From positions 76,705 to 140,704 of the forward strand of contig CAKZLE010000035.1 in the NCBI GenBank assembly GCA_937125225.1: 64,000 bases of DNA, in the 5' to 3' direction. The notes beneath the pieces are model-generated. The model did not search any database and had not been told where the DNA came from. It was given only the letters and a program-made list of their open reading frames with translations. This DNA comes from an uncultured Spirochaetia bacterium. Its GTDB lineage: Bacteria; Spirochaetota; Spirochaetia; CAKZLE01. Of this stretch, positions 1-64,000 are shown one piece after another. The first letter of the stretch is position 1, and each line of letters opens with the position of its first letter. The translations under genes and the position numbers were made by a program.

Positions 1-1
1 T

Positions 2-373
2 GAATTGGATAATGGTCTTAGATTGACGCTTTCTGAGAGTAATTTCCGAAAAGAGATGGTTACAAGTAAAGACAATAAAGTCTCTTGGCATACAAGGGTC
101 AACTATACCTTAGAAGGGTCTAAGGGGAGTTCTGCTACATCTGTCGATGTAAGAGGTATGACACTCTCAGAGTCATTGGAAAAGATTGAAAGATTTATCG
201 ATTCAGCAATTATCAGTGATTTGCATGAGTTGTCGATCATTCATGGAAAGGGAGAAGGAGTACTACAGAGGGGAATTCATTCATCATTATCTCAAATGCC
301 GCAGGTAAGAGATTTTTTCTTTGCAAAACCTGAAGACGGTGGATATGGTAAGACTTACATCATACTCATTTAG
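2..373 (+). CDS. mutS2: MutS2-type endonuclease, C-terminal Smr domain (5'-partial, gene begins upstream of window)
   Basis: The open frame runs from the window edge. It carries the Smr-domain signature ...VDVRGMTLSESLEKIERFIDSAIISDLHELSIIHGKGEGVLQRGIHSSL...EDGGYG at the C-terminus, and there is no start context at the first in-frame TTG. Confidence 0.7.
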   Translation, partial: ELDNGLRLTLSESNFRKEMVTSKDNKVSWHTRVNYTLEGSKGSSATSVDVRGMTLSESLEKIERFIDSAIISDLHELSIIHGKGEGVLQRGIHSSLSQMPQVRDFFFAKPEDGGYGKTYIILI

Positions 374-416
374 AAAAGTATGTAATAAGTAACGTTCTCA
401 GTTGTTATACAATTAT

Positions 417-3400
417 ATGGAAAGACTTGGATTTGAAGATAAACAACACCTCTTGAAGATAGCCGCAATCGTAGTGATGGTGCTGATACTCATGGTCTTC
501 ATCTCTCTTCCCCTTGATTCTTATCTAGAGAATAGGATACAGGCAATCCTATTCGATGATTTTGTCACTTTATCAGAAGAGACAGGTTACTTCATAGAGT
601 ATGAACAGATTGAAATCGATCTCTTCAGTGCAGTTTCTTTGAAGGGACTTAAGATACTCCATATCGATAGAGATACTCCTATCGTCACTGTTGAAGAGTT
701 AGTTATAACCTATACCCTAAGAGATTTGCTAAAAGGACCATCGAGAAAAGATATGTACTACTCACTCAGTGGGATGGAACTCACTCTCGAGACAGATGAT
801 ATTGAGAATATTCAAACAGCACTTCAGAAATTATTCACTCAGTTCACACCTCAGGATGATTTTTTTACTCATATCTCTGGTACTAACATCAGTGCAGAAC
901 TCAACGATCCGAATAATTTTGAACTCAATGTCGAGTTACCAGATATTTTGTTGCTGCTAGGAAACAAGAATATTTCAGGATCATTAATCGAACCTGTTCA
1001 AATCACCTTTTTTAGTAATGAATTCTCAGATACGATGATGAATTCATTGATGGCTTTTTCCTATGATATCGCAGAGAATCGTGGAGAAGCTGATATCACT
1101 GAAGCAATGTTAACCTATGGAGATATGTTCTTTGAAGAAATTAGTATTGCAGGTGAATTGACTCCCGAACATGGGGGTGCTGATGTTTCTATGCCTGGTT
1201 TACTCTCTCATGTGACTTACAAGTTGGCTGAGAAGGAGCTCTCCACAAAGCTCCTTCTTGATGAATTTGAGATTGGAGATATCATCAAGGTAATAAAGGT
1301 CTCGTTACCTGAACAGTTATCATCTGCTGACCTTCCAGATATATCGGCTGAGATCGATGTGTCTTATGATTTGGATTCAAAAGATTTAACCTATGATGGG
1401 GAACTGTCTGTCGAAAACTTCAAGGTTGGGGACTCTATTGAACTTGGGGCGACACAACTATCGGTATCAGGGTCTGAGAAATCTGTCATAGTACAAGAAT
1501 TTCATACGAGTATTCTTGATTATATCATTGAATTCAAGGGATCTTTCGATGATTATCTGTTCTTCGAACCGACAGGTCTTCTTAAAGTCTCAGAGAAGGA
1601 GAGTTCTTCAACACTCGCAACGATTGATTTTCAGGAGTACAATGATCAACTATTCATAGATATGAGTTCAGATCTTTTGGAAGGTGGATCCATTAAGAGC
1701 TCTGCGGTGATAGATGAGAATAATATCAAGTTGGTAGGAGAGTTCTCTTATGAAAATCATTCGTATGATTTCGATTCAAACCTCGATATTGGGAATAGGG
1801 TATTCTTAACGGATATAGAGAATGGAACTGCTTTGATCCAAGTAGACCTGACAGATTCCCCAATTGTTTTCACCGGTAGTATCCATAATTATCCTTTAGG
1901 AGAGATAGCCTCTCTTGAAAAAGCCCAAATCTCTGGTTCCTATATTGATTTCCAACAGTGGATGGTTGAATTGGAGGATATCAGGATAAGAGATGTGATC
2001 TACAATGATAATGAAGTGATGCTTGATCTATCTACAGTAATCACGCCTGACTCAATTAATCTAAGAGATATCGTCCTAACGGAGAATGAGCAACCTCTTT
2101 TTGGTTCAGGTTCAGTGACTTATGCTTTTGATGATATCTTAAAGCAACCGATGATCATAAATATGGAACTGAGTAATGATGTTGAACGTTTTTTAGTTGA
2201 GGCTAGATATGAAGATCAATGGCTTTCTTCAACGATAGATATCGTAGAGAGCAGATTGACACGACTTCCTATACCTATTGGTAGCGGTTATGCCAAAGGC
2301 TATGTATCTATCAATGGTAATCTTGATGATTTTCTCATCTCAGGGACGATGGAGATCGAGAATGGACGGCGTCTACATTCCTCCTATTCAGGAGATGTCA
2401 AATTTGACGTTACTCCTGATCGATTCAAGATAGACTCATTCACCGGGAATGTGGGAGATGTCATGGTCACAGATCTTGATTTTATCTATGATTTTGATGA
2501 GCAATTCATAGATGCGATCGCTGCGATAGCATTGACTATGGATAGGAGAGATTTTCAAGCAAATCTTATCTTAGGCACCTCGTTAGGGGAATATGATCCT
2601 TCATTGAGTAACTTCAGATCAATCCTTCGTGATGAACAACTGTTCTTTGATATTGCTATGATCGATATGGTCCTTGATGATGAGGTGATCTCTGATCAGT
2701 TCGTAAAGGCTACCTATGATAATAAGACTCTGCATCTATATGATGAGGAAAACCTTGGCTTTGATGTTAAATATCATACAGATGATGGCTCATTCTTTGC
2801 AGAAGTACGAGATAAATATCCCATATCATTCACACTAGAGGGAATCCTAAAAGATGGTGAGATTGATGCTGTGAGTAACGATGTAGAATTGGAATTCTCA
2901 TTATATCAACAATTGGGATTACCATTCCTCACCTTTAATGATGGTTCTGCAACTGGGCGTTTCAATGTGATTGGCAGTCTTGGAGATCTTGAATATTATG
3001 GAGAGTTCTTCGGCAGGTCCTTATCTGCATCAATACCGTATACTCCAGAGGAACTCCTTATTGATGATATCTATATTTCACTTATCGGTAAGGAGATCAT
3101 TTTCGCACCCTTCTATATCAGGACCAAGGATACCGTCAACGAGGCGACATTTAGCCTTTTTATAGATGATATCATACCAACCGGTATGGATCTGAATCTT
3201 ATGATTGCTGATGAACAGGCCGTTCCTATAGATTACGAGTTCAACCAATTCAAAGTGAAGTATATCGGAAGAGGTTCAGGTGATATCTCCTTGAGCGGAG
3301 ATTTCAAGGAACTTTCTATCGTAGGTGATGCTACAGTCTCAGAAGGAATGGTTTCGATTTTGCTCAATGCAGTGAAAAAAGAGTCTCGGAATCCGATTGC

Positions 3401-4322
3401 TTTTGTAGACCTTGTGGTAAATACCGGAAAGAACCTGAATGCAGTCTTTCCAAATCCTGAATTACCGATACTCACTGCAGTTGCTAAAGAGGGTGAACAA
3501 TTGAAAGTACTTGTAAGACATGCACAGAACAAGTTCACTGCAAACGGTGATATAGGGATAAGAGGCGGCGAGATTATATATTTTCAGAAGAACTTCTATA
3601 TTGCCGAAGGAGTGATGAACCTGAACTTTACACAAGATACCATTGACCCTAGGGTATCAGTCATAGCTAAACTCAAAGATTTTGACAGTAATGGGGAGAA
3701 AGTGGATATCATATTATCTGTCGAGGATGATTCAGTATTTGACCTTTCCCCAAGTTTTTCTTCATCTCCATATAAGACGCTTACTGAGATATCACAGATA
3801 CTTGGTAATAATATTATTCCGGATGATATTTCGAGTAATAGTGATATATCTACAGCCCTTGCCGTTGCGACTTTAGCCACTGATGTAATTCAGCAGGTTG
3901 GAATCATTGATATTGACCCTATTGATGATTTAGAGTTATCTATACGTAACGCTTTGAATTTAGATTTGTTCTCTATTAGAACGCAGGTATTACAAAACAT
4001 ATTATTGGATACGATCCCTGGTGATTTCAGCAGTACGATAACCAAGAATCCTATCGCAAGATATTTAGATAATACCACTATATTCTTGGGAAAGTATATT
4101 TCTGATGATATGTTCTTACAAGCAATCATGCAGTTGACAGTTGATGATGACTATAATACAGGTCTATTCATTACTGATGATATAGGATTAGATTTTGAAG
4201 TGAGTTATGAATGGAACAATCCTCTCAATACTCTTACGATTTCTATGGCTCCTGATTCCCTGGCCCTAAAAGACGTTCTTGACAGCGTGAGTATTGGTAT
4301 GTCTTGGAAATTAGCATTGTAA
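417..4322 (+). CDS. tamB: TamB/AsmA-like translocation-and-assembly-module protein (large periplasmic protein with an N-terminal TM anchor)
   Basis: ~1300 aa with an N-terminal hydrophobic helix (IAAIVVMVLILMVFISL), beta-rich D/S/T-rich repeats throughout, and a DUF490-like C-terminus. It sits immediately upstream of bamA, the classic tamB-bamA arrangement. The start could instead be the TTG at 402. Confidence 0.55.
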   Translation: MERLGFEDKQHLLKIAAIVVMVLILMVFISLPLDSYLENRIQAILFDDFVTLSEETGYFIEYEQIEIDLFSAVSLKGLKILHIDRDTPIVTVEELVITYTLRDLLKGPSRKDMYYSLSGMELTLETDDIENIQTALQKLFTQFTPQDDFFTHISGTNISAELNDPNNFELNVELPDILLLLGNKNISGSLIEPVQITFFSNEFSDTMMNSLMAFSYDIAENRGEADITEAMLTYGDMFFEEISIAGELTPEHGGADVSMPGLLSHVTYKLAEKELSTKLLLDEFEIGDIIKVIKVSLPEQLSSADLPDISAEIDVSYDLDSKDLTYDGELSVENFKVGDSIELGATQLSVSGSEKSVIVQEFHTSILDYIIEFKGSFDDYLFFEPTGLLKVSEKESSSTLATIDFQEYNDQLFIDMSSDLLEGGSIKSSAVIDENNIKLVGEFSYENHSYDFDSNLDIGNRVFLTDIENGTALIQVDLTDSPIVFTGSIHNYPLGEIASLEKAQISGSYIDFQQWMVELEDIRIRDVIYNDNEVMLDLSTVITPDSINLRDIVLTENEQPLFGSGSVTYAFDDILKQPMIINMELSNDVERFLVEARYEDQWLSSTIDIVESRLTRLPIPIGSGYAKGYVSINGNLDDFLISGTMEIENGRRLHSSYSGDVKFDVTPDRFKIDSFTGNVGDVMVTDLDFIYDFDEQFIDAIAAIALTMDRRDFQANLILGTSLGEYDPSLSNFRSILRDEQLFFDIAMIDMVLDDEVISDQFVKATYDNKTLHLYDEENLGFDVKYHTDDGSFFAEVRDKYPISFTLEGILKDGEIDAVSNDVELEFSLYQQLGLPFLTFNDGSATGRFNVIGSLGDLEYYGEFFGRSLSASIPYTPEELLIDDIYISLIGKEIIFAPFYIRTKDTVNEATFSLFIDDIIPTGMDLNLMIADEQAVPIDYEFNQFKVKYIGRGSGDISLSGDFKELSIVGDATVSEGMVSILLNAVKKESRNPIAFVDLVVNTGKNLNAVFPNPELPILTAVAKEGEQLKVLVRHAQNKFTANGDIGIRGGEIIYFQKNFYIAEGVMNLNFTQDTIDPRVSVIAKLKDFDSNGEKVDIILSVEDDSVFDLSPSFSSSPYKTLTEISQILGNNIIPDDISSNSDISTALAVATLATDVIQQVGIIDIDPIDDLELSIRNALNLDLFSIRTQVLQNILLDTIPGDFSSTITKNPIARYLDNTTIFLGKYISDDMFLQAIMQLTVDDDYNTGLFITDDIGLDFEVSYEWNNPLNTLTISMAPDSLALKDVLDSVSIGMSWKLAL

Positions 4323-4338
4323 AAATGGAGATTATTTT

Positions 4339-6879
4339 ATGAAACGGGTTTTAAGTGTATTTTTACTACTATTTGTAGCTTTTCAATTTGCCTATGCACA
4401 GGAGGCAGAACCTAATACAGTCGAAGGAAAGGTCATAGAAGCGATCGTCTTCGAAGGTCTCCTTAATGTAGAGGAGAGTGATCTTGATGAGGTCACAAAG
4501 CCTTATATCGGACAGGAATACTCAGAAGAGATTCTCAATAGTCTTCAGGCTGAATTGTATTCTTTACAGTATTTCTCCTATTTTTACGCCTATGGTGATG
4601 TAATAGGGGATAATAAGGATAGACTTAGTATTAAATTCCAGGTCCAGGAACTTCCCTATATAGCTTCTATCACCTTTAGAGATAACAACTATTTCAATGA
4701 TGATGATATTGAGGAGTTGTTAAAGACCAAGGTTGAGTCTTTCTATAGTAATGCAGTTCTCCTAACCGATATAGAGGCTCTAAAGACTGAATATAAAGAC
4801 AAAGGATATATCAATATTGCTATTGAACAGGTCATCGAGACAGATGAAGAAACAAATCTTGTTGAGATTGTATTAGAGATCTCCGAGGGGAAACAGTCAA
4901 AGATCGATTTAATCGAATTCGAAGGTAACACCTTGTATTCGTCCAACTCTCTTAAACGTGTCCTCAATTCAAAAGAACAGTCCCTTTTCAATAAAGGAAA
5001 CTACTCTGAAACTTCGATACAGCAGGATAAGAATGCTATTTTACAATACTATCGGGAGCGTGGTTATATTGAAGCTACCATCATAGATACAAGGATCGAT
5101 ACAAATACTGATGATGAATCAAAAGATCTCATCACATTGACCTTTGTGATCGAAGAGGGGGAACAATGGTTCTTCGGTGGAATCGAAGTTGAAGGTAATG
5201 AAATCTTCAGTGATGATGAGATACAGAAGAATATAAATATCGTAATTGGGGATCCTATCAACATTGTTAGTCTACAGCAGAATATATCAAGCATTGCTGA
5301 CCTTTATTGGAATGAGGGCTATATCTACAATGATATTTCTCCACAGGAAGAGAAGAACGAACGAGATCATACGATCTCTTATACCATCTCTATATCAGAG
5401 AAGCAGCAAGCGTTTATCGAAGATATAATTATCAAGGGTAATGTAAAGACAAAAGATCAAGTTCTGTTCCGAGAACTTGCTATCAAAGTCGGCGATGTAT
5501 TCAGTAAGGAAGATTTTATCGAAAGTGTTCAGAATCTCTATAATACAGGAATCATTGGGAATGTCGATTATAATGTACTATTCGGTTCTGCAGATGGTTT
5601 CATAGTCCTTGAATTTGTTGTTGAAGAGTCAAATAAGGTAGATCTGCAGTTTGGAGCAACCTTTGGAGGGTCTGATGATTTCCCTGTTACCGGTTTCTTA
5701 TCATGGACTGATAAGAACTTTCTAGGGAATGGTCAGGATCTTTCTATCACCACGAACATCGCTTCTTCAACTCAGAGTCTTGATTTCTCTTTCGATGAAG
5801 ATTGGCTTGCGAATCAGCGTTGGAATGGAGGTATATCCTTTGGTCTGAGTCACAATAGCTATGATAGTATTCTACAAGACCTTATTGGAACAAACTTCAC
5901 AGATGATGATTATTATGATGGTATTGCAGTACCTGATCCCTATAACAGTTATGAAGAATATATGGCAGCACTCGATGCTGATGATGAGATAGCTGAAGAG
6001 TATCTTATGGAATATGAACAGTATAAATTGTCGCTTGGGTTTGATACTGGATATACGTTCCATACAGAAGTTGGTAGGATCGGGTTGGGCAGTGGTTTGG
6101 ATTTTGCTCTTACTAAGGTTATTTATGATGATTCACTTTATCGACCATACAATCCTATAATAAGAAATAATCTTGATTCCTGGAACTTTACGAACAAGAT
6201 GAGCCTAGCCTTTAACTGGGATGGTCGAGACCTGATCGAGAATACTACTACAGGTTTCTTATTGAGCGACAGTATCATCTATGCAGGTGGGTTGCTTGGA
6301 GGAACTTCGAGCTACATCAAGAACAGTTTAGGAGCATCTGGGTATGCAACACTATTCAGTTTGAATCAGAATGAATTGAACCCTAAGAATGTAGTATTAT
6401 CACTCAGATCAAATGTCTCACACATCTTTCCTCAATTTTTCAGTTATGGTAGTGGCTTCGGCTGGGAATCACAACCATATGCTACTCAGTCTGAGAAAAT
6501 GTATATCGATGGTATGAATATCGTTAGAGGTATAGATGATCCAATCTATAACTTGGAATTTCTTTGGGATACGACTTTGGATGTCACGGTACCAATTGTC
6601 AAGAATGTTCTATCTGGTGAGATTTATGCTAGTGCAACCGGTTATAAATCAAATGTTGAAGATTCAACAGAACTCAGTATACAGGACTTCTATTTCAGTA
6701 TGGGTGGAGGTGTGAAACTGGCTATTGCAGGATTTCCTCTTGGAATCTATCTGACTAAAGTTCTATCCTTTGATGAGAATAATGATCCTGTATGGCAGGC
6801 TGGTGATATCTTTTCTAATGACAGTAATGATAGTTCCGGATTGAATCTTGTACTTGCTATAACATATAGCCTCTATTAA
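4339..6879 (+). CDS. bamA: Outer membrane protein assembly factor BamA (POTRA repeats plus C-terminal beta-barrel)
   Basis: Signal peptide MKRVLSVFLLLFVAFQFAYAQ, repeated POTRA-like modules (...IEFEGNTLYS..., ...IIIKGNVKTKDQVLFREL...), and a C-terminal Omp85 barrel ending in an aromatic residue (…ITYSLY). Confidence 0.85.
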   Translation: MKRVLSVFLLLFVAFQFAYAQEAEPNTVEGKVIEAIVFEGLLNVEESDLDEVTKPYIGQEYSEEILNSLQAELYSLQYFSYFYAYGDVIGDNKDRLSIKFQVQELPYIASITFRDNNYFNDDDIEELLKTKVESFYSNAVLLTDIEALKTEYKDKGYINIAIEQVIETDEETNLVEIVLEISEGKQSKIDLIEFEGNTLYSSNSLKRVLNSKEQSLFNKGNYSETSIQQDKNAILQYYRERGYIEATIIDTRIDTNTDDESKDLITLTFVIEEGEQWFFGGIEVEGNEIFSDDEIQKNINIVIGDPINIVSLQQNISSIADLYWNEGYIYNDISPQEEKNERDHTISYTISISEKQQAFIEDIIIKGNVKTKDQVLFRELAIKVGDVFSKEDFIESVQNLYNTGIIGNVDYNVLFGSADGFIVLEFVVEESNKVDLQFGATFGGSDDFPVTGFLSWTDKNFLGNGQDLSITTNIASSTQSLDFSFDEDWLANQRWNGGISFGLSHNSYDSILQDLIGTNFTDDDYYDGIAVPDPYNSYEEYMAALDADDEIAEEYLMEYEQYKLSLGFDTGYTFHTEVGRIGLGSGLDFALTKVIYDDSLYRPYNPIIRNNLDSWNFTNKMSLAFNWDGRDLIENTTTGFLLSDSIIYAGGLLGGTSSYIKNSLGASGYATLFSLNQNELNPKNVVLSLRSNVSHIFPQFFSYGSGFGWESQPYATQSEKMYIDGMNIVRGIDDPIYNLEFLWDTTLDVTVPIVKNVLSGEIYASATGYKSNVEDSTELSIQDFYFSMGGGVKLAIAGFPLGIYLTKVLSFDENNDPVWQAGDIFSNDSNDSSGLNLVLAITYSLY

Positions 6880-6896
6880 AGAACGGGAGTGACTAT

Positions 6897-9476
6897 TTGA
6901 CAGGTAATGAGACTCCGATGATGAAACAGTACAGGTCGATTAAACAGGATCAGCAGGATGCGATCCTGTTTTTCCGACTTGGAGACTTTTATGAAATGTT
7001 CTTCGATGATGCGGTTGAAGCATCCCAACTCTTGAATCTTGTCTTGACTGCCAGACATGGGGTTCCTATGTGTGGTATTCCTTATCATGCAGCAAAGACC
7101 TATATACGAAGACTCATAGATGCAGGGAAGAAGGTCGCCATCTGTGAGCAGACTGAACTGCCTAAGAAAGGGAAAGGGATAGTTAACCGTGAGGTAACGC
7201 AGGTCATCACACCAGGTACTAGGATAGATGAAGATTTCCTTGATGATGCAAAAGCCAATTTCATCTGTTCTATTGCGGTGTCTGATATACATATAACCTG
7301 TGCTTTTGCAGATATCTCTACCGGTGATTTCAGGTTGATTGAGACGCAATTAGATACCTCTTTTGATTACCTGAAAAGTATCATCAAAAAAATACAGCCT
7401 ACTGAGTTTCTTGTACAAGAATCCTACTATTTCGAGAATAAGAATTTCAGAGGACTTTTAGAACAATCAGGGGTTCTTGTTAATAAATATCCTGATTGGT
7501 TGTTTTCTGTCTCAGATGCCCATAAGAAGTTCCTCTCTCATTTTAATTCAGTCTCATTAAAACAGTTCGGGATCAATTCTGATGATTCAAGACTCGCACC
7601 AGCAGGAGTACTTTTTGATTATTATAAACAGAATGCGAAAGGATCTTTAGCTCAGATCAAGAAACTCATCAGTATTGATGACAGCTCTTTCGTCATGATC
7701 GATGAATCAGCGCAGAGGAATCTTGAACTATTGAAGAATCTTCAAGATGGGAGTGAGAAATACACTCTTTTTAGTGTCATACGTCAGACGAAGACTGCTG
7801 TAGGAACGAGACAATTAAGAGATTGGATAGTCAATCCTCTAAATTCTGTGAAAGAGATTCAAGTCAGACAGGGGTTGGTGACCCACTTCTATACTCATCA
7901 AATATTACTAAATGACACACGAGAGAGTTTTAAGCAGATTTTGGACCTTCAGCGATTATCAACTAGGATATTGATGGGGAAATCGAACCCACGTGACCTT
8001 CTCGCTGTGAGTCAGTCTGTTTCTGCCTTCTTTAGTCTAATAGAGGCTCACCCAGAACTTGATGAGATGTTCTTTTCAATTGCAGATGATCTATTGATCG
8101 GAGAGGTGAAGAAGATCGTAGAGCATATTGATCAAGCAATCAATAGTGAAATCAAAGGCTCCTTTGAAGAGGGTAGGGTAATCAATGATGGTCATAGTGA
8201 GGAGTTGGATCAGCTTCGATCAATAAAGAATGACAGTAAAGATGTGCTAAATGCCTATCTTGATTCGATCAAGGTCGAAACTGGGATTACCAATATAAGG
8301 CTTAAGAGCAATAAGATCATAGGTTATTTCATAGAGGTCTCAAAATCACAGACCCATCTAGTTCCTGAATCCTTTTTAAGAAAGCAGACTCTAGTGCAAG
8401 GGGAGAGATATACTACAGATGAGTTGATAGAATTGGAACGAACTATCTATAAAGCACAATCACGTAGTGGGGAGTTAGAGCAAGTCCTTTATCAGGAGAT
8501 CATCGATCAGGTGATTGCTGCGATTGACGAATTGAATATGATAGCTGATTGTATTGCAGATATAGATTGTTATCAGTCTCTTGCCTATTGTGCTATGAAG
8601 TATGGTTATAGCAAACCTGAGATTGTCTATAGCAATGTCCTAGAGATAACTGGTGGTCGCCATCCAATAGTAGAATCGATCATGTCTCCTGGAGATTTCA
8701 TACCCAATTCTCTTAGCATCGAAGAATACGCAAAAAGGTCGGCCCTGATAACTGGACCGAATATGTCTGGGAAATCCACCTTTCTAAGACAGACCGCCCT
8801 TATCGTATTGATGGCACATATGGGATCATATGTCCCTGCTGACAGGGCTGTGATAGGAATCACCGATGCAATTTTCTGTAGAGTCGGAGCCTCAGATAAT
8901 CTCGCAAGAGGGGAGTCTACATTTCTCATTGAGATGAATGAGACAGCTTTCATTTTGCGAAAAGCAACTGAGACTTCTTTAGTGATTATGGATGAGGTCG
9001 GTAGAGGGACGAGTACCCGAGATGGATTGTCGATCGCATTCGCAGTTATGCATAAACTCCTTTATTTAAGATCGAAAACTCTTTTTGCGACCCATTATCA
9101 TGAACTAAACTCGTTAGAACATGAGATGTTGCAGAAACTCTATCTTGATATAAGTGATGAACATGGTGAGATTGTCTTCTTGAAAAAAGTAAAAACAGGG
9201 GTTGTGTCCTCTTCTTATGGTCTACATGTTGCAGAATTAGCAGGAATTCCTGCAGATGTTCTACAAATGGCAAGGGCCCACCAACATTCACAAAAACAGA
9301 ACACGCATCAACCTGAACTATTTATTGAATCCTATAATACGAAAGCCGATGATTATAAAGTATCTCATCTTAAAGAGATCGAGAAATTGCTAAAAAGGGC
9401 CGATCCTGATGCAATGACTCCACGGGATGCTGCTCAATTCTTATACGAACTGAAAGATATGATTGAATCAGATTAG
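6897..9476 (+). CDS. mutS: DNA mismatch repair protein MutS
   Basis: N-terminal TPMMKQY...FFRLGDFYEMFFDDA mismatch-binding motif, Walker A GPNMSGKSTFLRQ, and ...DEVGRGTSTRDGLSIA...THYHEL. A GGGAG RBS lies 7 nt upstream of the TTG start. Confidence 0.9.
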   Translation: MTGNETPMMKQYRSIKQDQQDAILFFRLGDFYEMFFDDAVEASQLLNLVLTARHGVPMCGIPYHAAKTYIRRLIDAGKKVAICEQTELPKKGKGIVNREVTQVITPGTRIDEDFLDDAKANFICSIAVSDIHITCAFADISTGDFRLIETQLDTSFDYLKSIIKKIQPTEFLVQESYYFENKNFRGLLEQSGVLVNKYPDWLFSVSDAHKKFLSHFNSVSLKQFGINSDDSRLAPAGVLFDYYKQNAKGSLAQIKKLISIDDSSFVMIDESAQRNLELLKNLQDGSEKYTLFSVIRQTKTAVGTRQLRDWIVNPLNSVKEIQVRQGLVTHFYTHQILLNDTRESFKQILDLQRLSTRILMGKSNPRDLLAVSQSVSAFFSLIEAHPELDEMFFSIADDLLIGEVKKIVEHIDQAINSEIKGSFEEGRVINDGHSEELDQLRSIKNDSKDVLNAYLDSIKVETGITNIRLKSNKIIGYFIEVSKSQTHLVPESFLRKQTLVQGERYTTDELIELERTIYKAQSRSGELEQVLYQEIIDQVIAAIDELNMIADCIADIDCYQSLAYCAMKYGYSKPEIVYSNVLEITGGRHPIVESIMSPGDFIPNSLSIEEYAKRSALITGPNMSGKSTFLRQTALIVLMAHMGSYVPADRAVIGITDAIFCRVGASDNLARGESTFLIEMNETAFILRKATETSLVIMDEVGRGTSTRDGLSIAFAVMHKLLYLRSKTLFATHYHELNSLEHEMLQKLYLDISDEHGEIVFLKKVKTGVVSSSYGLHVAELAGIPADVLQMARAHQHSQKQNTHQPELFIESYNTKADDYKVSHLKEIEKLLKRADPDAMTPRDAAQFLYELKDMIESD

Positions 9477-9499
9477 ACCTTTTACTGTTCAAAACTCAT

Positions 9500-10192
9500 A
9501 TGAGTCTATTTATTAGAGTCTGCCCCATCTGTGGAAATCATATACCTCAACGAACGCCGGTATGTCCGAAATGCTTTCAAAGGATTAAAAGTGAATCCCT
9601 ATATTTATCATTTCTCAATACTTGTAATAGATGTGGTATGCCTTTGTTGGCCAAAGAATTCAGTTGTCCACGATGTAGAGATAAAGAAGATTTAGAAAAT
9701 ACCTGTTTCAGCCAATCCTTCTCACAGTATGAGGGGCTAATAAAACGCGTAATAAAACACTATAAATTCCAGGGAGATCGGACACTCCATATTCTATTTT
9801 GTGATTTGTTCGAATTGATGCTCGAAAAATATAAACAAGAATCTTATACGTTAGTCCCAGTCCCTTGTTCATTGAGTTCCTATAAGAGAAGAGGTTGGGA
9901 TCAGATGAAGGTTATATCAGATGAGATGAAAAGACGGGGTTATCCTGTATTTGAGGCAATATCGAGAGAGAATCGAGATATTGAACTCAAAAAAATGGCC
10001 AAAAGTGAAAGAGATGAAACTATTGATGGATTATATTATCTTGATAAGAAAGAGGTGAGCAGGCCCTCTCAGAGCCTTTTGATCATTATAGATGATGTAA
10101 TAACTACAGGAACCACATTAAGATACATACGAGATATGTTGTATTCAGTGTATGGGGGACAAATAATAGGGATGTCTATCGTTATGGATTGA
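9500..10192 (+). CDS. comFC: ComF/ComFC-family phosphoribosyltransferase with N-terminal double zinc ribbon
   Basis: CPICGNHIP...CPKC and CNRCG...CPRC zinc-ribbon cysteines, followed by the PRTase motif LLIIIDDVITTGTT. Confidence 0.7.
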   Translation: MSLFIRVCPICGNHIPQRTPVCPKCFQRIKSESLYLSFLNTCNRCGMPLLAKEFSCPRCRDKEDLENTCFSQSFSQYEGLIKRVIKHYKFQGDRTLHILFCDLFELMLEKYKQESYTLVPVPCSLSSYKRRGWDQMKVISDEMKRRGYPVFEAISRENRDIELKKMAKSERDETIDGLYYLDKKEVSRPSQSLLIIIDDVITTGTTLRYIRDMLYSVYGGQIIGMSIVMD

Positions 10193-10278
10193 CTAATATA
10201 GCTCTAATTGTTATAAATAGATATCAGATAAACACGGTTTTCTGGAGTCGATTGTTCGGCTCCTTTTTTAATGGGATT

Positions 10279-10743
10279 ATGATAAGAAACGAATTAAAAG
10301 ATAAAGAGCTGTATAAACAATTAGCGCCACTACTTCTCAATATAGGCATGAAGATCATTGAGATCTCTGAATATGAGAAAGATGGACGCTGTACCATCCG
10401 TTTGGTCATTCAATCACAGAATGACAACACCACGATTAAAGATTGTACTTCGGTACATAAGATCGCTTTTCCTCGTCTAGAACTACTGAGAAACTCTCGT
10501 GATGTATACCTTGAGGTATCAACACCTGGAATCCAGCGTCCGATCAAAGATGTAGGTGAATTCAATGCTTTCATTGGTAAGGATGTTAGAATCCTTTCCG
10601 GTGAAGACTGGGTCGATGGATTGCTTCTCCTAGCCGATGAGCAGAAGATCACGATCAAGAAAGCAGAAGATGAAGAGCAGGACATTCTTTATAACACGAT
10701 TAAAAGAGCTAAGCTCGTATACAATTGGGAGGATAAGAAATAA
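10279..10743 (+). CDS. rimP: Ribosome maturation factor RimP
   Basis: Lies immediately upstream of nusA (1-nt stop/start overlap) and carries the RimP core ...YLEVSTPGIQRPIKDVGEFNAFIGKDVRI.... The ORF track extends it to a TTG at 10189, which adds a non-RimP-like N-terminus, so the ATG at 10279 is preferred. Confidence 0.6.
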   Translation: MIRNELKDKELYKQLAPLLLNIGMKIIEISEYEKDGRCTIRLVIQSQNDNTTIKDCTSVHKIAFPRLELLRNSRDVYLEVSTPGIQRPIKDVGEFNAFIGKDVRILSGEDWVDGLLLLADEQKITIKKAEDEEQDILYNTIKRAKLVYNWEDKK

Positions 10744-12179
10744 TGGCCACAGGATTGAAAGATGCAATTCGAAGCCTTGTTAATGATCGAGGGATTTCAG
10801 AAGAGCTTATCCAGAGAACTATAGAAGAGTTCCTGTTAGCAGCCTATAAAAGGAAATTCGGCACAGTAGAGAATGCTGTAGTCATCTTCAGTGAAGATGG
10901 TGAAGATGTTGCTCTATATGCTAAGAAGACCATTGTCGAGGATCTCGAAGATGAAGTATTGGAGATCACGTTAGAGGATTCTCTCAAGTTCAATGATGAT
11001 TGTGAGATTGGTGATGAACTGCTCATAGATATAGATCCTAAAGAGTTCGATCGAATCGCTGTTCAGACTGCAAAGCAGAAGGCGAAACAGACTCTTAGAG
11101 ATATTCAGAAAGATACACTTTATTCAGAATTCAAAGGTAAAGAGGGTGAGATGATCATCGGATACTACCAGAGAGAAAAGAATGGAGAAATCTTTATAGA
11201 TCTTGGAAAGACCGAAGGTGTGATGCCTAAGCGTTTTCAGTCACCTCGAGAGGTTTATAGACTTAACGATAGAATCAAATGTCTGGTTCAGAGTGTTGAG
11301 AAAGGTAATACGGGTCTTAGGATCACCCTTTCGAGAACTCATACAGAATTTGTTGCAAAATTATTCGAAATTGAAGTTCCTGAAGTCTATGATAAGACTA
11401 TAGATATTCAAAAGATGGTTAGAGAGCCTGGTTATAGGACTAAGCTTGCCGTACATACCAATAGAGATGACATCGATCCAGTAGGGGCATGTGTCGGACT
11501 AAAGGGTGTTAGGATACAGACTATCGTTAGAGAACTCGAAGGCGAGAAAATAGATGTCCTCAGGTATGAGGTCAACCCTATTGAATATATCAAAAATGCC
11601 CTTTCACCTGCAGAGGTAAAGAGTGTATATATCCTAGATGAAGGTAAGAGAACGGCTCTAGCAGTCGTTGATGAAAGCCAGCTTTCTCTTGCTATCGGTA
11701 AACAGGGACTCAACGTACGATTAGCCAATCGGCTCGTTGACTGGAATATCGATGTAAAGACTGAAGAACAGTTCAGTGAAATGGATATAGCTATAGAGAC
11801 TAAACGAGAACTTGAAGCTCTCTTTACAGATGATTCAGATGATGGTGAGATCACCAATATCGCAGAGTTGCCGGGTCTTGAAGAACGATTGATTTCTTTC
11901 CTCGATCAGAATAACATTGTATTGATCGAAGACTATATAAATAGTAGTGAAGAGGATCTGCTCAGTATCCCTGGGATCACTAAGGAAGATCTGGAATCAA
12001 TCAACTCTATCTTAAACGAATATGTTGATATCGTTGAAGAAGAGGCTCAAGATGAAGAGTATATTGAGACTTTTGAATGCCCCGAGTGTGGCCATGAGAT
12101 AACATCAGATATGGATACTTGTCCAAATTGTGGTGTTGGGTTGAGTTTTGAGGTCGAAGAGGTAATAGAGGGAGAATAA
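10743..12179 (+). CDS. nusA: Transcription termination/antitermination factor NusA, with a C-terminal C4 zinc ribbon
   Basis: NusA N-terminal domain, S1 and tandem KH regions (...GACVGLKGVRIQTIVRELEGEKIDV..., ...LAIGKQGLNVRLANRL...). The C-terminus is FECPECGHEITSDMDTCPNCG. Confidence 0.9.
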   Translation: MATGLKDAIRSLVNDRGISEELIQRTIEEFLLAAYKRKFGTVENAVVIFSEDGEDVALYAKKTIVEDLEDEVLEITLEDSLKFNDDCEIGDELLIDIDPKEFDRIAVQTAKQKAKQTLRDIQKDTLYSEFKGKEGEMIIGYYQREKNGEIFIDLGKTEGVMPKRFQSPREVYRLNDRIKCLVQSVEKGNTGLRITLSRTHTEFVAKLFEIEVPEVYDKTIDIQKMVREPGYRTKLAVHTNRDDIDPVGACVGLKGVRIQTIVRELEGEKIDVLRYEVNPIEYIKNALSPAEVKSVYILDEGKRTALAVVDESQLSLAIGKQGLNVRLANRLVDWNIDVKTEEQFSEMDIAIETKRELEALFTDDSDDGEITNIAELPGLEERLISFLDQNNIVLIEDYINSSEEDLLSIPGITKEDLESINSILNEYVDIVEEEAQDEEYIETFECPECGHEITSDMDTCPNCGVGLSFEVEEVIEGE

Positions 12180-15100
12180 TTGGACAATAATATGACTGAA
12201 GATAATATGAATAAAAAACCCAAAGCGACACTTATCAAGCATAAGAAGGGCTCTGAAAACTCTCACAAGGCTGCAGCTGAAGACACGAATATTCAGAATC
12301 AGTCTCATGTGGTAGAAAAGAAGAAAGTCGTAGTAGTCAAGAAGAAGAAAGTCGTTGTGAAGCGACCAGTAAGTCACCATCAGGAAGATAAACCTGTTGC
12401 TAAAGAACAACCAAAAGAAGAAACCAAGACAACAGTTCCTTCTAGACCACAAGCAGATAGACCTCCTCAACAAAAGAGTGCACCACAATCTGGAACTCCA
12501 ACAGCACCTCCAAGACCAAGTGCTAACACCTCTGAACAACCAAGAACTCAGGCTCAGCAGCCACAAAGCAATGATCGCTACAGAGGTAGAGATCAGCAGG
12601 GTACAGAGCAGAGACGACCATATAATAATAATCAGAATAGAACTGGTGGATACAATCAGGAACGAACTGGGGGGTATAATCAGAATAGACCCGCAGCTGG
12701 TGGTACTGGCCAGGAACGTACCGGTGGCTATAACCAAAACAGAACTGGTGGTTATAATAATAACCGTCAGGGTGGATACAATCAGGAACGAACTGGGGGG
12801 TATAATCAAAATAGACCCGCAGCTGGTGGGACTGGTCAGGAACGTACCGGTGGCTATAACCAAAACAGAACTGGTGGATATAATCAGAACAGACCTGCTG
12901 GTGGAAACACTGGTGATCGAACTGGTGGCTATAACCAAAATAGAACTGGTGGATATAATCAGGATCGTACCGGTGGATACAACCAAAATCGAACTGGTAG
13001 CTATAATCAGAACAGACCTGCTGGTGGAAACACTGGAGATCGACCTGGTGGCTATAATCAGAACAGACCTGCTGGTGGAAACACTGGAGATCGACCTGGT
13101 GGATATAACCAGAATCGAACTGGTGGATATAACCAGAATCGAACTGGTGGATATAACCAGAATCGAACTGGTGGATATAACCAGAATAGACCTGCAGGTA
13201 GTGGGAATACTCAAAATAGACCTGGTGGAAGACCCCCCTATAACAGTCAGCGTCCTGGACAGAGGCCTGGTGGTAATGCTGGTGGTTCTAGAAAACCTTT
13301 TAATTCAACTTCTCCATCTATCGATGATGGTAAAAAGACAATAAAAAAAGTTTTTAAAACTAAGAGTAAGAAGAATTATCAGAAGAATAGAAAATTCGAA
13401 AATCGGGAAAAAGATTTCCAGATCAAGAAGAAAACTGTTATTCGTGCAAATCCCGTACCGAAGAAGATCGACATCATGGAGGTCATCACTGTATCGGAAT
13501 TGGCAAAGAAGATGAACTTGAAGGCATCAGAACTCATCGCAAAACTGATGCAGATGGGTATGATGGTTACGATAAATCAGCAGATAGATGCTGAGACTGC
13601 AACAATCATAGCGTCAGAGTATGAGTGTGTTGTTAATATTGTCTCTCTTTATGATGAGACTGTAATCGAGACTGCAAAAGATGTTGAATCTGAACTTAAA
13701 GCAAGACCCCCTATCGTCACTGTCATGGGGCATGTCGACCATGGAAAGACAAAGTTACTTGATGCAATTCGAGAGACCAATGTGGTTGATGGTGAGTTCG
13801 GTGGTATTACCCAGCATATTGGTGCCTACACAGTCGCTACTGATCATGGTGATGTAGTATTCTTGGATACACCAGGACACTCTGCTTTTACCTTGATGAG
13901 AGCCCGTGGTGCCCAGGTTACAGATATTGTCATCTTAGTGGTTGCTGCAAACGATGGAGTAATGCCACAGACGGTCGAGGCAATTGACCATGCTAAAGAG
14001 GCAGGAGTTCCGATAATCGTTGCTGTAAACAAAATAGATCTTCCTGAATCGAATATTGATAGAGTAAAACAACAACTTTCTGAATATGAATTGTTGCCTG
14101 AAGACTGGGGTGGAAGTACTCTTTTCTGTGAGATTTCAGCCTTGAAAAAAGAAGGTATCGATGAACTCGTAGAAAGTATCCTCCTTCAATCTGAAATGCT
14201 GGAACTAACAGCAACATATGATTGTAAAGCTGAAGGTAGAATCATCGAGTCTAAGGTTGATCATGGACGAGGTATCGTCTCTACAGTAATTATACAGCGA
14301 GGTACCCTTAAGATCGGAGATCCGTTCATTGCTGGAGTATATCCAGGAAAAGTACGAGCGATGTTCAATGATAAGGGCCAAAAAATAGATATAGCAACAC
14401 CTGCTACACCGGTAGAGATTCTTGGTTTTACCGGGATCCCTAGTGCGGGTGCTCCATTCCAAGGGACTGATAATGACAGACAGGCTAGACAGGTTGGTGC
14501 TAAGCGACAAGAGTTAGAACGACTTGGTGAAGCTCAGAATGTGAAGAAAATAACTCTTGATAACCTCTTTGACTCTATTCAGGATGGAGAGGTTCAGGAA
14601 CTGAAAGTAGTAATCAAAGGTGATGTGCATGGTTCTGTTGAGGCTTTACAGAGTTCTTTGGAGAAATTATCTACCAAGGATATTCGATTGCATGTGATTC
14701 ATGCATCAGCAGGAGCTATCATAGAAAATGATATCAACCTTGCCGTAGCATCTAACGCCATTGTAATCGGATTCAATGTAAGACCAACACCTAAAGCTCA
14801 ACTTTTGGCAGATCGTGAAAAGATCGATATCAGAAAATACAATATCATTTATGATGTTGTAGATGATATCAAACTTGCTATGGAAGGTATGTTATCTCCA
14901 GAGCTCAAAGAAGAAGTCATTGGTCAGGTTGAAGTACGTGAGACATTCAAAGTTCCTAAGATCGGTCTTATCGCTGGTTGTTATGTACTAGATGGAAAGG
15001 TCAAAAGAAATGCTACAGCTAATATCATCAGAGATGGTATTAAGATATACACTGGTAAAGTGACTTCACTCAGACGTTTTAAAGATGATGCAAAAGAAGT

Positions 15101-15206
15101 TGCTGCAGGTTATGAATGTGGTATGGGACTCGAGAACTATCAGGATCTAAAGGTTGGAGACATCTTTGAGATCATCGAGATAGTTGAGGTAGCCAAGAAG
15201 CTCTAA
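12180..15206 (+). CDS. infB: Translation initiation factor IF-2, with a long N-terminal low-complexity (GGYNQNRT)n repeat region
   Basis: G-domain VTVMGHVDHGKTKLLD...DTPGH...NKID, with C-terminal beta-barrel domains. GGAG lies 5 nt upstream of the TTG start. The N-terminal ~350 aa are K-rich and then carry an RGG/QN repeat. Confidence 0.9.
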   Translation: MDNNMTEDNMNKKPKATLIKHKKGSENSHKAAAEDTNIQNQSHVVEKKKVVVVKKKKVVVKRPVSHHQEDKPVAKEQPKEETKTTVPSRPQADRPPQQKSAPQSGTPTAPPRPSANTSEQPRTQAQQPQSNDRYRGRDQQGTEQRRPYNNNQNRTGGYNQERTGGYNQNRPAAGGTGQERTGGYNQNRTGGYNNNRQGGYNQERTGGYNQNRPAAGGTGQERTGGYNQNRTGGYNQNRPAGGNTGDRTGGYNQNRTGGYNQDRTGGYNQNRTGSYNQNRPAGGNTGDRPGGYNQNRPAGGNTGDRPGGYNQNRTGGYNQNRTGGYNQNRTGGYNQNRPAGSGNTQNRPGGRPPYNSQRPGQRPGGNAGGSRKPFNSTSPSIDDGKKTIKKVFKTKSKKNYQKNRKFENREKDFQIKKKTVIRANPVPKKIDIMEVITVSELAKKMNLKASELIAKLMQMGMMVTINQQIDAETATIIASEYECVVNIVSLYDETVIETAKDVESELKARPPIVTVMGHVDHGKTKLLDAIRETNVVDGEFGGITQHIGAYTVATDHGDVVFLDTPGHSAFTLMRARGAQVTDIVILVVAANDGVMPQTVEAIDHAKEAGVPIIVAVNKIDLPESNIDRVKQQLSEYELLPEDWGGSTLFCEISALKKEGIDELVESILLQSEMLELTATYDCKAEGRIIESKVDHGRGIVSTVIIQRGTLKIGDPFIAGVYPGKVRAMFNDKGQKIDIATPATPVEILGFTGIPSAGAPFQGTDNDRQARQVGAKRQELERLGEAQNVKKITLDNLFDSIQDGEVQELKVVIKGDVHGSVEALQSSLEKLSTKDIRLHVIHASAGAIIENDINLAVASNAIVIGFNVRPTPKAQLLADREKIDIRKYNIIYDVVDDIKLAMEGMLSPELKEEVIGQVEVRETFKVPKIGLIAGCYVLDGKVKRNATANIIRDGIKIYTGKVTSLRRFKDDAKEVAAGYECGMGLENYQDLKVGDIFEIIEIVEVAKKL

Positions 15207-15208
15207 TT

Positions 15209-15556
15209 ATGAATGAAGTTTCGCAAAAAAGATTAGAATCACATATTATAGAATTGATCAGTTCCCTTTTAATGAAGGGAGCTGTCAAGGATCCAAGATT
15301 GAGCAGGTTCCTCTCGATATCTAATATCAAACTTGCTAAAGATCTTTCTTTCGCAAAAGTCTATGTCTCAACATTTGAAGATGAGAAGACTTTGGAAATG
15401 TCAGTATCGATCCTGAATAGAGCCTCAGGGCTCATTCAGGCTAGACTGGGGAAGAGTCTCAAGACTCGAAACACCCCCAAACTGCAATTCGTGAAAGATG
15501 TTTCGATAAGAGATGGTATTGAAGTAAACAAGAAGATCGAGGATCTACAGAAGTAG
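15209..15556 (+). CDS. rbfA: Ribosome-binding factor A
   Basis: 115 aa, in the conserved position after infB, with the RbfA-like core ...PRLSRFLSISNIKLAKDLSFAKVYVS.... Confidence 0.8.
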   Translation: MNEVSQKRLESHIIELISSLLMKGAVKDPRLSRFLSISNIKLAKDLSFAKVYVSTFEDEKTLEMSVSILNRASGLIQARLGKSLKTRNTPKLQFVKDVSIRDGIEVNKKIEDLQK

Positions 15557-15558
15557 AT

Positions 15559-16458
15559 ATGAATCCTCAAGGCATCCTTCTTGTAAATAAACCTAAAGGT
15601 ATAACCTCATTCAAGGCTTTAGCCCCGATAAAAAGAAATTTCGGGGTCAAAGTCGGTCATACAGGAACTCTTGATAGATTTGCAGAAGGTCTACTTGTTG
15701 TTTTGATAGGATCGATGACACGAATGAATCCTATGTTCACAGGCTTTGATAAAAGTTACGAGGCTGTCATCACCTTTGGGAAAGAGACTGATACACTAGA
15801 TCCAGAAGGAAAGGTGATCAAGGAGGGCGAGATCCCCTGTTACGAAGAAATTAAAATGCTACTTCCTACCTTCATCGGGGAATCTGATCAGACCCCACCA
15901 CAATTCTCTGCTGTACATGTAGGTGGTAAAAGAGCCTATAAATCTGCATTAGCTGGAGAGGAAGTCGTCATACCTCCAAGAAGAATAAACATAAAGGATA
16001 TTCGTCTTCTATCATGGGACTCTCCTGAATTGAAAATATCTGTTGATTGTTCAAAAGGTACCTATATAAGATCACTTGCACGGGATATTGCCTATAAATT
16101 GGGTACTTGTGGTCATGTGACTCAGTTGAAAAGAACTTCAGTTGGACAGTTTGATATTAAAGATTCTACATTACCTGAAGAGTTATCCTTTGAACATATT
16201 GTCACTCCTTGGGATATTTTCGATATTCTTGGTGGGATTTCAAAGATTACAATAGATTCAACTTATATCAAAAGCATTTTGTGTGGGTCTTTACCAAGAG
16301 ATAGATGGATACTTTCAAAACAGATTAAAGAAAATTCTACACTTTGTGGAGTATTCACCATTGATAATGAGTTATTGGGTGTTTGTGTTTGTACAATTGA
16401 TTCGGGTGATATATCATATGATTCATATAAATTCGTAGTTGCGGCAGGAAACAGGTGA
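15559..16458 (+). CDS. truB: tRNA pseudouridine(55) synthase TruB
   Basis: LLVNKPKGITSF...VGHTGTLDRFAEGLLVVLIG catalytic-Asp motif, in the conserved position after rbfA. Confidence 0.9.
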   Translation: MNPQGILLVNKPKGITSFKALAPIKRNFGVKVGHTGTLDRFAEGLLVVLIGSMTRMNPMFTGFDKSYEAVITFGKETDTLDPEGKVIKEGEIPCYEEIKMLLPTFIGESDQTPPQFSAVHVGGKRAYKSALAGEEVVIPPRRINIKDIRLLSWDSPELKISVDCSKGTYIRSLARDIAYKLGTCGHVTQLKRTSVGQFDIKDSTLPEELSFEHIVTPWDIFDILGGISKITIDSTYIKSILCGSLPRDRWILSKQIKENSTLCGVFTIDNELLGVCVCTIDSGDISYDSYKFVVAAGNR

Positions 16459-17246
16459 GAATACTCGATTTTAAAGCATTCGTCGAAGATAAACCCTTTT
16501 TAGATAAACAAGTATATATGGCTTTAGGTGTATTCGACGGTATCCATCTAGGACATCAAGCACTTATCCAGAATATTGATCATCGTGGAGATGAAGAACA
16601 CCGATTCTTATTTACGTTTACAAAGAATCCAAAACAGTTCTTAGGCATTCAAGGATATGATAAACCCATCACAACGCAGCGTCAGAAGATTGATTTAGTA
16701 ACAAATAGTAAGATTGGTAATATGGTTCTCATTGACTTTTCTGTCGAATTTAGTAAACTACGGGGAGAAGATTTTTTTTCCATGATTGAGGAATCCTGTG
16801 ATCTTAAGTATATCGTTATTGGTCAGAATTTTGCTTGCGGTTTTAAAGCACTGTTCACAGCCGATAAAATACAGAGGAAGTTCGAAGGGACGAAAACTGT
16901 AGTTGATGTAGTAGAGTCTGTTCTTATGGAAGAAAAAAGGGTTAGTAGTTCTAGAATCAGGAAGTTAATACATTCCGGTGATTTCAGGACTGTTAAAACA
17001 TTGCTTGGCAGGTCTTTTACTATAGATATGGCCACAAAACCTCATATCTTAGCTAAAAGGACTTTTAATATAGAGTTAACTAGCATTAGACAGATACAGC
17101 CGCCACCTGGATCTTATAATGTTATTTTCAGGGATTCTCAGAACGTGGGTCACCATGGGAGGATCGCAGTCAGCGATTCAGAGATTTCCTGTGTAAGTGG
17201 ATCAGATTTGGATTCACCAATACAATACATCGAAATAGTTGATTAA
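16455..17246 (+). CDS. ribF: FAD synthetase (FMN adenylyltransferase) RibF, with a short and divergent C-terminal riboflavin-kinase-like region
   Basis: N-terminal nucleotidyltransferase motif ALGVFDGIHLGHQALI. The GTG start overlaps the truB stop (GTGA). The C-terminal part lacks the canonical GRxLGFPTAN kinase motif. Confidence 0.7.
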   Translation: MRILDFKAFVEDKPFLDKQVYMALGVFDGIHLGHQALIQNIDHRGDEEHRFLFTFTKNPKQFLGIQGYDKPITTQRQKIDLVTNSKIGNMVLIDFSVEFSKLRGEDFFSMIEESCDLKYIVIGQNFACGFKALFTADKIQRKFEGTKTVVDVVESVLMEEKRVSSSRIRKLIHSGDFRTVKTLLGRSFTIDMATKPHILAKRTFNIELTSIRQIQPPPGSYNVIFRDSQNVGHHGRIAVSDSEISCVSGSDLDSPIQYIEIVD

Positions 17247-17268
17247 GAGAGAATAGGAGAAAATCAAA

Positions 17269-17538
17269 ATGGCTTTTACAAAAGAGAAGAAGATTGAAAT
17301 AATTGAAACATATGGTGAAAACGCTCAGGATACAGGATCTTCAGCAGTTCAGGTTGCTTTGCTAACCGAAAGAATTCGAGAACTACAGGATCACTTCAAA
17401 GCAAATAAGAAGGATCATGCTAGCAGACGTGGTCTGTTAAAGATGGTTGGTAAAAGAAGAAGACTTCTACGATATATCAAGAATACTGATATCGTTGCTT
17501 ACCGAGAACTTATTGCTAAACTTGGCCTGAGAAAATAG
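17269..17538 (+). CDS. rpsO: 30S ribosomal protein S15
   Basis: 89 aa carrying ...[48 protein letters not shown]..., upstream of pnp. Confidence 0.9.
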
Positions 17539-17569
17539 TTATTCGCTACAAAGACAAAGGTGAAAAATA

Positions 17570-19660
17570 ATGTTACAAACAATTAGTGTTAAAATTGGAG
17601 AAGAGGAATTAATCCTCGAGACTGGACGTATGGCTAAACAGGCTAACGGATCAGTTTTCGCTTCATATGGTGGATCTTCAGTACTTGCTACAGCATGCTG
17701 TGGTAGAAATGAGATCGAAGGTCTTGATTATGTGCCTCTCCAGGTAGAATATAATGAGAAATACTATGCTGCCGGAAAGATTCCGGGAGGATTTCTCAAA
17801 AGAGAAGGAAGGCCAAAGGATAAGGAAATTCTTGTTTGTCGATTAATCGATAGACCTATGAGACCCCTATTCGATAAGGCTTTCAAAAGAGACATTCAGG
17901 TTGTTCCAACCGTAATCTCTACTGATCAGATTCATACACCAGATATCGTAGCGATGGTTGCTGCTTCTGCAGCTGTTACTATATCAGATATACCTTTTGA
18001 TGGTCCTGTAGGGGCTGTTCGAGTTGGTCTTTGTGATGGTGAATATGTAGTTAACCCTACATTTCAGCAGATCGAGACTGCAGAGATTGATATTATCGTA
18101 TCAGGAACAAAAGATGGTATCACCATGGTTGAAGGTGGAGCAAAAGAAGTCTCTGAAGAAGCACTTCTAAAAGCTGTTGAGATTGCTGAACCAGTAATCA
18201 AAGAACTCTGTGATGCACAGCTGAAACTAGCTGAGATTGCTGGTAAAGAAAAACTTATAATTAATCATGTTGAAGAGGATACGAGTTTTGCTGATCCGAT
18301 CAGAGAATTTGCTTTCCCTAAGCTTGAAGAAGCTTGTTTCGTGATTGGTAAATTTGTAAGATATAAAGCTATCAAAGACGTATATAATGAGTCTTTAATC
18401 AAGTTTGCTGATATCATTGATGATTCAAATAAAAAAGATGTTGATAAGCTCTTTGAAGACATGGAATACGAGATCGTTCGTAAATCTATCTTGGACAAAG
18501 GTGTTCGAACTGATGGACGAGGTTCTGAAGATATACGACCTATTAACTGTCAAATCGGTGTTCTTCCAAGAACTCATGGATCTGCACTGTTTACTCGTGG
18601 AGAGACCCAGAGTCTAGCTGTAACTACTTTAGGGACAGTCTATGATGAACAGATGGTAGATAACATCGACAGTGAAAAGAGATTCAATAATTTCATGCTC
18701 CATTATAACTTCCCTCCCTTCTCTGTAGGTGAGTGTGGTCGAATGGGTACTGGTAGAAGAGAGATCGGACATGGTCATCTAGCTCAAAGAGCTTTAGAAG
18801 GTGTACTTCCTACAAAAGAGGATTTTCCCTACACAATTAGAATAGTATCTGAGATTTTGGAATCAAATGGTTCCTCTTCAATGGCATCAGTCTGTGGTGG
18901 TTCCTTATCACTACTTTCTGCAGGTGTTAAGATAAAAAAACCGGTTGCTGGTATTGCTATGGGTCTTATCTCTGATGGAGACAAAGCTGTCATCTTAAGT
19001 GACATACTTGGAGAAGAGGATCACCTTGGTGATATGGACTTCAAAGTAACTGGTACAGAAGATGGAATCACTGCTTTCCAGATGGATATCAAAATTGATA
19101 ATGTAAGTTCAGATCTGATGTATCGAGCTATGCAGCAGGCTAAACGAGGTCGAATGCATATCCTCGGAATCATGAATGAAGTCATTGCAGCTCCTTCAGA
19201 TGATATCTCTGCTTATGCACCTAGAATTGAAATCATTACAATCGATGAAGAAAAGATTGGTGCGGTCATTGGACCTGGTGGAAAGAATGTTAAGGGTATT
19301 GCAGAGGCTACTGGCGCTGATATCAAGATTGATAACAGCGGAAAGGTTATCATCTATGGTAAGGATAAAGAATCAGCATTAGAAGCGAAAAAGACTATCC
19401 TATCAATCGTTGAAGAACCAGAAGTGGGAAGAATCTATCAGGGAACTGTCAAAAGAATCACCGATTTCGGTGCGTTCATTGAGATTATTCCAGGAAAAGA
19501 GGGACTCTGTCATATCTCTAAACTTTCTAAACAGCGGGTTAATAAAGTTTCTGATGTTCTAGAAATGAACCAAAAGATTCCTGTCAAACTCATTGAGGTT
19601 GATAGAATGGGTCGTATTAACTTAAGTTATGTCGACGCACTCAAGGATGATGAAAAATAA
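17570..19660 (+). CDS. pnp: Polyribonucleotide nucleotidyltransferase (PNPase)
   Basis: Two RNase PH domains, KH ([15 protein letters not shown]) and S1 ([20 protein letters not shown]) domains, ~700 aa. Confidence 0.95.
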
Positions 19661-20100
19661 TGATTGAATTACGTATAAAGGCAGCATCAGGAGCTATACT
19701 ACCGAAATATGCAACTGCAGGATCTGCAGGTGCTGATCTTTATGCACATATTCAAGACCCTGAAGGACTATGTCTGGAGCCGGGGCAGAAAGCTCTTGTT
19801 CCGACTGGTCTATTCATGGAAATTCCACAGGGGTATGAGGTGCAGATTAGACCTCGATCTGGTCTTGCTGCTAAGTTCGGCGTGACTGTCCTTAATACTC
19901 CTGGTACCATTGATTCTGATTATCGTGGAGAAGTTAAGGTAATACTTATTAATCACGGTAGTGACTCATATATAGTTAATGAGGGAGACAGAATCGCTCA
20001 GATGGTAATCGCTAGTGTGATACAATGTGATTTCACACCAGTTGATGAGATCAACTCCTCTGAACGAGGTGTTGGGGGATTTGGTTCAACCGGTAAATAA
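19660..20100 (+). CDS. dut: dUTP diphosphatase
   Basis: 146 aa with the dUTPase motifs ...GSAGADLYA..., ...[11 protein letters not shown]..., ...[11 protein letters not shown]... and a C-terminal GGFGSTG. Confidence 0.85.
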
Positions 20101-20118
20101 AACAAACGGAGAGATTCT

Positions 20119-21372
20119 TTGAACAAAGGACGCGTGCATACTCTTCAACGATATATTCTTAAAGAGTATGCTCTCTCATTTCTTATCTCTTTTCTCTTCT
20201 TCTTTTTCATATTCTTTGTAAATCAGATATTACTCGTTGCAAGGAACATCCTGATTAGGAATGTCTCATTCACGGATATGCTCAGAATACTCCTTTATTC
20301 GATTCCAATCATACTCTCTTATACTTTCCCATTTTCCTCTTTAACAGGTGCCACAATGGCTTTAGGGAACCTCTCGTCAAAGAATGAGATTCTTGCGATG
20401 CGTACTAGTGGTGTATCCTATAATCAGATCTTGGCACCGATTCTTGTCTTCAGTATCATTTTATCAGGTGCTTCCTTTGTGTTAAATGATATTTTTCTAC
20501 CACTTGGAACGATTCAATATAAAGCCTTATATAAGGAATTGCTTTATGAGAATCCAGGTTTAGATCTTGATTCCTATACTGTAGCAAGATTCAATGATCT
20601 AATTTTTGTAAATGGTAAGGTTGAAGAGAACGTGGTTGATGATCTACTCGTAATTGATACTTCAAATAACCAAATAAAAATTATATCCGCAAAAGAGGCC
20701 CATCTAACTACTGAAAACCTAGATCAAAAGATATCATTAGATTTGACAGGGGTTCAAAGTATCACTCCAAATAGTAGTAGGTTTGATGATTATGATTTTT
20801 ATACCTCTGAGGAGATGAAGTATTTTCTTGAGATGGAATCGATAAGTTTTAATTTACTTAGTGTAGCTCCAAATGAAAAGAGTATGCGTGACCTTTATAG
20901 TGATATTGAGGATAAGAGGGACGATATAGCAGCTAGAGAAGCCTCTTTAGCCGTGAATCTAGAGGAATTGAATTATAGGATCGCATCAGAATATCTTAAA
21001 GATGCTTATCATGAGAATAAAGTTTCCTATGAGGCAGAAATCAAGCAACGTAAGAAGATATTAGAGACCTCAGTATTTAGTAAGACCTTGAAATACTATC
21101 TTTTAGAATTCTACAAGAAAACCGCCTTGCCATTTGCCTGTTTATTTCTTGTGATATTTGCCTTCCCATTCAGTATGATGCAAATGAAGAATGGTCGTCT
21201 TGTAGGTTTCTCTGTAGGGATAATCACCTCTGTTGTATATTGGTTCCTCCTGTTTGCCGGACAGACTATGGGAACAAGAATAGGACTTGACGCTTTTATC
21301 ATCATGTGGGCACCGAACTTCATACTATTTAGTATCGGAATCACAATCATGTTGATTAGGAGACGTGCATGA
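20119..21372 (+). CDS. LptF/LptG-family (YjgP/YjgQ) permease
   Basis: Predicted TM helices at both ends around a large periplasmic insert. It is paired with a second family member downstream in the typical lptF-lptG arrangement. Confidence 0.6.
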   Translation: MNKGRVHTLQRYILKEYALSFLISFLFFFFIFFVNQILLVARNILIRNVSFTDMLRILLYSIPIILSYTFPFSSLTGATMALGNLSSKNEILAMRTSGVSYNQILAPILVFSIILSGASFVLNDIFLPLGTIQYKALYKELLYENPGLDLDSYTVARFNDLIFVNGKVEENVVDDLLVIDTSNNQIKIISAKEAHLTTENLDQKISLDLTGVQSITPNSSRFDDYDFYTSEEMKYFLEMESISFNLLSVAPNEKSMRDLYSDIEDKRDDIAAREASLAVNLEELNYRIASEYLKDAYHENKVSYEAEIKQRKKILETSVFSKTLKYYLLEFYKKTALPFACLFLVIFAFPFSMMQMKNGRLVGFSVGIITSVVYWFLLFAGQTMGTRIGLDAFIIMWAPNFILFSIGITIMLIRRRA

Positions 21373-22454
21373 GGATTTTACGAAACTATCTTCTTAAACA
21401 GGTCTTGAAGACCATGGTGAATTCTATAATGTTCTTTGCCGTGATAGTGATCCTTCTTGATCTTTTTGGTAATATAAATATGTATATTACCAATGATATA
21501 CCACTTTCACAAATAGGGTATTTAACTTTACTTTATATACCAAAGGCTATCTCCTATTCGATATCTCCTGCACTCATGTTCTCGATAACCTTTACCATAT
21601 CTTCTTTGCATTCTCGTAATGAGATAGTTAGTATCCTGAACTCAGGCATATCCTATTTCAGATTCATCAGTTCACTCTTATTTCTTGGACTTTTTCTGAG
21701 TATTGGTGGATTTCTTTTTCAGGAGGTACTTGTTATTGATAGCTTCTCTGAAAAAGAGGAACTTACGAGTACTATCATAGGATATTCGACCTCTTATAAT
21801 AATAACAATGTAGTACTGATTTCTCAAAAAAGTAATGAGGTCTATTATGCTAGATACTATAATGACAAGAGATCCGAGATCTCTTCGTTGATCATTATAA
21901 CAAGAGATGATATGGGTGTTGTTACTAGGCGACTTGATGCGAAGAAGGCAACTTATGTAGAAAAAGAACAGAGTTGGATGCTAAATGATGTCACTATCTA
22001 TACCATCGATGAGATGCAAACTTTAATGGCAACAGAGCAGGATATCATGGTGCTACAAGATGAGAATATCAAGCCAGACGATTTAAGAGATATTACTTTT
22101 GATATTCAGGAGATGAAGATACAAGATGCTAAGCTTTATATTGAAAGACTTCGTTATATAGATTTCAAGAAATTCCTCTCTTTGCAGACAGATTACTATG
22201 AGAGATTTGCATTTTCTTTAACACCTTTGATAGTTGTGATCATCTCCTGTTCCTTAGGGAGTAGGTTCAAGAAGAATATACTCTTGTATAGTCTGCTATT
22301 ATCGATTATTATTTCGGTGTTTTATTATATTTTCGAAATGCTCACGATATTATTGGCAAAACAACATTATATTCCCCCTTTGTTGGGAGCCTGGTTACCG
22401 GTAGTTTTGTTTGGTGTATTGAGTTTACTCATGTTGAGGAAGGTACGTACATAA
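21369..22454 (+). CDS. LptF/LptG-family (YjgP/YjgQ) permease
   Basis: Same architecture as the upstream gene, and its start overlaps that gene's stop by 4 nt. Confidence 0.6.
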   Translation: MRILRNYLLKQVLKTMVNSIMFFAVIVILLDLFGNINMYITNDIPLSQIGYLTLLYIPKAISYSISPALMFSITFTISSLHSRNEIVSILNSGISYFRFISSLLFLGLFLSIGGFLFQEVLVIDSFSEKEELTSTIIGYSTSYNNNNVVLISQKSNEVYYARYYNDKRSEISSLIIITRDDMGVVTRRLDAKKATYVEKEQSWMLNDVTIYTIDEMQTLMATEQDIMVLQDENIKPDDLRDITFDIQEMKIQDAKLYIERLRYIDFKKFLSLQTDYYERFAFSLTPLIVVIISCSLGSRFKKNILLYSLLLSIIISVFYYIFEMLTILLAKQHYIPPLLGAWLPVVLFGVLSLLMLRKVRT

Positions 22455-22456
22455 TT

Positions 22457-23581
22457 ATGGATAAAATATTCACATTGACACATCAGGATACGAATTCAAA
22501 AGCAAGGAATGGTTATATAGATCTTCCTCATGGTAGGGTTGAGACACCTGCTTTCATGCCGGTTGGTACTAACGGAACTGTCAAGGCTCTACACCATACG
22601 ACTATTGAAGAGATGGGGTATAACCTGATTCTTGGAAATACCTATCATCTTTATCTTAGACCTGGAATAGAAGTGATAAAGTCCTTTGGTGGTCTTCATC
22701 AATTTAGTTCCTGGAAACATAATATCTTGACCGATAGTGGTGGATTTCAGGTCTTCAGTTTAGCCTCTTTTAGGAAGGTAAGAGAGAAGGGTGTTACTTT
22801 TCGGTCTCATATTGATGGTTCTTATCATGAACTTACCCCAGAAAAAGTAGTAGAGATTCAACGATATCTTAATAGTGATATTCAGATGTGTCTTGATGTT
22901 TGTACTCCTCCTGACCTTTCATTGAAAGATTCTATCAATGCCATGAATATTACTCACGACTGGGCTAAGAGGGCAAAAGAGGCGTGGTTAGGTTATCGTG
23001 AAGATTATAAGGGTAATCTGTTTGGAATCATACAGGGTAATTTCTACAAGGAACTAAGGAAACAGAGTGCTGAGACGATAAGTTCGCTTGATTTTCCTGG
23101 TATTGCGATTGGTGGACTATCAGTTGGAGAACCTTTCAATCAATATTCAGATTTTCTTGCTCATACAGTAGAACACATTCCAAGAGATAAACCCCTTTAT
23201 GTCATGGGAATCGGTAACCCCGAATATATCTTCGAAGCAGTAGAGAATGGGGTTGATATGTTTGACTGTGTACTACCTACAAGAACTGCTAGAAATGGAT
23301 CAGTCTTCACTAATGAGGGCCTGATCAATATGAAGAAGGCAAAGCATGAGTTCGATCATGGTCCAATCGTAGAAGGTTGTACCTGTAGAGCTTGTACTAC
23401 ATATTCAAGAGCCTATCTGCGGCATATGTTCAAAACGAAAGAGATCCTAGGGTCTATGCTTGCAAGTGAACATAATCTAGTTTACCTGAAGAACCTTATG
23501 GATAGGATTCGTGTTTCGATCAAAGAGGATAGATTTACCGAATTTAAAAGAGAGTTCTTTGCAACCTATGGGAAAAAATAG
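22457..23581 (+). CDS. tgt: Queuine tRNA-ribosyltransferase
   Basis: ...PAFMPVGTNGTVK..., ...LTDSGGFQVFSL..., and the zinc site CTCRACTTYSRAYLRH. Confidence 0.9.
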   Translation: MDKIFTLTHQDTNSKARNGYIDLPHGRVETPAFMPVGTNGTVKALHHTTIEEMGYNLILGNTYHLYLRPGIEVIKSFGGLHQFSSWKHNILTDSGGFQVFSLASFRKVREKGVTFRSHIDGSYHELTPEKVVEIQRYLNSDIQMCLDVCTPPDLSLKDSINAMNITHDWAKRAKEAWLGYREDYKGNLFGIIQGNFYKELRKQSAETISSLDFPGIAIGGLSVGEPFNQYSDFLAHTVEHIPRDKPLYVMGIGNPEYIFEAVENGVDMFDCVLPTRTARNGSVFTNEGLINMKKAKHEFDHGPIVEGCTCRACTTYSRAYLRHMFKTKEILGSMLASEHNLVYLKNLMDRIRVSIKEDRFTEFKREFFATYGKK

Positions 23582-23627
23582 AGAAGCGAAACAGAAAGAT
23601 TATACTGAACGGAATACCTATGTCATC

Positions 23628-25142
23628 ATGATATCTACTTTGATATCAAGGATACTAGGCATCGTGAGGATCAGTATAATCTCAATGATCTTCGGTGCCT
23701 CAGGAACAGCAGATGTCATAAATTTTACCTTTAATATTCCAAATAATTTGAGGAAACTCCTTGCTGAAGGAGCTTTATCAAGTGCATACATCCCTGTACT
23801 TTCAAAGTCATTGTTGAATGATGCTAAGACTAATGAGAATAACTCACAACTGCTTGTACAGAATATGTTAGGTCTACAACTCATGATCCTGATCCCGTTG
23901 ATCCTAGGAGTATTTCTGTTCGATGAACAGATTATAAGAGCAATTTCGAGTTTTTCTGATCCATCACAGATTGATTTATCAAGTGACATGCTCACCTATT
24001 TCTCGATCTATCTTTTGTTCATTTCATTAGCTGCTGTCATCAGTGCTACGCTCCATTGTAAATCAGTCTTCATCATAACGGCATTCGCACCTTTAAGTTT
24101 TTCCATCGCAGTAATAGGTACACTACTGTTCTTCGGACGTGATCAAGACCCCCTTTCTTTTGTAGTAGGGGTACTTATTGGTGGATTGCTTCAGCTGATT
24201 ATATTGGTTCCTGCTTTTAAAAGGGAAGGTTTTATTGTACTCCCAACATTAAGAGACCGATCTCCTCATATGAGACAAGTTTTAAAATATTGGTTACCAG
24301 TCATGATAACCTCCTCGATTGCGATTATCAATCAACAGGTTGCATATTTTCTTGCATCCGGACTTCCTCAAGGAAGTGTTACATCATTCAGTAATGCGAT
24401 AATCTTTTGGCAATTACCCTATGGATTATTCTTTAATGCTATTGCAACTGTTTACTTCCCCAAAATGAGTAGAGACTTCTATAAAGATGATATGACTTCA
24501 CTAGAAAGTCATATGCATAAAGGCCTAAATCAGTTAATGCTATTCATCATTCCTTCTATGTTCATCCTGTTGTTGCTTAGTGATGAATTTGTTGCTGCAA
24601 TTCTTCTAAGGGGGCAATATACCCTAGAAAACACTTATCTTACCGGAAAGGTAGTTAGGATGTATACCTATGGTCTCTTAAGTCTTTCTTGCTATAATTT
24701 TCTTTTGAGATTCTTCTATTCTATCGGTCAATATAAAGTCACTCTAATTTCTTCGATTATTGTAGCCTGTAGTGATATTCTCTTGTCGGTAATATATGTA
24801 GGGGCAGGGTATGATGTATCCTATCTTGCTTTAGCAAATAGTATCAGTTTTACCCTTGGCGTGGTTTTCCTGTTATTGCATATTAGATTTAAAACATCTT
24901 TCAATATGCATCTACAAAAGTCATTTAAAAGTTTGACATTCATCGTCCTTCTCTGTATACCAGCAGTTTTCTTGTCGTTTCTCTTTAAGAGTTACATGGG
25001 AATCCCCATTTCTTCAAGTGGTTCTATCAAGGGTATTACGATAACATTAATCAATTCTGGGTTATTCGGAGTAATCATCTTATTGTTCTACCGTATAGGG
25101 AACGTTGATATCACCTGGATTCAAAAAAAGCGACTGAGTTAA
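23628..25142 (+). CDS. murJ: Lipid II flippase MurJ (MviN)
   Basis: ~500 aa polytopic protein with the MurJ N-terminus MISTLISRILGIVRISIISMIFGASGTADV and ...LLAEGALSSAYIPVLS.... The ORF-track start at 23511 would overlap tgt by 70 nt, so the ATG at 23628 is preferred. Confidence 0.75.
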   Translation: MISTLISRILGIVRISIISMIFGASGTADVINFTFNIPNNLRKLLAEGALSSAYIPVLSKSLLNDAKTNENNSQLLVQNMLGLQLMILIPLILGVFLFDEQIIRAISSFSDPSQIDLSSDMLTYFSIYLLFISLAAVISATLHCKSVFIITAFAPLSFSIAVIGTLLFFGRDQDPLSFVVGVLIGGLLQLIILVPAFKREGFIVLPTLRDRSPHMRQVLKYWLPVMITSSIAIINQQVAYFLASGLPQGSVTSFSNAIIFWQLPYGLFFNAIATVYFPKMSRDFYKDDMTSLESHMHKGLNQLMLFIIPSMFILLLLSDEFVAAILLRGQYTLENTYLTGKVVRMYTYGLLSLSCYNFLLRFFYSIGQYKVTLISSIIVACSDILLSVIYVGAGYDVSYLALANSISFTLGVVFLLLHIRFKTSFNMHLQKSFKSLTFIVLLCIPAVFLSFLFKSYMGIPISSSGSIKGITITLINSGLFGVIILLFYRIGNVDITWIQKKRLS

Positions 25143-25174
25143 CAGCCGCTTCATTATCAAATAGAACTAAACTA

Positions 25175-27841
25175 TTAGATTGCTCTTTCTATCGATAAAA
25201 CCTTGTAGGAGTATTCTCTTTCATTGATTGTGAAGTCCAACTGTTGGTCTTTGACACTGTTTAACAGTGCTGAACCAAAAGGTGCTAGATAGGATATCAC
25301 ATTATTAGAAGGGTCGGACTCCCATGGTCCGAGTATGACATAGTTTTCATCAGTAGAGGTCTTGAGATTCTTAAGGCTTATCTTAGTACCAAATGATATC
25401 TTCTCAACATTAACCTCTTTAGGATCGAAGACGACTGCTTTCATCATCTCCTCTTTTAATTTACCTAAAGCGATGTTAAGAAGTTCTTGTCTCTCTTTAC
25501 CAGCAATATACTCAGCATTCTCTTTTAAGTCACCAAGAAGTCTTGCTTCTCCGATCTCTCGTGAATTATCAGGAATATCTACCTCAGTGATTTTCTTATA
25601 ATCTTTTTCCTTCACTTTAAGCATATCTAATGTTACAAGTAGTCCTCCAGTTATACTGTCTGATGTGATTGAATCTTCTGGAAAAAGGAAATTAGGGTAT
25701 CTTTCTTTGATAATATGTTTTATCTCGATCTTTCTTGCTGGAGCAAGATCTTTCACTTCATTAATCATTGGATAGATTCTCTGAATTGAACTGAGTTCAC
25801 ATACGTTGAAGTAGGCTAGCAGTTCTCCCTCATCGAAAAGTAGAGAATAGGTAGTCTTAGAGAGCTTTCTATTCTTACTAACATCTTTCTTGTTCTCAAT
25901 AGCTTTATAACTGAGATCCAATAGATGGATCAATGAGATTACTATCTTATCATAGGTAATCCCAATCTTTGAGATCCAGAAATCCTGGGAATAGTTTTTC
26001 ACTAACCATAAATAGGTCTCAGGATCCTCTTTATAGGAGGAATATGACTGGGTGAAGATAGTAAAGGCATCCTCTTTATGCTTGTTACTGAAAAGTGTAT
26101 CAAGGATATAGGCAGATTGATAATGTTTGAACAGATCTTTATAAACATCTGGCCAGTATTCAATCTCACTCTTCAATTCATCTAGGAAAGCACGTTTCAA
26201 TTCTGCATCTTTGAGGAGAGCGAACAATTGGTCTATCTGTTCGACCTCTTCTATCATCTCTTTGAACGTGAAATCAATGGGGAACTGTAGGAATGGATAA
26301 CTCTTCATCAGTTTCTTGACGAATAGGTAACTTGCAACGACAGTATCATTAACAGATACAAAACTTTTGATAATACTCGTGAAATATGAAAATATCTCAG
26401 CAAAGTAATCAGAGTCCGGGTCACTGTTAGTAAGGAAATCTCTTACGATCTTGATTTTCTGATAAAGATCCTTCTCACCTTTAAAGAGATTTAATGTTTT
26501 TTCATCAAAGGAGATAGGGGTTGAACGAACCATATATTCATCTGAAGATTCAGGATTAATACTGAATAAAGGATCAGTTTTTAATAATTTCTTTGCATTG
26601 GCACTCCAAGAAAGCCATTCATTATTGGTTAAAACTGATGGTACGAGTTCTGCTTTTAGAGCCTTAAGACTCAAAGAATTATCAAAACTCGTAATTACGC
26701 ATTTCAATGTCCAATGAACATCCTTTTTGATCTTAGTCTTCAAACGGTCTTTAGGAAAGACTGATTTTATGACCCAGATATGATTCTTAGGTAGCATTTT
26801 CAATGCTTTAATTCCCATTTTTAGAGACATGGTATGATCTCTTTTTGAAGAGAAATCGATAGTTAAGGACTCTTTGTTCAGAGATTTAATTCTCCCGATG
26901 CCCCATGTCTTATGATAGACGAAGGTACCCTCATCGAAAGAGATATGTTTTTCAAAATCTTCAATAGCAGATTGAATATCTCGATAAGACTGAGTGAGAT
27001 TTGACATCTCAATATAATTATTGAGTCGGCTGTGATCTTTATATTTTTCTTTGTAACAGGCAATGATCCCAGTTCTAGCAACGGTATTGGTTGGTTGGTA
27101 GGAGAGAATCATCTTGAGGAGTTTAATAGAAACATCCCAATCCTCTTTTGCGCTGTAATACTGGTATAGTTCATCAAGAAGTTGAGAAGCTCGTTCTTTG
27201 TTAATACCTTTCATAATCCTGACATTGATATGCATCAGATAATCATATTCTTCAGGGATCATATTGAGGAATTTTCCCCAGATATCTTTTATCTGATTAA
27301 AATTTCTCTTATTGATGAATCGGTGCATACATTTTTTATAGTAGTCGATTGCAGTCTCAATCTCACCTTGTTCTTCATATTTCTCGGCTAATATCTTAAG
27401 GATTTCAGTCTCTTCATAGTCGATCTTGACCAATCGTTCCCATATTGCAAGCTTCTCATCCTCTTTCCCCTGGTTTTCATAACATTCAGAGAGAGTCTTG
27501 AGGGCAATCTTATTCTCTCCATAAGAAAGAACTTTTAGTGATAAGAACTCTACAATATTCCACTTTCTATTATCGTAAAAAAGATTGGTAAGCTGAATGA
27601 GATTTGAATCATCTATGAAGTGTTTCATCAAAGAGATGACTCCTGAGATATAGAGGCCTATTATACTTGTCTTAGTATGGAAGATATGTTCATCACACAT
27701 CTCCTTGATCTCTATCAAATCAGATTCATCGATAGTTTCGATGATTTCATTCAGTTCCAAAAAGCTGTTAATTGTATAATTATTTAATGTAGCTCTTGTC
27801 CATTTTTCTTCATGTAAAAGTTCTTGTATCTTTTCTAACAT
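25175..27841 (-). CDS. greA: Long-form GreA-family transcription elongation factor (C-terminal GreA/FKBP-like domain, ~730-aa N-terminal extension)
   Basis: The C-terminal ~150 aa match the GreA coiled-coil plus FKBP-like domain (...EARLLGDLKENAEYIAGKERQELL...KISFGTKISLKNL...VILGPWESDP...). The N-terminal 700+ aa have no assignable domain. An RBS GGAG lies 7 nt upstream of the ATG. Confidence 0.65.
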   Translation of the reverse strand: MLEKIQELLHEEKWTRATLNNYTINSFLELNEIIETIDESDLIEIKEMCDEHIFHTKTSIIGLYISGVISLMKHFIDDSNLIQLTNLFYDNRKWNIVEFLSLKVLSYGENKIALKTLSECYENQGKEDEKLAIWERLVKIDYEETEILKILAEKYEEQGEIETAIDYYKKCMHRFINKRNFNQIKDIWGKFLNMIPEEYDYLMHINVRIMKGINKERASQLLDELYQYYSAKEDWDVSIKLLKMILSYQPTNTVARTGIIACYKEKYKDHSRLNNYIEMSNLTQSYRDIQSAIEDFEKHISFDEGTFVYHKTWGIGRIKSLNKESLTIDFSSKRDHTMSLKMGIKALKMLPKNHIWVIKSVFPKDRLKTKIKKDVHWTLKCVITSFDNSLSLKALKAELVPSVLTNNEWLSWSANAKKLLKTDPLFSINPESSDEYMVRSTPISFDEKTLNLFKGEKDLYQKIKIVRDFLTNSDPDSDYFAEIFSYFTSIIKSFVSVNDTVVASYLFVKKLMKSYPFLQFPIDFTFKEMIEEVEQIDQLFALLKDAELKRAFLDELKSEIEYWPDVYKDLFKHYQSAYILDTLFSNKHKEDAFTIFTQSYSSYKEDPETYLWLVKNYSQDFWISKIGITYDKIVISLIHLLDLSYKAIENKKDVSKNRKLSKTTYSLLFDEGELLAYFNVCELSSIQRIYPMINEVKDLAPARKIEIKHIIKERYPNFLFPEDSITSDSITGGLLVTLDMLKVKEKDYKKITEVDIPDNSREIGEARLLGDLKENAEYIAGKERQELLNIALGKLKEEMMKAVVFDPKEVNVEKISFGTKISLKNLKTSTDENYVILGPWESDPSNNVISYLAPFGSALLNSVKDQQLDFTINEREYSYKVLSIERAI

Positions 27842-28304
27842 TACATAACTCCATATATAGTAAATAATAACTAAATTTTTCCGCTAGTTGAAAAGTGCAT
27901 ATGAATCTTACAGAATCAAAACATAGAAACTGTCAATCCAAGGTCATATCATTGGTTGTATTACTATACAGAACTTCTGTATATAAAAAGAAATGGATAT
28001 CAAATTGAATATAAATCAAAACACTTAACTATAGAATATAGTATATTAATGAGACTTTCAATAAACTATTCAAATTTTATATAATTTCTCAGGTGTTTTT
28101 TAATAAATCTAAAGTGTATAAGAAACTGAAGACATGAGAAAATAGGTTCGCTTTCATCTATGTAAGAATGAGAATAGAAAAATTTGATTCAATATGAATG
28201 TTTATAAAGCTTTTAAATTGTGAATCTTTTTGGTTGAAATAATTGACGGAATCTTAGAAACCTAGAATATTGAGTTTTATCTTACATTTTGCTATAAAAT
28301 AGGT

Positions 28305-28967
28305 ATGAAAGAAAAAACATTAATAGTAGCGCCATCTGTATTATCTGCAGATTTTTCAAAGATTACTGAAGAGATTGAATCTATTAAAGCAGCAAAAGCT
28401 CAATGGATACATCTTGATGTCATGGATGGGAATTTTGTCCCAAATATTACCTTCGGGCACAAGTTTATAAAAGACATAAGATCAAAATCTGATCTTATCT
28501 TTGATACACACCTAATGGTCGATCACCCTGAGACTCATATAGAAGACTTTGCCCAGGCAGGTTCTGATTATATAACTTTTCATATTGAAGCAACTACACA
28601 TGCGCATAGAGTCATCCAGCAGATTCGTGCTACGGGTAAGAAGGTAGGAATCTCAATTATCCCTTCGACACCGCTTTATTTGATAGAAGAGTTACTTTCT
28701 GAGATAGATCTCATTCTTATCATGACCGTGAATCCAGGGTATGGTGGGCAAAAACTTCTCGATATCTGTATCAAAAAGGTGATGAGATTAAAAACATTGA
28801 GAGATACTCATGAAGATTATTCATTCCTTATATCTGTAGATGGAGGGGTTAATCTTTCGACTATCAAAAAGGTGAAGGCTTCTGGTGTTGATATAACGGT
28901 GGCCGGGAGTGCTTTTTTCTCAGCTGAGGATAAAACGATTTTTGTAGAAAAAATGAAAAATGCATAG
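28305..28967 (+). CDS. rpe: Ribulose-phosphate 3-epimerase
   Basis: ...IAPSVLSADFSKI...HLDVMDGNFVPNITFG...HLMV...DGGVN.... Confidence 0.85.
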   Translation: MKEKTLIVAPSVLSADFSKITEEIESIKAAKAQWIHLDVMDGNFVPNITFGHKFIKDIRSKSDLIFDTHLMVDHPETHIEDFAQAGSDYITFHIEATTHAHRVIQQIRATGKKVGISIIPSTPLYLIEELLSEIDLILIMTVNPGYGGQKLLDICIKKVMRLKTLRDTHEDYSFLISVDGGVNLSTIKKVKASGVDITVAGSAFFSAEDKTIFVEKMKNA

Positions 28968-28985
28968 TATTACAAAGGCATATCT

Positions 28986-29429
28986 ATGAAAGCAGTAATA
29001 CAAAGAGTTAAAAATGCTTCGGTTACAGTCAATGGTATGATAACTGGTAAAATTGATAAAGGTCTGCTTGTATATCTTGGTGTTGAAGAAAGAGATGAAA
29101 ACAAAGATCTATACTATATTTCAAAAAAAATAGCAAATTTGAGAATATTTACTGATGATGAAGGTAAAATGAACAGGTCTGTCAAACAGATATCTGGAAG
29201 TGTTCTTCTTATCAGCCAGTTTACTTTATGTGCCGATACAAAAAAGGGTAACAGACCCTCGTTCAATTCAGCCATGGAACCGGTGGCAGCTAAAAGATTC
29301 TACCTCGAATTGCAGAGAATCCTTCAACAAGATTTTGATTTACCGGTCGAAAAGGGGTCATTCGGAGATCACATGGATGTCTTGTATACGAATGACGGCC
29401 CAGTCACGATAATTATCGAATCACCATAG
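28986..29429 (+). CDS. dtd: D-aminoacyl-tRNA deacylase
   Basis: 147 aa with MKAVIQRVKNASVTV...LLISQFTL...GNRPSF and a ...NDGPVT... C-terminus. Confidence 0.85.
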   Translation: MKAVIQRVKNASVTVNGMITGKIDKGLLVYLGVEERDENKDLYYISKKIANLRIFTDDEGKMNRSVKQISGSVLLISQFTLCADTKKGNRPSFNSAMEPVAAKRFYLELQRILQQDFDLPVEKGSFGDHMDVLYTNDGPVTIIIESP

Positions 29430-29493
29430 TTTTTTGAATCAAAAATGATTATTTTCTGTTATAGTAGGTTATATATAGTTTTGGAGGTTGAAT

Positions 29494-30552
29494 ATGGCAA
29501 AAAAGAGTACTCAAAACAAAGTGCAGCCAGTTGATAATAAAATTCAGGCATTGGAATCAGCCAAATTGCAGATTGAAAAGCAGTTTGGAAAAGGGTCTCT
29601 GATGCGATTAGGTGATAGTAATATAGATTATACTATTGGGTATATCCCATCAGGTTCGATTCTTCTTGATGAAGCATTGGGAATAGGTGGTTACCCAAAG
29701 GGTAGAGTAATAGAGATATATGGGCCTGAATCATCAGGTAAGACAACTTTAGCACTTCATGCGATTGCTGAATGTCAAAAACAGGGTGGAATAGCGGCTT
29801 TCATAGATGCAGAGCATGCCTTGGACCCAAGTTATGCAAAAAACCTTGGTGTTAATATTGACGAGTTATGGATCTCTCAACCAGATACAGGTGAACAGGC
29901 TCTTGAGATTACAGAATCTTTGATCCGTTCTGGAGCAGTAGACATCATAGTAGTAGACTCTGTTGCAGCCTTGACCCCTCAAGCTGAGATTGATGGAGAG
30001 ATGGGAGATTCTCATATGGGTCTTCAAGCACGACTCATGAGTCAAGCTTTAAGAAAGATCACCGGAATCCTTTCTAAATCAAATACTAGTATCGTTTTCA
30101 TTAATCAGATTCGAATGAAAATCGGCGTGATGTTCGGGAACCCTGAGACCACAACCGGAGGGAATGCTCTTAAATTCTATTCATCAGTAAGAATCGATGT
30201 AAGAAAGATCGAGACACTATCAAAGAATGCTGATAATGTTATTGGAAACAGAGTAAGAGTGAAAATCGTGAAGAACAAGATGGCTCCTCCTTTTAAAAAG
30301 GTTGAATTAGATCTTATCTTCGGTAAAGGTCTGAGTTATGAGGGTAGTATACTCGATGCAGCGGTCAAATATGATCTGATACAAAAGAGTGGGAGTTGGT
30401 ATGCTTATGGAGATGAGAAGATAGGACAAGGTAAGGATAATGCAAAAGAGTTCCTGATTGCCCATAACGAAATTCTTGTTGAGTTAGAACAAAATCTAAG
30501 AAAGATCATGTTCCCCAATCAATATCCTGAAGAGACTGTTGAGGAAAAATGA
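29494..30552 (+). CDS. recA: Recombinase RecA
   Basis: Walker [13 protein letters not shown], ...[10 protein letters not shown]..., ...VVDSVAAL.... GGAGG lies 6 nt upstream of the ATG at 29494; the ORF-track TTG at 29488 is unlikely. Confidence 0.95.
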
Positions 30553-30559
30553 TCTGATA

Positions 30560-31342
30560 ATGGATGAGATAGTAGAGGACCAAGAGACAGAGACTAAGAA
30601 AACTCAGACGAAAAAGCAATTCAAGTTGCATACGTTTGAGGGTCCTCTTGATCTGTTACTATTCCTTATCCAGCAGTCGGAGGTCAATATCTATGATATA
30701 CCGATTTCTGAGATTACTGATCAATATCTTGAATATCTACAATTAGCTAAACAGATCGACCTAGATAATCTAACCGACTTCTATTCTATGGCAGCAACCC
30801 TCATCTATATTAAGTCACGTATGCTTCTTCCCGTAGAGGTTGAATTTGATGAAGAGTTCGAGGATCCTAGAAAAGAACTCGTAGATCGACTCATCGAATA
30901 TCATAAATTCAAAAAATATGCTGAACTCATAGAACAGAACTATTCTCAAGATGACTATTATTTTATACGAAATAAGCACCAGAGTTCTCTTCCCTTCAAT
31001 GATGAGGATCTATGGAGTGAGATTGATGTTTGGGACCTTTTAAAAACATTCTCTTCTCTTTTATCGAATATCTCTCCAGAAAAAATCTTCAACATATATG
31101 AAGAGGTTTCTGTAAAAGAGAAACTAGCTCTCATGGATGAGTTATTCGAGCATACAGATGAGATTGCTTTTATGGATTTAGTCGTTCATGAAGAATCTCC
31201 ATTAGATGTAATATGTTCGTTTTTAGCGATCCTAGAAGCCGTAAAGTTTAGAAAGATTTTGATCTATCAAAATACGATGTTTGGAGATATCCGAATCAAA
31301 TTTCGACCTGTAGAAGTGAAGAAAGGTAATGATGATAAGTAA
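30560..31342 (+). CDS. scpA: Segregation and condensation protein A
   Basis: ...FEGPLDLLLFLIQQSEVNIYDIPISEITDQYLEYL..., located upstream of scpB. The start is uncertain: it could be the TTG at 30539, overlapping the recA stop. Confidence 0.75.
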   Translation: MDEIVEDQETETKKTQTKKQFKLHTFEGPLDLLLFLIQQSEVNIYDIPISEITDQYLEYLQLAKQIDLDNLTDFYSMAATLIYIKSRMLLPVEVEFDEEFEDPRKELVDRLIEYHKFKKYAELIEQNYSQDDYYFIRNKHQSSLPFNDEDLWSEIDVWDLLKTFSSLLSNISPEKIFNIYEEVSVKEKLALMDELFEHTDEIAFMDLVVHEESPLDVICSFLAILEAVKFRKILIYQNTMFGDIRIKFRPVEVKKGNDDK

Positions 31343-31359
31343 ACGGGTAGGGAGGCTTT

Positions 31360-31902
31360 ATGTTATCAGAAATAGCTAGAGTAGTTGAAGCTATTCTTTT
31401 CCTTGAGAATGATCCTATCAGTCTTAGTCATATGGCGAAAGTAACCGGTTCTACTGAACTTGATATTGCTCAAGCACTTCAGGAAATTGAAGAATACTTT
31501 TCAAAATCTTATCATGGGATAGAGCTTACTAGGAGAGCTGATGAATACCAGTTCCTTCCTAAAAAGGATTTGTGGCCCAATCTTAAGGAGCGATATGGTA
31601 AGAGAATAGATAAGCGACTCACTAAGGCTACTTTAGAGACCTTGTCTATCATTGCCTATTCTCAACCGATAACTAGAAAAGAGATAGAAGCTATCAGAGG
31701 AGTTTCCTCCGATACAATCCTGAGGATCCTTAAAGAAAAGGAACTCATAAAAGTCACAGGATATAAAGAGGGCCCTGGACGGCCTTCTCTATATGGTACA
31801 ACTAAGAAATTTCTTAAGAATTTCAATCTTTCGAGTATCTCATCCCTACCTAAATTGGGTGAGATAGATGAAGAGAGATTCTTAAGTGTAGAGGATGAAT
31901 AA
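31360..31902 (+). CDS. scpB: Segregation and condensation protein B
   Basis: Tandem winged-helix protein (...LETLSIIAYSQPITRKEIEAIRGVSSD...), ~180 aa, following scpA. Confidence 0.8.
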   Translation: MLSEIARVVEAILFLENDPISLSHMAKVTGSTELDIAQALQEIEEYFSKSYHGIELTRRADEYQFLPKKDLWPNLKERYGKRIDKRLTKATLETLSIIAYSQPITRKEIEAIRGVSSDTILRILKEKELIKVTGYKEGPGRPSLYGTTKKFLKNFNLSSISSLPKLGEIDEERFLSVEDE

Positions 31903-31905
31903 TAG

Positions 31906-32631
31906 ATGAATGAAATATTTCCCATGAGATTGCAGAAGTATCTAGCTGCTTGTGGATTAGGATCTAGAAGGACTTGTGAACAGTATATTGCTGATGGAGA
32001 TGTCTCAATAAATGGTATTATAATATCCCAACATGGGACAAAAGTCGTAGAGGGAGATTCGGTTTGTTATAGGGACAGAGAAATGGTTCTCCTTAGAAAA
32101 AAATATTTTGTATTAAATAAACCTGCTGGGTATCTGAGCAGTAACTCAGATCCACATCATGAGGATTATGCGAGAGATTTGATCAATGAACCTGAAAAGA
32201 GTTCCCTCTTTCATGTTGGAAGACTAGATTTATATTCGACTGGTATGATTATTTTCACGAATGATGGAGCCTTCGCACAAAAAGTCAGTCATCCTAAATA
32301 TGAATTTGAGAAAGAATATTTTGTAACATTAAGACAGCAGATAAATGAAGATGATTTTATTCAAGTCCAGAAATATGGTCTTGCAGATGACGGGGAGATG
32401 TTAAAGATCAAGGAGGTACGATTCCTTGATGAACATTCTATGCATTTAATATTAAAAGAGGGAAAGAACAGGGAGATTCGTCGTATCTGTTATCATTATG
32501 GCTATACGATTGATAAACTGCATAGAATCCGGATAGGTGAGGTCTTATTAGGATCTTTACCAGAAGGGTCTTATAGAGAGATGACAGAAATTGAGATTTC
32601 ATCAATTCTAGAAAGAGGTGAAAATACATGA
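31906..32631 (+). CDS. RsuA/RluB-family rRNA pseudouridine synthase (N-terminal S4 domain)
   Basis: S4 domain MRLQKYLAACGLGSRR, catalytic ...HVGRLDLYSTGMIIFTNDG... with the conserved Asp, and ...GKNREIRR.... Confidence 0.75.
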   Translation: MNEIFPMRLQKYLAACGLGSRRTCEQYIADGDVSINGIIISQHGTKVVEGDSVCYRDREMVLLRKKYFVLNKPAGYLSSNSDPHHEDYARDLINEPEKSSLFHVGRLDLYSTGMIIFTNDGAFAQKVSHPKYEFEKEYFVTLRQQINEDDFIQVQKYGLADDGEMLKIKEVRFLDEHSMHLILKEGKNREIRRICYHYGYTIDKLHRIRIGEVLLGSLPEGSYREMTEIEISSILERGENT

Positions 32632-33266
32632 TTGTTGCTATAGATGGTCCTGCAGGAGTCGGAAAGAGTACCATAGCAAAGAGCATTGCAAAAGAGTGCG
32701 ATTTCTATTATTTGAATTCAGGAAATTACTATCGTGCTATCGTTCTAGAACATTTGAATCGTAAAGGTGATCCTTTTGATGAAAAAGCCCTTATCGATAC
32801 TGCAGAATCCGTTGAGATGCACCTCAAAGATGGTAGATTATTTCTTAATAATCTAGATGTTGAGGATATGCTTCATACAGACCAGATTGATGTACATGTA
32901 GCTAGGATATCTGCGATTATCCCTATTAGAAAAATAGTGAATAAAGCATTGAGAATAGCTGCAGAGTTCAATAATATCATAGTAGAAGGTCGTGATATAA
33001 CGACAGTGGTATTCCCTCATGCAGATCTGAAATTTTATTTTGATGCATCTATTGAAATAAGAGCCAAAAGACGGTATAAACAACAAGATACTATGTTAAC
33101 TCTTTCTGAGATTGAAACAGAGATTGCAAAAAGAGATGAGATAGATAAAACAAAGGCCTTTGGAGCTTTAATGGTTTCAGATGATGCTAGTTATATAGAT
33201 ACATCGTACTTGACCATAGATGCAGTTTGTGAGAAAGTAGTACAAAAGATTAAAGACTTAAGGTAA
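32628..33266 (+). CDS. cmk: Cytidylate kinase
   Basis: P-loop IAIDGPAGVGKST, found upstream of rpsA as in many bacteria. Confidence 0.9.
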   Translation: MIVAIDGPAGVGKSTIAKSIAKECDFYYLNSGNYYRAIVLEHLNRKGDPFDEKALIDTAESVEMHLKDGRLFLNNLDVEDMLHTDQIDVHVARISAIIPIRKIVNKALRIAAEFNNIIVEGRDITTVVFPHADLKFYFDASIEIRAKRRYKQQDTMLTLSEIETEIAKRDEIDKTKAFGALMVSDDASYIDTSYLTIDAVCEKVVQKIKDLR

Positions 33267-33289
33267 ATTAAGGATCAGGAGAGTTACAC

Positions 33290-34996
33290 GTGGCAACCGA
33301 ACAAGATGTCGACAAAACAAACGAAATGCAGAACCTATTACAGGAAGAATATCTTAAATCTCTTGATGGAATCGAAGATGGCCAACTGGTTGATGGCCAA
33401 GTTGTTCAGGTTAATAACGAATTCGTCTTCATTGACGTTGGTTATAAATCTGAAGGACGTATCCCGTTAGATGAATTCACTGAGACACCAATTACAGGAG
33501 ATTCTGTAAAGGTTGTCATAGTACAAAAAGAAGGTCGTGGCGGACAGATAGTCGTTTCCAAAAAGAAAGCAGATGGAAAAGTAAGATCAGAAAAACTTAA
33601 AGAGGCAGCTGAGAATGGAGAACCTGTTGAAGGTACTTTCTCTAAAGTCATCAAAGGTGGATTCGAGATCGATCTTCTCTTTGACATCAAAGGATTCTGT
33701 CCATTATCTAAAGCAGACCTCATAAGAGTAGAAGACCCAGAAACCTATGTAGGGATCAAGGACTTCTTTATAATCGATAAGCTACATACTGGGAGAAAAC
33801 TTAAATCTGTTCTCTCAAGAAGAGCTTTTCTAGAAAAGAGTATCCAAGAAAGAAAGAACAAGTTTTTCGGAGAAGTTCAAGTTGGTGATATTGTTGAAGG
33901 CGAAGTGAAGAGTTTCACATCCTTTGGTGCGTTCATCGATCTTGGTGGATTTGATGGACTTCTTCACATAAATGACATGAGCTGGGGCCATGTGACCAGA
34001 CCTAAGGATTTCGTAAAGAAAGGACAGAAGATCTCATTGAAACTCATCAATGTTGATTCTGAGACACAGAAGATAAACCTTTCCTTGAAACACTTCACTG
34101 AAGATCCATGGATGAGTTTTACCTCTAGATATCAGCTCGATGACGTTATTTCAGGTACAGTCACTAAACTCACAGACTTTGGTGTCTTTATTGAATTAGA
34201 AGAGGGAATCGAGGGACTCGCCCATATCTCAGAACTCTCATGGGTCAAGAGAATCTCACATCCAAGAGAGATTCTTTCAATCGGTGATTCCGTTAATGCA
34301 AAGGTCCTCTCATACGATCTTGATAATAAGAAGATCTCCTTAGGTATAAAACAAGTTGCGGTCAATCCTTGGGATACTATCGCAGATAGATATCCTATTG
34401 GAAATAGAATCTCAGGGCCAGTCGTTAAAGTGACAAACTCAGGAGCTTTCATCAACCTTGAAGAGGGGATTGACGGATTCTTGCATATGGACGATATCTC
34501 CTGGACAAAGAAGATGAAGAACATGGGTTCATTCTGTCAGGAAGGAGATGTTTTAGAAGTTGTAATAACAAAGGTCGAATCTAGAAATAGAAGAATCAGA
34601 CTTGGTGTTAAACAATTAGAAGGCAATCCATGGCAGACTCTTAGACAGGATTTTCCAAGAGGCAGTGTGATCGATGGTGAAGTTACAAGTGTTACCGATT
34701 TTGGTGTATTTGTTCGAGTCGTTGGTGATATCGAAGGACTTATCTCTAAATATAATCTAATTGGACCGGAAGAAGAATATTCAGACTCAGTACTTGAATC
34801 ATTCAAGTCAGGAGATTCTGTGACTGCTCTTGTAACCGATGTGAATGTCCACGCACAAAAATTATCTCTTTCTATCAAGGAACTTGTAAGAAAGAATCAG
34901 AGACAGGAGATGTCTAAGTACATCCATGATGATGATAATGATGATACATTCACATTTGCTGATCTGCTTAAAGAAAAAGACTTTAGCGGAGAATAA
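33290..34996 (+). CDS. rpsA: 30S ribosomal protein S1
   Basis: Six S1-like repeats (...GxVxxxTDFGAFIxL...). GTG start. Confidence 0.9.
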   Translation: MATEQDVDKTNEMQNLLQEEYLKSLDGIEDGQLVDGQVVQVNNEFVFIDVGYKSEGRIPLDEFTETPITGDSVKVVIVQKEGRGGQIVVSKKKADGKVRSEKLKEAAENGEPVEGTFSKVIKGGFEIDLLFDIKGFCPLSKADLIRVEDPETYVGIKDFFIIDKLHTGRKLKSVLSRRAFLEKSIQERKNKFFGEVQVGDIVEGEVKSFTSFGAFIDLGGFDGLLHINDMSWGHVTRPKDFVKKGQKISLKLINVDSETQKINLSLKHFTEDPWMSFTSRYQLDDVISGTVTKLTDFGVFIELEEGIEGLAHISELSWVKRISHPREILSIGDSVNAKVLSYDLDNKKISLGIKQVAVNPWDTIADRYPIGNRISGPVVKVTNSGAFINLEEGIDGFLHMDDISWTKKMKNMGSFCQEGDVLEVVITKVESRNRRIRLGVKQLEGNPWQTLRQDFPRGSVIDGEVTSVTDFGVFVRVVGDIEGLISKYNLIGPEEEYSDSVLESFKSGDSVTALVTDVNVHAQKLSLSIKELVRKNQRQEMSKYIHDDDNDDTFTFADLLKEKDFSGE

Positions 34997-35025
34997 TAAA
35001 TTACTGACTTGGTAGGTTAAACACT

Positions 35026-35700
35026 ATGGCAAATGTAGAAGAGAAGAAAAGTGTAAGTACAAAGCTTTCACAATTTATCATAAGTAAAAGTAAGATCATT
35101 TTGATCGTTTGTGCAGTTATCGTAGTTGTTGTGGTGGTCACTGGTATCGCCACAGCCGTTAATAATAATGCTCAGCAAAAATGGATGACAGCAATTGAAA
35201 CAGCAGAGACGGATTATACAGACTGGAAGGCTTTGACTGTTGAAGATTCAGATCGTGATTTAGAGGCAGAAGAACTTGAAATTGAACTGCTTGCAATCGT
35301 TGATGGAGCAAAGAACAGTTACCCTCAGATGAAAGCAACATTTTTATTAGGATCATTGAGTTTTGAGTTGAAAGATTATACAGAAGCTGCATCTTATTTT
35401 GATTCTGTTCAAAAGGATTATGCAGATACGTATTTAGCTCCAGTAGCTCTTATGAATAATGCGGTAGCATTAGAAATGTTAAATAAGAACGATGAAGCTC
35501 TTGATAGATATCAGAGATTAGTTGATACCTATGCTGCTGTATCTCCTGAAGCATCTCATGCAATGTTCAGTATTGGACGTATCTATGAAGGGCAGGGTAA
35601 CCTGGATCTTTCTAAGGCTGTTTATGAACAGCTTATTGCAGAATATGAGACATCAGAGTGGGCTAAATTAGCACAGGTGAGATTAATAACTATCGATTAG
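35026..35700 (+). CDS. Membrane-anchored TPR-like protein (YfgM-like architecture)
   Basis: An N-terminal TM helix (IILIVCAVIVVVVVVTGIATAV) followed by helical-repeat TPR-like sequence. Confidence 0.4.
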   Translation: MANVEEKKSVSTKLSQFIISKSKIILIVCAVIVVVVVVTGIATAVNNNAQQKWMTAIETAETDYTDWKALTVEDSDRDLEAEELEIELLAIVDGAKNSYPQMKATFLLGSLSFELKDYTEAASYFDSVQKDYADTYLAPVALMNNAVALEMLNKNDEALDRYQRLVDTYAAVSPEASHAMFSIGRIYEGQGNLDLSKAVYEQLIAEYETSEWAKLAQVRLITID

Positions 35701-35712
35701 ATAAAGGTAATT

Positions 35713-36378
35713 ATGAGTCTTAAAGAAAAAGACAATAACAGTAGTCTGGTTAGAAGAACAAATCATTTGTTCAACTTCTGCGTGATACTGCTTATTGTCT
35801 TTTTTTTAGTATCCTGCGGAATACCTAATCCTTTACCAGAACTTGATAATATATCTATTACCAGTATTGAATTCAATTCTACAACTGATGGTGACAAAGT
35901 GGAATTTGATTATGATGACGGGATAGATGATGATATTCTCGATGTGGCCGATACAACTTTTGGATTTAATATCTATTATGAGTATACTGACTCAGAAGAT
36001 GAAACGAGTGATGCCTCAAGAACGAATACTTATAAATCTGAAATAGCTATTAATAATGAAACTGTTTGGAAAGAGGAGACTCCTAGGTTGGAGATATCTG
36101 TTCCAGAACAGGAATTACATGCAGAGATTTCCTATGTAACAACTAGTCATTTTGAATTCAGATTATATGATGATTCAAATATTGCTATTCTGGTGAATGG
36201 TGAAGAAATGAATGGGATATATGATGTAGATGGAGATTCACTATTTTTATCAGTAAATGATAATGAGAGATATCTTCATCTTTACATAGAATTTTTTATT
36301 CGTAATGCATCTTATAGTCCTAGTTCAAATTATTCAGATTTAGAACATATTGGATTCATCGATACAAATAATCTATGA
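35713..36378 (+). CDS. Hypothetical lipoprotein
   Basis: Signal peptide with lipobox ...FFLVSCG, then an acidic D/E/N-rich mature region. Confidence 0.4.
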   Translation: MSLKEKDNNSSLVRRTNHLFNFCVILLIVFFLVSCGIPNPLPELDNISITSIEFNSTTDGDKVEFDYDDGIDDDILDVADTTFGFNIYYEYTDSEDETSDASRTNTYKSEIAINNETVWKEETPRLEISVPEQELHAEISYVTTSHFEFRLYDDSNIAILVNGEEMNGIYDVDGDSLFLSVNDNERYLHLYIEFFIRNASYSPSSNYSDLEHIGFIDTNNL

Positions 36379-36451
36379 TAGAAGCGAATATATATAATAC
36401 TTTAAATAATGTATATTCTGTTGTAAATATAATATAATTAAAGGTACACTT

Positions 36452-37279
36452 ATGAATGAACATATAACCGATAGATCATCTAATGATAAAATAAGTAAAT
36501 CATTTTTAAGACTTCACGATGTTCTTACCAAATTGAGAGCTCCTGAAGGATGTCCATGGGATAGAAAGCAAACTCCTGAGTCCTCCTATAAGAATATTAT
36601 TGAAGAAGCCTACGAATTTATCGATGCTGTTCATAATAATGATATAGATAATTGTAAAGAGGAATTAGGAGATCTTTATTTAGTAATTACCATGATTGCG
36701 ATTATGTATGAAGAACAATCATTATTCACTATTTCTGAAATTCTTGATAATACTTCTGAAAAAATGATAAGACGACATCCTCATGTTTTTGAAAATGCAG
36801 TTGCAAATAATCCTGAAGAGGTCATAAAACTCTGGGATACTATAAAAGAAACAATAGAGGGGAAAACGACTTCACTTGAGAATCCTTACAAACATATCCC
36901 TAAATCCTTACCACCTTTAGAAAGAGCTGAAGAAATACAGAAGATTGCCAGGAAAAAAGGGTTTGATTGGCCTTCAGCTGAAGGTGCAATTGAAAAGGTA
37001 CATGAAGAGTTACAAGAACTTCATGAAGCGATTGAATTGAAGAACCATTCAAAGATTGAAGAAGAACTAGGAGACCTTATTTTTTCAGTTGTCAACATCT
37101 CCAGATTACTAAAGGTGAACCCCCATGTTTCTTTACATAAAACGAATGAGAAATTCATTAAACGGTATAATGATATGGTGATTTTATTTGATAAGGACCA
37201 TGAAAAGGAGTTCTCAGAGGCTTCGTTCGAAGAGATGGATATCTATTGGGAAAAAGCTAAAAAGTTAAACCTCACCTAG
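36452..37279 (+). CDS. mazG: Nucleoside triphosphate pyrophosphohydrolase MazG (tandem MazG domains)
   Basis: ...LRAPEGCPWDRKQTPESSYKNIIEEAYEFIDAV...EELGDLYLVI..., and a second domain with ...EELGDLIFSVVNISRLLKV.... Confidence 0.85.
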   Translation: MNEHITDRSSNDKISKSFLRLHDVLTKLRAPEGCPWDRKQTPESSYKNIIEEAYEFIDAVHNNDIDNCKEELGDLYLVITMIAIMYEEQSLFTISEILDNTSEKMIRRHPHVFENAVANNPEEVIKLWDTIKETIEGKTTSLENPYKHIPKSLPPLERAEEIQKIARKKGFDWPSAEGAIEKVHEELQELHEAIELKNHSKIEEELGDLIFSVVNISRLLKVNPHVSLHKTNEKFIKRYNDMVILFDKDHEKEFSEASFEEMDIYWEKAKKLNLT

Positions 37280-39755
37280 CCTCTTCAGTTAAGACTTTTG
37301 CCAGGTTTTCTCCTGATTTACCATAAAGTTCGATTCTTTTTACATTATATCTGCTTAAAAAATCATATTTCTTCATTTCTGGATCAATCAGTTTCAGGAT
37401 ATTCCCTACCTTACCTTTCTGTTCAAATATTGAAACAGTTGCTGAGGTTCCATCAGTTGTTAATAAGGTAACATTAGATTGTTCTTGAACAATTAATTCA
37501 GTAATCCTAAATAATTCCTTTGTATCATCATCAGAATCAATGCTGAAGGTATATGCAGATCCAGAATAAGCTGAAGAGATTGATTTATGTCCTAAACCTT
37601 TTGTATTGAATGAAATAAAATCTACTCCATCAGGTAGAGAATTATTACATAATTCTAAGATTTCATGTTTAAAAAGCTCGTTTTTATATTTATCAGGTAT
37701 TCTGAAGAGCATTACTTCTTCTTTTCCCGATACTCCCAATGGTAATGGTGAAGCAAATTCTAATCTTGGTTTTGGATTAAAACCGTGAGTGAATTCTATA
37801 GGGATTCCTGTTCTCATAAACATTCTTTCAAAGATATTCATCATATTAATATGCGAATAATAGATTGCCTTACCGTTTTTCTTATAGGTAGCAATTATAT
37901 GGATAAACTTAGGTAATTCCGCAATGTCTACTTCTGGTTTATGATCATCAACAAAAGTTTCATTAGAAGTTTCTGCATCTAGTATTTCACTCATTTTTTT
38001 GGGATTACAAACACCACAATTATGATCACATACTGGAGCACAGATAGGAGTAGGTTCAAATCTAGAGGCAAGAGCATATTCATTTTTTAAGAAACCCTTC
38101 CCTGCTCCTACCGAAATATCATCCCAGGGCAAAGGGGCATCAATAGGAGTCATATCACAACTCTCATGGAGAACATCCCAAGATGTTTCTTCTATAGCTT
38201 CTACCCAATTATTTTTATTGAAATATTCATCCCAAGCATCTAATCTTGAGCCTTTGAAATAAGCTTTCTCTATGATATCACTTACACGTTCATCACCTCT
38301 TGAAACCATTCCTTCAAGATAAGAAGTATAAGAATCATGAAAACTCACCTTTACTTGTGGAAGTCGTCTGATAAGAAGTGCTTTAATATTTTTTAAATGA
38401 TTCAATGCGAAATCAGGTTCTAATTGATTAGACCATTGGAATGGTGTATGAGGTTTCGGAACGAAAGTCCCGATATTTATATTCATACGTATCTTAGTAG
38501 CTTTATAGATTTCTGAAAGAAATCCTGCAATTGCTTCAGGTTCCCTTTCCAAATCTGTAAATGGTAGGCCAGTCATAAAGTAGAATTTGGCCAATTTCCA
38601 CCCAAGATCCTTTGCTTGTTTGATTATAGATATGATATCTTCACATAAGACCTCTTTGTTCATTGCCATCTGCCAGTTATGTTCTGGTGTTTCTATGGCA
38701 AAGGTTAAACCGCTCCTTCTCACTGTTGATACAGCCTTCAAGACTGGTAAAGTAAAAGAATTTACTTTTAGTGAAGGCAAAGAGAAAGAGATATGATTTT
38801 TTTCGTGACGTTTATTAAGGGAAGAAATCAATTTATCTAGATGTGGATAATCCCCAGTAGATAATGAAGAAAGTGTTATCTCCCTATATCCGTAGTTCTT
38901 TAAATTAAAGTCTACCTCGTCTATAATTTTAGGAATATCTTTTTGCCGATAAGGTCTGTAGAATTCCCCGGCATGACAAAACCTACAACCATTTGGACAG
39001 CCTCTCATGATTTCAATAACTCCGTGTTCCTGAACAATAGAAATATTAGGAGCAAGAAAATATTGATCTGATACTGGTTGATCCAAACCAAATCTCTGGT
39101 TAACTAATGCTACCGCTTTTGGTTTTCTTTTAGACCAGATTGATGGGTGTTCCTCTAATGATAAAAGTTTTCCCTCTCTATTTTTATTACTTTTCTTCGC
39201 TTTAACAAGTTTTTTAAGAATATCCCCTAGACCTGGTTCAGATTCAGAATCTCCAATGAATATACCATCTATCCATGCTCCAAAAGGCGCTGGATTCGTA
39301 ATTGCTGGACCTCCTGCAATCACTATTGGATGTCTTTCTGTTCTATCCTCAGTATGAAGAGGAATCAAACCTGTTTCTAATACTGCAAGTATATTGGTAG
39401 CAGCAAGTTCGTACCCTACTGTGAAGGCAAGTACATCACATTCATGTAAAGGTATTCCATATTCAAGGGTATAAAGCGGAATTTCTTTATCGTGCAGAAT
39501 TTTCTCGAAATCAGGGGCTGGACTAAAAACCAAATCACATAGTACATGAGGAATAGAATTACAAAGATCAAATAATATTCTTACAGCATTATTTGACATC
39601 CCTATTTCATATAAGTCAGGAAAACATAGTGCGATTTTCAACTGAATATCTTCATCTAGAGGTTTTTTCTTACCAAATTCTCCTCCAATATAACGTCCTG
39701 GTTTCTCGATGTTCAATAATATATTTTTTAAATCTATTTCTGGTCTAATTATCAT
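37272..39755 (-). CDS. Fused B12-binding-like/radical SAM protein with C-terminal radical-SAM-linked (DUF2344-like) domain
   Basis: CxxxCxxC radical SAM cluster motif MRGCPNGCRFCHAGEF, with a TIGR03960-like N-terminal ~600 aa and a TIGR03936-like C-terminal ~220 aa fused into one 827-aa ORF. Its 3' end overlaps mazG convergently by 8 nt. Confidence 0.7.
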   Translation of the reverse strand: MIIRPEIDLKNILLNIEKPGRYIGGEFGKKKPLDEDIQLKIALCFPDLYEIGMSNNAVRILFDLCNSIPHVLCDLVFSPAPDFEKILHDKEIPLYTLEYGIPLHECDVLAFTVGYELAATNILAVLETGLIPLHTEDRTERHPIVIAGGPAITNPAPFGAWIDGIFIGDSESEPGLGDILKKLVKAKKSNKNREGKLLSLEEHPSIWSKRKPKAVALVNQRFGLDQPVSDQYFLAPNISIVQEHGVIEIMRGCPNGCRFCHAGEFYRPYRQKDIPKIIDEVDFNLKNYGYREITLSSLSTGDYPHLDKLISSLNKRHEKNHISFSLPSLKVNSFTLPVLKAVSTVRRSGLTFAIETPEHNWQMAMNKEVLCEDIISIIKQAKDLGWKLAKFYFMTGLPFTDLEREPEAIAGFLSEIYKATKIRMNINIGTFVPKPHTPFQWSNQLEPDFALNHLKNIKALLIRRLPQVKVSFHDSYTSYLEGMVSRGDERVSDIIEKAYFKGSRLDAWDEYFNKNNWVEAIEETSWDVLHESCDMTPIDAPLPWDDISVGAGKGFLKNEYALASRFEPTPICAPVCDHNCGVCNPKKMSEILDAETSNETFVDDHKPEVDIAELPKFIHIIATYKKNGKAIYYSHINMMNIFERMFMRTGIPIEFTHGFNPKPRLEFASPLPLGVSGKEEVMLFRIPDKYKNELFKHEILELCNNSLPDGVDFISFNTKGLGHKSISSAYSGSAYTFSIDSDDDTKELFRITELIVQEQSNVTLLTTDGTSATVSIFEQKGKVGNILKLIDPEMKKYDFLSRYNVKRIELYGKSGENLAKVLTEEAR

Positions 39756-39764
39756 CTTATTCCT

Positions 39765-40592
39765 CTATGGTACAATTTTTTTCGATTTCTCTATCATTGT
39801 TTTAGACTCTATTAGATTGCCATCCTGCTCATATAGCAAAGATAGTGTTTTATAGATATTCTTAAGTAAGATAGGATCCGTGATATAGTTAGATAACTCT
39901 ATGAAAGACTGTAACGCTTCATTTGGAAATAGTTCTGTCTTGATAACATAAAGTTCGTATAATTCCTTCTCTGAAACTGCTAGATGAATAAGAAATTCTA
40001 ATTGACCAGCTGCCTCTTTATACATTCCAAGTGCAATATATTTGTTTACGAGAAAATATGCAATTCTTCTAGAGTCTAAACCAGCTTTTTGTAAGTATTC
40101 TTTTGCTATGTAAAGATCTGCTGAATTTGCTGAGGAAATTCCAAGATATACATATAAGTTTGAATTTATAAATCCATTTTCTTCTGCTATAAGAAGATTA
40201 TCTACTGCTCTATCAAAACGTCCTGTATTGAAATATGCAGCGCCTAAGAGGTAATGAATTAAAGGGATAACTTTAGTACTTTCAGGATAGAGTATTTTAA
40301 AAAGTTCTAGACTTTCAATACTGTTCCCGTACTGTTTTAAATTGAAATTACTTATTCCGTAAAGGTATAGGTAAGTCTGTTCAACTCTTTTTTTATCATT
40401 TAATTGATTATAGGAGTTAATAAAACTCTGAAAATCACCTGAATAGAATTCCTTAAAAAATTGCTCTTTCTGTTTTGAATCTTTGAATGTAGAAATAGAA
40501 ACAGCAAGGATAAGTAACACCATGATCGTTGTTATAATCATAATGAGATATGGTATTATCCTTACTGTCTTCTTTGAAAAATCATTATTCAT
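39765..40592 (-). CDS. Membrane-anchored TPR repeat protein
   Basis: Start MNNDFSKK at 40592, then a TM helix (IIPYLIMIITTIMVLLILAVSI) and TPR-like helical repeats. The ORF-track start at 40640 would run into the rnpB gene, so it is rejected. Confidence 0.5.
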   Translation of the reverse strand: MNNDFSKKTVRIIPYLIMIITTIMVLLILAVSISTFKDSKQKEQFFKEFYSGDFQSFINSYNQLNDKKRVEQTYLYLYGISNFNLKQYGNSIESLELFKILYPESTKVIPLIHYLLGAAYFNTGRFDRAVDNLLIAEENGFINSNLYVYLGISSANSADLYIAKEYLQKAGLDSRRIAYFLVNKYIALGMYKEAAGQLEFLIHLAVSEKELYELYVIKTELFPNEALQSFIELSNYITDPILLKNIYKTLSLLYEQDGNLIESKTMIEKSKKIVP

Positions 40593-40599
40593 AAATAAA

Positions 40600-40940
40600 A
40601 AATCCAGGTCTATAAGCCGGGTTCTGTTGTCGACGATCATCTATCTGCATACCTTATTGCTAAGATATTCTAGCGACCTACCCGCAGCATTAAAGCGAAC
40701 AACTATGCTGCTGTTTGATCTTGCTCCTGAAGAGGTTTACCCTGCCCTGTCTGTTACCAGACAGGCGGTGGGCCCTTACCCCACCATTTCACCCTTACCT
40801 GCAAGCAGGCGGTATATTTTCTGTGGCACTTTCTGTAGCTTCAAAAAGAAGCTCCCGGGAGTTACCCGGCATCATGTTCTATGGAGCCCGGACTTTCCTC
40901 TCTATACATAAAGTATAAAGCGATCATCTGACCTAGATTA
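40600..40940 (-). ncRNA. rnpB: RNase P RNA (bacterial type A-like)
   Basis: The minus strand carries the universally conserved P4 5' strand GAGGAAAGTCCGGGCTCCATAG and the P4 3' strand ACAGAACCCGGCTTAT. It also has the CAGGTAAGGGTGAAATGGTGGGGTAAGGGCC module and a P1 pairing of TCTAGGTC (5') with GACCTGGA (3'). The region is a GC-rich island in an AT-rich genome and ends in a U-run. Confidence 0.85.
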
Positions 40941-40950
40941 AATAATAACT

Positions 40951-41748
40951 TTAAAGATCGAAATCATCAAGATCGACGAGATCTGCTAATGCACCCTCTT
41001 CAATATCATCTGCACCAACTGCTGATCCGATAACCTCTTCTTCGATATCTTCGAAGTAAAGAATTCTACTACAGTAGGGACAGAACATGAAATCTTTTCC
41101 TTTTCTTACATCATTAACAAACTGCGCAGGAAGTGTCATATGACAACCAGTACAAACTGTATCATGAATTGGTACAATACCAACTCCTGACTTGTTTTTA
41201 ATGATCCTTTCAAACTTGAATAGAACATCACCATCGATATCTGGAACGATCTCATCTTCTTGTTCTTTTAGAATATCAAGTTCTTTATTTTTCTCGCTGA
41301 GAATAGTTTCCATCTTCTCCTGCTCAACTTTTACCTCTTCTTCCTGAAGAGTCATGAGATCTTCCTGGTCTTCAATCTGAGAAACGAGTTCTTCTTGAAT
41401 GTTCTCTTTATGAAGGATAGTCTTTCTCAACTGTTGTTCTTTCTCTGTAGCATCCTTGATTTCTTTGTCGAGTGCCTCATATTCTCGTTGAGTTGTGATG
41501 AGATCCATCTGTTTTTCATAATTCTCTCGTTCTCTCTCAGCATCATCTAGTCGTATTCTGATGCTTTTGATATCATTTTTAATCAGTTCAAGTTTTTCAT
41601 TCTTTTCAAGATAGTTCTTCTTACCACGATTAAGCAATTCGATTTTTGTGCTTAACGTCTTTGGAATTTCTTTCACTTCATCTTGAACATCATATTTCTT
41701 TGATAAAATGGTCTGTAAGGCCTGCAATTTAATAAATACTTCCTGCAT
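40951..41748 (-). CDS. Coiled-coil protein with C-terminal C4 zinc ribbon (COG1579-like; HP0958-type architecture)
   Basis: Long E/K-rich coiled coil, then CTGCHMTLPAQ...FCPYCSRILY. Confidence 0.5.
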   Translation of the reverse strand: MQEVFIKLQALQTILSKKYDVQDEVKEIPKTLSTKIELLNRGKKNYLEKNEKLELIKNDIKSIRIRLDDAERERENYEKQMDLITTQREYEALDKEIKDATEKEQQLRKTILHKENIQEELVSQIEDQEDLMTLQEEEVKVEQEKMETILSEKNKELDILKEQEDEIVPDIDGDVLFKFERIIKNKSGVGIVPIHDTVCTGCHMTLPAQFVNDVRKGKDFMFCPYCSRILYFEDIEEEVIGSAVGADDIEEGALADLVDLDDFDL

Positions 41749-41767
41749 CTATATACTCCTAGTTATA

Positions 41768-43612
41768 TTATACATAATCCTTTAATCGTCTACTTCTTTT
41801 CGGGTGTCTTAATCTTCTCAAGGCTTTAGCTTCAATTTGCCTAATTCGCTCTCTAGTGACTTCAAAGTATAAACCAACCTCTTCTAAAGTCAATGAATAG
41901 CCATCCTCTAATCCAAACCTCATCTTCAAGACTTCCTGCTCTCTTGGAGGCAGTGTTTTAAGAACATCTTGTAGTTGTTCTTGAAGTAATTTGAAAGCTG
42001 TCTGGGTCGCAGGATTCTCTACCTCTTTATCTTCTATGAAATCGCCGAGTAAAGAATCTTCTTCTTCACCTATTGGAGTCTCAAGAGAGATAGGTTCTCT
42101 TGCAACATTCTTTACTGTTTTGACTCTTTGTGGAGTCCACCCTAACCGTTCAGCAATCTCTTCATCAGTTGGTTCTCTTCCAAAAACTTGCATCAACTGT
42201 CTAGATTCTCTGACGACTTTATTGATCTGTTCTATCATATGTACGGGAACTCGAATAGTCCTAGCCTGATCAGAAATTGAACGGGTTATTGCCTGTCTGA
42301 TCCACCAAGTCGCATATGTTGAGAACTTATATCCTTTACGATATTCGAATTTCTCTACAGCTTTGATCAATCCGATATTTCCTTCTTGAACTAAGTCAAA
42401 GAAATGAAGTCCTCTATTGGTATACTTTTTAGCGATAGAGACCACAAGTCGAAGGTTGGCTTGAATCAAACGATCCTTTGCACTCTTCATCATGACTCGG
42501 CCATGCTCTATTTCTTTTGCATCATTGATGATTTCAGAAATATCATTTTCGAAATCAAATTCAATATTTTTGAGTTTTTTCTCTGTAAGTTGAATCTGTC
42601 TGATCTGTTCTTTTATAACATCAGTCGTCATCTGTAGTTTTTCTTCAAGTGCTTCTCTTTTACTCGGTATAGCAAGGGATCGTCCCATCTGTCTGAGTTC
42701 TCTAACAGAACTGACACCTAATCGTGCTTCTAACTGATCTCTTCTATTCTGGTACTCATATATATCTTTTTCTGATTGTACGAACTTATCGGTAAAATCT
42801 ATTATCTCATCCTGTTGAAGAACGAATTGAGAGAGTTTCTTCATAAGCTTATCTCTCTTCTTTCCAAGATCTTCATCCTGAATAAAACTACCACCTTCAC
42901 TTTGAATCTTTTTTTTCTGTTCAACATAATTCTTAAGTGGGGCATTAACCTCTTTGATCTGATCTTTATAGGCTTGATTGAGTCTTTTTTGTTCTGAGAA
43001 GAAATCAGCCAATTCTTTCTTTGACAGTTCAAGTTCACTCTCATCGATCTTCTGGGCAAGTTTTTGTTGAATATTAGACATACCTGTGATCATGATCCCT
43101 GATTTGAGTATGACACTTCTGATGATATTCTCACCCTCTTCCATCTTCTTTGAAAGCTCAACTTCTTGTTCAGCAGTTAAAAGGCTCTCTTTACCAATCT
43201 CTCTTAGGTAGAGTCTAATAGGATCGTCAATTGCAGCTTCACCATCACTATAGATGAGTTTCTTTGACTTATGAGATGGTTTTTTTACAGGAGCCGCAAT
43301 TATTTCTTCAACAACCTCTTCTGCCTCTACGATTTCTTCTTCATCTTCTATGATCTCAAGATCCTCATCCTCTTCGAATGCTACCTCTGTGCCAGAGTCA
43401 AAGGATCCCTGTACGGCAGGATCTACGGCAGTTTTAGATTTAATGACTTTTACACCATTTTTTTCAAGAAGTTTGACGACTTCATCCGAGTTATCAGAAT
43501 TTGCAATAGAATCTGGTAAGAACTCGTTCATCTCAGCTAAAGTGATCTGTTTCTTTTTCTTACCGAATACTAAGAGTTTCTTAACTAAAGGATCTTGTGA
43601 TAATTCTGGCAT
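41768..43612 (-). CDS. rpoD: RNA polymerase sigma factor RpoD (sigma-70)
   Basis: Regions 1.1, 1.2, 2 (...[14 protein letters not shown]...), 3 and 4 (...[31 protein letters not shown]...). Confidence 0.95.
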
Positions 43613-45381
43613 TAACTATTCCTTATACGTCCAATTTCTTCATCTATAAACTTTTTCTCATATAGAAGATCCTGCAAAATCTTTATATCAGCATGAGCAG
43701 AATTCTCTTCTACCTTTATCTGAGAAATGACAGATTTCCTGTTTATTTCCAGTTTGCTGATCTTATACCTCTTCAATATATCATCAATCACATTATCTAC
43801 ATGGATAAGATACTGATCAGAGCCGTAATTCTCAAGTATAAAAGTTCTTACTTCATCATGTTCAATTCGAAGAATAAGATTCTCGAAACTTGATTCACCC
43901 TCACGAAAAGCCTCTTCAAGTGCAGTATATATATCAATTGCCCTATAATCTTCAAAATCGGCAATCTTAACCTGTCTTCTGACATTAAGAAAATATTCAC
44001 GATTATGAATGATCACCATCATCAGATACAGTTCAATTGATAAAGAACCTGATTGCACACCAATACGCTCACGTGATTGTTGTTGACTATTACGTTTGAC
44101 TTTTTGCCTTGTTAGATCTTGCATAATTGTCTTTTCGTCAACATCAATAATCTCCGCGAGCGTTTTTATTGAACTAGATAATTTTATTTCTGATTGTATT
44201 GCTTCTAAATATGGTCTTACCTCATTAAAGACAGATAATTTTCCGTTCGGCGAAGAAATGTCATGATTTTCTTTCGCCTTGTTAATCATATACGTAAAAC
44301 TATTTATACTCTTTTTTAGAATATTTTTCAACAAGTCAATATCACTATTTTGTAATATCTCAGCAGGATCCTTATCTTCAATTGAAATAACTTCTGTATC
44401 AATGCCTAAGGGTTCAAGAATAGTGATGGTCTTTCTTGTCGCTTGGACTCCAGCATTATCAGAATCAAAAAGTAGTATTCCATTTTCCGCATATCTTTTG
44501 AGTCTTCTCCCCTGTTCAGGTGTGAAGGCCGTACCAAGTGGTGCGACACTATTCATTATTCCTGCTTCATAGAGTGCAAGAACATCAAAATATCCTTCAC
44601 AAACTATGAAGGAGTTCATCTTCTTGATAGCGGGAAGGCTCTGATGGAGGCTAAAGAGCGCTTCTCTCTTGTGATAGATATCAGTTTCAGGAGAGTTTAA
44701 ATATTTTGCATTATTGTTTTTATCTAGGGCTCTTCCACCAAAAGCGATAATATTTCCTGATTGATCTGAGATGGGAAACATGAGCCTATCTCTGAAAATT
44801 GGATAAGTAGGGTTATTCTTTGAAAAGACTCCACATTTCTTAAGGAATTCATCACTGTATTTTTTCTTTTTTAAGAATCGATAAAGCCAATTTGGATCTG
44901 CTGGAGCATAGCCTAGTTGGTAATCATCTATTGTAGTATCCGAAATTTTCCTTTCATGAAGATAAGTAAGAACTTTCTTTCCCTCATCTTTCTCTTTTAA
45001 AATGTAGTGAAAACTTGCGGCAAGTCTTTTATAGAGTTCATACATCGCCTGCTTATCAGATCTCTTTTCCTGTTGTTCTGGAGATTCCTCTTCAAGTGCG
45101 ATCCCTGCTTTCTCAGCAAGTTTCTGTACTGATTCTATAAAAGTTATATGTTCAATTTCCATAAGGAAGTTAAAAATCGATCCACCTTTCCCACAACCGA
45201 AACAATGATAAAAACCTTTATCATCATGAACGGTAAAAGAAGGAGTTTGTTCATCGTGAAAAGGACAGAGACCCCAAAGTTGGCCCCCTTTCGATTTAAG
45301 GGAGATATAATCTGAGATCACATCAGATAATGAGATTTTGTCTTTTATTTGCTCTAATATATAATCAGGAATCCTGGCCAT
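43612..45381 (-). CDS. dnaG: DNA primase DnaG
   Basis: Zinc-binding domain [35 protein letters not shown] domain ...[13 protein letters not shown].... Upstream of rpoD (macromolecular-synthesis operon order). Confidence 0.9.
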
Positions 45382-45387
45382 AACAGT

Positions 45388-45828
45388 TTAATTATAGAAT
45401 ATTTTAGGCTGATTGGCTTTTCTTTTTTCCAACCATTCTTCAATTTCTTCTTTTTTATGTAATTCCCCATGATTAATTCCGGGGCATTCCTCAGATTCTC
45501 GGTCCCAATCTTCTTGAGACTCAACCAATGCTGCCCAGAATGGGTAACTTCGACACTGAATGGGTCTTACCGGATAGATGCTGCAGCCTGAATCTGTTAA
45601 GAATATACAATCATTATTAGGACGCTCGATAATACTGAGCATATAAAAGGTGCCCATTTGGACCTTTTTACAATAAGTCTTAATAAAATTTTCTTGTGAT
45701 AATCCTAAATGTTTATGAATTATTGATATCTCTTTTTCAGAAAGAAAGACATATCCTGGTTCATCTTTGCAGCAGTGAGAACATTGTACACATGAGAATC
45801 TTAATCCATGTTCATAAATATGATTCAA
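45388..45828 (-). CDS. YkgJ-family (CxxCxxCC) putative Fe-S/zinc cluster protein
   Basis: FSCVQCSHCCKD motif, plus ...CIFLTDSGCSIYPVRPIQCRSYP... typical of UPF0153/YkgJ. Confidence 0.6.
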   Translation of the reverse strand: MNHIYEHGLRFSCVQCSHCCKDEPGYVFLSEKEISIIHKHLGLSQENFIKTYCKKVQMGTFYMLSIIERPNNDCIFLTDSGCSIYPVRPIQCRSYPFWAALVESQEDWDRESEECPGINHGELHKKEEIEEWLEKRKANQPKIFYN

Positions 45829-45840
45829 TAGTTGCCTCTC

Positions 45841-45878
45841 AAAGAAAAAAAAAGCCTTTCAACTGAATGAAAGGCTTT
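45841..45878 (-). terminator. Intrinsic terminator downstream of tRNA-Tyr
   Basis: On the minus strand, AAAGCCTTTCATTCAGTTGAAAGGCTTT is followed by nine T residues. Confidence 0.6.
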
Positions 45879-45959
45879 TGGGGAGAGAAGGATTCGAACC
45901 TTCGAAGCTATTGCAACAGATTTACAGTCTGCCCCCTTTGGCCACTCGGGAACCTCCCC
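45879..45959 (-). tRNA. tRNA-Tyr (anticodon GUA), long variable arm, CCA not encoded
   Basis: The minus strand reads GGGGAGGTTCCCGAGTGGCCAAAGGGGGCAGACTGTAAATCTGTTGCAATAGCTTCGAAGGTTCGAATCCTTCTCTCCCCA. It folds as a cloverleaf with a GTA anticodon and resembles the E. coli tRNA-Tyr (recalled from memory, not searched). Confidence 0.9.
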
Positions 45960-46003
45960 AAATACGTTTTTAAACGTAACAAATAACATTAATAATGTCA
46001 ATC

Positions 46004-46077
46004 AGCCACCTGTCAGATTCGAACTGACGACCCCGAGATTACAAGTCACGTGCTCTGGCCAGCTGAGCTAAGGTGGC
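46004..46077 (-). tRNA. tRNA-Thr (anticodon UGU), CCA not encoded
   Basis: The minus strand reads GCCACCTTAGCTCAGCTGGCCAGAGCACGTGACTTGTAATCTCGGGGTCGTCAGTTCGAATCTGACAGGTGGCT. It has a 7-bp acceptor stem, a perfect T stem GTCAG/CTGAC, and the anticodon loop CTTGTAA. Confidence 0.9.
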
Positions 46078-46097
46078 ATCTTTTTTGATGCTTAGGT

Positions 46098-46127
46098 AAT
46101 GTACAAATTAGTCTTGATATTGTCAAG
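46098..46127 (-). promoter_or_regulatory. Sigma-70-type promoter for the tRNA-Thr/tRNA-Tyr operon
   Basis: The minus strand reads TTGACA, a 17-nt spacer, then TACATT. The predicted transcription start is ~15-20 nt upstream of the mature tRNA-Thr 5' end. Confidence 0.5.
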
Positions 46128-46159
46128 TATGTAGAAAAAGAAAATGATCTTTCTTTTCA

Positions 46160-46513
46160 TCATACAAGGTCGGGTCGCAGGGTCTTTGCACCTTCAAGAT
46201 AAACATGACTAAAGTGATCTTTGCTTTCTGCATTCACATGGAAGAGAAAACGTATCGTATGTGGTAATTGGTTTTTTATCTTCAGTTCCTGTAAACAGAA
46301 TAGTACTATCCCTTCTATTCCACCTTCTCTAAGTGCAGTAGCAGGGTTATAGCTTATTAGATCATCGGTCTGACTAATGATCAAACTGATAATTGATTCA
46401 ATATTGATAGAATTTCGATCTATAATCTCCTTAAAAAGTTTCATAGTACCCTCAGATATAGCATGAGGTGTATCTTCGTTTATCTGTATAGCTCCTCGAA
46501 TAGCTTTAACCAT
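46160..46513 (-). CDS. aroH: Chorismate mutase, AroH class
   Basis: 117 aa alignable end-to-end with Bacillus AroH (recalled from memory): IRGA near the N-terminus, the ...FCLQE... and ...TIRF... blocks, and the C-terminal HVYLEGAKTLRPDL. The catalytic Arg7, Arg63, Cys75, Glu78, Arg90, Tyr108 and Arg116 equivalents all appear present. Confidence 0.8.
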   Translation of the reverse strand: MVKAIRGAIQINEDTPHAISEGTMKLFKEIIDRNSINIESIISLIISQTDDLISYNPATALREGGIEGIVLFCLQELKIKNQLPHTIRFLFHVNAESKDHFSHVYLEGAKTLRPDLV

Positions 46514-46538
46514 TATAGATCCTTCCTGTTTGTTTTAT

Positions 46539-46862
46539 TCATAAGATATAAAGATTTTTTATTGTACTGAAATAGAATCCAATTACAAGTATCAGTACTA
46601 CACTAAGAATAGTAAAGATAAAATGAAGAAAATTGAATCTTCGTATGATAAAGATCTCTAAGAATGAAATGATTATTGATGAGATAGATATAATCAGATA
46701 CATCACACATAGTCTAAAGATGATTGTATGAAGAATCGCATAAAAATCATATAGATGTTGATGACTACTTATCAACTGCCAGATGAAACCTAAAAAAACT
46801 ATCGAGAAAAATAGGTAAAGTTCTATTTTTATTAGTATTGGTAATATTCCTTTTTTCTGCAT
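46539..46862 (-). CDS. Small hypothetical polytopic membrane protein
   Basis: 107 aa with three hydrophobic helices and no recognisable motif. Could be spurious. Confidence 0.3.
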   Translation of the reverse strand: MQKKGILPILIKIELYLFFSIVFLGFIWQLISSHQHLYDFYAILHTIIFRLCVMYLIISISSIIISFLEIFIIRRFNFLHFIFTILSVVLILVIGFYFSTIKNLYIL

Positions 46863-46949
46863 ATAGACATTCTATCAATTTTTTCTATTGATTTGAAGTA
46901 AATTTACTTCTAAGATACAATAAAGAGATATGAAGTTACAGGATGTACT

Positions 46950-47750
46950 ATGAAGAAATTCTTATTATGGTTGATTCTCATCATTATAGTCGGCAGTGTC
47001 ATATTCTATATAGGTTGGACACAATACAGATTGGATCAAGATATGTATGGTGTCATATATACAAAGACCTCAGGATATTTTGAAGAACCGATAGAATCCG
47101 GACATTTTTCTTGGTCAGGGTGGAGACTAATACCTGGTAATTTAACGATAACTCAAATTCCATCTAGTAGTCGTAGCATTTCGATCAGGGCAAAAAAGAC
47201 TCTGCCTGCTGCTGATTCATATAAGATGATGGTCATTGGTGACCCGGTATTCTCATACGATGCGGATATCACAATTTCCTATTCATTAGAAAAAGGTTCT
47301 GTCGTTGCACTTGTGAGCAGTTATGGAGTTAATGAATTGAATAGTACAACGTGGTTCCTCGCTAAGGATGAGATGGTTCGTTCTATAGCTCTTGAGATAA
47401 TCACAGATTACTTTATACATAAAGATGTTTCTGCAAGTAAGGATATGATTTCTGAAGATATAAAGGGGTATCTTTCTACTCAGATAAAAACCTATTTCAC
47501 AGAACTGAATATCAATGATATATCAATGACCTTCAATTCTCTCCCTGATTTTGAGATCTATTCACAGGCCAAAAAAAGCTATGAAGAGATGGTAGAACTC
47601 AAGAATGAAACATTGGCTGATGCAATATTACAATCTCCAGAGATGATCACTGAAAATATGCTCTATATAGATAAACTGCAGAATTACGGGCAGCTTTTAT
47701 CCCAATATCCTATTCTATTAGAGTATCTAAGGATAGAACAAGCCCAGTAA
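46950..47750 (+). CDS. Hypothetical membrane-anchored protein (possibly SPFH-like)
   Basis: An N-terminal TM helix (LLWLILIIIVGSVIFYIGW), then a ~240-aa soluble domain with no confident family assignment. Confidence 0.35.
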   Translation: MKKFLLWLILIIIVGSVIFYIGWTQYRLDQDMYGVIYTKTSGYFEEPIESGHFSWSGWRLIPGNLTITQIPSSSRSISIRAKKTLPAADSYKMMVIGDPVFSYDADITISYSLEKGSVVALVSSYGVNELNSTTWFLAKDEMVRSIALEIITDYFIHKDVSASKDMISEDIKGYLSTQIKTYFTELNINDISMTFNSLPDFEIYSQAKKSYEEMVELKNETLADAILQSPEMITENMLYIDKLQNYGQLLSQYPILLEYLRIEQAQ

Positions 47751-47753
47751 GAT

Positions 47754-48371
47754 TTAATGATAAGAGATTCCGATTAGTACTCCTCCACCTCGTTCGATGC
47801 TTATTTTAAGATGGTTGCCGGTAGTTCTATTACTCGTACTATGTTGGGCTATAGAAATGGGGAATTTGTCTAGCTCCCATTGTAGTCCGCAAGAAGTGAC
47901 ACTTATAGGTTGATCGCTTAGACCAAGAACAGATACCCCCTGGCCTTTAATACAATCAATATATAACTTATCTTTGATAAAGTGGAGGCATTCAAAAGAT
48001 GTATACCACCGCACTGGAGGAAAAGTGCTTTTAAAAAGAGCAATCAAAGAAAATGTATGATCTAATCGTCCTTCACCTCCTCCAATCATTATGATTTCGT
48101 GAGGTTCTTCTAAGGCCTTTATATGAGATATCGCAATTTCTGTATCCGTAAAATCCTTATCTTCTGGATATACAAGTGTGTTGACTGAAGCATCCGGTTC
48201 AATAGAAATCGAATCCATGTCGCCTACAAGAAGATCCAAGGATATCGAATCACGAAGAGCAAGATTATATCCTGAATCTGCAGCGATTGCATAATCATAC
48301 TCTTTTAGCTCTTTCTGGTAATCTACTGTTTCTGGTGCACTCCCACCGATAAATAATAGTGCTTTTTTCAT
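47754..48371 (-). CDS. Thiamine pyrophosphokinase (putative)
   Basis: MKKALLFIGGSAPE...YAIAADSGYNLALRDSISLDLLVGDMDSI resembles the TPK catalytic domain with its GDxDS motif, and the C-terminal domain is beta-rich. The ORF-track start at 48410 adds 13 residues with no RBS. Confidence 0.55.
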   Translation of the reverse strand: MKKALLFIGGSAPETVDYQKELKEYDYAIAADSGYNLALRDSISLDLLVGDMDSISIEPDASVNTLVYPEDKDFTDTEIAISHIKALEEPHEIIMIGGGEGRLDHTFSLIALFKSTFPPVRWYTSFECLHFIKDKLYIDCIKGQGVSVLGLSDQPISVTSCGLQWELDKFPISIAQHSTSNRTTGNHLKISIERGGGVLIGISYH

Positions 48372-48474
48372 AATCCACGATTCTTTGCTTGCTAAATTCT
48401 TTAAAATCATATAATACTGTAAACATCATTATTTATTCTATATTTTGTGTAATATATCAATAAAGGAGCTAATT

Positions 48475-49815
48475 ATGAATGATTATAAGAAAATATTCAA
48501 ATCTCTTGGCATCGAAATACCTACGATTCTTATACCGAAAGACGAAATCGACCTCCAAAAATGGGCAGTTGTTGCATGTGATCAGTATACGTCAGAACCT
48601 GAGTATTGGCAATCAGTCGCTAACAATGTAGCAGATGATCCTTCTACCCTAAATCTCGTATATCCAGAATGTTTCCTTGAGGAAGATGATCCAGATGCAA
48701 GAATTAGCTCAATCAATAAAAAGATGGAAGAATATATTGATGCAGGTATATTCAAAGAATTTCCCAATACATTTTTCCTTCTCTACAGAGAAACAAAAGA
48801 GGGTTTTGGCAGATGGGGTTTAGTAGTGGCTTTAGATCTAGAAAGATATGATTTTTCAGTTGGGTCAACCAGCCTTATACGAGCTACTGAAGGGACTATC
48901 ATCGAAAGGATTCCACCAAGAAAGAGAATCAGAAAAGATGCTCCTTTAGAATTCCCTCATATTATAGTACTTATTGATGACGATAAAAGAAGTATTATAG
49001 AACCTCTAGCAGCAAAGAAAGACACTCTCAAAAGAGTCTATTCCTTCCCATTGATGAAGGATAGTGGATCTATAGAAGCATACGCTATCGATAAAGCTGA
49101 AGATCTTCAGATGCTTGCACAAGCATTCACTAACTTAGCAGATCTTAGAGAATATAAGAAAAAATATAATAAAGAAGATCTTCTGCTGTTCGCAATGGGG
49201 GATGGAAATCACTCTCTTGCAACCGCTAAATCATGTTGGGAAGATATTAAAATAGACCTTTCTGATGTACAGAAAGAGACTCACCCTGCTCGTTTCGCTT
49301 TAGTAGAACTTGAGAACATCTTTGATGAAGGGTTGATATTTGAACCAATTCATAGGGTACTCTTTGAAGCTGATAAAGAAAATATCTTGGAAGAACTCAA
49401 TAAGAACTGTTTGAGTTTTGAAAGAATCGATTGTACATCGGCAGATGAGATGTACAAGATGATTCATAAAGAAGATTCTTTCCAATATTTTGGGATTGTT
49501 GATGAAAAGCAGAGTATTCAAGTGATCAAAGTGATTGGTGCAGAAGCTCAGATTGTTGCAGCTACATTACAAAAGACCCTTGACGCCTATTTGAAAGATA
49601 GTGCGACTACCACGATAGATTATACCCATGGAACTCAAGTTACCTACAATTTAGGAATACAAAAAAATAATGTTGCGATATTCCTTCCTGCAATCTCTAA
49701 AAATGATTTTTTCTCTTCGATTGTTCATGATGGAGCTTTACCAAGAAAGACTTTCTCAATGGGAGAGGACTTTGAGAAAAGATTCTATATAGAAGGAAGA
49801 AAGATTACTGAATAG
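48475..49815 (+). CDS. Conserved hypothetical protein, DUF1015-like
   Basis: AAAGGAG RBS 7 nt upstream of the ATG at 48475. ...LLLFAMGDGNHSLATAK... resembles the DUF1015 IADGHHR block. Assigned from memory only. Confidence 0.4.
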   Translation: MNDYKKIFKSLGIEIPTILIPKDEIDLQKWAVVACDQYTSEPEYWQSVANNVADDPSTLNLVYPECFLEEDDPDARISSINKKMEEYIDAGIFKEFPNTFFLLYRETKEGFGRWGLVVALDLERYDFSVGSTSLIRATEGTIIERIPPRKRIRKDAPLEFPHIIVLIDDDKRSIIEPLAAKKDTLKRVYSFPLMKDSGSIEAYAIDKAEDLQMLAQAFTNLADLREYKKKYNKEDLLLFAMGDGNHSLATAKSCWEDIKIDLSDVQKETHPARFALVELENIFDEGLIFEPIHRVLFEADKENILEELNKNCLSFERIDCTSADEMYKMIHKEDSFQYFGIVDEKQSIQVIKVIGAEAQIVAATLQKTLDAYLKDSATTTIDYTHGTQVTYNLGIQKNNVAIFLPAISKNDFFSSIVHDGALPRKTFSMGEDFEKRFYIEGRKITE

Positions 49816-49834
49816 CAGTAGTTTATTAATAATA

Positions 49835-49867
49835 AGGTTCTTCTAACTTTTAGAAGAACCTTTTTTT
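49835..49867 (+). terminator. Bidirectional intrinsic terminator
   Basis: AAGGTTCTTCTAA-CTTT-TAGAAGAACCTT followed by TTTTTTT. It lies downstream of the DUF1015 gene and overlaps the last codons of the convergent gene. Confidence 0.55.
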
Positions 49868-50289
49868 GGAATTCGGTGTGTGAGAAAAGTCAGTATGAGA
49901 AAGAACATCAATCCAATGATAGCAGCTATTGTAATCAATAAGGTATTTGAAACAGGTTCAATCTCTTCCGAAGCAATTGTATGAATGATCGTCGGAGGAG
50001 TCACATTTTTATCTTCAGCATGAGCTGGTAGATATATTATAGTCTCACCACCTGTCAGACCATATTCTTTAGCTAGATTTGAGATATATTGAGGATCTTG
50101 CAGTCTTGTATACTCTAGTTTCAATTCTGTATTCTCAGCTTTGATTTCTTGATATATAAGTTCTAGTTGTTCCATTTTTTCGATCTCTTTATCTGTGTTT
50201 ATCAACCCAAAATGACCATAAGTCGTCAGTCCAATGGCATATACTAATAAAGAGATAGCAATACTTAACAAAACATGTGGTTTATTCAT
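49843..50289 (-). CDS. FtsB/DivIC-like septum formation initiator family protein (putative)
   Basis: Short cytoplasmic N-terminus, one TM helix (VLLSIAISLLVYAIGLTTYG), a coiled coil (EIEKMEQLELIYQEIKAENTELKLEYTRLQDPQYISNLAKEYGL), then a second C-terminal TM helix. The start at 50289 is preferred over the ORF-track 50358. Confidence 0.4.
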   Translation of the reverse strand: MNKPHVLLSIAISLLVYAIGLTTYGHFGLINTDKEIEKMEQLELIYQEIKAENTELKLEYTRLQDPQYISNLAKEYGLTGGETIIYLPAHAEDKNVTPPTIIHTIASEEIEPVSNTLLITIAAIIGLMFFLILTFLTHRIPKKGSSKS

Positions 50290-50356
50290 AGCTTTATATT
50301 GTCTTTTTTTTTTATATAAATATGATATACTATAACAGAATTCTAGTGGAGTATAC

Positions 50357-50944
50357 ATGTATAAAAGTAAAAAACAGAATTATCCGGGTCTTTATGGAAA
50401 ATTCAAAAGAATAGATTCATCAAATTTTGATGATGAACAACAAAAACATAAGCGCCCAGAATATTCTAATGATGCAAATCTAGAAAATCTGGATGATCTG
50501 ATACGCACAATCAAAGAGAAGACTCAAGAGTATGCTGAGCCAATTATTACTAATACTATAACTGAACCAGTAGTTAAGAGTGATAAGAAATCTAAGGTTA
50601 AATCTGTACACAAATCTAAAAATTATGATTCAGAACTAGATCAGTTAAAGAAGAGTAGTAGTATTCTCAATACTGTTTACTCAATCAAGAATAAAGGTGA
50701 TGAAGAAGAAAATGGGGAGGATGAACTTTTCTCTAAACTGATTACAGATTCTGATTTTATCGATGATCTTGAAGAAGATATGTTAGATGTCAGTTCTACT
50801 ACTCACTTTTCTTATGACTTTCCTGAGATTGAAATAAAAGTGAATGAACTATTGGATATGCTTGATAGTCTTTCCTCTTCGGAACGTGGAGAATTGGTCA
50901 AAAAAGAATATATATCGTACCTCTTAAAAAAATTGAATAGATAA
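50357..50944 (+). CDS. Hypothetical acidic protein
   Basis: 195 aa, K/E/D-rich, no motif recognised. Confidence 0.35.
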   Translation: MYKSKKQNYPGLYGKFKRIDSSNFDDEQQKHKRPEYSNDANLENLDDLIRTIKEKTQEYAEPIITNTITEPVVKSDKKSKVKSVHKSKNYDSELDQLKKSSSILNTVYSIKNKGDEEENGEDELFSKLITDSDFIDDLEEDMLDVSSTTHFSYDFPEIEIKVNELLDMLDSLSSSERGELVKKEYISYLLKKLNR

Positions 50945-50955
50945 GGAATTATAAC

Positions 50956-52392
50956 ATGGCAAACAAGCTCAAAGATTTTTTCACTGTTATTGTTAGTGCT
51001 GTGATTATAGGAACATTAGCCTATACTGCTGTATACCTATATCAGTTTTACCGGATATATGAGGGGTTCGCAAATGTGCCCCTAGAGACTTATAAGGATC
51101 TTCTTTTTAAAATAGCACCCATATTCATTGGTGCTTTTCTCATAATGGCTTTGATTGTTTCCTCTAAAGAGAAAACTAAGGGTGTTACCAAACCTATATC
51201 AGTATCCCAAAAGCAGTTAAAAAACTCGAATTTCTATTCACTAGACCTTCCCGTAGAGGCAGAGAAAGAGGATATTAAACTAGAAGACATCGAAGAGCCC
51301 CCACGAAGAAGCGAAATCCCTGAATCTGGAGAAGAAAAAGTTTTCAGCTTCAAGACTTCAAAGGTTTTTACTGAACAACCACCCGTGTTGGAGAGGACTC
51401 CCATTATTGAGCCAGTTACAAAAACTGAAGAACCCATGACAGATGATTCTTCTTTAGATATGAGAAAGATTTTTTCAGAGGATCTCTCATCTGATGAACT
51501 TGATTTCCTTAATAGAGACACTCCTGAACCAATAACCCCAATTTTTGAACAGCCTCAAGTAGTACAACAACCTTTTGCCAATACTACCATGGGCCAACCC
51601 TGCTCAGGAAATCAAAATATTCAATATATTCCAGTTTATGCTCAACCCATGGTATACCAACAAGGCATGCCTATTTACCAAAATCCCTACTATACAAATC
51701 AACAGCTACCCCCAGGTATGATGTATTCTCAGAATCCTGATATGCAAAATCCTGAAGTAGTCACACCTCCTGTACATCAACATACAAATCCAATCCCTAA
51801 AACAGATACAGAACCGATTACTCAAATTTCTCCAGAGCCTAAAAGTAAAGAACCATTAGGCGAAAACGATTTATCAAATTCTTCAGAAAATGGGCAAATC
51901 AATAAGATGTATGTACCACCAGTTGATACACCATTCAATGAGAGAAATGATTTTTATGAAAGACTTCAGCAAGAAGTTGAATATTCGAACAAAAAGAAAT
52001 ATGAGGTCTCCCTCATTCTTCTTAATCTTGAACCTAAAAGATTTGATAATGATTTCCAGGTTTTTGACGATGCAGTAAAAAAGTTTTTTGATGAATCAGC
52101 CTTTATCTTTGAATATGTACAAGATAATACTTTTGCAATAATTTTACCTTTCTTCTCATTTTTTGAGACTCAGAAGGAATTGATAAATCTGTATGATTTT
52201 CTCAAGAAGGAATTGCTACAGAGATCTACCTCTTTCAGAGCAGGCTTCACGAGTAAGTTCAATAGATATGTTGATTCTGAGACGATCTTATATGAGACAG
52301 AGGTGGCATTCAAGAAAGCTATTCAGGATGAGGATTTCTGTATTCTTGGTTTCGAACCTGATGTCAACAAATATGAACAGTATTATACATAG
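50956..52392 (+). CDS. Membrane protein with a P/Q-rich linker and a degenerate GGDEF-like C-terminal domain
   Basis: Two N-terminal TM helices and a Pro/Gln/Tyr-rich low-complexity middle. The C-terminal ~150 aa align to a GGDEF fold: ...VSLILLNLEPKRFDNDF... matches the metal-binding D-x-D-h-F-K-x-x-N-D block, and ...AFIFEYVQDNTFAIILP... the R-Y-G-G-E-E-F block. The GG[DE]EF signature is replaced by VQDNTF. Confidence 0.5.
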   Translation: MANKLKDFFTVIVSAVIIGTLAYTAVYLYQFYRIYEGFANVPLETYKDLLFKIAPIFIGAFLIMALIVSSKEKTKGVTKPISVSQKQLKNSNFYSLDLPVEAEKEDIKLEDIEEPPRRSEIPESGEEKVFSFKTSKVFTEQPPVLERTPIIEPVTKTEEPMTDDSSLDMRKIFSEDLSSDELDFLNRDTPEPITPIFEQPQVVQQPFANTTMGQPCSGNQNIQYIPVYAQPMVYQQGMPIYQNPYYTNQQLPPGMMYSQNPDMQNPEVVTPPVHQHTNPIPKTDTEPITQISPEPKSKEPLGENDLSNSSENGQINKMYVPPVDTPFNERNDFYERLQQEVEYSNKKKYEVSLILLNLEPKRFDNDFQVFDDAVKKFFDESAFIFEYVQDNTFAIILPFFSFFETQKELINLYDFLKKELLQRSTSFRAGFTSKFNRYVDSETILYETEVAFKKAIQDEDFCILGFEPDVNKYEQYYT

Positions 52393-53309
52393 GGTATTTC
52401 AATCTTCTTGAGATCTCTACAGAGAATGGTATCAGGAAAGACCTCTTTAGCATCATCAAGTAGTTTATAGAGTTCTCTATCTGTATATCTGGGGCTGAAG
52501 TGTATCAGTCCCATTCTCTTGATGTTTCCAGCATCCTTAGCAATCTGTGCAGCCTGTAGCGCTGTAAGGTGTCGCTTCTCTTTTGCGGTATCTTCCAAAC
52601 CCTTCTCGAACATTCCCTCACATACAAGAAAATCCGCTCCAGAAACATGGCCAGCGATAGATTCAATATATTGAGTATCAGTCACATAGGAAAACTTTCT
52701 ACCAGCCCTTTTATCGCCCATAACCTCATCGGGTTTTATGGTACAACCATTATCTAGTGTGATGGAATTACCTGCTTGTAGTTTCGCCCACAGTGGACCA
52801 ACGGGAATCTTTAATTCAATAGCTTTTTCCGGGTGGAATTTTCCGGGTCTATCATGTTCAATAATGTTATAGCCATAACAGGGCTTTGTATGTTTAAGTT
52901 TAAATACCTCAACATAAAAGTCCTCTTCTTCACAGATTATACCACCCTCTTCTACTGCATGGAAAATGATCTCATAGTTGATATACATATCAAGGATCTT
53001 TCTGTTTGCCTCTATATACTTTTCCAGTTTAGCAGGTCCATAGATATGCAACGGATCCTCTCGATCAACTTGTGACGATAGCATAAGTAGTCCAGGAAGT
53101 CCTGTGACGTGATCTGCATGCATGTGGCTGATGAAGATTCGGGAAATCTTCTTCCATTTGAGGTTTAAACGTTTAAGAGCAACCTGAGTACCCTCTCCAC
53201 AATCAAAAAGCATCAATTCTCCCTCTCTTCTTATCAGAACAGAGGTAAGGAATCTATTTGGAAGCGGCATCATACCGCTTGTTCCTAAAATGTACAGTTC
53301 TAAACTCAT
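52383..53309 (-). CDS. rnz: Ribonuclease Z (tRNA 3' endonuclease)
   Basis: MBL fold, ...LYILGTSGMMP... ...LFDCGEGTQ... HxHxDH motif ISHMHADHVTG, ~305 aa. Confidence 0.85.
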   Translation of the reverse strand: MSLELYILGTSGMMPLPNRFLTSVLIRREGELMLFDCGEGTQVALKRLNLKWKKISRIFISHMHADHVTGLPGLLMLSSQVDREDPLHIYGPAKLEKYIEANRKILDMYINYEIIFHAVEEGGIICEEEDFYVEVFKLKHTKPCYGYNIIEHDRPGKFHPEKAIELKIPVGPLWAKLQAGNSITLDNGCTIKPDEVMGDKRAGRKFSYVTDTQYIESIAGHVSGADFLVCEGMFEKGLEDTAKEKRHLTALQAAQIAKDAGNIKRMGLIHFSPRYTDRELYKLLDDAKEVFPDTILCRDLKKIEIPYV

Positions 53310-53322
53310 ATGTTTAATTTCC

Positions 53323-53931
53323 CTAATGTATTATTTTGAGTATTTCTTTGATCTCCATAGTAAGGAAATCTTTTCTCTTATCTAAAATATGCCCGAAAAG
53401 TTTTAGGCACATCCTTGCATCGGCAACAGCTCGATGATGTTCCTCATGGCCAAGACCAAGTGATTCTATCAAGAACTCCAGTGAATATCTACTGGAATCA
53501 AGTAGTTTACGACTGAATTTCAAGGTATCGAATACAGCGATATCGTAGGTAGTCAAAAGCTCCTTAGTCAGAAACTTCTGGAGGAAGGGTATGTCAAACT
53601 CAGCATTGTGTATTACTAAAAGAGATCCAGTAATGACCTTTATGATATCTTCTTTGATTTCACTGATCCTAGGAGCTCCGACTAGCATATCATTATCTAT
53701 TCCGGTGATTCGTGTGATATGCTCTTTAACTAATTGATCTGGCTTTACCAATGATTGATAACTATTTGTGATCGATCTATGTAATGGATCATATTCTGCG
53801 ATGCCTATCTCTATGATCTCATTTGCAGATACATCGAGACCCGTTGTTTCAATATCTAAACCGAGTATTCTTGTCTCAGTCATTTTTTTCTCATCTGTAC
53901 GTAAATCTATAAAATCAAAGAATCCATCCAT
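53323..53931 (-). CDS. DEDDh-family 3'-5' exonuclease (DnaQ/epsilon-like)
   Basis: Exo I ILGLDIETTGLD, Exo II ...LLVIHNAEFDIPFL..., Exo III ...HRAVADARMCLKLF.... Confidence 0.7.
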   Translation of the reverse strand: MDGFFDFIDLRTDEKKMTETRILGLDIETTGLDVSANEIIEIGIAEYDPLHRSITNSYQSLVKPDQLVKEHITRITGIDNDMLVGAPRISEIKEDIIKVITGSLLVIHNAEFDIPFLQKFLTKELLTTYDIAVFDTLKFSRKLLDSSRYSLEFLIESLGLGHEEHHRAVADARMCLKLFGHILDKRKDFLTMEIKEILKIIH

Positions 53932-53956
53932 TTTCAGCTCCTTTCATTTAGATATG

Positions 53957-55198
53957 TTACTCATTAAGCATATGTATCGGCAATATCCTATGTATTCTTT
54001 TTATCGGTATAATAGAAGAAATACCAGCCAATAATGTAGTAAGCAAACCTACAAGGAGGATCTCTTCCCAGTTCAAGACAAAAGGAAGTTCTATAAGATA
54101 AAAATCCAAAGCAGAGAAACCTAATGATTTCAAACCCTGTAAGATGTTGTTCAATTGTGAACTCAAGAATACGCCGATCACTATACCAAAAAGTGACCCA
54201 ATCGCCCCTATTAGAAAAGAAATCAGGGTGAAGGTAGTCTCTATAGTCTTTTTTGGGACTCCAATGGATTTCATTAATCCTATATCTAGATATTTCTCTT
54301 GTATAAGCATGATACAGGTTGAGGAGACATTGAAAGTTGCAATGATGATAATCAAGACCATGATGATATATAGGATCAATTTCGAAGTCTTGAAATTATT
54401 ATATAAAGACCTGTTGAGTTCATCCCAGGTTATGACGTATCCTTGACCACTTAAGGCCTCTTTAATCCTTGAGGGAGATTCTGAGGCTTCTGAAGACACA
54501 AAAACTCCATAATACTCATTCGCATCATCCTTCATTATCCTACGAGCCTGTTCAATATCAACAAAAGAGAGAAATCCATCAAGATCTTGATACCCAGATT
54601 CAATGATTCCGGTAATATGAAATATTGATGGTTTTATCCGAGCTTGCCCCGATTGCTGTGTGACAGTAACTACTGCAATGGTATCTTCTATCCCCACCTC
54701 CAGAGCTTCTGCGATAATAGAAGTTATTATAATGTCTGCAGAATCAAAGATATTAAGATCTCCAGCTATAAGCTCAACCTCACTGGAAAACCTTTCTGAA
54801 AGAATATAATCCTTTGAGACCCCTTTTACATTGGTTGTATAGGAACCATTTTCTGAGTAGAAAAGACAGAATGTCTCTCTGACTGGAAATACCTCTTCAA
54901 TGATAGACTCAATCTCTCCATTATCTTGGGAAGAAAAGGATTGTACTTGTGCATGAAAACTCGATAAGGTGATATACTTACCGGTTATCCCAGCTGTCAT
55001 ACTGTTTGCAAGGAATATTGCAATGATAAGGGGTATAACTGAACAGGCTATCACAATGATAGATGATATAATATGCTTTCTTTTACCTTTTTTCCCTGGG
55101 GTACGAATACCGAGTATCCTTGTTGCCCATAAGAATGAACCTTCAAATCTCAATCTAACTGCCCCTCTAATTGACCTGCCGTGAGAGTATAGGAACAA
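53957..55198 (-). CDS. LolC/LolE-family (FtsX-like) ABC transporter permease
   Basis: An N-terminal TM helix, a large periplasmic domain, and a C-terminal FtsX 3-TM bundle (...LILYIIMVLIIIIATFNVSSTCIMLIQEKYLDIGLMKSIG...). Confidence 0.7.
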   Translation of the reverse strand: MFLYSHGRSIRGAVRLRFEGSFLWATRILGIRTPGKKGKRKHIISSIIVIACSVIPLIIAIFLANSMTAGITGKYITLSSFHAQVQSFSSQDNGEIESIIEEVFPVRETFCLFYSENGSYTTNVKGVSKDYILSERFSSEVELIAGDLNIFDSADIIITSIIAEALEVGIEDTIAVVTVTQQSGQARIKPSIFHITGIIESGYQDLDGFLSFVDIEQARRIMKDDANEYYGVFVSSEASESPSRIKEALSGQGYVITWDELNRSLYNNFKTSKLILYIIMVLIIIIATFNVSSTCIMLIQEKYLDIGLMKSIGVPKKTIETTFTLISFLIGAIGSLFGIVIGVFLSSQLNNILQGLKSLGFSALDFYLIELPFVLNWEEILLVGLLTTLLAGISSIIPIKRIHRILPIHMLNE

Positions 55199-55839
55199 GT
55201 TCCCCTACTCGTAATACTTGGATCATGGGTAACCATGATCAGATTTCGATTATAGTGTTCAACAATCTCAAAAAGTAGATCTTCTATCTTACGAGAATTA
55301 AACTCATCAAGATTTCCAGTTGGTTCATCAGCAAGTATAAGAGATGGATTATTGATAAGAGATCGAGCTACTGCAACTCTCTGACGTTCTCCACCTGAAA
55401 CCTTCTTGGGATAATGATTCCTTCTTTGTATCAGTCCTACATGTTCTAAAAGACTCTCAGCCCTATTTAGAGCTTCTCTCTTTCTGATACCATTCATAAT
55501 CGCTGGGAGGGCTATGTTCTCAAGGATTGTAAAATCATCAAGAAGGAAATGAGATTGGAAGATAAAACCAATTTCATCTCTACGATATTTTTCAAGTTCT
55601 GATCCTCTCATATTTTCTACATGTCGTTCATTTAATATGATAGATCCACTATCAAGGGTATCAAGACCACCAATAAGATGGAGGAGCGTACTTTTTCCAC
55701 TTCCGCTCCGACCAAGTATCACAGCAGAGGTTCCCCTATCTAGTGAGAAATCCAGATCCTTTAAAATTTGGAGATTCTCATCCCCGCTCTTATAGCTTTT
55801 ATTTAAAGCTTTAATATGTAGGACGATATTATTATTCAT
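55150..55839 (-). CDS. ABC transporter ATP-binding protein, LolD-like
   Basis: Walker A GRSGSGKST, signature VSGGERQRVAVARSL, Walker B LILADEPTGNLD, H-loop VTHD. Confidence 0.8.
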   Translation of the reverse strand: MNNNIVLHIKALNKSYKSGDENLQILKDLDFSLDRGTSAVILGRSGSGKSTLLHLIGGLDTLDSGSIILNERHVENMRGSELEKYRRDEIGFIFQSHFLLDDFTILENIALPAIMNGIRKREALNRAESLLEHVGLIQRRNHYPKKVSGGERQRVAVARSLINNPSLILADEPTGNLDEFNSRKIEDLLFEIVEHYNRNLIMVTHDPSITSRGTCSYTLTAGQLEGQLD

Positions 55840-57070
55840 ATCTCATGATCTCCAATGGTGGTTTACGAATCAATACTCTTATTGCAGAATATATAGATAA
55901 TAAAAAGATGATCAAGACAATCACCGCTAGAATAACAAGTTCTTTTCTATAGAGAACAATAGGAAGTTCCTGTATGAAGATAGTTATATTTTTCTGAAGG
56001 AGAAATGAGGCAACCTGTTCGATAAGAATAATGATTTCATTGATATGATTGGTACAAAGAAGCCCAAAGATCGTACCAAAGAATATTCCTATAAGAGACA
56101 GAACAAACCCCTGAACCAAGAAGATCCCATAGATTTCAGAGGTTGATGAACCAAGGGATCTTAAAAGTGCTATCTCATCTTTTTTATGAAAAACATATTT
56201 TTCAAAGGATGCCTTAGAATTCATTATAACAACTAGGAAAATGAGAGAAAGCAATACCATCATCCCATACTTCTCTAACATCAACGCAGAATATAGTCCG
56301 TAATTTGCCTGTTTCCAATCTGTGACACTCTTAACACCTTCAAGTTCTAAGAGGTCATCTTGTAGTTTGGATATCGAATTCAATGATGCCTTAATACCTA
56401 TAGAGGGTTGTTGATTGGGAAGGACTTTGCTCAAGGTCTCCTCATTTATAAATATCATCTGAGTATTTATTTCAGAAAAATTACTTGAGAATATTGATGA
56501 AACGGTATTTGAAAAGGTAAGTGGTACATGTTTGACAATCTTTCCTACACCCATCAGAGTGATCGAGATCTCAGAGTCTATTGGAGCCCGAAAAATCCTA
56601 CTCATATACTCACTGATCAAAATCTCTTGTGGGTCAAGTCTAGTCGGTTCCTCTAGAATATTTAGATGTTCTATAAATCCCGTATCTGTGGAAAATGCAG
56701 TATTTTCAATGCCCCTTAGGAGTACCGGATAATATTGATCGTTTCGGTATTCGATAAGGGCATTGGTGTCTAGGAACCTGACAGCAGATTCTACCGAAGA
56801 AAACTGCCTGATACGGTCCTGAACCTGATATATATCAGCATCTTCGCTTAACTCAACCTGGAGATGATAGGATTCAATCTCTCTTAGATCAGATAGGTAA
56901 CCAGATTGAAGACCATTCATGATACCAATTACTATAAAAATCGCTATAAACCCGATAGTAATACCTAATACGGTGAATAAAGCGGAGGTATATCGTTTAT
57001 TCCTCCTACTGAAAAGGAACTTCTTAGCAATATAGATAGACGATCTCAAGGATCGAAAACTATTAATCAT
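55832..57070 (-). CDS. LolC/LolE-family (FtsX-like) ABC transporter permease
   Basis: Same architecture as the other permease, so two permeases flank the ATPase as in lolCDE. Confidence 0.7.
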   Translation of the reverse strand: MINSFRSLRSSIYIAKKFLFSRRNKRYTSALFTVLGITIGFIAIFIVIGIMNGLQSGYLSDLREIESYHLQVELSEDADIYQVQDRIRQFSSVESAVRFLDTNALIEYRNDQYYPVLLRGIENTAFSTDTGFIEHLNILEEPTRLDPQEILISEYMSRIFRAPIDSEISITLMGVGKIVKHVPLTFSNTVSSIFSSNFSEINTQMIFINEETLSKVLPNQQPSIGIKASLNSISKLQDDLLELEGVKSVTDWKQANYGLYSALMLEKYGMMVLLSLIFLVVIMNSKASFEKYVFHKKDEIALLRSLGSSTSEIYGIFLVQGFVLSLIGIFFGTIFGLLCTNHINEIIILIEQVASFLLQKNITIFIQELPIVLYRKELVILAVIVLIIFLLSIYSAIRVLIRKPPLEIMRYE

Positions 57071-58103
57071 TTATCACCTCTATAATCTCATTATCAGATG
57101 AATAGATGATGGTCGCATAGTATATACCGTCAAGATAAACCTTTTCTTTGCGACCATCCTCTTCATAAGTTACTTCTTTATGGAGAAGACCATTATTCAT
57201 GATTCGAATGGTTCTTTGATCAAATTCATTTAAACTGTAGGTATATTTCATGATACCTTCTTCCGTTTGAATTTGTTTTTCATATAATACACCATTTTCA
57301 TCATAGGAGTTAATAAGATGATAGTCTTCAGAAGAGTTCAAAGTTGAATTGAAAACTTCTTCCAGGAGTTTCCCAGATTTTACACTGCTTATTGTTTTCA
57401 ATTGAGTTTTGTAGGTATGATCTACTAAAATCTCGATGTTTGTATCATCTGAAGATTCGAGTATTCTCTCATTTTCAAGAATGCCACTTCTGTAGGTTAA
57501 GGACGTCTGTTTACCATCTTTAATGAGGTTTACCTTGAAAATATCGTTGCTACCGATAGCAAAAGTATTCTGTTCTATTGAAAAGATTAACGTATGATCA
57601 AGTGATTGTTTATGATCAAGGTCTTCTTGATAGACCATAAGTCCTTCAAGACGTCCTTGTGCATTAACAAAGAAAAATGATTTCTTAATAATACCATCTG
57701 ACTCTCTTACGATAGAATAGAGTTGCCCTTTAGAATCATAAAGATAAGTCTCATTCTGATAACTCCCATCAACAAGTTGGCTCATAGTAGAGATTTGATT
57801 ATTTATATGATGCGTCTCAATGAGAAGGTTCCCCTCTCCATCTTTACGATCAATATAGGTATGTACGCCCTCGTTTACTCTTTGTTCAATCCACAAGAGT
57901 TGATTATCGAAGTAAAGGCTTTTTCTTAAAGTATTATTTTCATCAATCTTAACATAATATCCTGATGGGAAAGGAGGGGCTCCCTCTAATTCAAAAAGTT
58001 TTTGCCCTATGGTATTTGACGAATAAAAGTGGACCTCTACAGCATGAATACTTAACGCGATACAAATATACAGTATTATGAGTATTGGCCACTTTCTTAT
58101 CAT
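57063..58103 (-). CDS. Secreted MORN/YwqK-like repeat protein
   Basis: Signal peptide MIRKWPILIILYICIALSIHA, then repeated Y-x-(D/E)-x-x-G-x-L...G...Y units (YLYDSKGQLYSIV, VNAQGRLEGLMVY, YDENGVLYEKQ, YEEDGRKEKVYLDG). Confidence 0.4.
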   Translation of the reverse strand: MIRKWPILIILYICIALSIHAVEVHFYSSNTIGQKLFELEGAPPFPSGYYVKIDENNTLRKSLYFDNQLLWIEQRVNEGVHTYIDRKDGEGNLLIETHHINNQISTMSQLVDGSYQNETYLYDSKGQLYSIVRESDGIIKKSFFFVNAQGRLEGLMVYQEDLDHKQSLDHTLIFSIEQNTFAIGSNDIFKVNLIKDGKQTSLTYRSGILENERILESSDDTNIEILVDHTYKTQLKTISSVKSGKLLEEVFNSTLNSSEDYHLINSYDENGVLYEKQIQTEEGIMKYTYSLNEFDQRTIRIMNNGLLHKEVTYEEDGRKEKVYLDGIYYATIIYSSDNEIIEVIND

Positions 58104-58969
58104 GCCAATCCTAATAATGAATCAATAAAATCGGCTTTATTGAAGGGTCTCAAGTCTCCATATTGTTCTCCTACACCGATATAAGCAATAGGAATATTGA
58201 GTTTCTTTCCGATTTGAACAATACTTCCACCCTTTGCAGCAGAATCATATTTAGTGAGAACTATTGCATCAACATCTACTGATTCATTGAAAAGTTCAGC
58301 CTGTCTTAGCCCATTTTGTCCAGTTGTTGCATCTATGACTAGAATCTTCTTATAGTTCTCTTTTGGTAACTTACTTGCAACGATCTTATCGATCTTTTTG
58401 AGCTCTCTTAGTAGATTTTCCTTCGTATGCATCCTCCCAGCGGTGTCGGCAAGGATAACTTGTTCTTTTCGGGCGATTGCACTATCGATCGTATCAAAGA
58501 TTACCGCACCAGGGTCAGAACCAGGTGATTGTTTCACGATCCTTGTGCCTAGTCTTTCTGCATGAAGTGATAATTGGTCTATCGCAGCAGCTCTGAAGGT
58601 ATCAGCTGCTCCTAAGACTGTAGAAATATTCCTCTGCTGGAATAAATGAGAGATCTTAGCAATCGTAGTAGTCTTCCCTACACCATTGACTCCTAAAACC
58701 AAGAAAATCATCGGTTTATCCTGCGGTTCAATGATAAAATCAATACTCTCTACATATGCGGAGAGTATGGTCTTCATCTCCTGAAGTAAGGTAGTTTTAT
58801 CTAGCTTCTTCTTTTTAGAGATTTCTCTCAGATCCTCAACAAGTTCGAATGTTATCTGAGCACCAAGATCTCCTTCGATCAAAGTATCTTCTAGATCTTC
58901 GAAGAATATCTCGTCGATCTTATTTCTTCTGAATATATTCGTGAGTTTTTTACCAAAGAAATTTTCCAT
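58100..58969 (-). CDS. ftsY: Signal recognition particle receptor FtsY (short form)
   Basis: NG domain with ...IFLVLGVNGVGKTTTIAK..., ...ILADTAGR..., ...LTKYD.... Confidence 0.9.
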   Translation of the reverse strand: MENFFGKKLTNIFRRNKIDEIFFEDLEDTLIEGDLGAQITFELVEDLREISKKKKLDKTTLLQEMKTILSAYVESIDFIIEPQDKPMIFLVLGVNGVGKTTTIAKISHLFQQRNISTVLGAADTFRAAAIDQLSLHAERLGTRIVKQSPGSDPGAVIFDTIDSAIARKEQVILADTAGRMHTKENLLRELKKIDKIVASKLPKENYKKILVIDATTGQNGLRQAELFNESVDVDAIVLTKYDSAAKGGSIVQIGKKLNIPIAYIGVGEQYGDLRPFNKADFIDSLLGLA

Positions 58970-58995
58970 ATCAAGCCCTTTCTATAATAGTTTGT

Positions 58996-60171
58996 TTAAT
59001 AGATCCTATGGTAGTAATCCAAAAGATCGATGATAGAACGAATACCTAGATAAACCGTGGTGGTATTACCAGCAAGCTGTAAGGTCTTCCAGTATCCCTG
59101 ATTGGTAGTATCATACATGAATTTGGAAAAAATTGATATAGGAAGAGTGAGAATCACAGTCCCTAGAGAGTCATAGAAACTCCTCTTTCCTATTGCTATT
59201 TGTTCCTTGAAATCAAGCCAATATGGTCGGAGGTAGATGACCTCCTGAAGGGATGATTCAGACAAGGATTTTCTGAATAATTCAAATCCATCTAAGTCCA
59301 TTTCAATAATATCTGAATATTGGCGATCATACTGATTGGAAAGAATAAAGGGGGTCTCTCCAACATTCTGTGCATTTATCGATAATGTGGCACCTAATGG
59401 CATCGAGGAAATATAGTGCTGCTCTCCATTCAATCCATCTTGTTCTATTTCAATCTCCTGATAATAATCTAGTACAGCAATATTCCTCTTTTCAAGCAAC
59501 ACATCTTCAAGATAGATCGAAACAGCATAAACCCCTTTGGGAAGTACATTGAATATCTCATGAGAGGGTGTGGTGATAACGGTATTATTCAGTTTTAAAG
59601 TTATCTGATGTTTATGGTCATAATCTATATGAAGGATTCCTGTCTCGATATCAGTGAGATCTTCGACTACAGCCTTAAACATCTTGGAAAGTTCATCAAA
59701 TAGATGATTTTTCGTTATAATATTTGAATAGAGTGTATTTCTCGTGAGATCTCGATCTACTTTGATAAGTTCAAAAATAAGAAGATCTTCTATATGATTG
59801 AAACGTCCGTAGACCATCGTATCTAAATTATCTTTATTAAGATAATAGGAAGCAGTTATGTCATTTTCTAAGGTGAAGATCGTTGAATTATCAAAACTTT
59901 TTCCCTCAGAATAATAAGAGACAATACTCGAGGAAGTGAATTCTGTTTGGAACAAAGAGATGAATTCATTTGAGGTAAAAAGAGCTGAAATATTATCATA
60001 TAGTTCAGAATAAACAGAATCAATGATATATTGCTGTTCACCCTCGACACTGATGCTTTCATGTAGTTCTATAGGGAATAGTCCAACATTCAATATTTCA
60101 TCTACTGCAAAGAGACCTGAGGAGAGAGTACAGAACAGGCCTATTGTTAACAGGATTCTTAATCGCTTGAT
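58996..60171 (-). CDS. Hypothetical secreted protein; its signal peptide is only reachable from a non-canonical (ATC) start
   Basis: The ORF track starts at the TTG at 60093 (MNVGLF...). The same frame stays open upstream to 60195 and encodes KRLRILLTIGLFCTLSSGLFA|VDE, a canonical signal peptide. That stretch has no ATG/GTG/TTG; the candidate start is ATC at 60171, with GGAG 6 nt upstream. Confidence 0.45.
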   Translation of the reverse strand: MKRLRILLTIGLFCTLSSGLFAVDEILNVGLFPIELHESISVEGEQQYIIDSVYSELYDNISALFTSNEFISLFQTEFTSSSIVSYYSEGKSFDNSTIFTLENDITASYYLNKDNLDTMVYGRFNHIEDLLIFELIKVDRDLTRNTLYSNIITKNHLFDELSKMFKAVVEDLTDIETGILHIDYDHKHQITLKLNNTVITTPSHEIFNVLPKGVYAVSIYLEDVLLEKRNIAVLDYYQEIEIEQDGLNGEQHYISSMPLGATLSINAQNVGETPFILSNQYDRQYSDIIEMDLDGFELFRKSLSESSLQEVIYLRPYWLDFKEQIAIGKRSFYDSLGTVILTLPISIFSKFMYDTTNQGYWKTLQLAGNTTTVYLGIRSIIDLLDYYHRIY

Positions 60172-61263
60172 TCCAATCTCCAGGTAAGATATGTCTCAAT
60201 TAATGTATCAATTGCACCATCCATCACAGACTGTATATTCCCGATCTGATGTTGTGTACGATGATCCTTAACCATGGTATAGGGTTGAAAAACATATGAT
60301 CTGATTTGATTTCCCCAAGAAATATCTTTCTTTTCCATAGCGTGTTTAGACTGTTCCGCCTCTTTTTGTATTCTGTAGTACTCAAAGAGTCTAGAGGTCA
60401 ATACTTTCATAGCCATTGCTTTATTCTTATGCTGGGATCTCTCATTCTGACATTGCACGACTATACCGGTCTCTAGATGGGTGAGTCTCACTGCAGAATC
60501 TGTCTTATTGACATGCTGACCACCGGCACCTGATGCACGATAGGTATCAATCCTTATATCTTCAGGTTTGATATTGACATCAATAGTGTCATCGATCACC
60601 GGAGATACATATACTGATGAGAATGTTGTATGTCTTCTTTTGTTTGAATCAAAAGGAGAAATCCTGACAAGTCTATGCACTCCACTCTCACCTTTCAGAT
60701 ATCCGTAGGAATTCTTTCCATTGATCTGAATAGTGACAGATTTGATTCCTCCCTCTGATTCCTGAAGATCAAGGATCTGCGTCTTGAAATGACAGTTCTC
60801 AGCCCAGCGAGAATACATCCTAAGCAACATACTGACCCAATCACATGCCTCGGTACCACCTGCACCGGAATGGATCGTGAGAAAGGCGTTGTTCTTGTCA
60901 TAGATATCACTGAGCAATGATGCAATCTTTAGACTCTCATAGATTCTTTCATTCTTCTCAATCAAAGCAAACAGATCTTGTGCAGTATCCTCATCATACT
61001 CCTCTTCAAGAAGTTGGATATATTCATGAGACTCTTCTATCTGATTGAGGAGGTCTAACCAGGGGTCTAGTTCCTCTTTAATTTGTGAAATCTCGGAGAA
61101 GATCTTCTCAGCGGTCTCTTTATCGTTCCAAAAATCGGTTGCTAGAGTCTTCTTTTCCAATTGAGCCAATTTACCCTGTTTAGTATCCGGGTCAAAGTCG
61201 CCTCCATGTGGTCATTGTCTCTTGCTCAAGGGTCAGTAATCTCTGTTTATATTCAGGTATCAT
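60159..61263 (-). CDS. prfB: Peptide chain release factor 2, expressed through a programmed +1 ribosomal frameshift
   Basis: The ATG at 61263 (AGGAG RBS) opens a 23-codon frame, MIPEYKQRLLTLEQETMTTWRRL, ending at CTT TGA C (61197-61191) with an internal SD-like GGAGG 3 nt upstream. The +1 frame continues DPDTKQGKLAQLEKKTLATDFWNDKE... through the GGQ motif (YRASGAGGQHVN) and SPF (LVRISPFDS) to the stop at 60159. Confidence 0.9.
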
Positions 61264-61283
61264 CTATAGCTCCTAACTGATCA

Positions 61284-63194
61284 CTATTTCATCTTCTCGA
61301 TACGAATCGAAATGGTATTCTCCCAGAACTCTCCAGGTTTTATATCAAGGTCCCAGAACGGTAAAGTCCTAGTATACTGATAGATATCCTCTTCACCTAG
61401 TTGTGTGTGGATAGTCGTATTATAATTTTCTTTGATAACCGAATATCGCTTATCTGAAAAGAGTGAAACGATTGCTTTCTTATTAAGATCTTTAAACCTG
61501 AGAAGTTTAACGTTGTTCAGACGGGAATCGACACTAGACATCTCTCGTACTAGATTCAGGTCAAAAGATGCAATCTCTAACATGTCCTCAGAATCATAGG
61601 CGAATGAAAGATTCATCTCAGATCCAAATTTTGCTTCGATCTTTCTTTTAGAGTTGTTAAAGATTTTATAATCTAACTGTATCGTATTGGTATGACAAGT
61701 AAATTTCTTGATCAGATGTATGTCAGTATTCTTGAGAAAAGGGACCTTAACATTCGTAGAGAAGGTGATGTTCTTTTGATCCTTATCTAAACGATCCAGT
61801 TCGAAGACGGTATCTTCAAGGGAATAGATTCCTTTATCACTGTATTTATCATAAGTAGGACTCAAAGCCTGGTCACTGATGAATAGATCAGTAAAGCCTC
61901 TTTGACATGTACCCTTTGGGATCGATGGAATCGTCGAATGTACGATCTCCTCAGAATGTCCAACGAAGGTGTCTAGGTAGTTCCAAGAATTTACTAGATA
62001 ATCTAGTTCGATCATCGTTGCACCAACTTTGTCGAAAACGGAAGTAATATTCTTACCTCGGTATATATATTCCTCTTCCCCATCAAGATCAAGATCATAG
62101 GAAGTTATCGATGTTGAAAATACACCCTTCTCTCTTGAAAGCTTTTCAACCTCAATCATATGCTGGTAATTCTCTTTTCTCAAATAGTTCTGATAGACTC
62201 CACCATTTTGAGATATTGAAAAACCTCCAAATGATTCAGCTTTCAATAACTCTTTCGAGGCTATCTTTTTGAGCGATTTCTCTTTTTTTATCCCAGGGAT
62301 TAAACGTGAAACATACAAGAGTTTACCATACATATTTTTCATTTCAGGATATTTCAAAAACATCTGATTAAAATGCTTAATATCTTTTGGGAGGGTATCT
62401 TTGAACCATCCCATTGCCTGATACCCCTGTTTCCGGATGATTTCATTCTGCATATTCATCGGTAATACTGTTGTAATATCAAGTTCATTACAGATTTCCT
62501 GTAATCGCTTACTTAGCTCTACGATGGTATGAGGGTCGCCTATGATTGAATTCGATATGATGGTATTCACATCCAACATAATCGTAGCCATATTAGCATG
62601 AGGTTTCTTAAAAGTTGCAGAGAGCGCATGCTTAACATAGTCGTAATCTTTATTATTCAATGCAAAGGTCAAAGCTCGGTGAATGGGGTATACTTTGATC
62701 ATATTACCCATTTCTTGCATAGAAAAGGGTTTGAGATCGTTAGTCTGAGGTTCTAAATGCTGAATTAATGATGTTATACCACAGGTAGACAGTGACGCTA
62801 TTAATTGAGGGTTCCAAACCTGTTCCGTGATCCAGGCACTTCTTGCCCGGTATCCAAAACGTTTTCTGATATAGGTTGTAGTCATCTCAATCTGTTGAGT
62901 TCTGTCTTTTGCAGGAATTATCTGAAAGATAGGATCATAAAAACCACCGGATAGTAGTTCAAGTTGTTTACGTTTCACCATATCTGCTATGAGCATATTG
63001 ATCTCTGGATAGTTACTTTCTAACCATTCATAGATGATACCAGACAGATATAGTGAAATCTTCATTTCAGGATTAGCATACAAAAAAGTCAGAAGTGGCT
63101 TATAGCATGAGTAGAGACTGAATTCAAAATCTTCATTTCTTGTTCCCAAAGGTTTTTGATCCTGGAAACCTATAATTAACCTCTTCTGCCCCAT
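61284..63194 (-). CDS. Glycoside hydrolase family 57-like protein (divergent)
   Basis: The N-terminus is alignable to GH57 4-alpha-glucanotransferase/branching enzymes: ...GFQDQKPLG...YKPLLTFLYANPEMKISLYLSGIIYEWLESN...KRKQLELLSGGFYDPIF..., plus a WITEQVW block matching the nucleophile region. The region-I HxHQP motif is replaced by FQDQKP. Confidence 0.65.
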   Translation of the reverse strand: MGQKRLIIGFQDQKPLGTRNEDFEFSLYSCYKPLLTFLYANPEMKISLYLSGIIYEWLESNYPEINMLIADMVKRKQLELLSGGFYDPIFQIIPAKDRTQQIEMTTTYIRKRFGYRARSAWITEQVWNPQLIASLSTCGITSLIQHLEPQTNDLKPFSMQEMGNMIKVYPIHRALTFALNNKDYDYVKHALSATFKKPHANMATIMLDVNTIISNSIIGDPHTIVELSKRLQEICNELDITTVLPMNMQNEIIRKQGYQAMGWFKDTLPKDIKHFNQMFLKYPEMKNMYGKLLYVSRLIPGIKKEKSLKKIASKELLKAESFGGFSISQNGGVYQNYLRKENYQHMIEVEKLSREKGVFSTSITSYDLDLDGEEEYIYRGKNITSVFDKVGATMIELDYLVNSWNYLDTFVGHSEEIVHSTIPSIPKGTCQRGFTDLFISDQALSPTYDKYSDKGIYSLEDTVFELDRLDKDQKNITFSTNVKVPFLKNTDIHLIKKFTCHTNTIQLDYKIFNNSKRKIEAKFGSEMNLSFAYDSEDMLEIASFDLNLVREMSSVDSRLNNVKLLRFKDLNKKAIVSLFSDKRYSVIKENYNTTIHTQLGEEDIYQYTRTLPFWDLDIKPGEFWENTISIRIEKMK

Positions 63195-63220
63195 GTAGTT
63201 TATATAATCCTTTTTATTTT

Positions 63221-64000
63221 CTAATCAGCGATCCTTATACAAGATGTAGGACAAGCTTCGGCAGCTTTATCTCTTCCCTCAGGTTCGATAGTATAATCAA
63301 TCTCTGAGAGAAAGTTCTTGACCGTATAACCAGCTTCTGGAAACTTTCGTTCGCATATCTTACAACCGATACATCCGACTGTACAGGCTCTCTTAACTGC
63401 AGCACCTTTATCATTGGAATTACAGGCAATAAAGTAATCTGCATCATAAGGAATCATCTTCATGACTCCCGTAGGACAAACTGTAACACATTTTTCACAT
63501 CCTATGCAAACCTCTTTATCAACATTTATCCTGCCATCCTCACCCTTGGTAATTGCATCTACGGGACATACTGTTATACAGCTACCTAAGGCAAGACACC
63601 CATATTTACAACTCTTATCACCTTGAAAGAGAATCGCTGCAGCATTACAGTCGAGAATACCATCATAGGAAAAATCCTTCTTTGAGGTCTCATCATTTCC
63701 AAAACAATGGACTCTTGCTACCATCTTCACAGAATCTCCACCTGTTGCTTCAAGTCCCATGATCTCTGCGATAGCAACTTGAGTTGTTGCTCCTCCGGGA
63801 GCACATAGAGTGATATCAGCTGCAGCATTGACGATCGCATCTGCATAGGCAGCACAACCTGCAAAGCCACAGGCTCCACAGTTCGCACTCGGAAGAGCAT
63901 CTTCAACTGCTAATACACGTTCATCTTTCTTAATTGCAAGCTTCTTTGATGCAAAGGCAAGCCCGAACCCGAAAAGAGTACCTAATACTGATACTGTCAG
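63221..64000 (-). CDS. rnfB: Rnf electron-transport complex subunit B (RnfB), 5'-partial, continuing beyond the window end
   Basis: The frame is open from the window edge. It carries the RnfB N-terminal Fe-S motif ...PSANCGACGFAGCAAYADAI..., then two ferredoxin-like 4Fe-4S motifs (CIGCEKCVTVCP, CIGCKICERKFP) and further Cys clusters. The ORF-track Met at 63760 is internal. Confidence 0.7.
   Translation of the reverse strand: MTVSVLGTLFGFGLAFASKKLAIKKDERVLAVEDALPSANCGACGFAGCAAYADAIVNAAADITLCAPGGATTQVAIAEIMGLEATGGDSVKMVARVHCFGNDETSKKDFSYDGILDCNAAAILFQGDKSCKYGCLALGSCITVCPVDAITKGEDGRINVDKEVCIGCEKCVTVCPTGVMKMIPYDADYFIACNSNDKGAAVKRACTVGCIGCKICERKFPEAGYTVKNFLSEIDYTIEPEGRDKAAEACPTSCIRIAD

Follow-up and report, generated by a model that had tools for sequence, protein, structure and literature searches.

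A copy-number-variable Tyr/Arg repeat array in the predicted disordered N-terminal extension of a spirochaete translation initiation factor IF-2

[quoted passage not shown] The tract probably (with a probability of roughly 60%) constitutes a cationic Tyr/Arg "sticker" array within a disordered, copy-number-variable extension and would serve in RNA binding and self-association, functions suggested by analogy with other IF-2 proteins. The analysis establishes the anatomy of the tract, its predicted disorder, the apparent purifying selection on its peptide, its copy-number polymorphism and the recurrence of its motif in IF-2 and in nucleic-acid-binding proteins. With tandem units that are multiples of three nucleotides and a copy number that differs between strains of one species, the tract is a coding-region VNTR. 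It represents a new compositional variant of the known variable N-terminal extension of IF-2 and not a new type of element.

The open reading frame harbouring the tract was identified as infB by Pfam matches to GTP_EFTU (6e-35), IF-2 (5e-42), EF-G_D2 (2e-21), IF2_N (7.3e-18) and GTP_EFTU_D2 (1e-7), and the domain map (Table 1) bears out the placing of the repeats in the N-terminal region of IF-2 by the original prediction. The gene order in the window is rimP-nusA-infB-rbfA-truB, which is repeated, as judged by Pfam labels, in the loci L081-L084. The ORF finder places the start at TTG 12180 (1008 aa); the start at ATG 12192 is backed by a database protein (P0001) that is 100% identical and begins MTEDNM. 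Conservation was assessed in an alignment of 62 spirochaete IF-2s, in which M1 and the columns of the P-loop GHVDHGKT are invariant, two short motifs of the Lys-rich N-terminal segment (TLIKH and KKKVVVVKKK) are near-invariant and the basic linker is partially conserved. By Pfam, the extreme N-terminus of the spirochaete IF-2 lacks the NusA-binding N1 (IF2_N) subdomain, which is present in E. coli IF-2.

Table 1. Features of infB, its repeat tract and the overlapping spurious reading frames (positions in the window)
Feature	Position	Strand	Evidence or remarks
infB (IF-2) CDS	12192..15206	+	1004 aa from ATG 12192; ORF list, Pfam domains
Lys-rich N-terminal segment, aa 1-60 from ATG	12192..12371	+	Composition; 62-sequence alignment
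P/Q/T-rich spacer without repeats, aa 61-142	12372..12617	+	Composition; unconserved in 62-sequence alignment
Repeat tract, 24 Arg-terminated units	12618..13220	+	TRF, unit parsing, composition
126-nt higher-order repeat (42 aa, five units), two copies	12642-12767, 12768-12893	+	91% identical; TRF periods 123/126
51-nt higher-order repeat, PAGGNTGDR + PGGYNQNR, two copies	13017..13118	+	92% identical; TRF period 51, 94% matches
Four near-identical octads, neighbours at most 1 nt apart	13095..13190	+	Contains 3 exact 24-mers and the 68-nt longest exact direct repeat
Degenerate array end, PGGR PPYNSQR PGQR	13221..13265	+	Parsed units
Basic linker into IF2_N, Gly-rich (GGNAGGS...) then Lys-rich (KKTIKKVFKTKSKKNYQKNRK...FQIKKK...NPVPKK)	13266..13475	+	Composition, alignment
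IF2_N domain (PF04760)	13476..13625	+	Pfam 7.3e-18; first confidently folded part
GTPase (G) domain, P-loop GHVDHGKT	13713..14183	+	Pfam GTP_EFTU 6e-35
Spurious antisense ORF, 369 aa, low-complexity ISTSS translation	12105..13214	-	No Pfam match
Spurious ORF, 315 aa, +1 frame of infB	12397..13344	+	No Pfam match

Cutting the tract at each Arg codon yields 17 canonical xGGYNQxR octads, one degenerate octad (PYNNNQNR) and six longer units of 9-10 residues (PAAGGTGQER twice, PAGGNTGDR three times and PAGSGNTQNR once), arranged head-to-tail in lengths of 24, 27 and 30 nt, each a multiple of three. Thus, the repeat units of the original prediction are real, and its estimate of about 25 copies of an 8-residue unit is corrected to 17-18 octads plus the six longer units. 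The tandem-repeat search that it had proposed as a check recovers the 24-nt period (TRF; 14 copies at 12849-13194, score 254) along with higher-order periods of 51, 126 and 174 nt (scores 226-539). The 24-mer GGATATAACCAGAATCGAACTGGT, said to occur four times between 13100 and 13195, is present in three exact copies, at 13101, 13125 and 13149; at up to 3 mismatches 5 matches are observed against 0.00 expected from 100 shuffles, which excludes a chance origin of the repeat. The description of the repeats as near-perfect holds for the four octads at 13095-13190, which are the youngest part of the array, and fails for the array as a whole, where the match at the 24-nt period is 69-75% (TRF). The 201 residues of the tract comprise 25% G, 31% N+Q, 24 R and 18 Y (9% Tyr), with no Lys, no aliphatic residue (I, L, V, M), 16% charged residues and a net charge of +16. 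Taken literally, the earlier label "RGG" is wrong: the tract contains neither an RGG tripeptide nor an RG dipeptide, whose clustering (di- or tri-RGG) marks RGG/RG regions, and the motif is R-x-G-G-Y (16 R.GG and 16 GGY).

The segment N-terminal to the G domain, inclusive of the tract, is predicted to be disordered. In an AF2 model built with the 62-sequence alignment, residues 1-343 and 345-418 have pLDDT values below 50, which indicate but do not prove disorder, and lack secondary structure. The values climb to 84-91 from about residue 421, and the core from there on, with 10-residue block means of mostly 84-93, serves as an internal positive control.

The tract varies in copy number between closely related genomes, as the original prediction had anticipated. 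In another assembly of this species (L082), infB departs from that of the window only by a 99-nt in-frame insertion of four units, giving alleles of 1004 and 1037 aa, with 0 other differences in 3015 nt; the insertion falls in 13095-13190 and its exact placement within the repeat is ambiguous. The flanks of infB are 99.3-99.8% identical between the two, and the window and L082 are therefore distinct genomes. The comparison is one between metagenome assemblies, of which at least one (L082, a MEGAHIT contig) is from short reads, and in practice the tract is a point at which metagenome assemblies of one species diverge. Between two co-occurring strains of a sister species (L083 and L084), +24 and -24 nt are found in two sub-arrays, and all of the indels seen (24, 24 and 99 nt) preserve the frame. 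A scan of metagenome contigs for further strain variants with the non-repetitive N-terminal 150 residues gave 351 pattern hits, of which 0 were confirmed. A look-up of the exact P0001 sequence in the contig index gave no entry, and a scan of genome contigs missed the species of the window, its best hit being 65-68% identical; the organism is placed within Spirochaetota, near uncultured Spirochaetaceae/Spirochaetales.

While copy number varies, the peptide pattern of the tract appears to be under purifying selection. Octad-versus-octad divergence among the 17 octads gives pS = 0.66 and pN = 0.08, a ratio of 0.12 that describes the array but does not amount to a formal test, its units being non-independent. 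G2, Y4, N5 and R8 are invariant in 17/17 octads though 2-4 codons are used per position. The sister species, whose IF-2 is 75% identical and uses GC-richer codons, retains the consensus xGGYNQ(N/D)R in a different array architecture, and the infB genes of its two strains differ at 42 positions, all synonymous, 7 of which lie in the disordered region. The epithet "hypervariable" is hence wrong for the sequence, in which it is only the number of units that varies and all of the strain-level changes are synonymous.

Arrays of the GG[YF]-x3-R type occur in 37/107 related spirochaete IF-2s, with lineage-specific sequences (units such as GGYQGNR, GGYNDNR, GGYNNNR and GGYQGGGQR), and GGY-x3-R arrays are found on the C-terminal tails of 68/120 Oscillospiraceae-type uS3 proteins as well as on RluB-like pseudouridine synthases and one SSB linker from other bacteria, frequencies that are biased upward since the searches of the spirochaete relatives, uS3, RluB and SSB were seeded with repeat-derived words. 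Comparable arrays are present in IF-2 of Paludibacteraceae, Paenibacillus and Lachnospiraceae. Many relatives that are close by core identity, such as P0013 (85%) and P0022 (80%), have no GGY array, which implies that the array is dispensable for IF-2 function as such. A search with the tract alone against a 5.8-billion-protein database returned only 8 matches at E <= 1e-3, a low number that presumably reflects the correction for biased composition made by HMMER, and gives no frequency outside IF-2.

The N-terminal disordered regions of IF-2 from E. coli and Caulobacter crescentus undergo RNA-dependent, salt-sensitive and cold-enhanced condensation, and the region is required for growth at 15 degrees C (PMC11838494); IF-2 extensions have also been described as disordered, droplet-prone and lineage-specific (PMC12919033). 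Spirochaetes, Tyr/Arg repeats and tandem arrays go unmentioned in both studies. The spirochaete extension is comparable to domains I-III of E. coli IF-2 and to the Caulobacter extension in host protein, in position (ahead of IF2_N and the G domain), in predicted disorder, in its lineage-specific length and sequence and in being dispensable for the catalytic core. In contrast, the N-termini of the non-spirochaete IF-2s surveyed are mostly E/K/A-rich (typically 35-45% E+K+A), whereas G, N, Q, Y and R recur periodically along the tract, which is free of Lys, poor in acidic residues and 9% Tyr. An RNA-contacting or phase-separating role would fit the published E. coli and Caulobacter experiments, performed on regions that differ from the tract in composition. 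As the disordered regions tested are proteobacterial and the others mostly E/K/A-rich, the transfer of these properties to a Gly/Asn/Gln/Tyr/Arg array is an analogy.

The tract forms the central part of the predicted disordered extension, between the Lys-rich segment and the folded IF2_N/GTPase/C-terminal core. As an in-frame minisatellite whose units of 24, 27 and 30 nt build higher-order repeats of 51, 126 and 174 nt, it may gain and lose units through replication slippage or unequal recombination, and such growth and shrinkage would account for copy numbers that differ even between near-identical strains. On the reading of the tract as a sticker array, selection would hold a pattern in which every unit has a Tyr and an Arg at a distance of four residues, set among Gly/Asn/Gln/Thr spacers. 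A sticker-and-spacer array of this kind may confer a multivalent, low-specificity affinity for RNA (rRNA/30S, mRNA) and, after the manner of E. coli and Caulobacter IF-2, could promote self-association of IF-2 or its condensation with RNA; copy number would then set the valency and, through it, the threshold of RNA binding or condensation.

The Tyr-Arg grammar of phase separation is known from the sticker-and-spacer low-complexity and RGG regions of the FUS family. The tract shares with these roughly equal and regularly spaced Tyr and Arg, Gly/polar spacers and an RNA-associated host; it differs in interleaving Tyr and Arg in one array, which in FUS lie in separate domains, in having no RGG/RG and in being bacterial, so that arginine methylation is not expected. 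Within the phylum, infB of Borrelia afzelii and B. burgdorferi contains an in-frame tandem repeat of 6.2-12.2 copies between strains, for which no functional interpretation was given (PMC4370689). The Borrelia VNTR and the present one share phylum, gene and strain-variable copy number; compared by length, the Borrelia unit is 33 bp (11 aa) as against 24-30 bp here. The oligopeptide repeats of the N-terminus of Sup35 (eRF3), with the consensus PQGGYQQYN (PMC3679450), are likewise disordered tandem G-G-Y repeats with Q/N that precede a charged Lys-rich linker and a translational GTPase, a convergence in composition only, with no homology. Sup35, however, has 5 nearly uncharged, amyloid-forming repeats, whereas the tract has about 24 units, each ending in Arg. 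Spirochaetota, the FCB group and Bacillota frequently have disordered insertions and extensions in atypical Rho, and two of these, in B. thetaiotaomicron and C. botulinum, have been shown to phase-separate or to behave in a prion-like way (PMC11347177). Like the tract, they are N/Q/R/G-rich, disordered and lineage-specific, and are added to an RNA-binding factor that is essential in bacteria; the host protein is different, and for the Rho regions no regular tandem arrays with copy-number changes between strains are described.

A broader and distinctly speculative suggestion is that GGY-x3-R arrays might be a portable bacterial module for condensation and RNA binding, functionally analogous to the low-complexity regions of Sup35 and FUS. 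The module would have evolved by convergence on IF-2 (in Spirochaetota and in some Bacteroidota and Bacillota), on uS3, on RluB-like pseudouridine synthases and on SSB, and slippage in unit number would keep populations variable in how cold or stressed they must be for the translation-initiation machinery to condense. IF-2 extensions have been tied to condensates and to cold or stress fitness only recently, and so far only in the proteobacteria E. coli and Caulobacter. The tract offers a countable valency (one Tyr and one Arg per unit), a unit sequence that appears to be selected and natural alleles that differ only in unit number, and thus a natural setting in which to ask if the condensation of an essential bacterial translation factor is tuned by the number of stickers.

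Other explanations of the tract were weighed against this reading. An assembly artefact, by collapse or expansion in short-read metagenomes, could have produced the repeat number or the 99-nt difference: at least one of the two contigs (L082) is short-read, and the two infB genes, otherwise identical, differ exactly in the most repetitive 100 nt. Two assemblies made independently nevertheless contain the tract, as do two multi-megabase contigs from the sister species, and the names of the latter (ctg...c / ctg...l) suggest a long-read assembler; every version is in frame, the longest exact repeats (68 and 92 nt) fall short of the k = 127 to which the name of the L082 contig points, and the sister-species strains show a like gain and loss of units. 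The tract is real and not an artefact of the window assembly alone; assembly collapse is a possible source of the 99-nt difference between the window and L082, and the artefact explanation as a whole is unlikely. Somewhat more plausible, though still a minority view, is a passive flexible spacer that tethers the Lys-rich motif to the core, in which only length and flexibility would matter and slippage would have generated the repeat sequence neutrally. In its favour, the number of units shifts freely from strain to strain, related spirochaetes carry other units or lack aromatic repeats, whole N-terminal extensions evolve with omega of about 0.44 (PMC12919033), and a flexible linker joins the IF2N domain of E. 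coli to the core according to Laursen et al. 2004, as cited in PMC12297416. A neutral sequence should, however, gain amino-acid changes as fast as silent ones, contrary to the low pN/pS between units, the invariance of four octad positions with Tyr and Arg among them, the consensus kept across species with different codons and the 7/7 silent strain-level changes in the disordered region; the Tyr/Arg motif arose, moreover, on unrelated RNA-binding proteins.

An amyloid-forming, self-propagating prion-like domain, after the Sup35 repeats or the Clostridium botulinum Rho insertion, is quite improbable. Classical prion-like regions contain at least 30 Q+N in 80 residues and few charged residues. 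The tract has the GGY core, the Gly and the N+Q content and the position before a translational GTPase that recall Sup35 (PMC3679450), and prion-like insertions are known in bacterial Rho (PMC11347177); its Q+N content, on the other hand, peaks at 28 in 80 residues, the Arg in every unit and the resulting net charge disfavour a dry amyloid core, and the likeness to Sup35 is one of composition and not of homology. With these Q+N and Arg counts, the earlier term "prion-like" is at most marginal. A contingency (phase-variation) locus, or real overlapping genes in other frames, might be read from a tandem repeat of variable copy number with long ORFs in two further frames, and both spurious ORFs of the original prediction were indeed recovered at exactly its coordinates. 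Units of 24, 27 and 30 nt and frame-preserving indels make on/off switching impossible, the tract lies within the coding region for an essential cytoplasmic factor, and the shadow ORFs, with extremely low-complexity translations and no family match, are directly explained by a repeat unit without stop codons, 4/6 frames being stop-free across the tract. Both readings, of very low probability, were rejected on the absence of Pfam matches, the stop-free frames and the preservation of frame by the indels.

At the RNA level, a search of Rfam on both strands of 9000-18000 gave no match. The folding z-score of the tract RNA is -3.7, which is attributed to a 5-bp CTGGT/ACCAG inverted repeat within each unit; the Thr-Gly and Asn-Gln codons produce this inverted repeat incidentally, and it is missing in the GC-richer sister species. 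As an annotation matter, the tract gives rise to false ORF calls on both strands.

The repeat tract was found to lie within infB, a single ORF encoding the complete IF-2 domain set in the canonical gene order rimP-nusA-infB-rbfA-truB-ribF-rpsO-pnp, and the coordinates and the host gene of the original prediction are correct according to the ORF list. The ORF-finder start of infB (TTG 12180) immediately follows the nusA stop; the true start is likely to be ATG 12192, because it agrees with P0001, a database protein of 100% identity, and with an M1 that is invariant in 62 relatives. The upstream 30 codons of the listed rimP are probably untranslated, judging from the gene calls of L082, a second assembly of the same species, in which RimP has 154 aa. 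Two long ORFs overlapping infB, regarded as spurious in the original prediction, occur exactly where it had placed them and have no Pfam match; they exist because four of the six frames are free of stop codons across the tract.

Positions of the features in and around infB (window nucleotides unless marked aa)
Feature	Position	Strand	Detail
rimP ORF	10189-10743	+	TTG start, 184 aa
nusA	10743-12179	+	
NusA HhH-like match	aa 384-426		weak match only
NusA zinc ribbon	aa 442-466		PF13248, 1.2e-7; CPECG...CPNCG
infB	12180/12192-15206	+	
K-x-T-L-I-K-H motif	12222-12242	+	
KK-x-VVVV-KKK motif	12318-12347	+	
IF2_N	aa 433-482 of IF-2		Pfam
GTP_EFTU	aa 512-668 of IF-2		Pfam
IF-2 domain	aa 785-898 of IF-2		Pfam
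EF-G_D2 and GTP_EFTU_D2	in IF-2		Pfam
Repeat tract	12618-13220	+	24 units
xGGYNQxR octads	in tract		17 units
Degenerate octad PYNNNQNR	in tract		1 unit
PAAGGTGQER	in tract		2 units
PAGGNTGDR	in tract		3 units
PAGSGNTQNR	in tract		1 unit
Exact 24-mer	13101, 13125, 13149		3 copies
Overlapping spurious ORF	12105-13214	-	
Overlapping spurious ORF	12397-13344	+	

The units were delimited by cutting the translation at every Arg. TRF analysis of the IF-2 N-terminal coding region identified a 24-nt period together with higher-order periods of 51, 126 and 174 nt, and the older parts of the array include a 126-nt five-unit block and a 51-nt two-unit block, each present twice (91% and 92% identical, respectively). 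The description of the repeats as near-perfect applies only to four octads at 13095-13190, since the 24-nt period across the entire array has 69-75% matches (TRF). The 24-mer believed to occur four times has one exact copy fewer, and five matches are obtained with up to three mismatches, compared to 0.00 expected from 100 shuffles. A 5-bp inverted repeat (CTGGT...ACCAG), arising from the Thr-Gly and Asn-Gln codons, is present inside each 24-nt unit, and such unit hairpins could favour slippage. The tract RNA is more stably folded than its shuffles (z = -3.7), which is probably incidental, and no Rfam family was detected on either strand at 9000-18000.

The 201 residues of the tract comprise 25% Gly and 31% Asn+Gln and carry a net charge of +16, with 24 Arg, 18 Tyr, four Asp, four Glu and no Lys, Ile, Leu, Val or Met. 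Arg is located at +4 from Tyr in 17 of 18 instances and recurs every 8-10 residues; the actual motif is R-x-G-G-Y, and the proposed RGG character has to be dropped, as neither RGG nor RG occurs in the tract. In an AlphaFold2 model based on a 62-sequence alignment, residues 1-343 and 345-418 have pLDDT values below 50 and lack secondary structure, while most 10-residue blocks of the IF-2 core (~421-1004) score 84-93 and serve as an internal positive control. Such low values N-terminal to a confident core place the tract within a predicted disordered extension of ~420 residues, consisting of a Lys-rich N-terminal segment, a P/Q/T-rich spacer, the array and a basic Lys-rich linker into IF2_N. The Lys-rich N-terminal segment contains the near-invariant motifs TLIKH and KKKVVVVKKK, which are common to the 62 relatives and without structure in the model; they could serve as a short linear motif through which a partner, for instance NusA or the 30S subunit, is bound.

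Pairwise comparison of the 17 octads yielded 0.66 synonymous and 0.08 non-synonymous differences per site, a ratio of 0.12 that is descriptive, the units of an array sharing their history, though clear in direction. Positions G2, Y4, N5 and R8 are invariant, with two to four codons used at each. The IF-2 of the closest species (L081/L084, 4.3-Mb contig) is 75% identical and uses GC-richer codons; its array has seven copies of a 48-nt SGGYNQDR-SGGYNQNR higher-order unit followed by PGGYNQNR units, and PAGGNTGDR units are absent. The octad consensus xGGYNQ(N/D)R is kept despite other codons and another array architecture.

Unit number was found to differ between strains. P0129 (1037 aa), the second member of the 90%-identity cluster of this IF-2, carries 33 extra residues (PAGGNTGDR, PGGYNQNR, TGGYNQNR, TGGYNQNR) and is otherwise identical. 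Its locus L082, a MEGAHIT contig from ERR2094169, shows no mismatches to infB of the window in 3015 nt and one 99-nt insertion near 13095; the flanks are 99.85% (11 kb) and 99.26% (12.5 kb) identical, and these differences indicate distinct genomes of a single species. Since L082, if not both contigs, comes from a short-read assembly, the observed copy number might reflect assembly collapse; however, the longest exact direct repeats do not exceed 68 nt in the window and 92 nt in L082, and a sister-species strain pair independently shows octad gain and loss, making such an error quite improbable. In this pair (ctg9584l and ctg9586c, L083/L084, both from sample ERZ21878204; 97.75% identical over 22.8 kb), infB differs by one additional octad in one sub-array, one fewer in another and 42 substitutions, all of them synonymous and seven within the disordered region. 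Both contigs are of multi-megabase size, one of them seems to be circular, and they were recovered from a single metagenome; their names suggest a long-read assembler. In-frame unit gain and loss with exclusively synonymous substitutions therefore reveal a labile copy number and a conserved peptide, so that the variation, narrower than the expected hypervariability, concerns unit number between strains and not the amino acid sequence. Copy-number variation of infB tandem repeats is already on record for a cultured spirochaete, with 6.2-12.2 copies of a 33-bp unit in six strains of Borrelia afzelii / B. burgdorferi (PMC4370689).

The tract is real and new in composition; it belongs to a known type, that of variable, disordered N-terminal extensions of IF-2 that behave like tandem repeats. 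Such disordered regions are found across bacteria (median 320 aa); in E. coli and C. crescentus they drive a condensation that depends on RNA and is sensitive to salt, and in E. coli this condensation is increased by cold and growth at 15 degrees C depends on the region (PMC11838494). A survey of ~800 IF-2 homologues describes the extensions as disordered, droplet-prone and lineage-specific under relaxed but locally purifying selection; neither spirochaetes nor tyrosine, arginine or tandem arrays are mentioned there (PMC12919033). By analogy with these regions and with the eukaryotic Tyr/Arg grammar, the tract may represent a cationic, aromatic 'sticker-and-spacer' array (probability about 0.6), through which IF-2 would contact RNA multivalently at low specificity and associate with itself. 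Unit number would set and tune the valency, and the array would be created and resized as its repeats of 24-174 nt slip or recombine unequally. A purely passive linker is an unlikely reading, and a true prion-like domain a far less likely one. The nearest compositional analogue is the Sup35 oligopeptide repeat PQGGYQQYN, likewise N-terminal to a translational GTPase (PMC3679450); the disordered N/Q/R/G-rich insertions of Rho form a bacterial parallel (PMC11347177). The tract is useful mainly for the natural series of alleles that it offers, on which one could test whether condensation of an essential bacterial translation factor depends on valency.

Arrays of the GG[YF]-x3-R type were identified in 37 of the 107 related spirochaete IF-2s whose N-terminus could be scored, and at least three GG[YF] in the variable-length C-terminal tail of 68 of 120 relatives of the Oscillospiraceae-type uS3, frequencies biased upwards by searches seeded with repeat words; the recurrence as such is nevertheless real. 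The spirochaete units are lineage-specific (GGYNQNR, GGYNDNR, GGYNNNR, GGYQGNR, GGYQGRD, GGYQPRD, GGYQGGGQR), and the N-terminal regions bearing them typically contain 15-31 aromatic residues. Others among the 107 have RPPYNGSRPQG-type repeats, and further ones, some of them among the closest by core identity, lack aromatic repeats. Outside Spirochaetota, IF-2 N-termini are mostly E/K/A-rich; comparable arrays occur in a Paludibacteraceae genome (NRQGGYQGNRDN, ~10 copies), Paenibacillus xerothermodurans and several Lachnospiraceae and Oscillospiraceae. A search using just the tract returned few matches, the domain-bearing ones being nucleic-acid-binding proteins (uS3, RluB-like pseudouridine synthases and an SSB). 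RxGGYNNNR / GGYNQNR arrays form tails of variable length on uS3 (P0126-P0248) and RluB-like proteins (P0125/P0128) and lie on the linker of the SSB (P0123), all of them proteins from outside the window.

In E. coli, the extreme N-terminus of IF-2 (N1 and two beta-strands) binds NusA KH2/AR1 (PMC12297416), whereas a copy of N1 (IF2_N) is missing from this position in the spirochaete protein. In place of the E. coli AR1/AR2 pair, which binds IF-2 domain I, the C-terminus of NusA in the window is a zinc ribbon, an architecture likewise observed at L082 and the sister-species loci (L081, L083, L084).

Follow-up and report, generated by a model that had tools for sequence, protein, structure and literature searches.

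A stretch of roughly 340 nt on the minus strand of the window, the window being the whole 64,000-nt piece of DNA from an uncultured Spirochaetia bacterium that was analysed here, is overlain by open reading frames on both strands. The questions raised by this locus are whether it holds a gene for RNase P RNA (rnpB) and, if so, which of the overlapping frames are real, where the following gene for a TPR-repeat protein begins, and how an RNA packed between two protein genes is transcribed. RNase P RNA, together with the RnpA protein, removes the 5' leaders from tRNA precursors. The initial annotation had placed an RNase P RNA at 40600-40940 and had pointed to the two P4 strands, a P1 closing helix and a P10-12-type module.

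Identity and fold of the RNA gene

The entire window was scanned against Rfam 15 at gathering thresholds, and three matches were obtained, namely rnpB and two tRNAs (Table 1). The rnpB match is to RF00010 (RNaseP_bact_a) on the minus strand, with a score of 298.3 bits against a gathering threshold of 100 (E=1.4e-96). It covers positions 1-367 of the 367-position model and is not truncated, and class A alone was retained as the clan CL00002 match at this locus. The proposed RNase P RNA is borne out by this covariance search, and the stretch had been rightly picked, its limits moving from 40600-40940 to 40597-40939. The flagged sequence is confirmed as an ordinary, full-length class A bacterial RNase P RNA gene; judged from its sequence, its product is the catalytic subunit of the enzyme. 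No rnpA gene is present in the window.

Read from the minus strand of 40400-41200, one P4 motif, GAGGAAAGTCCGGGCTCCATAG, begins at 40900 and the other, ACAGAACCCGGCTTAT, occupies 40627-40612, while the P1 helix is formed by AAUCUAGGUC (40939-40930) paired with GACCUGGAUU (40610-40601); the P4 strands, P1 and the P10-12-type module named at the outset are all present in the sequence. The class A inventory comprises P1-P3, a P4 pseudoknot core with a bulged U, P5, P7-P11, a very short P12, P13, P14, P15-P17 with a GGU motif, the P6 pseudoknot, and P18 with a GCAA loop. We take the GGU motif at 40680-40682 to be the binding site for the tRNA 3'-CCA, as in E. coli class A RNase P RNA. The very short P12 with its CUUG loop, the U-rich L9 loop and the short P3 fall within the ordinary variation of the lineage. 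The GC content is 0.49-0.52 within rnpB and drops to 0.26-0.37 on either side, in agreement with the GC-rich island noted initially. At the 3' end, at least four T are found among the six nucleotides after P1 in 68 of the 76 homologues aligned below, against a background T frequency of 0.25.

Table 1. Positions of rnpB, its structural elements and the neighbouring genes in the window
Feature	Position	Strand	Basis
tRNA-Thr (UGU)	46004-46077	-	Rfam
tRNA-Tyr (GUA)	45878-45960	-	Rfam (match 45879-45959)
146-aa ORF	45388-45828	-	
dnaG	43612-45381	-	
rpoD, primary sigma factor, 614 aa	41768-43612	-	Pfam Sigma70 regions 1.1 to 4
C4 zinc-ribbon / DUF164 / COG1579 protein, 265 aa	40951-41748	-	Pfam Zn_ribbon_9, E=1e-15
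Candidate rnpB promoter TTGATG-17-TATTAT over the last Zn-ribbon codons, weak	40942-40970	-	9/12 consensus match
rnpB, class A RNase P RNA, 343 nt	40597-40939	-	RF00010; pairing in 76 homologues
P4 5' strand AAG-U-CCGG, bulged U at 40892, catalytic core	40888-40895	-	Sequence; partner 40614-40620
P6 pseudoknot 5' strand GAAC	40876-40879	-	Pairs with GUUC 40697-40700
P6 pseudoknot 3' strand GUUC, in P17 loop	40697-40700	-	Alignment
GGU motif, P15/P16 internal loop	40680-40682	-	G258, G259 and U260 invariant, 76/76
AUG in J18/2 (AGAUAGAUGA), A300-U301-G302 of rnpB	40638-40640	-	Invariant in 76/76 copies
P4 3' strand CCGGCUU inside ACAGAACCCGGCUUA	40614-40620	-	Sequence and alignment
U-run UUUUUU at rnpB 3' end, first two U within P1	40597-40602	-	Alignment
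Spurious ORF antisense to rnpB, 142 aa, TTG start	40483-40911	+	Mechanical ORF only
Spurious ORF antisense to rnpB, 67 aa, TTG start	40715-40918	+	Mechanical ORF only
TPR-repeat membrane-anchored protein, corrected start, 275 aa	39765-40592	-	Pfam TPR_2, 33.5 bits
Radical SAM protein (Radical_SAM_N2 + Radical_SAM + DUF2344 fusion), 827 aa	37272-39755	-	Pfam

Since the RF00010 model carries no pseudoknots, and the initial annotation had staked its reading on a P1-P4 fold with the conserved pseudoknot, homologues were gathered for a test of the fold. One genome per species was scanned with the upstream Zn-ribbon protein, which gave 80 loci, all of Spirochaetia type. Nearly all the matches listed by a protein search, the listing of which ends at 120 rows, were likewise from Spirochaetia. 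Twenty of these were scanned with Rfam, and in 15 an rnpB match of 258-308 bits lies directly 3' of the Zn-ribbon gene; in the other five the sequence stops no more than about 120 nt from the Zn-ribbon protein match, so that all 15 loci with downstream DNA are positive. A search for the pair of P4 motifs located rnpB in all 75 untruncated related loci, each time with the Zn-ribbon gene directly upstream.

An alignment of 76 rnpB copies was made with MAFFT, the structure of the window copy was projected onto it with P4 and P6 added as pseudoknots, and the pairs were counted; the 5' ends of P1 in the relatives were placed by a heuristic, or at several loci by Rfam coordinates or a fixed offset. 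Standard pairs are formed by 94.4% of cells, a figure that none of 500 column shuffles attains (76.3% of cells pair in these), and by only 31-44% when the partner is slid by 1-3 columns. Double-sided changes occur in 78 of the 104 pairs of the structure. Among the 76 sequences, all seven pairs of P4 (helix 4) are 100% paired and six of the seven are invariant, while 97.7% of P6 cells (helix 6) are paired, with compensatory changes in three of the four pairs; the fold of P1-P4 with its conserved pseudoknot thus forms as had been supposed. As RF00010 does not encode the P6 pseudoknot, the covariation of P6 is a test independent of the Rfam match. P13, P14, P15-P16 and P18 are likewise backed by the pair counts, with covariation in helices 13-15 and 19-21. 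Chance is excluded by the E-value of 1.4e-96 together with the covariation. The idea that this copy is a pseudogene was rejected on the pair counts and on an analysis of the frames over the RNA.

In some relatives rnpB carries large insertions: P12 gains as much as about 100 nt, the P17 region is enlarged, and an extra hairpin stands between the 3' strands of P2 and P4. These insertions correspond to alignment columns 195-280, 401-450 and 542-575 (for example in loci L067, L071, L074, L076, L077, L037, L041 and L062) and account for the range of rnpB lengths among the relatives, 328-485 nt. The clade to which the window belongs carries a minimal form of the gene.

Reading frames over the RNA and the start of the TPR gene

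The three open reading frames that the initial annotation described as lying on the RNA, 40483-40911 and 40715-40918 on the plus strand and 39765-40640 on the minus strand, are all present in the mechanical list. Neither plus-strand frame is called in the public ENA record of the same contig. In the closest relatives, stop codons occur in all three frames antisense to rnpB and the open runs are shorter, at 95-106 codons. Stop-free runs commonly arise over GC-rich RNA genes in AT-rich genomes, and runs antisense to rnpB are long in general, with a median of 109 codons. Both plus-strand frames are mechanical artefacts, and their dismissal as spurious was correct.

The minus-strand frame of 39765-40640 would encode 291 aa, and its first 16 codons do overlie rnpB, as had been stated. 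The ATG at 40640 that opens it is the invariant A300-U301-G302 of the RNA, in J18/2, and the AAGG about 12 nt before this ATG is part of the 3' strand of P18. An in-frame ATG is found 16 codons further in, at 40592. A homology search with the TPR protein gave two matches only, P0001 and P0002, both of 275 aa, with identities of 100% and 61%. In all four members of the clade an ATG lies 8-10 nt past the last pair of P1 and is followed by a short basic segment and a hydrophobic helix; in the window the N-terminus reads MNNDFSKKTVR and then enters a hydrophobic (transmembrane) helix, a pattern kept in L001-L003. Since the homologues have 275 aa, the clade conserves the ATG after P1, and the ATG at 40640 is invariant as part of the RNA, the start of the TPR gene is placed at 40592, a well-supported prediction that upholds the re-call first suggested.

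It is scarcely credible that the plus-strand frames or the 291-aa TPR form are real coding sequences overlapping rnpB, even though the frames are open at all three places and the 291-aa form, with AAGG before its ATG, is the one called in the ENA record. The ATG and the AAGG are both accounted for as conserved parts of the RNA, and locus L003 has no in-frame start inside rnpB in the 291-aa frame, the clade keeping its start just past P1. Of the 76 loci, only 10 keep the frame that begins at the J18/2 AUG free of stops for more than 100 codons. The antisense frames are uncalled and are broken in the closest relatives, in a setting where stop-free runs of such length are common.

The erroneous 291-aa form stands in the public gene call on the same contig (L081, 4609-5484). 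Two false ORFs are thus removed and one gene start is corrected that is wrong in at least one public call. The invariant J18/2 AUG and the P18 AAGG together look like a recurrent mis-annotation trap for downstream gene starts: in class A rnpB, an AUG that follows the AAGG of P18 can seed 5'-extended calls of any downstream gene.

Gene order and transcription of rnpB

The initial annotation had treated the arrangement at this locus as peculiar, a view that does not hold. The order dnaG-rpoD-Zn-ribbon-rnpB-TPR is kept in 75 of 75 related loci whose sequence extends far enough downstream. In all 80 loci the Zn-ribbon gene is preceded by rpoD, and the gene after rnpB encodes a TPR protein of 276-318 aa in all ten loci tested. 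The legend of Fig. 3 of Pereira et al. 2011 already places the RNase P RNA gene of B. burgdorferi after BB0710-BB0713, and the same paper links rpoD with DUF164 in 12 spirochaete species (PMC3372290). A survey of the NIF3 operon lists COG1579, sigma-70, DnaG and TPR (COG0457) proteins as frequent neighbours, with RNase P unmentioned (PMC8469502). A keyword search of the literature for a link between COG1579/DUF164 and rnpB returned nothing, the link being present in the figure legend of PMC3372290. The rpoD-DUF164-rnpB-TPR string is a conserved spirochaetal synteny, published before for B. burgdorferi B31, and the family and fold of rnpB are also known; the gene is not a new kind of element. 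The present work adds 75 uncultured Spirochaetia loci to a synteny noted earlier only in passing for Borrelia, and this synteny may help to assign a function to the poorly understood DUF164/COG1579 family.

Several further observations were made on the surroundings of the gene. The stop codon of dnaG and the start codon of rpoD overlap by one base at 43612, which suggests translational coupling. The tRNA-Thr(UGU) and tRNA-Tyr(GUA) genes head the same co-directional string as rnpB, about 9 kb long, so that substrates of RNase P and its RNA lie in one gene string. The radical-SAM gene starts 9 nt after the TPR stop codon, and 31 of the 80 loci have a homologue of it behind the rnpB/TPR unit. At loci L009-L013, from Sphaerochaetaceae-type MAGs, the radical-SAM gene comes directly after rnpB with no TPR gene between, and a hairpin that looks by eye like a terminator, gaagagcgcttcaataaggcgctcttt, follows rnpB (L009 5161-5230 and similar loci). 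At locus L053 the open frame of the Zn-ribbon gene (4001-4897) appears to run 61 nt into rnpB (4837-5164; gap -61), which a read-through ORF, a frameshift or a fault in the assembly could explain.

In the window the spacers around rnpB are very short. The Zn-ribbon stop codon ends at 40951 and the RNA begins at 40939, leaving 11 nt rather than the approximately 13 nt first estimated, and 4 nt (40596-40593) separate the last modelled base of the RNA, 40597, from the TPR ATG, so the U-run indeed adjoins that start codon as described. Across the loci, P1 lies a median of 13 nt from the Zn-ribbon stop, and the following ORF begins 4-50 nt past rnpB. A terminator scan of the window found no intrinsic terminator, that is, no local GC-rich hairpin with a U-run, on either side of rnpB; the only minus-strand match, 40869-40855, is the P8 hairpin inside the gene. 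A gap of 11 nt is too small for a terminator, so transcripts of the Zn-ribbon gene must run into rnpB; a gap of 4 nt is likewise too small for a promoter, so the TPR gene must be reached by transcription through rnpB. The TPR start has no Shine-Dalgarno 4-mer, a feature present at 26 of the 43 long ORFs of the window.

A candidate promoter with a 9/12 consensus match is present over the last Zn-ribbon codons (Table 1). Its -10 element ends 3 nt before P1, and a start from it would therefore shorten P1 by about 3-5 nt. A match of this quality is at chance level in this AT-rich region, where 22 such sites were found and 15.1 were expected. The candidate is not conserved in the closest relative, L001, and L001-L003 have weak matches and no clear -10 element. 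The C-terminus of the Zn-ribbon protein is a conserved acidic peptide, DLVDLDDFDL (40954-40983 on the minus strand, and the equivalent region of L001-L008); the conservation of a -35-like TTGATG/TTGACG may reflect the protein, since the hexamer is encoded by the conserved LDDF codons. Over all 76 loci, however, promoter-like matches of at least 9/12 whose -10 ends 4-15 nt before P1 are found in 25%, compared with 3.7% once the dinucleotides of these sequences are shuffled and 3.9% at the junction of rpoD with the Zn-ribbon gene, an enrichment of about 6-fold. The shuffles and this comparable gene junction were used as controls in place of coding windows, the composition of which made them unfair. 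Loci with long spacers have good promoters with the -10 ending at -5, namely TTGGCA-17-TAAAAT at L071 and TTGGCA-17-TACTAT at L074 and L050.

The ends of the equivalent transcript have been mapped in B. burgdorferi (PMC10319736), where the gene order is the same as in the window (Suppl. Data 3). BB_0713 ends at 750789, rnpB occupies 750817-751163 and BB_0714, the TPR gene, starts at 751191 (supplements to PMC10319736). The rnpB start lies 27 nt after the BB_0713 stop, and the mature 5' end at 750817 is a mapped primary transcription start (Suppl. Data 2), with processed 5' ends upstream of it at 750773-750813 (PMC10319736). The 3' end at 751163 is supported by about 1.95e6 reads and has an intrinsic-terminator score of 1.10 (threshold 3) and Rho scores of 8.97 and 7.53 (PMC10319736). 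For the Rho region at 751231, 848,729 reads upstream and 13,460 downstream were recorded without bicyclomycin, and 1,284,880 and 206,882 with it (PMC10319736). In Borrelia, the best-studied relative, rnpB thus has a promoter of its own that fires at the mature 5' end, and the TPR gene is reached by only about 1.6% of transcripts.

By analogy, we infer a Borrelia-like pattern of transcription for the window with moderate confidence; that Borrelia is only distantly related and has longer spacers weighs against the analogy. The RNA would be made mainly from its own sigma-70-type promoter overlapping the last Zn-ribbon codons, with transcription starting at the mature 5' end or no more than a few nucleotides from it, which is the situation in Borrelia and E. 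coli, and transcripts of the Zn-ribbon gene would also unavoidably enter the RNA. The 3' end would be formed at the U-run after P1, by processing or by factor-dependent termination; the conserved U-run may serve in termination or in recognition by a nuclease. A minority of transcripts would then continue into the TPR gene, whose AUG lies 4 nt past the RNA and has no Shine-Dalgarno sequence. Taken as a whole, it is highly probable that the locus is a class A rnpB in an old one-strand spirochaetal gene string, with a probable promoter of its own, a 3' end probably formed at the U-run and probable minor read-through into the TPR gene. The co-transcription of the TPR gene with rnpB that the initial annotation had suggested is supported by the 4-nt spacing and by the Borrelia data.

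The initial annotation had also suggested read-through from the Zn-ribbon gene followed by 5' processing. The read-through must indeed occur across 11 nt, but it need not be the productive route to rnpB, and the step from the short 5' gap to read-through and processing as the source of the RNA is not supported in the form first given, in view of the Borrelia start and the promoter enrichment. In its full form this explanation gives rnpB no promoter of its own: endonucleases would cut the RNA at both of its ends from a long dnaG-rpoD-Zn-ribbon-rnpB-TPR transcript, with the TPR mRNA as the downstream product. We consider this somewhat unlikely. It would fit the spacers of just 11 and 4 nt, the Zn-ribbon stop-rnpB gaps of 15 nt or less in 42 of the 76 loci, the lack of an intrinsic terminator before or after the window's rnpB and the weakness of the promoter matches in the closest relatives, as well as the processed 5' ends upstream of the Borrelia gene and the maturation of the E. 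coli M1 RNA 3' end by RNase E (PMC11251521). Yet in Borrelia, where the genes stand in the same order, a primary start coincides exactly with the 5' end of rnpB, promoter-like sites are enriched at the expected position among the relatives, and the long-spacer loci L071 and L074 have strong promoters. Read-through alone would also hardly suffice for a housekeeping RNA that the cell requires in much larger quantity than a sigma-factor mRNA. The claim of 5' processing is accordingly the weaker one, and transcription from rnpB's own promoter is preferred.

How the 3' end arises bears on a further alternative, in which P1 and the conserved U-run act as a long-range intrinsic terminator, rnpB is a closed unit, and the TPR gene is expressed by terminator leakage only. 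P1 is a stable helix of at least 10 bp, and the six U directly after its 3' strand are conserved in 68 of the 76 homologues. The strands of P1 are about 330 nt apart, however, unlike those of a canonical terminator hairpin, the terminator scan gave no match after rnpB, and the equivalent 3' end in Borrelia scores 1.1 against a threshold of 3 in a region that is strongly Rho-dependent. A terminator of this kind is therefore quite unlikely, and a 3' end formed by processing or factor-dependent termination is retained as the expected course.

Within that course, the formation of the rnpB 3' end might gate the genes downstream, the TPR gene (and the radical-SAM gene) being expressed only from the small share of rnpB transcripts, about 1.6% in Borrelia, that escape termination or processing. 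This is a long shot, suggested by the start codon 4-10 nt past the RNA in the clade and by the lack of a Shine-Dalgarno sequence. If it were true, the level of the membrane-anchored TPR protein would be tied to the synthesis of RNase P RNA across Spirochaetota, and a functional link might then exist between RNase P and the proteins encoded on either side of the RNA gene, the DUF164 Zn-ribbon and TPR proteins.

Comparison with known systems

In the dnaG-rpoD macromolecular synthesis cluster, as in the window, a COG1579/DUF164 gene follows directly on dnaG and rpoD (PMC8469502, PMC3372290). Published COG surveys of this cluster count proteins only, and rnpB is not listed as a member. The window differs from the version of the cluster extended by NIF3 and COG1579 in lacking a NIF3 gene between the Zn-ribbon gene and rpoD.

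Compared with E. coli M1 RNA, the class A archetype, the window RNA matches over its full length and its P4 core is identical to the class consensus; P6, P13, P14, P18 and the GGU motif are all present. Its ends align with those of mature M1 RNA: at the 5' end the GGUCAG/GACCAG block is preceded by 6 nt, and at the 3' end P1 is followed by a short tail. The differences are minor and typical of the lineage, namely a CUUG-capped P12 of only about 4-5 bp, a U-rich L9 in place of a GNRA loop, a short P3 and a U-run tail. The settings of the two genes also differ, E. coli rnpB having its own promoter and terminator whereas the window gene is packed between two protein genes.

A published counterpart is found in a distant relative of the window organism, Borrelia B31, where the ends were mapped by experiment (a primary 5' start and a Rho-dependent 3' region) while the window is known from its sequence alone. 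BB_0714 is likened to the window TPR protein by position and Pfam TPR family only. Gene order and strand are the same in both, running from BB_0712 (rpoD) through BB_0713 (Zn-ribbon) and rnpB (SR0613/BB_R0040) to BB_0714 (TPR). The spacers are 27 nt on each side in Borrelia and 11 and 4 nt here, and the RNA measures about 346 nt there and 343 nt here; in both, the Zn-ribbon gene ends just before the RNA and the TPR gene follows close behind it.

Follow-up and report, generated by a model that had tools for sequence, protein, structure and literature searches.

The 64,000-nucleotide window of uncultured Spirochaetia DNA contains a gene, which we call gene B, for a membrane protein with a C-terminal domain that is homologous to diguanylate cyclase (GGDEF) domains and has the same fold. 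Purifying selection on this domain is strong, and no other part of the protein is as constrained. The GGDEF signature, the metal ligands, the substrate helix, the phosphate ligands and the I-site are all absent, so that, judged from its sequence, the domain cannot be a diguanylate cyclase. On balance, we lean towards gene B encoding a nucleotide-independent, membrane-tethered adaptor.

Among bacterial pseudoenzymes, degenerate GGDEF domains form an acknowledged class and, to our knowledge, nearly all of those that are understood keep either the I-site, acting as receptors of c-di-GMP, or the site for GTP. The gene B family retains neither, and offers a clean case in which to ask what a palm domain is capable of once all nucleotide chemistry is lost. 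Its hairpin-type form, to which gene B belongs, is invisible to Pfam, strongly constrained and located in a conserved housekeeping locus of both spirochaete lineages examined. Features of this locus are listed in Table 1.

Table 1 Features of gene B and its neighbourhood, in positions of the window.
Feature	Position	Strand	Basis or remark
DivIC/FtsB-like gene	49843..50358	-	PF04977, 34.2 bits; divergent
Promoter-like site TTGTCT-16-TATGAT	50299..50326	+	Consensus match; upstream of gene A
Gene A, 195-aa acidic protein	50357..50944	+	ORF; 11 nt upstream of gene B, same orientation
Gene B, pseudo-GGDEF membrane protein	50956..52392	+	478 aa, ATG start
Gene B transmembrane hairpin, aa 1-72	50956..51171	+	Hydropathy; AF2; invariant columns
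Gene B cytoplasmic linker, intrinsically disordered, aa 73-327	51172..51936	+	pLDDT, composition
Acidic short helix in linker, DLSSDELDFLN, aa 176-186	51481..51513	+	Conservation, AF2
GGDEF-derived palm domain, catalytically dead, aa 328-466	51937..52353	+	
Degenerate signature EYVQDNTF (compare RxGG[DE]EF), aa 386-393	52111..52134	+	One-residue insertion; profile alignment
C-terminal tail EPDVNKYEQYYT + stop, aa 467-478	52354..52392	+	GFxxDxxKYxxY, conserved in most of the family
rnz (RNase Z)	52383..53309	-	NF000801, 374 bits; convergent, 10-nt 3' overlap (52383-52392)

Ancestry and lost sites of the C-terminal domain

No Pfam or NCBIfam model matched the gene B protein, PF00990 giving nothing at E ≤ 10, and a profile of close orthologues found no GGDEF chain among PDB sequences at the same threshold. 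We regard the match of that profile to a sodium-channel beta2 chain (E 0.4) as chance. With hhalign, the gene B subfamily was not significantly similar to the single PleD sequence and reached 0.5% (E 0.11) against a canonical three-sequence GGDEF profile, yet the latter alignment was colinear over 124 columns. A significant sequence link from gene B to GGDEF requires that distant family members be added to the profile: the family profile, with gene B as its first row, aligned with canonical GGDEF over 141 columns (98.4%, E 5.8e-15), and hmmsearch of a broad family profile against the PDB recovered DosC (2.5e-9), GcbC (8e-9), DgcR (6e-8) and PleD (2e-4). Three intermediate relatives lie above the Pfam GGDEF cut-off of 23.8 bits (P0023, 35.1; P0045, 28.9; P0030, 26.5) and match the gene B profile at E values from 1e-14 to 5e-9.

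The domain adopts a five-stranded palm fold (alpha0-beta1-alpha-beta2-beta3-alpha-beta4-alpha-beta5) that superposes on solved GGDEF domains. The GGDEF domain of YfiN was the second-best Foldseek match, and the structural neighbours include FimX, PelD and LapD. PleD with ppGpp or pppGpp (9g85, 9g86) also appears in the neighbour listing.

Losses were called from profile alignments of the gene B family against GGDEF in PleD numbering, which follows the published structures. The GGEEF of PleD becomes V388-Q-D-(N)-T-F393 in gene B, the signature loop differs among orthologues (VQD, VQS, SKK, PYK, THE and others) and GG[DE]EF is kept in none of 153 family representatives. The metal-binding Asp at the end of beta1 (D327 in PleD) is N357, in a column that is not conserved across the 153 representatives, and the position of the signature metal Glu (E370) is occupied by D390 in gene B and, among orthologues, by S, K, E or T; a conserved acidic pair for metal binding is lacking from the domain in this family. 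Of the substrate-binding residues in alpha1/alpha2 of PleD (K332, N335 and D344), the segment with K332 and N335 falls in a 9-residue deletion of alpha1 after beta1, which removes the FKxxNDxxGH segment. Phosphate-binding K442 is replaced by I456 and R446 by D460, while R366 corresponds to E386, a charge reversal to Glu that is found in 92 of the 153 members. The I-site (R359xxD362) reads D379-E-S-A382, and the lone literal RxxD of gene B, R437-Y-V-D440, lies in the beta4-alpha4 loop, away from the I-site position. The domain has a net charge of -10.

An earlier reading of the window, made from sequence only, had proposed that the C-terminal ~150 aa follow the GGDEF fold block by block, which profile-profile alignment reproduces (LNLEPKR with IDVDKFK; EYVQD(N)TFAIILP with RYGGD-EFIIVLT). 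The profile search that it suggested finds GGDEF through distant relatives although not directly, and the suggested structure model and superposition agree with its proposal. It was also right that the signature is VQDNTF rather than GG[DE]EF and, with every catalytic and classical nucleotide site missing, that the protein is not a diguanylate cyclase. Its statement that no RxxD I-site is present holds for the I-site position, the one RxxD string being elsewhere, and the substrate block that it pointed to is substituted and has the alpha1 deletion in addition.

Constraint and extent of the family

Relative to the closest orthologue, dN was 0.106 in the domain, 0.59 in the transmembrane hairpin and 0.66 in the linker, with dS saturated. 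Mean column identity in the domain was 74%, and 58 columns were invariant across eight orthologues. An exhaustive representative search found at least 325 cluster representatives that carry the domain at E ≤ 1e-3. All named members belong to Spirochaetia, a taxonomic breadth that rests on few named cluster members; a contig scan gave only three close loci. Two large-database profile searches gave two proteins each, the word-index prefilter evidently losing this family. The family includes cultivable Treponema and Gracilinema relatives.

The pseudo-GGDEF domain is C-terminal in all 153 representatives, followed by 0-16 residues (mostly ≤9), and at least two transmembrane helices are predicted in 130. 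Two architectures occur, the hairpin type and a big-loop type with a periplasmic loop. Every locus examined has one copy, and the family has been inherited vertically, with the rnz locus kept in both architectures.

The conserved features of the family itself are a loop G-x-[ST]-S-[RK]-x-x-R that follows beta4, a Glu in alpha4 within E-A-x-x-[AS]-[LF]-x-K-A, F-[EDQ]-[YF]...ILP[FN], and a C-terminal GFxxDxxKY tail (G-[FY]-x-x-D-x-x-K-Y at the end). Gene B has the full set: FEY...ILPF, G430-F-T-S-K-F-N-R437, E447...K454-A455 and G465-F-E-P-D-V-N-K-Y473. R437 is present in 152 of the 153 representatives and Arg or Lys at position 434 in 135. These conserved residues were placed by alignment, and R437, E447 and E340, which are invariant, may have a structural role only. 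In the tail, E467, P468, D469, N471, K472, Y473, Q475, Y476 and Y477 are invariant among the eight closest orthologues; across the family, the Asp is found in 125/152, the Lys in 112/144 and the Tyr in 113/138. Residues 470-478 have a pLDDT below 50 in the AF2 model, as expected if the peptide folds upon binding a partner, and the tail is a candidate partner-binding peptide.

In literature searches on degenerate or inactive GGDEF domains and on GGDEF proteins in Treponema we found nothing on this family, which is delimited here and for which we found no published name. The remark in the sequence-only reading that no described family has this architecture was therefore nearly right: no Pfam or NCBIfam entry matches, although distant relatives are annotated as GGDEF proteins or diguanylate cyclases in NCBI.

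Membrane hairpin, linker and locus

Gene B has an AAGGA about 8 nt 5' of its ATG and encodes a two-helix membrane hairpin, then ~255 disordered residues, then the 140-aa C-terminal domain. The two helices noted from sequence alone were recovered by hydropathy and by AF2 (aa 2-35 and 43-72, pLDDT 67-80), with a connecting loop whose length varies by method from 7 to 26 aa. The positive-inside rule, applied to KEKTKGVTK after the second helix, would place both termini in the cytoplasm. Y23, P42, P55 and F57 are invariant in the orthologue alignment, a hint that the membrane part is more than an anchor.

The linker has a pLDDT below 50 over aa 73-170 and 189-327 (AF2). Its first ~120 aa are acidic and abundant in Glu, Ser and Lys, and the P/Q-rich stretch is confined to aa ~195-290 (P 18%, Q 18%), so the earlier description of a ~230-aa P/Q/Y-rich spacer fits this stretch but not the first part. 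Nor is such a spacer a defining feature: linker length spans 7-269 aa among hairpin-type relatives, some having only 7-22 aa, and the P/Q segment is shared with the closest orthologue only. The sole linker segment modelled as helical is aa 179-188 (pLDDT ~60, AF2), within which E181 and D183 are invariant in eight orthologues. We consider this conserved acidic helix a candidate docking motif.

Gene B had been placed between an FtsB-like gene and the RNase Z gene. Both neighbours are real, the former passing PF04977 and the latter NF000801, and the 10-nt overlap of gene B with rnz is confirmed, but an intervening gene, gene A, had been missed. Its protein is likely disordered, judged by composition, and has no Pfam or PDB match; four orthologues share an invariant N-terminal MYKSKKxNYPGLYGxFKxIDxSN as well as ENLExLDxLIxxIKxK and DxDFIDDLEEDLL. 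A gene A homologue stands immediately upstream of the gene B orthologue in all six distinct hairpin-type loci searched (window/L001, L002/L003/L006, L004, L005, L009/L010 and L013) and in none of four big-loop loci. In five loci, the gene A stop and gene B start are 1-11 nt apart or overlapping. Of two further hairpin-type loci, L017 carries a 224-aa ORF that is a positional counterpart of gene A, and at L018 no gene is called in that position. Since neither L018 nor the big-loop subfamily has gene A, it cannot be the universal partner. The TTGTCT-16-TATGAT site is a candidate promoter of the gene A-gene B pair, in a region with fewer such sites than its own shuffles; no promoter-like site was found between the two genes.

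The rnz gene adjoins the gene B orthologue in all hairpin-type loci, overlapping it by 4-13 nt in five and separated by a 20-39 nt gap in two, and in two big-loop loci it is further away, ~4 kb downstream. We treat it as a positional marker of the locus rather than a demonstrated functional partner. The true start of the DivIC/FtsB-like gene is probably an internal ATG, giving 148 aa as called in the source contig, and its product has an additional C-terminal transmembrane helix. This divergent neighbour is conserved in hairpin-type loci; none stands beside big-loop relatives. The wider region is syntenic housekeeping DNA (dnaG, rpoD, ftsY, lolCDE and prfB), and synteny kept among fairly close relatives is weak evidence of function.

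Possible roles and comparison with known systems

As an adaptor or scaffold, gene B would sit in the inner membrane by its hairpin, with both termini cytoplasmic and a disordered linker of freely evolving length, and would neither make nor sense c-di-GMP at the classical sites. It would act as a membrane-tethered protein-binding module that brings at least one cytoplasmic partner to the membrane through its dead palm domain and C-terminal tail. The acidic gene A product would be the first candidate partner in the hairpin-type lineage, and the acidic linker helix might either contest the interface that binds it or contribute to that interface. Candidate processes served are division, given the DivIC neighbour, the envelope, given LolCDE nearby, and motility, given the Maf/MptE-like genes that adjoin the gene in Treponema relatives. 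Motifs that could be tested in a genetically tractable spirochaete, should one carry the family, are supplied by R437, the KY tail, the linker helix and gene A.

The c-di-GMP receptors PelD, PopA and YdaK likewise use a dead GGDEF domain for a non-catalytic role, and PelD and YdaK resemble gene B further in being membrane proteins; such I-site-type receptors have an RxxD five residues upstream of the signature, where gene B reads D379-E-S-A382. FimX of P. aeruginosa (PDB 3hva) has the order REC-PAS-GGDEF-EAL, and its EAL domain binds c-di-GMP. In gene B, by contrast with FimX and other GGDEF-EAL proteins with degenerate GGDEF domains (LapD, DosP), the dead domain is the sole globular cytoplasmic domain; compared with FimX it also lacks the alpha1 helix, has the family-specific tail and is 13-14% identical. 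With active cyclases such as PleD, DosC, GcbC, DgcR and WspR (PF00990), gene B shares the homologous fold and colinear blocks, but not GG[DE]EF, the metal ligands, the guanine- and phosphate-binding residues or the RxxD I-site, and it has the deletion after beta1. YfiN/TpbB is laid out as TM - periplasmic domain - TM - HAMP - GGDEF, and the big-loop relatives resemble it in their TM-periplasmic-TM-cytoplasmic GGDEF order. Gene B differs in its small periplasmic part, the 7-26 aa loop, and in having a disordered linker in place of a HAMP domain or signalling helix, which makes rigid transmembrane signalling to its domain implausible.

A possible, though doubtful, alternative is that gene B is a non-canonical nucleotide receptor. 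Its ligand, whether c-di-GMP, (p)ppGpp, GTP or some other phosphorylated compound, would occupy a novel site built from the G-x-S-S-[RK]-x-x-R loop (K434, R437), R423/R428 and the KY tail, with binding altering membrane-proximal interactions. The near-invariance of R437 and of Arg or Lys at 434 would fit such a site, as would the position of the loop after beta4, which, judging from PleD, should be close to where active GGDEF domains bind phosphate. Receptor function is common among degenerate GGDEF domains, and the structural neighbours include FimX, PelD and LapD; PleD has also been solved with ppGpp and with pppGpp. Against this, all residues known to touch GTP or I-site c-di-GMP are substituted or deleted, the canonical phosphate positions being Ile and Asp and R366 having become Glu in most members; the domain is net acidic, and no known c-di-GMP-binding motif is found at a known position. 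The family-invariant Ser-Ser-Arg/Lys-x-x-Arg loop, which adjoins the place of the triphosphate in active GGDEF domains, might make up a new pocket for a phosphate or a nucleotide, in which case gene B would be a sensor and not a pure adaptor. More broadly, and in our view unlikely, the loop and the KY peptide may together form a new surface that either binds a ligand, for instance (p)ppGpp, or has an organising part in a core process of spirochaetes, with the gene A product joining as a dedicated disordered partner in the hairpin-type lineage. That would give a housekeeping role to a domain otherwise known from signalling; the options for such a process are division, envelope and periplasmic-flagella modification.

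As a special case of the adaptor model, and one that we consider decidedly improbable, gene B might be a ZipA-like division tether that attaches a component of the divisome or of the cytoskeleton to the membrane. ZipA is the gammaproteobacterial FtsZ membrane tether and has one transmembrane helix. The likeness is one of layout (anchor, charged region, P/Q-rich linker and ~140-aa alpha/beta C-terminal domain), and we detected no fold or sequence relationship between the two proteins. The conserved DivIC-like neighbour of hairpin-type loci favours this reading, but big-loop relatives lack it, housekeeping synteny of the whole region leaves adjacency with little weight, and the P/Q segment is not conserved in the family, where linkers shrink to 7-22 aa in relatives.

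It is very improbable that gene B is a decaying, now functionless remnant of a membrane diguanylate cyclase, and 'remnant', which the sequence-only reading had offered as one possibility, is the wrong word. All catalytic features are gone and the linker is low-complexity and highly variable, but the domain evolves about six-fold more slowly in dN than the rest of the protein, with 58 invariant columns, intact ORFs in the 325 or more representatives and a locus conserved over deep spirochaete lineages. Activity as a diguanylate or other nucleotidyl cyclase through alternative residues, for which the palm fold and one relative labelled 'diguanylate cyclase' by NCBI might speak, is effectively refuted by the missing acidic metal pair, the deleted substrate helix, a signature loop that varies even in close orthologues and retains GG[DE]EF in no representative, and the EWGKEGF signature of the annotated 'cyclase' P0180.

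That label, on WP_132781111.1 of Treponema sp. J25, is wrong; another relative, WP_304224873.1 of Gracilinema caldarium, is annotated as a 'GGDEF domain-containing protein'. Both belong to the family through the P0036 and P0037 clusters (E ~1e-9 with the gene B subfamily profile), and recognising the family corrects 'diguanylate cyclase'-type annotations that inflate spirochaete c-di-GMP census counts. Like gene B, these relatives have a dead signature and the GFxxDxxKY tail, and the Treponema sp. J25 gene is near rnz. Unlike gene B, with which they share ~25% identity in the domain, they have a ~120-aa periplasmic loop, ILPN for ILPF and no gene A; the genes found upstream are instead Memo and two of the MptE-like/Maf kind.

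A membrane-tethered protein with a GGDEF-derived domain

Gene B is a genuine ORF with a Shine–Dalgarno-like AAGGA ~8 nt 5′ of its start, and a protein identical to its product is recorded in an ENA metagenome contig and at NCBI. Hydropathy (aa 5–23 and 50–68) and the full-length AlphaFold model (helices 2–35 and 43–72, pLDDT 67–80) agree with the two transmembrane (TM) helices of the sequence-only reading. Because the basic KEKTKGVTK comes after TM2, both termini would be cytoplasmic under the positive-inside rule. The remaining model comprises a linker with pLDDT <50 at aa 73–170 and 189–327, a single short helix within it (aa 179–188) and a well-modelled domain (aa 329–466). The spacer had been described as P/Q-rich over ~230 aa, which holds for aa 195–290 only (18% each); up to ~aa 194 the linker is acidic and Glu/Ser/Lys-rich.

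Searches close to gene B did not recover the proposed GGDEF fold: Pfam and NCBIfam scans of the protein gave no match at E ≤ 10, a PDB search with a profile of eight orthologues returned no GGDEF chain, and hhalign, run between a 10-sequence profile of the subfamily and a small profile of canonical GGDEF domains, aligned 124 columns colinearly without reaching significance (0.5%, E = 0.11). In contrast, the model of aa 326–478 was confident (pLDDT 87.3, pTM 0.84; element order α0-β1-α-β2-β3-α-β4-α-β5), and Foldseek against the PDB gave 50 matches at E ≤ 1e-3, almost all of them to GGDEF domains, led by the degenerate FimX domain (E = 2.9e-6, TM 0.72). When 1.84 billion cluster representatives were searched exhaustively with the subfamily profile in HMMER, 325 proteins matched at E ≤ 1e-3 (28 at E ≤ 1e-10), and several distant family members individually pass the Pfam GGDEF cut-off of 23.8 bits (representatives P0023, 35.1; P0045, 28.9; P0030, 26.5). 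A family-wide profile of 37 sequences, with the gene B protein as first row, matched DosC (2.5e-9), GcbC (8e-9), DgcR (6e-8), WspR (1e-4) and PleD (2e-4) in the PDB. It also matched a canonical mini-profile, built from the DosC and GcbC segments of the PDB search and a PleD sequence, at 98.4% probability (E = 5.8e-15, 141 columns). Because structure and deeper profiles both match GGDEF, the proposed fold is correct, and the domain is related to GGDEF by homology, not convergence.

Lost sites and retained constraint

PleD sites were mapped onto gene B from the 37-sequence profile alignments (PDB sequences, mini-profile), using the residue numbers and roles of the published PleD structures. The metal ligand D327 corresponds to N357, and the α1 substrate helix segment (K332/N335) to a nine-residue deletion; the domain model has one helix between β1 and β2. 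R366, preceding the signature, is E386 (92 of the 153 family members have Glu here), the phosphate ligands K442 and R446 are I456 and D460, and the signature G368-G-E-E-F372 aligns, with one residue inserted, to V388-Q-D-(N)-T-F393, as previously read. This loop varies even in close orthologues (VQD, VQS, SKK, PYK, THE, TTT and others), and G[GS][DE]E[FYL] occurs nowhere in the domain in any of 153 family representatives. The I-site R359-x-x-D362 reads D379-E-S-A382, so its reported absence stands at that position, although a literal RxxD string, the only one in the protein, lies in the β4–α4 loop (R437-Y-V-D440). With all these sites altered or deleted, the domain is predicted to be catalytically dead, and gene B very probably encodes a pseudo-GGDEF protein and not a cyclase, a classification we regard as solid.

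The suggestion of a remnant was not borne out. Against the closest orthologue, with synonymous sites saturated (pS > 0.84), dN was 0.106 for the domain, 0.59 for the TM hairpin and 0.66 for the linker, and eight orthologues share 58 invariant domain columns (mean column identity 74%); the domain is thus under strong constraint. The most conserved positions among the 153 representatives are G430 (153), R437 (152), E447 (152) and E340 (147), together with [ST]432-S433-[RK]434, F/Y466, D469, K472 and Y473. The domain is C-terminal in all cases, with 0–16 residues (mostly ≤9) after the matched region, and the gene B tail is conserved yet modelled at low confidence.

A spirochaete family and its loci

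Two architectures were distinguished. The hairpin type (37 representatives, including gene B) has a TM-joining loop of ~7–30 aa, typically ~20, a linker of 7–269 aa and the motif ILPF; the big-loop type (90 representatives) has a 110–137-aa periplasmic segment between its TM helices and the motif ILPN. Each named member belongs to Spirochaetia (Spirochaetia and Spirochaetales MAGs, Termitinemataceae, Breznakiellaceae, Treponema sp. J25 and Gracilinema caldarium). NCBI labels the G. caldarium member 'GGDEF domain-containing protein' and that of Treponema sp. J25 (P0180, WP_132781111.1) 'diguanylate cyclase'; the latter name is unsupported, because the signature reads EWGKEGF, without a GG[DE]EF motif. 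A 44-aa fragment labelled 'Crassvirales sp.' (P0184), in the 90% cluster of the hairpin-type member P0031, is probably mis-binned.

Hairpin-type genes share one locus, including relatives as distant as E = 2e-7: dnaG ... CM_1 - TPK - DUF1015 - DivIC-like(-) - [gene A(+)] - B(+) - rnz(-) - (DEDDh exonuclease) - lolCDE-like - ftsY. Big-loop genes (Treponema sp. J25 and a JGI contig) are preceded by two MptE-like/Maf genes and a divergent Memo gene, with four ABC-transporter genes between them and a convergent rnz; in a host-associated Treponema-like contig, two MptE-like genes precede B with a stop/start overlap, beside TP0453-family and ileS genes. This Treponema-type neighbourhood may connect the big-loop subfamily to motility. 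The rnz association common to both architectures suggests positional orthology and vertical descent within Spirochaetia, and no second family copy was found in the window or any locus examined. In the Treponema-type loci L016 (2962–8236), L014 (1035–6230) and L007 (3024–7320; ATGA overlap), the gene follows two MptE-like genes, one with a Maf_flag10_N match (compare flagellin-glycosylation accessory factors), and a Memo-family gene is usually present.

Features at and around gene B (window coordinates)
Feature	Position	Strand	Description
ORF	46950–47750	+	266 aa, no Pfam match
Palindromic hairpin	49834–49862		13 bp, perfect, T-runs both sides, between convergent DUF1015 and DivIC-like genes
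DivIC/FtsB-like gene	49843–50358	-	DivIC model 34.2 bits; divergent
Gene A	50357–50944	+	195-aa acidic ORF between DivIC-like gene and gene B; ends 11 nt before gene B
Gene B	50956–52392	+	478 aa, ATG start
Terminator-like hairpin	52001–52016	both	In gene B
rnz	52383–53309	-	RNase Z (NF000801, 374 bits)
Gene B/rnz overlap	52383–52392		10 nt, convergent
Terminator-like hairpin	52490–52513	+	In rnz
ORF	57063–58103	-	346 aa, no Pfam match
ORF	58996–60093	-	365 aa, no Pfam match

Pfam, NCBIfam and the PDB yielded no relative of gene A. Its orthologues carry an invariant 23-aa N-terminal motif (MYKSKKxNYPGLYGxFKxIDxSN) and also keep ENLExLDxLIxxIKxK and the acidic DxDFIDDLEEDLL; shorter, recognisable homologues precede distant hairpin-type genes in loci L009, L010 and L013. 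No homologue was found in the big-loop loci searched, and gene calling left this position empty in one hairpin-type locus. In five loci gene A stops 1–11 nt from the start of gene B or overlaps it. A site upstream of gene A is promoter-like by consensus match only, and none lies between the two genes.

Possible role and surroundings of gene B

Gene B combines membrane anchoring with a strongly constrained GGDEF-derived domain devoid of classical catalytic, substrate and allosteric residues. It would serve as a membrane-tethered binding module, because neither nucleotide site survives, because the conserved unstructured C-terminal KY peptide and an acidic linker helix (aa 176–186) resemble docking elements, and because a tightly coupled partner, gene A, accompanies the hairpin form; we hold a nucleotide-independent adaptor to be about evenly balanced against other roles. 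A further argument for such a module is that a disordered linker, unconstrained in length, could transmit no mechanical transmembrane signal, so that the hairpin would mainly place the domain at the membrane. The main rival, a new ligand pocket built from the invariant S-S-[RK]-x-x-R loop, draws on the position of that loop, close to where the triphosphate site lies in active enzymes, and we consider it rather unlikely. A ZipA-like division tether, an attractive analogy for gene B alone, fails on linker conservation and fold.

Dead GGDEF domains are already a known kind. Unlike characterised examples, this family keeps neither A-site nor I-site, has lost α1, and carries an invariant loop and a C-terminal tail of its own. 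Its gene, near rnz, behaves like a core gene passed on vertically, not a mobile signalling module. Our literature search found no publication on the family.

The sequence-only reading placed gene B between an FtsB-like gene and an RNase Z gene overlapping it by 10 nt; the rnz side was confirmed, with rnz a true RNase Z gene, but gene A separates gene B from the FtsB-like gene. Convergent overlaps of 4–13 nt recur in five orthologous loci (L002, L004, L005, L009, L013), and in L017 and L018 the genes lie 20–39 nt apart. Given the overlap, transcripts must overlap or terminators lie within the opposite gene. The palindromic hairpin is likely a bidirectional terminator.

FtsB/DivIC normally has a single N-terminal TM helix. 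The DivIC/FtsB-like protein here has an unusual second, C-terminal one followed by a basic tail (…LLITIAAIIGLMFFLILTFLTHRIPKKGSSKS), and orthologues in L004, L005, L009 and L013 share this feature. No other c-di-GMP-related gene was found among 18 ORFs scanned in the window. The 266- and 346-aa ORFs have unannotated, similar-sized counterparts in related spirochaete loci. These counterparts are placed as the two ORFs are here, one between CM_1 and TPK and one between lolCDE and ftsY. The wider window is housekeeping DNA (37272–45381), with an rpoD and dnaG pair resembling the macromolecular-synthesis operon, genes for a radical-SAM/DUF2344 protein and MazG, and prfB, ftsY and lolCDE-like genes.

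Follow-up and report, generated by a model that had tools for sequence, protein, structure and literature searches.

We observed that the gene lying between prfB and ftsY in this uncultured Spirochaetia genome carries CTG at the exact position (60183) where ATG is found in 8/8 orthologous lineages, the window (the whole 64,000-nucleotide stretch that was analysed) being the sole exception. At the start codon the window differs from its relatives in one base, A to C at 60183. Comparison of the loci indicates that this ATG is the ancestral start and that the CTG is a derived loss of a selected ATG. It also indicates that the deposited 365-aa model of this gene mis-starts, and is a truncation lacking the signal peptide. 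We infer that the substitution is real and that the protein would be made from a near-cognate start.

The gene has been called from TTG 60093 to 58996 (365 aa), both in our list of open reading frames and in the public gene models. This TTG was called because gene callers accept only ATG, GTG and TTG. Upstream of it, on the minus strand, 34 codons of the same frame are free of stops (60195 to 60094, translated as DISYLEIGIKRLRILLTIGLFCTLSSGLFAVDEI), and we found zero ATG, GTG or TTG codons in this stretch. This was as the original prediction had described it, and the positions it gave for CTG, GGAG, ATT and ATC were exact (Table 1). An open stretch of 34 codons is by itself unremarkable: at least 31 open codons were present upstream in 4/51 rough ORFs across the window. 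The upstream stretch was accepted as real because of homology and not because of its length.

Table 1. Positions of the start-codon candidates, the overlapping prfB and the corrected downstream gene
Feature	Position	Strand	Remarks
prfB (RF2, 367 aa)	61263-60159	-	ATG at 61263; stop TAA at 60161-60159
In-frame TGA	60198-60196	-	upstream bound of the open frame
CTG	60183-60181	-	aligns with the invariant family ATG start; C at 60183 is also the third position of prfB Thr ACC
GGAG, Shine-Dalgarno-like core	60181-60178	-	within conserved ATGGAGAYT (prfB TGG AGA); overlaps the CTG, 6 nt upstream of the ATC
ATT (Ile3)	60177-60175	-	near-cognate, 0-nt spacer to GGAG
ATC (Ile5 of the homology-defined protein)	60171-60169	-	near-cognate, 6-nt spacer from GGAG
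Putative signal-peptide coding stretch, (M/L)EIGIKRLRILLTIGLFCTLSSGLFA	60183-60106	-	possible cleavage after SSG or LFA
TTG, called start	60093-60091	-	internal Leu codon, no SD upstream
Full gene by homology, CTG start	60183-58996	-	395 codons plus stop
Predicted product of the full gene	60183-58996	-	signal peptide, TolB-N/LpoB-like alpha/beta domain, PEGA-like beta domains, C-terminal helical hairpin

A word-indexed protein search had just two hits, the identical truncated model (P0001) and a related protein (P0002, 50% identical, 393 aa). Six more full-length orthologues (381-397 aa), each matched by the profile from residue 1, came from a full HMMER scan of cluster representatives, and a scan of genomes added L004 (a 75%-identical partial gene in a Spirochaetales metagenome genome) and L003 (a Spirochaetia chromosome). 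The DNA was compared for all the orthologous loci, which represent eight distinct lineages (Spirochaetia metagenome genomes, 38-57% GC). Every locus had the same gene order: a GH57 glycoside hydrolase, prfB, the gene studied here, ftsY, a hypothetical protein of 340-350 aa and an ABC transporter of the FtsX/MacB type. The extent of the full gene was set by the alignment from residue 1 in the 8 orthologues. Protein-pattern and DNA-pattern scans of JGI metagenome contigs found no further orthologous junctions.

The start codon of the orthologues stands in the context ...AC ATG GAG AYT... or ...TT ATG GAG ACA..., and a non-AUG start was shared by 0/8 of these lineages. The original prediction had allowed for a single-base error turning ATG into ATC; from the alignment, any single-base error or mutation would be ATG-to-CTG at 60183 and not ATG-to-ATC at 60169. 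CTG 60183, which had been listed merely as one of the alternatives and was not the preferred one, is the correct homologous start.

The preferred codon had been ATC 60171, as an AUC start of long standing or as a miscalled ATG. A GGAG does lie 6 nt upstream of it, and the resulting n-region (MKRLR) would be suitable. However, we observed that the equivalent codon in the orthologues is ATC, ATA, GTA or AAA (Ile, Val or Lys), and never ATG, GTG or TTG, while all of them have ATG four codons upstream. In addition, the GGAG-N6-ATC arrangement is fixed by the prfB codons TGG AGA ... GAA TCA, and L004 and L001, both of which retain the ATG start, share it. ATC 60171 as the original start is extremely improbable.

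We also considered TTG 60093 as the true start, giving a cytoplasmic protein without a signal peptide. No canonical start precedes it in the frame, and the model has been deposited publicly (P0001). Against this, the codon lies inside the gene in the orthologues and is not conserved: L004 has CTG (Leu) there, and the others have Phe, Arg, Gly or other residues. It also lacks an SD. The 30 codons above it have kept both their coding and their signal-like character, and the domains of the protein resemble those of periplasmic proteins. This reading is highly improbable. As an envelope protein needs its signal peptide, the TTG model is best seen as a truncation, in agreement with the original prediction that TTG 60093 truncates the protein, that no canonical start is available and that the real start falls within the 3' end of prfB (the orthologue ATGs all lie inside prfB).

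The overlap with prfB allowed the constraint on the start codon to be assessed. The last 25 nt of prfB are shared with the downstream gene in the window, and the overlap is 16, 19 or 25 nt across the 8 lineages. The family ATG straddles two prfB codons: its A is the third base of a Thr (ACA) or Leu (TTA) codon, and its TG opens the Trp codon that follows. In the prfB frame, the window reads ACC TGG at 60183 where the relatives with Thr read ACA TGG, a change that is silent (Thr). ACC is about as common as ACA in the genes of this genome (186 and 199 codons, respectively), so that the A-to-C change should be neutral for prfB. Among the prfB Thr codons ACA, ACG, ACT and ACC, it is ACC alone that yields a non-canonical start downstream, and this is the one carried by the window. 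GTG and TTG starts, which would be equally silent in prfB, were absent from the family (8 lineages).

In the prfB frame, the start codon's first base falls at a third position and is therefore unconstrained by prfB. We compared it with the four-fold sites in the last 250 prfB codons, where 56 sites had a shared codon family in all nine genomes. None of these (0/56) was invariant across the eight relatives, while the A of the ATG was invariant in 8/8, which indicates that the ATG is under selection. Since the overlapping gene is essential and this base is one of its silent sites, conservation of the base in 8/8 lineages measures selection on the start alone.

The prfB gene itself contains the programmed +1 frameshift (CTT TGA C at 61197-61191, minus strand). 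A fusion of the downstream protein to RF2 by frameshifting was also considered, and was dropped, since the signal peptide must be N-terminal and the relatives all have a separate ATG.

When we examined the N-termini, we observed that all 8/8 orthologues carry 1-4 K/R ahead of a hydrophobic core whose best 11-residue Kyte-Doolittle mean is 2.5-3.6, which supports the view that the signal peptide belongs to the protein. None of them starts at the equivalent of 60093 without an upstream signal peptide. In the window, the N-terminus defined by homology has 3 K/R in residues 1-12 and a best 11-residue hydropathy of 2.52 at residue 10, and a charged n-region with an h-region of 7-15 residues, as in Sec-type (signal peptidase I) signals, is present. 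The N-terminus from TTG 60093 had a best value of 0.97 and was not signal-like, as the original prediction had also said. The sequence of this segment varies among the orthologues while its signal-like character is kept, and codons 10-27 of the signal peptide gave a dN/dS of 0.155 against L004, the closest relative. In the window, LSSG|LFA (S, G at -3/-1) and GLFA|VDE (L, A at -3/-1) are candidate cleavage sites, and LHA|ADA, ITA|GSA and LQA|ETT are seen in orthologues. A lipoprotein signal peptide was suggested by LFC in the window and in L004, and was rejected as there is no conserved lipobox Cys: the segment has no Cys in P0002, P0004, P0009 and P0010, and in the others the Cys is in the middle of the h-region.

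An AlphaFold2 model built from the eight-sequence alignment (mean pLDDT 75.5) predicted an N-terminal helix at 2-24 (low pLDDT), an alpha/beta domain at 31-177, beta-sandwich domains at 184-317 and a C-terminal helical hairpin at 325-394. With Foldseek against the PDB, the alpha/beta domain matched periplasmic TolB (E 1.7e-6), the lipoprotein GNA1162 and the C-terminal domain of LpoB, with modest TM-scores. The window protein scored 17.8 bits with Pfam PEGA (PF08308), below the cut-off of 20.8 bits; PEGA matches were obtained in 5/8 orthologues (best E 6.9e-7), and multi-PEGA proteins repeatedly matched residues about 256-311. The conserved signal-like segment, the periplasmic-type folds and the PEGA matches together suggest that export is needed. 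From sequence and structural model, the product is a conserved Spirochaetia envelope protein that is predicted to be exported.

We further evaluated whether the CTG could be an error of the consensus or assembly, or a minority allele, with the organism really having ATG at 60183 and an ordinary gene. The CTG is only one base apart from the universal ATG, and the contig was assembled from metagenomes of one project, whose assemblies may share reads. However, the window was identical to an ENA MEGAHIT contig (152 kb, run ERR2094169, PRJEB22134, aquaculture-system metagenomes, Shandong) over the 7,098-nt locus that was compared, and consensus substitution errors are rare in well-covered Illumina contigs of 150 kb. 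The truncated 365-aa product (P0001) has been recorded from NCBI, ENA and Logan assemblies (the species being known from one sequencing project). This means that the ATG was absent in those assemblies, since an ATG would have altered the call. The M-initiated products of 395 aa (from the CTG) and 391 aa (from the ATC) had no exact match in a collection of 15 billion proteins, so that no ATG-bearing strain is on record. A consensus error or minor allele is a less likely reading than a real substitution, and in our estimate it is distinctly unlikely.

With the substitution taken as real, we asked how translation may start. In the mechanism that we propose, the A-to-C substitution at 60183 turned the ancestral ATG into CTG, silently for prfB, and the full protein with its signal peptide would still be made from a near-cognate codon among the first five. 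At the homologous position there is CTG, and no canonical codon between 60195 and 60094 would keep the N-terminus. There are two candidate starts. CUG 60183 is at the ancestral position but lacks an SD, as it is overlapped by the GGAG and preceded only by GAGA. An SD core at suitable spacing, the GGAG 6 nt upstream, is found only for AUC 60171, and this codon is plausible as a fallback start. ATT 60177 is unlikely as a start, with the GGAG directly abutting. The n-region would be competent from either candidate (MEIGIKRLR... or MKRLR...). The activity of CUG, AUC, AUU and AUA as Met initiation codons in E. coli is about 1-2% (0.1-3%) that of AUG (bioRxiv 10.1101/063800), and an efficiency of the order of 1% would be expected of either start.

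Local re-initiation by ribosomes finishing prfB, 10-22 nt downstream, may help. An SD core is present at -16..-7 in about half of the rough gene starts in the window, and a Shine-Dalgarno is absent from most of the orthologue ATGs, whose distance to the prfB stop is 16-25 nt. Such an arrangement, co-directional with a conserved overlap of stop and start (25 nt in the window; 16, 19 or 25 nt in the 8 lineages), fits a coupling of translation to that of prfB by termination-reinitiation, and re-initiation across a -38 nt spacing has been documented for phage fr (PMC12548453). We looked for an occluding RNA structure that would suggest the unfolding type of coupling, and found none: the MFE z-scores of six junctions were -1.04 to +0.56, with no common hairpin. 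An Rfam scan of the whole window gave nothing at the locus, and found RNase P RNA and two tRNAs elsewhere.

On balance, we consider the chances about even that a real substitution is combined with residual near-cognate initiation and retention of the signal peptide. A stronger form, in which the CUG or the SD-served AUC would be a fixed functional start, tolerated since ribosomes terminating on prfB drive initiation, appears rather unlikely.

Several observations count against residual initiation. The family has kept ATG strictly (8/8) and has never used GTG or TTG, suggesting that weak codons are selected against and poorly tolerated, and a CUG or AUC start may therefore yield too little protein to be functional. 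Further, the CUG lacks an SD, the only GGAG being one that it overlaps, and no compensatory change near the start, including a lineage-specific upstream SD, was found in comparison with the orthologue junctions. The strict ATG and the lack of a compensatory change, together with the low activity of near-cognates in E. coli and the rarity of AUG-to-CUG switches (2/61,358 among annotated functional genes; PMC5622118), favour a recent start-loss allele. Here the A-to-C would be real and the gene effectively silenced, with the reading frame intact as the mutation is young, and the gene would be a nascent pseudogene or dispensable in the niche. The rarity of such switches is compatible both with a recent allele of mild cost and with a gene that is silenced.

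The state of the gene, however, does not point to decay. The 395-codon ORF is intact, with no second lesion, in a gene that is AT-rich. With L001 as outgroup, the window lineage had 11 unique amino-acid changes and L004 had 9 (chi2 0.2), and the other six outgroups gave no significant excess of changes in the window lineage. The overall dN/dS against L004 was 0.055, with dS saturated. The signs of a start-loss pseudogene (extra lesions, relaxed constraint) were thus not found across the 395 codons, a comparison of low power for a recent event. There is no sign of long-term relaxation of the gene in these sequences, and a recent event would leave no trace. Also against silencing, the gene belongs to a tight, conserved operon in which ftsY follows immediately, and the pre-existing SD-plus-AUC and the prfB-coupled ribosomes would be routes to residual translation. 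We regard silencing as doubtful, but as a possibility to be taken seriously. The readings other than substitution with initiation, silencing and error are improbable even when taken together.

When compared with known systems, the locus shares with natural near-cognate starts (E. coli infC AUU; rare CUG, AUU, AUC and AUA) a conserved full-length protein that has only near-cognate codons to start from. The AUU start of infC is conserved and regulatory (IF3 autoregulation). Unlike it, the non-AUG codon of the window is unique to one genome, against ATG in 8/8 relatives, and looks recent rather than an evolved feature. The strength of such codons can be taken from the measurements made on all 64 codons, where they initiate with fMet at roughly 0.1-3% of AUG (bioRxiv 10.1101/063800). 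The purifying selection on AUG described by Belinky, Rogozin and Koonin in 2017 (PMC5622118) is also seen here; unlike the switches in that study, the first base of the window start is a silent third position of an overlapping essential gene, and the selection can be read directly.

Termination-reinitiation pairs (the phage fr/MS2 coat-lysis pair at -38 nt; ATGA/TGATG overlaps; PMC12548453) are co-directional, like the prfB pair, in which the downstream start lies 16-25 nt upstream of the prfB stop, mostly without an SD of its own, in a layout conserved across lineages. Unlike in those pairs, coupling is suggested here by the layout, the overlap exceeds the usual -1/-4 nt, and there is no occluding RNA structure. 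With respect to gene models truncated by callers restricted to ATG, GTG and TTG, nothing is different here, the 365-aa model starting at the first permitted codon. The prfB gene model in the same locus is likewise mechanically truncated, in its case by the frameshift. We conclude that the locus is a further case of a familiar type, in which a start-codon substitution comes with a truncated gene model, and that no new mechanism is involved.

A CTG allele that proves real and is expressed would add another documented natural near-cognate start and would provide a convenient substrate for testing start choice in re-initiation; if it is not expressed, it would be a young start-loss allele. Neither outcome alters the current understanding. 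Should the start prove to be fixed and functional, it would represent a natural relaxation of start-codon stringency in termination-reinitiation, in an arrangement conserved across a class-level spirochaete clade. The locus also shows how gene callers conceal start-codon substitutions. The practical gain is a corrected gene model (60183-58996), according to which this organism would encode an exported envelope protein and not a cytoplasmic one of 365 aa.

The envelope protein gene lies in a conserved gene order. We observed that the arrangement GH57 glycoside hydrolase, prfB, PEGA/TolB-N-like envelope protein, ftsY, a hypothetical protein of 340-350 aa and an FtsX/MacB ABC transporter was kept in eight Spirochaetia lineages (window 57063-63194, and the orthologous loci L001, L005, L008, L009, L011, L013 and L015), and that prfB and the envelope gene overlapped by 16-25 nt in every one of these. 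For the envelope protein family, Pfam gave nothing beyond a weak PEGA match. The 346-aa hypothetical protein had no Pfam match; its N-terminus is also signal-peptide-like (MIRKWPILIILYICIALSIHA), and there is a 4-nt overlap between its start and the stop of ftsY.

When we examined prfB itself, a GGAGG was seen 3 nt upstream of the frameshift site CTT TGA C on the minus strand of the window. Counted from the ATG at 61263 (minus strand), full-length RF2 has 367 aa, while the public gene models and ORF calling gave only 336 aa, from a TTG at 61169. The annotation of prfB is therefore truncated too.

At the window edge, the frame upstream of ATG 63760 stays open for 80 codons, up to the edge. Synteny with L001 makes it probable that this ORF is an Rnf-complex gene and that it starts beyond the window.

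Features of the window
Feature	Position	Strand	Remarks
Bacterial RNase P RNA class A	40597-40939	-	298 bits
tRNA-Tyr(GTA) and tRNA-Thr(TGT)	45878-46077	-	neighbouring genes
Conserved hypothetical protein, 346 aa	57063-58103	-	3' of ftsY
Programmed +1 frameshift site CTT TGA C in prfB	61197-61191	-	classical type
ORF called from ATG 63760	63221-64000	-	including open upstream stretch

The orthologues at L013/L014 and at L009/L010 were seen again, both in a metagenome from JGI (3300042257) and in Logan assemblies that stem from separate SRA runs, whereas the window species is known from one project only. The junction sequences were identical between recurrences (L013 versus L014; L009 versus L010), so in those lineages the ATG state of the prfB/envelope gene junction is reproducible in independent data sets.
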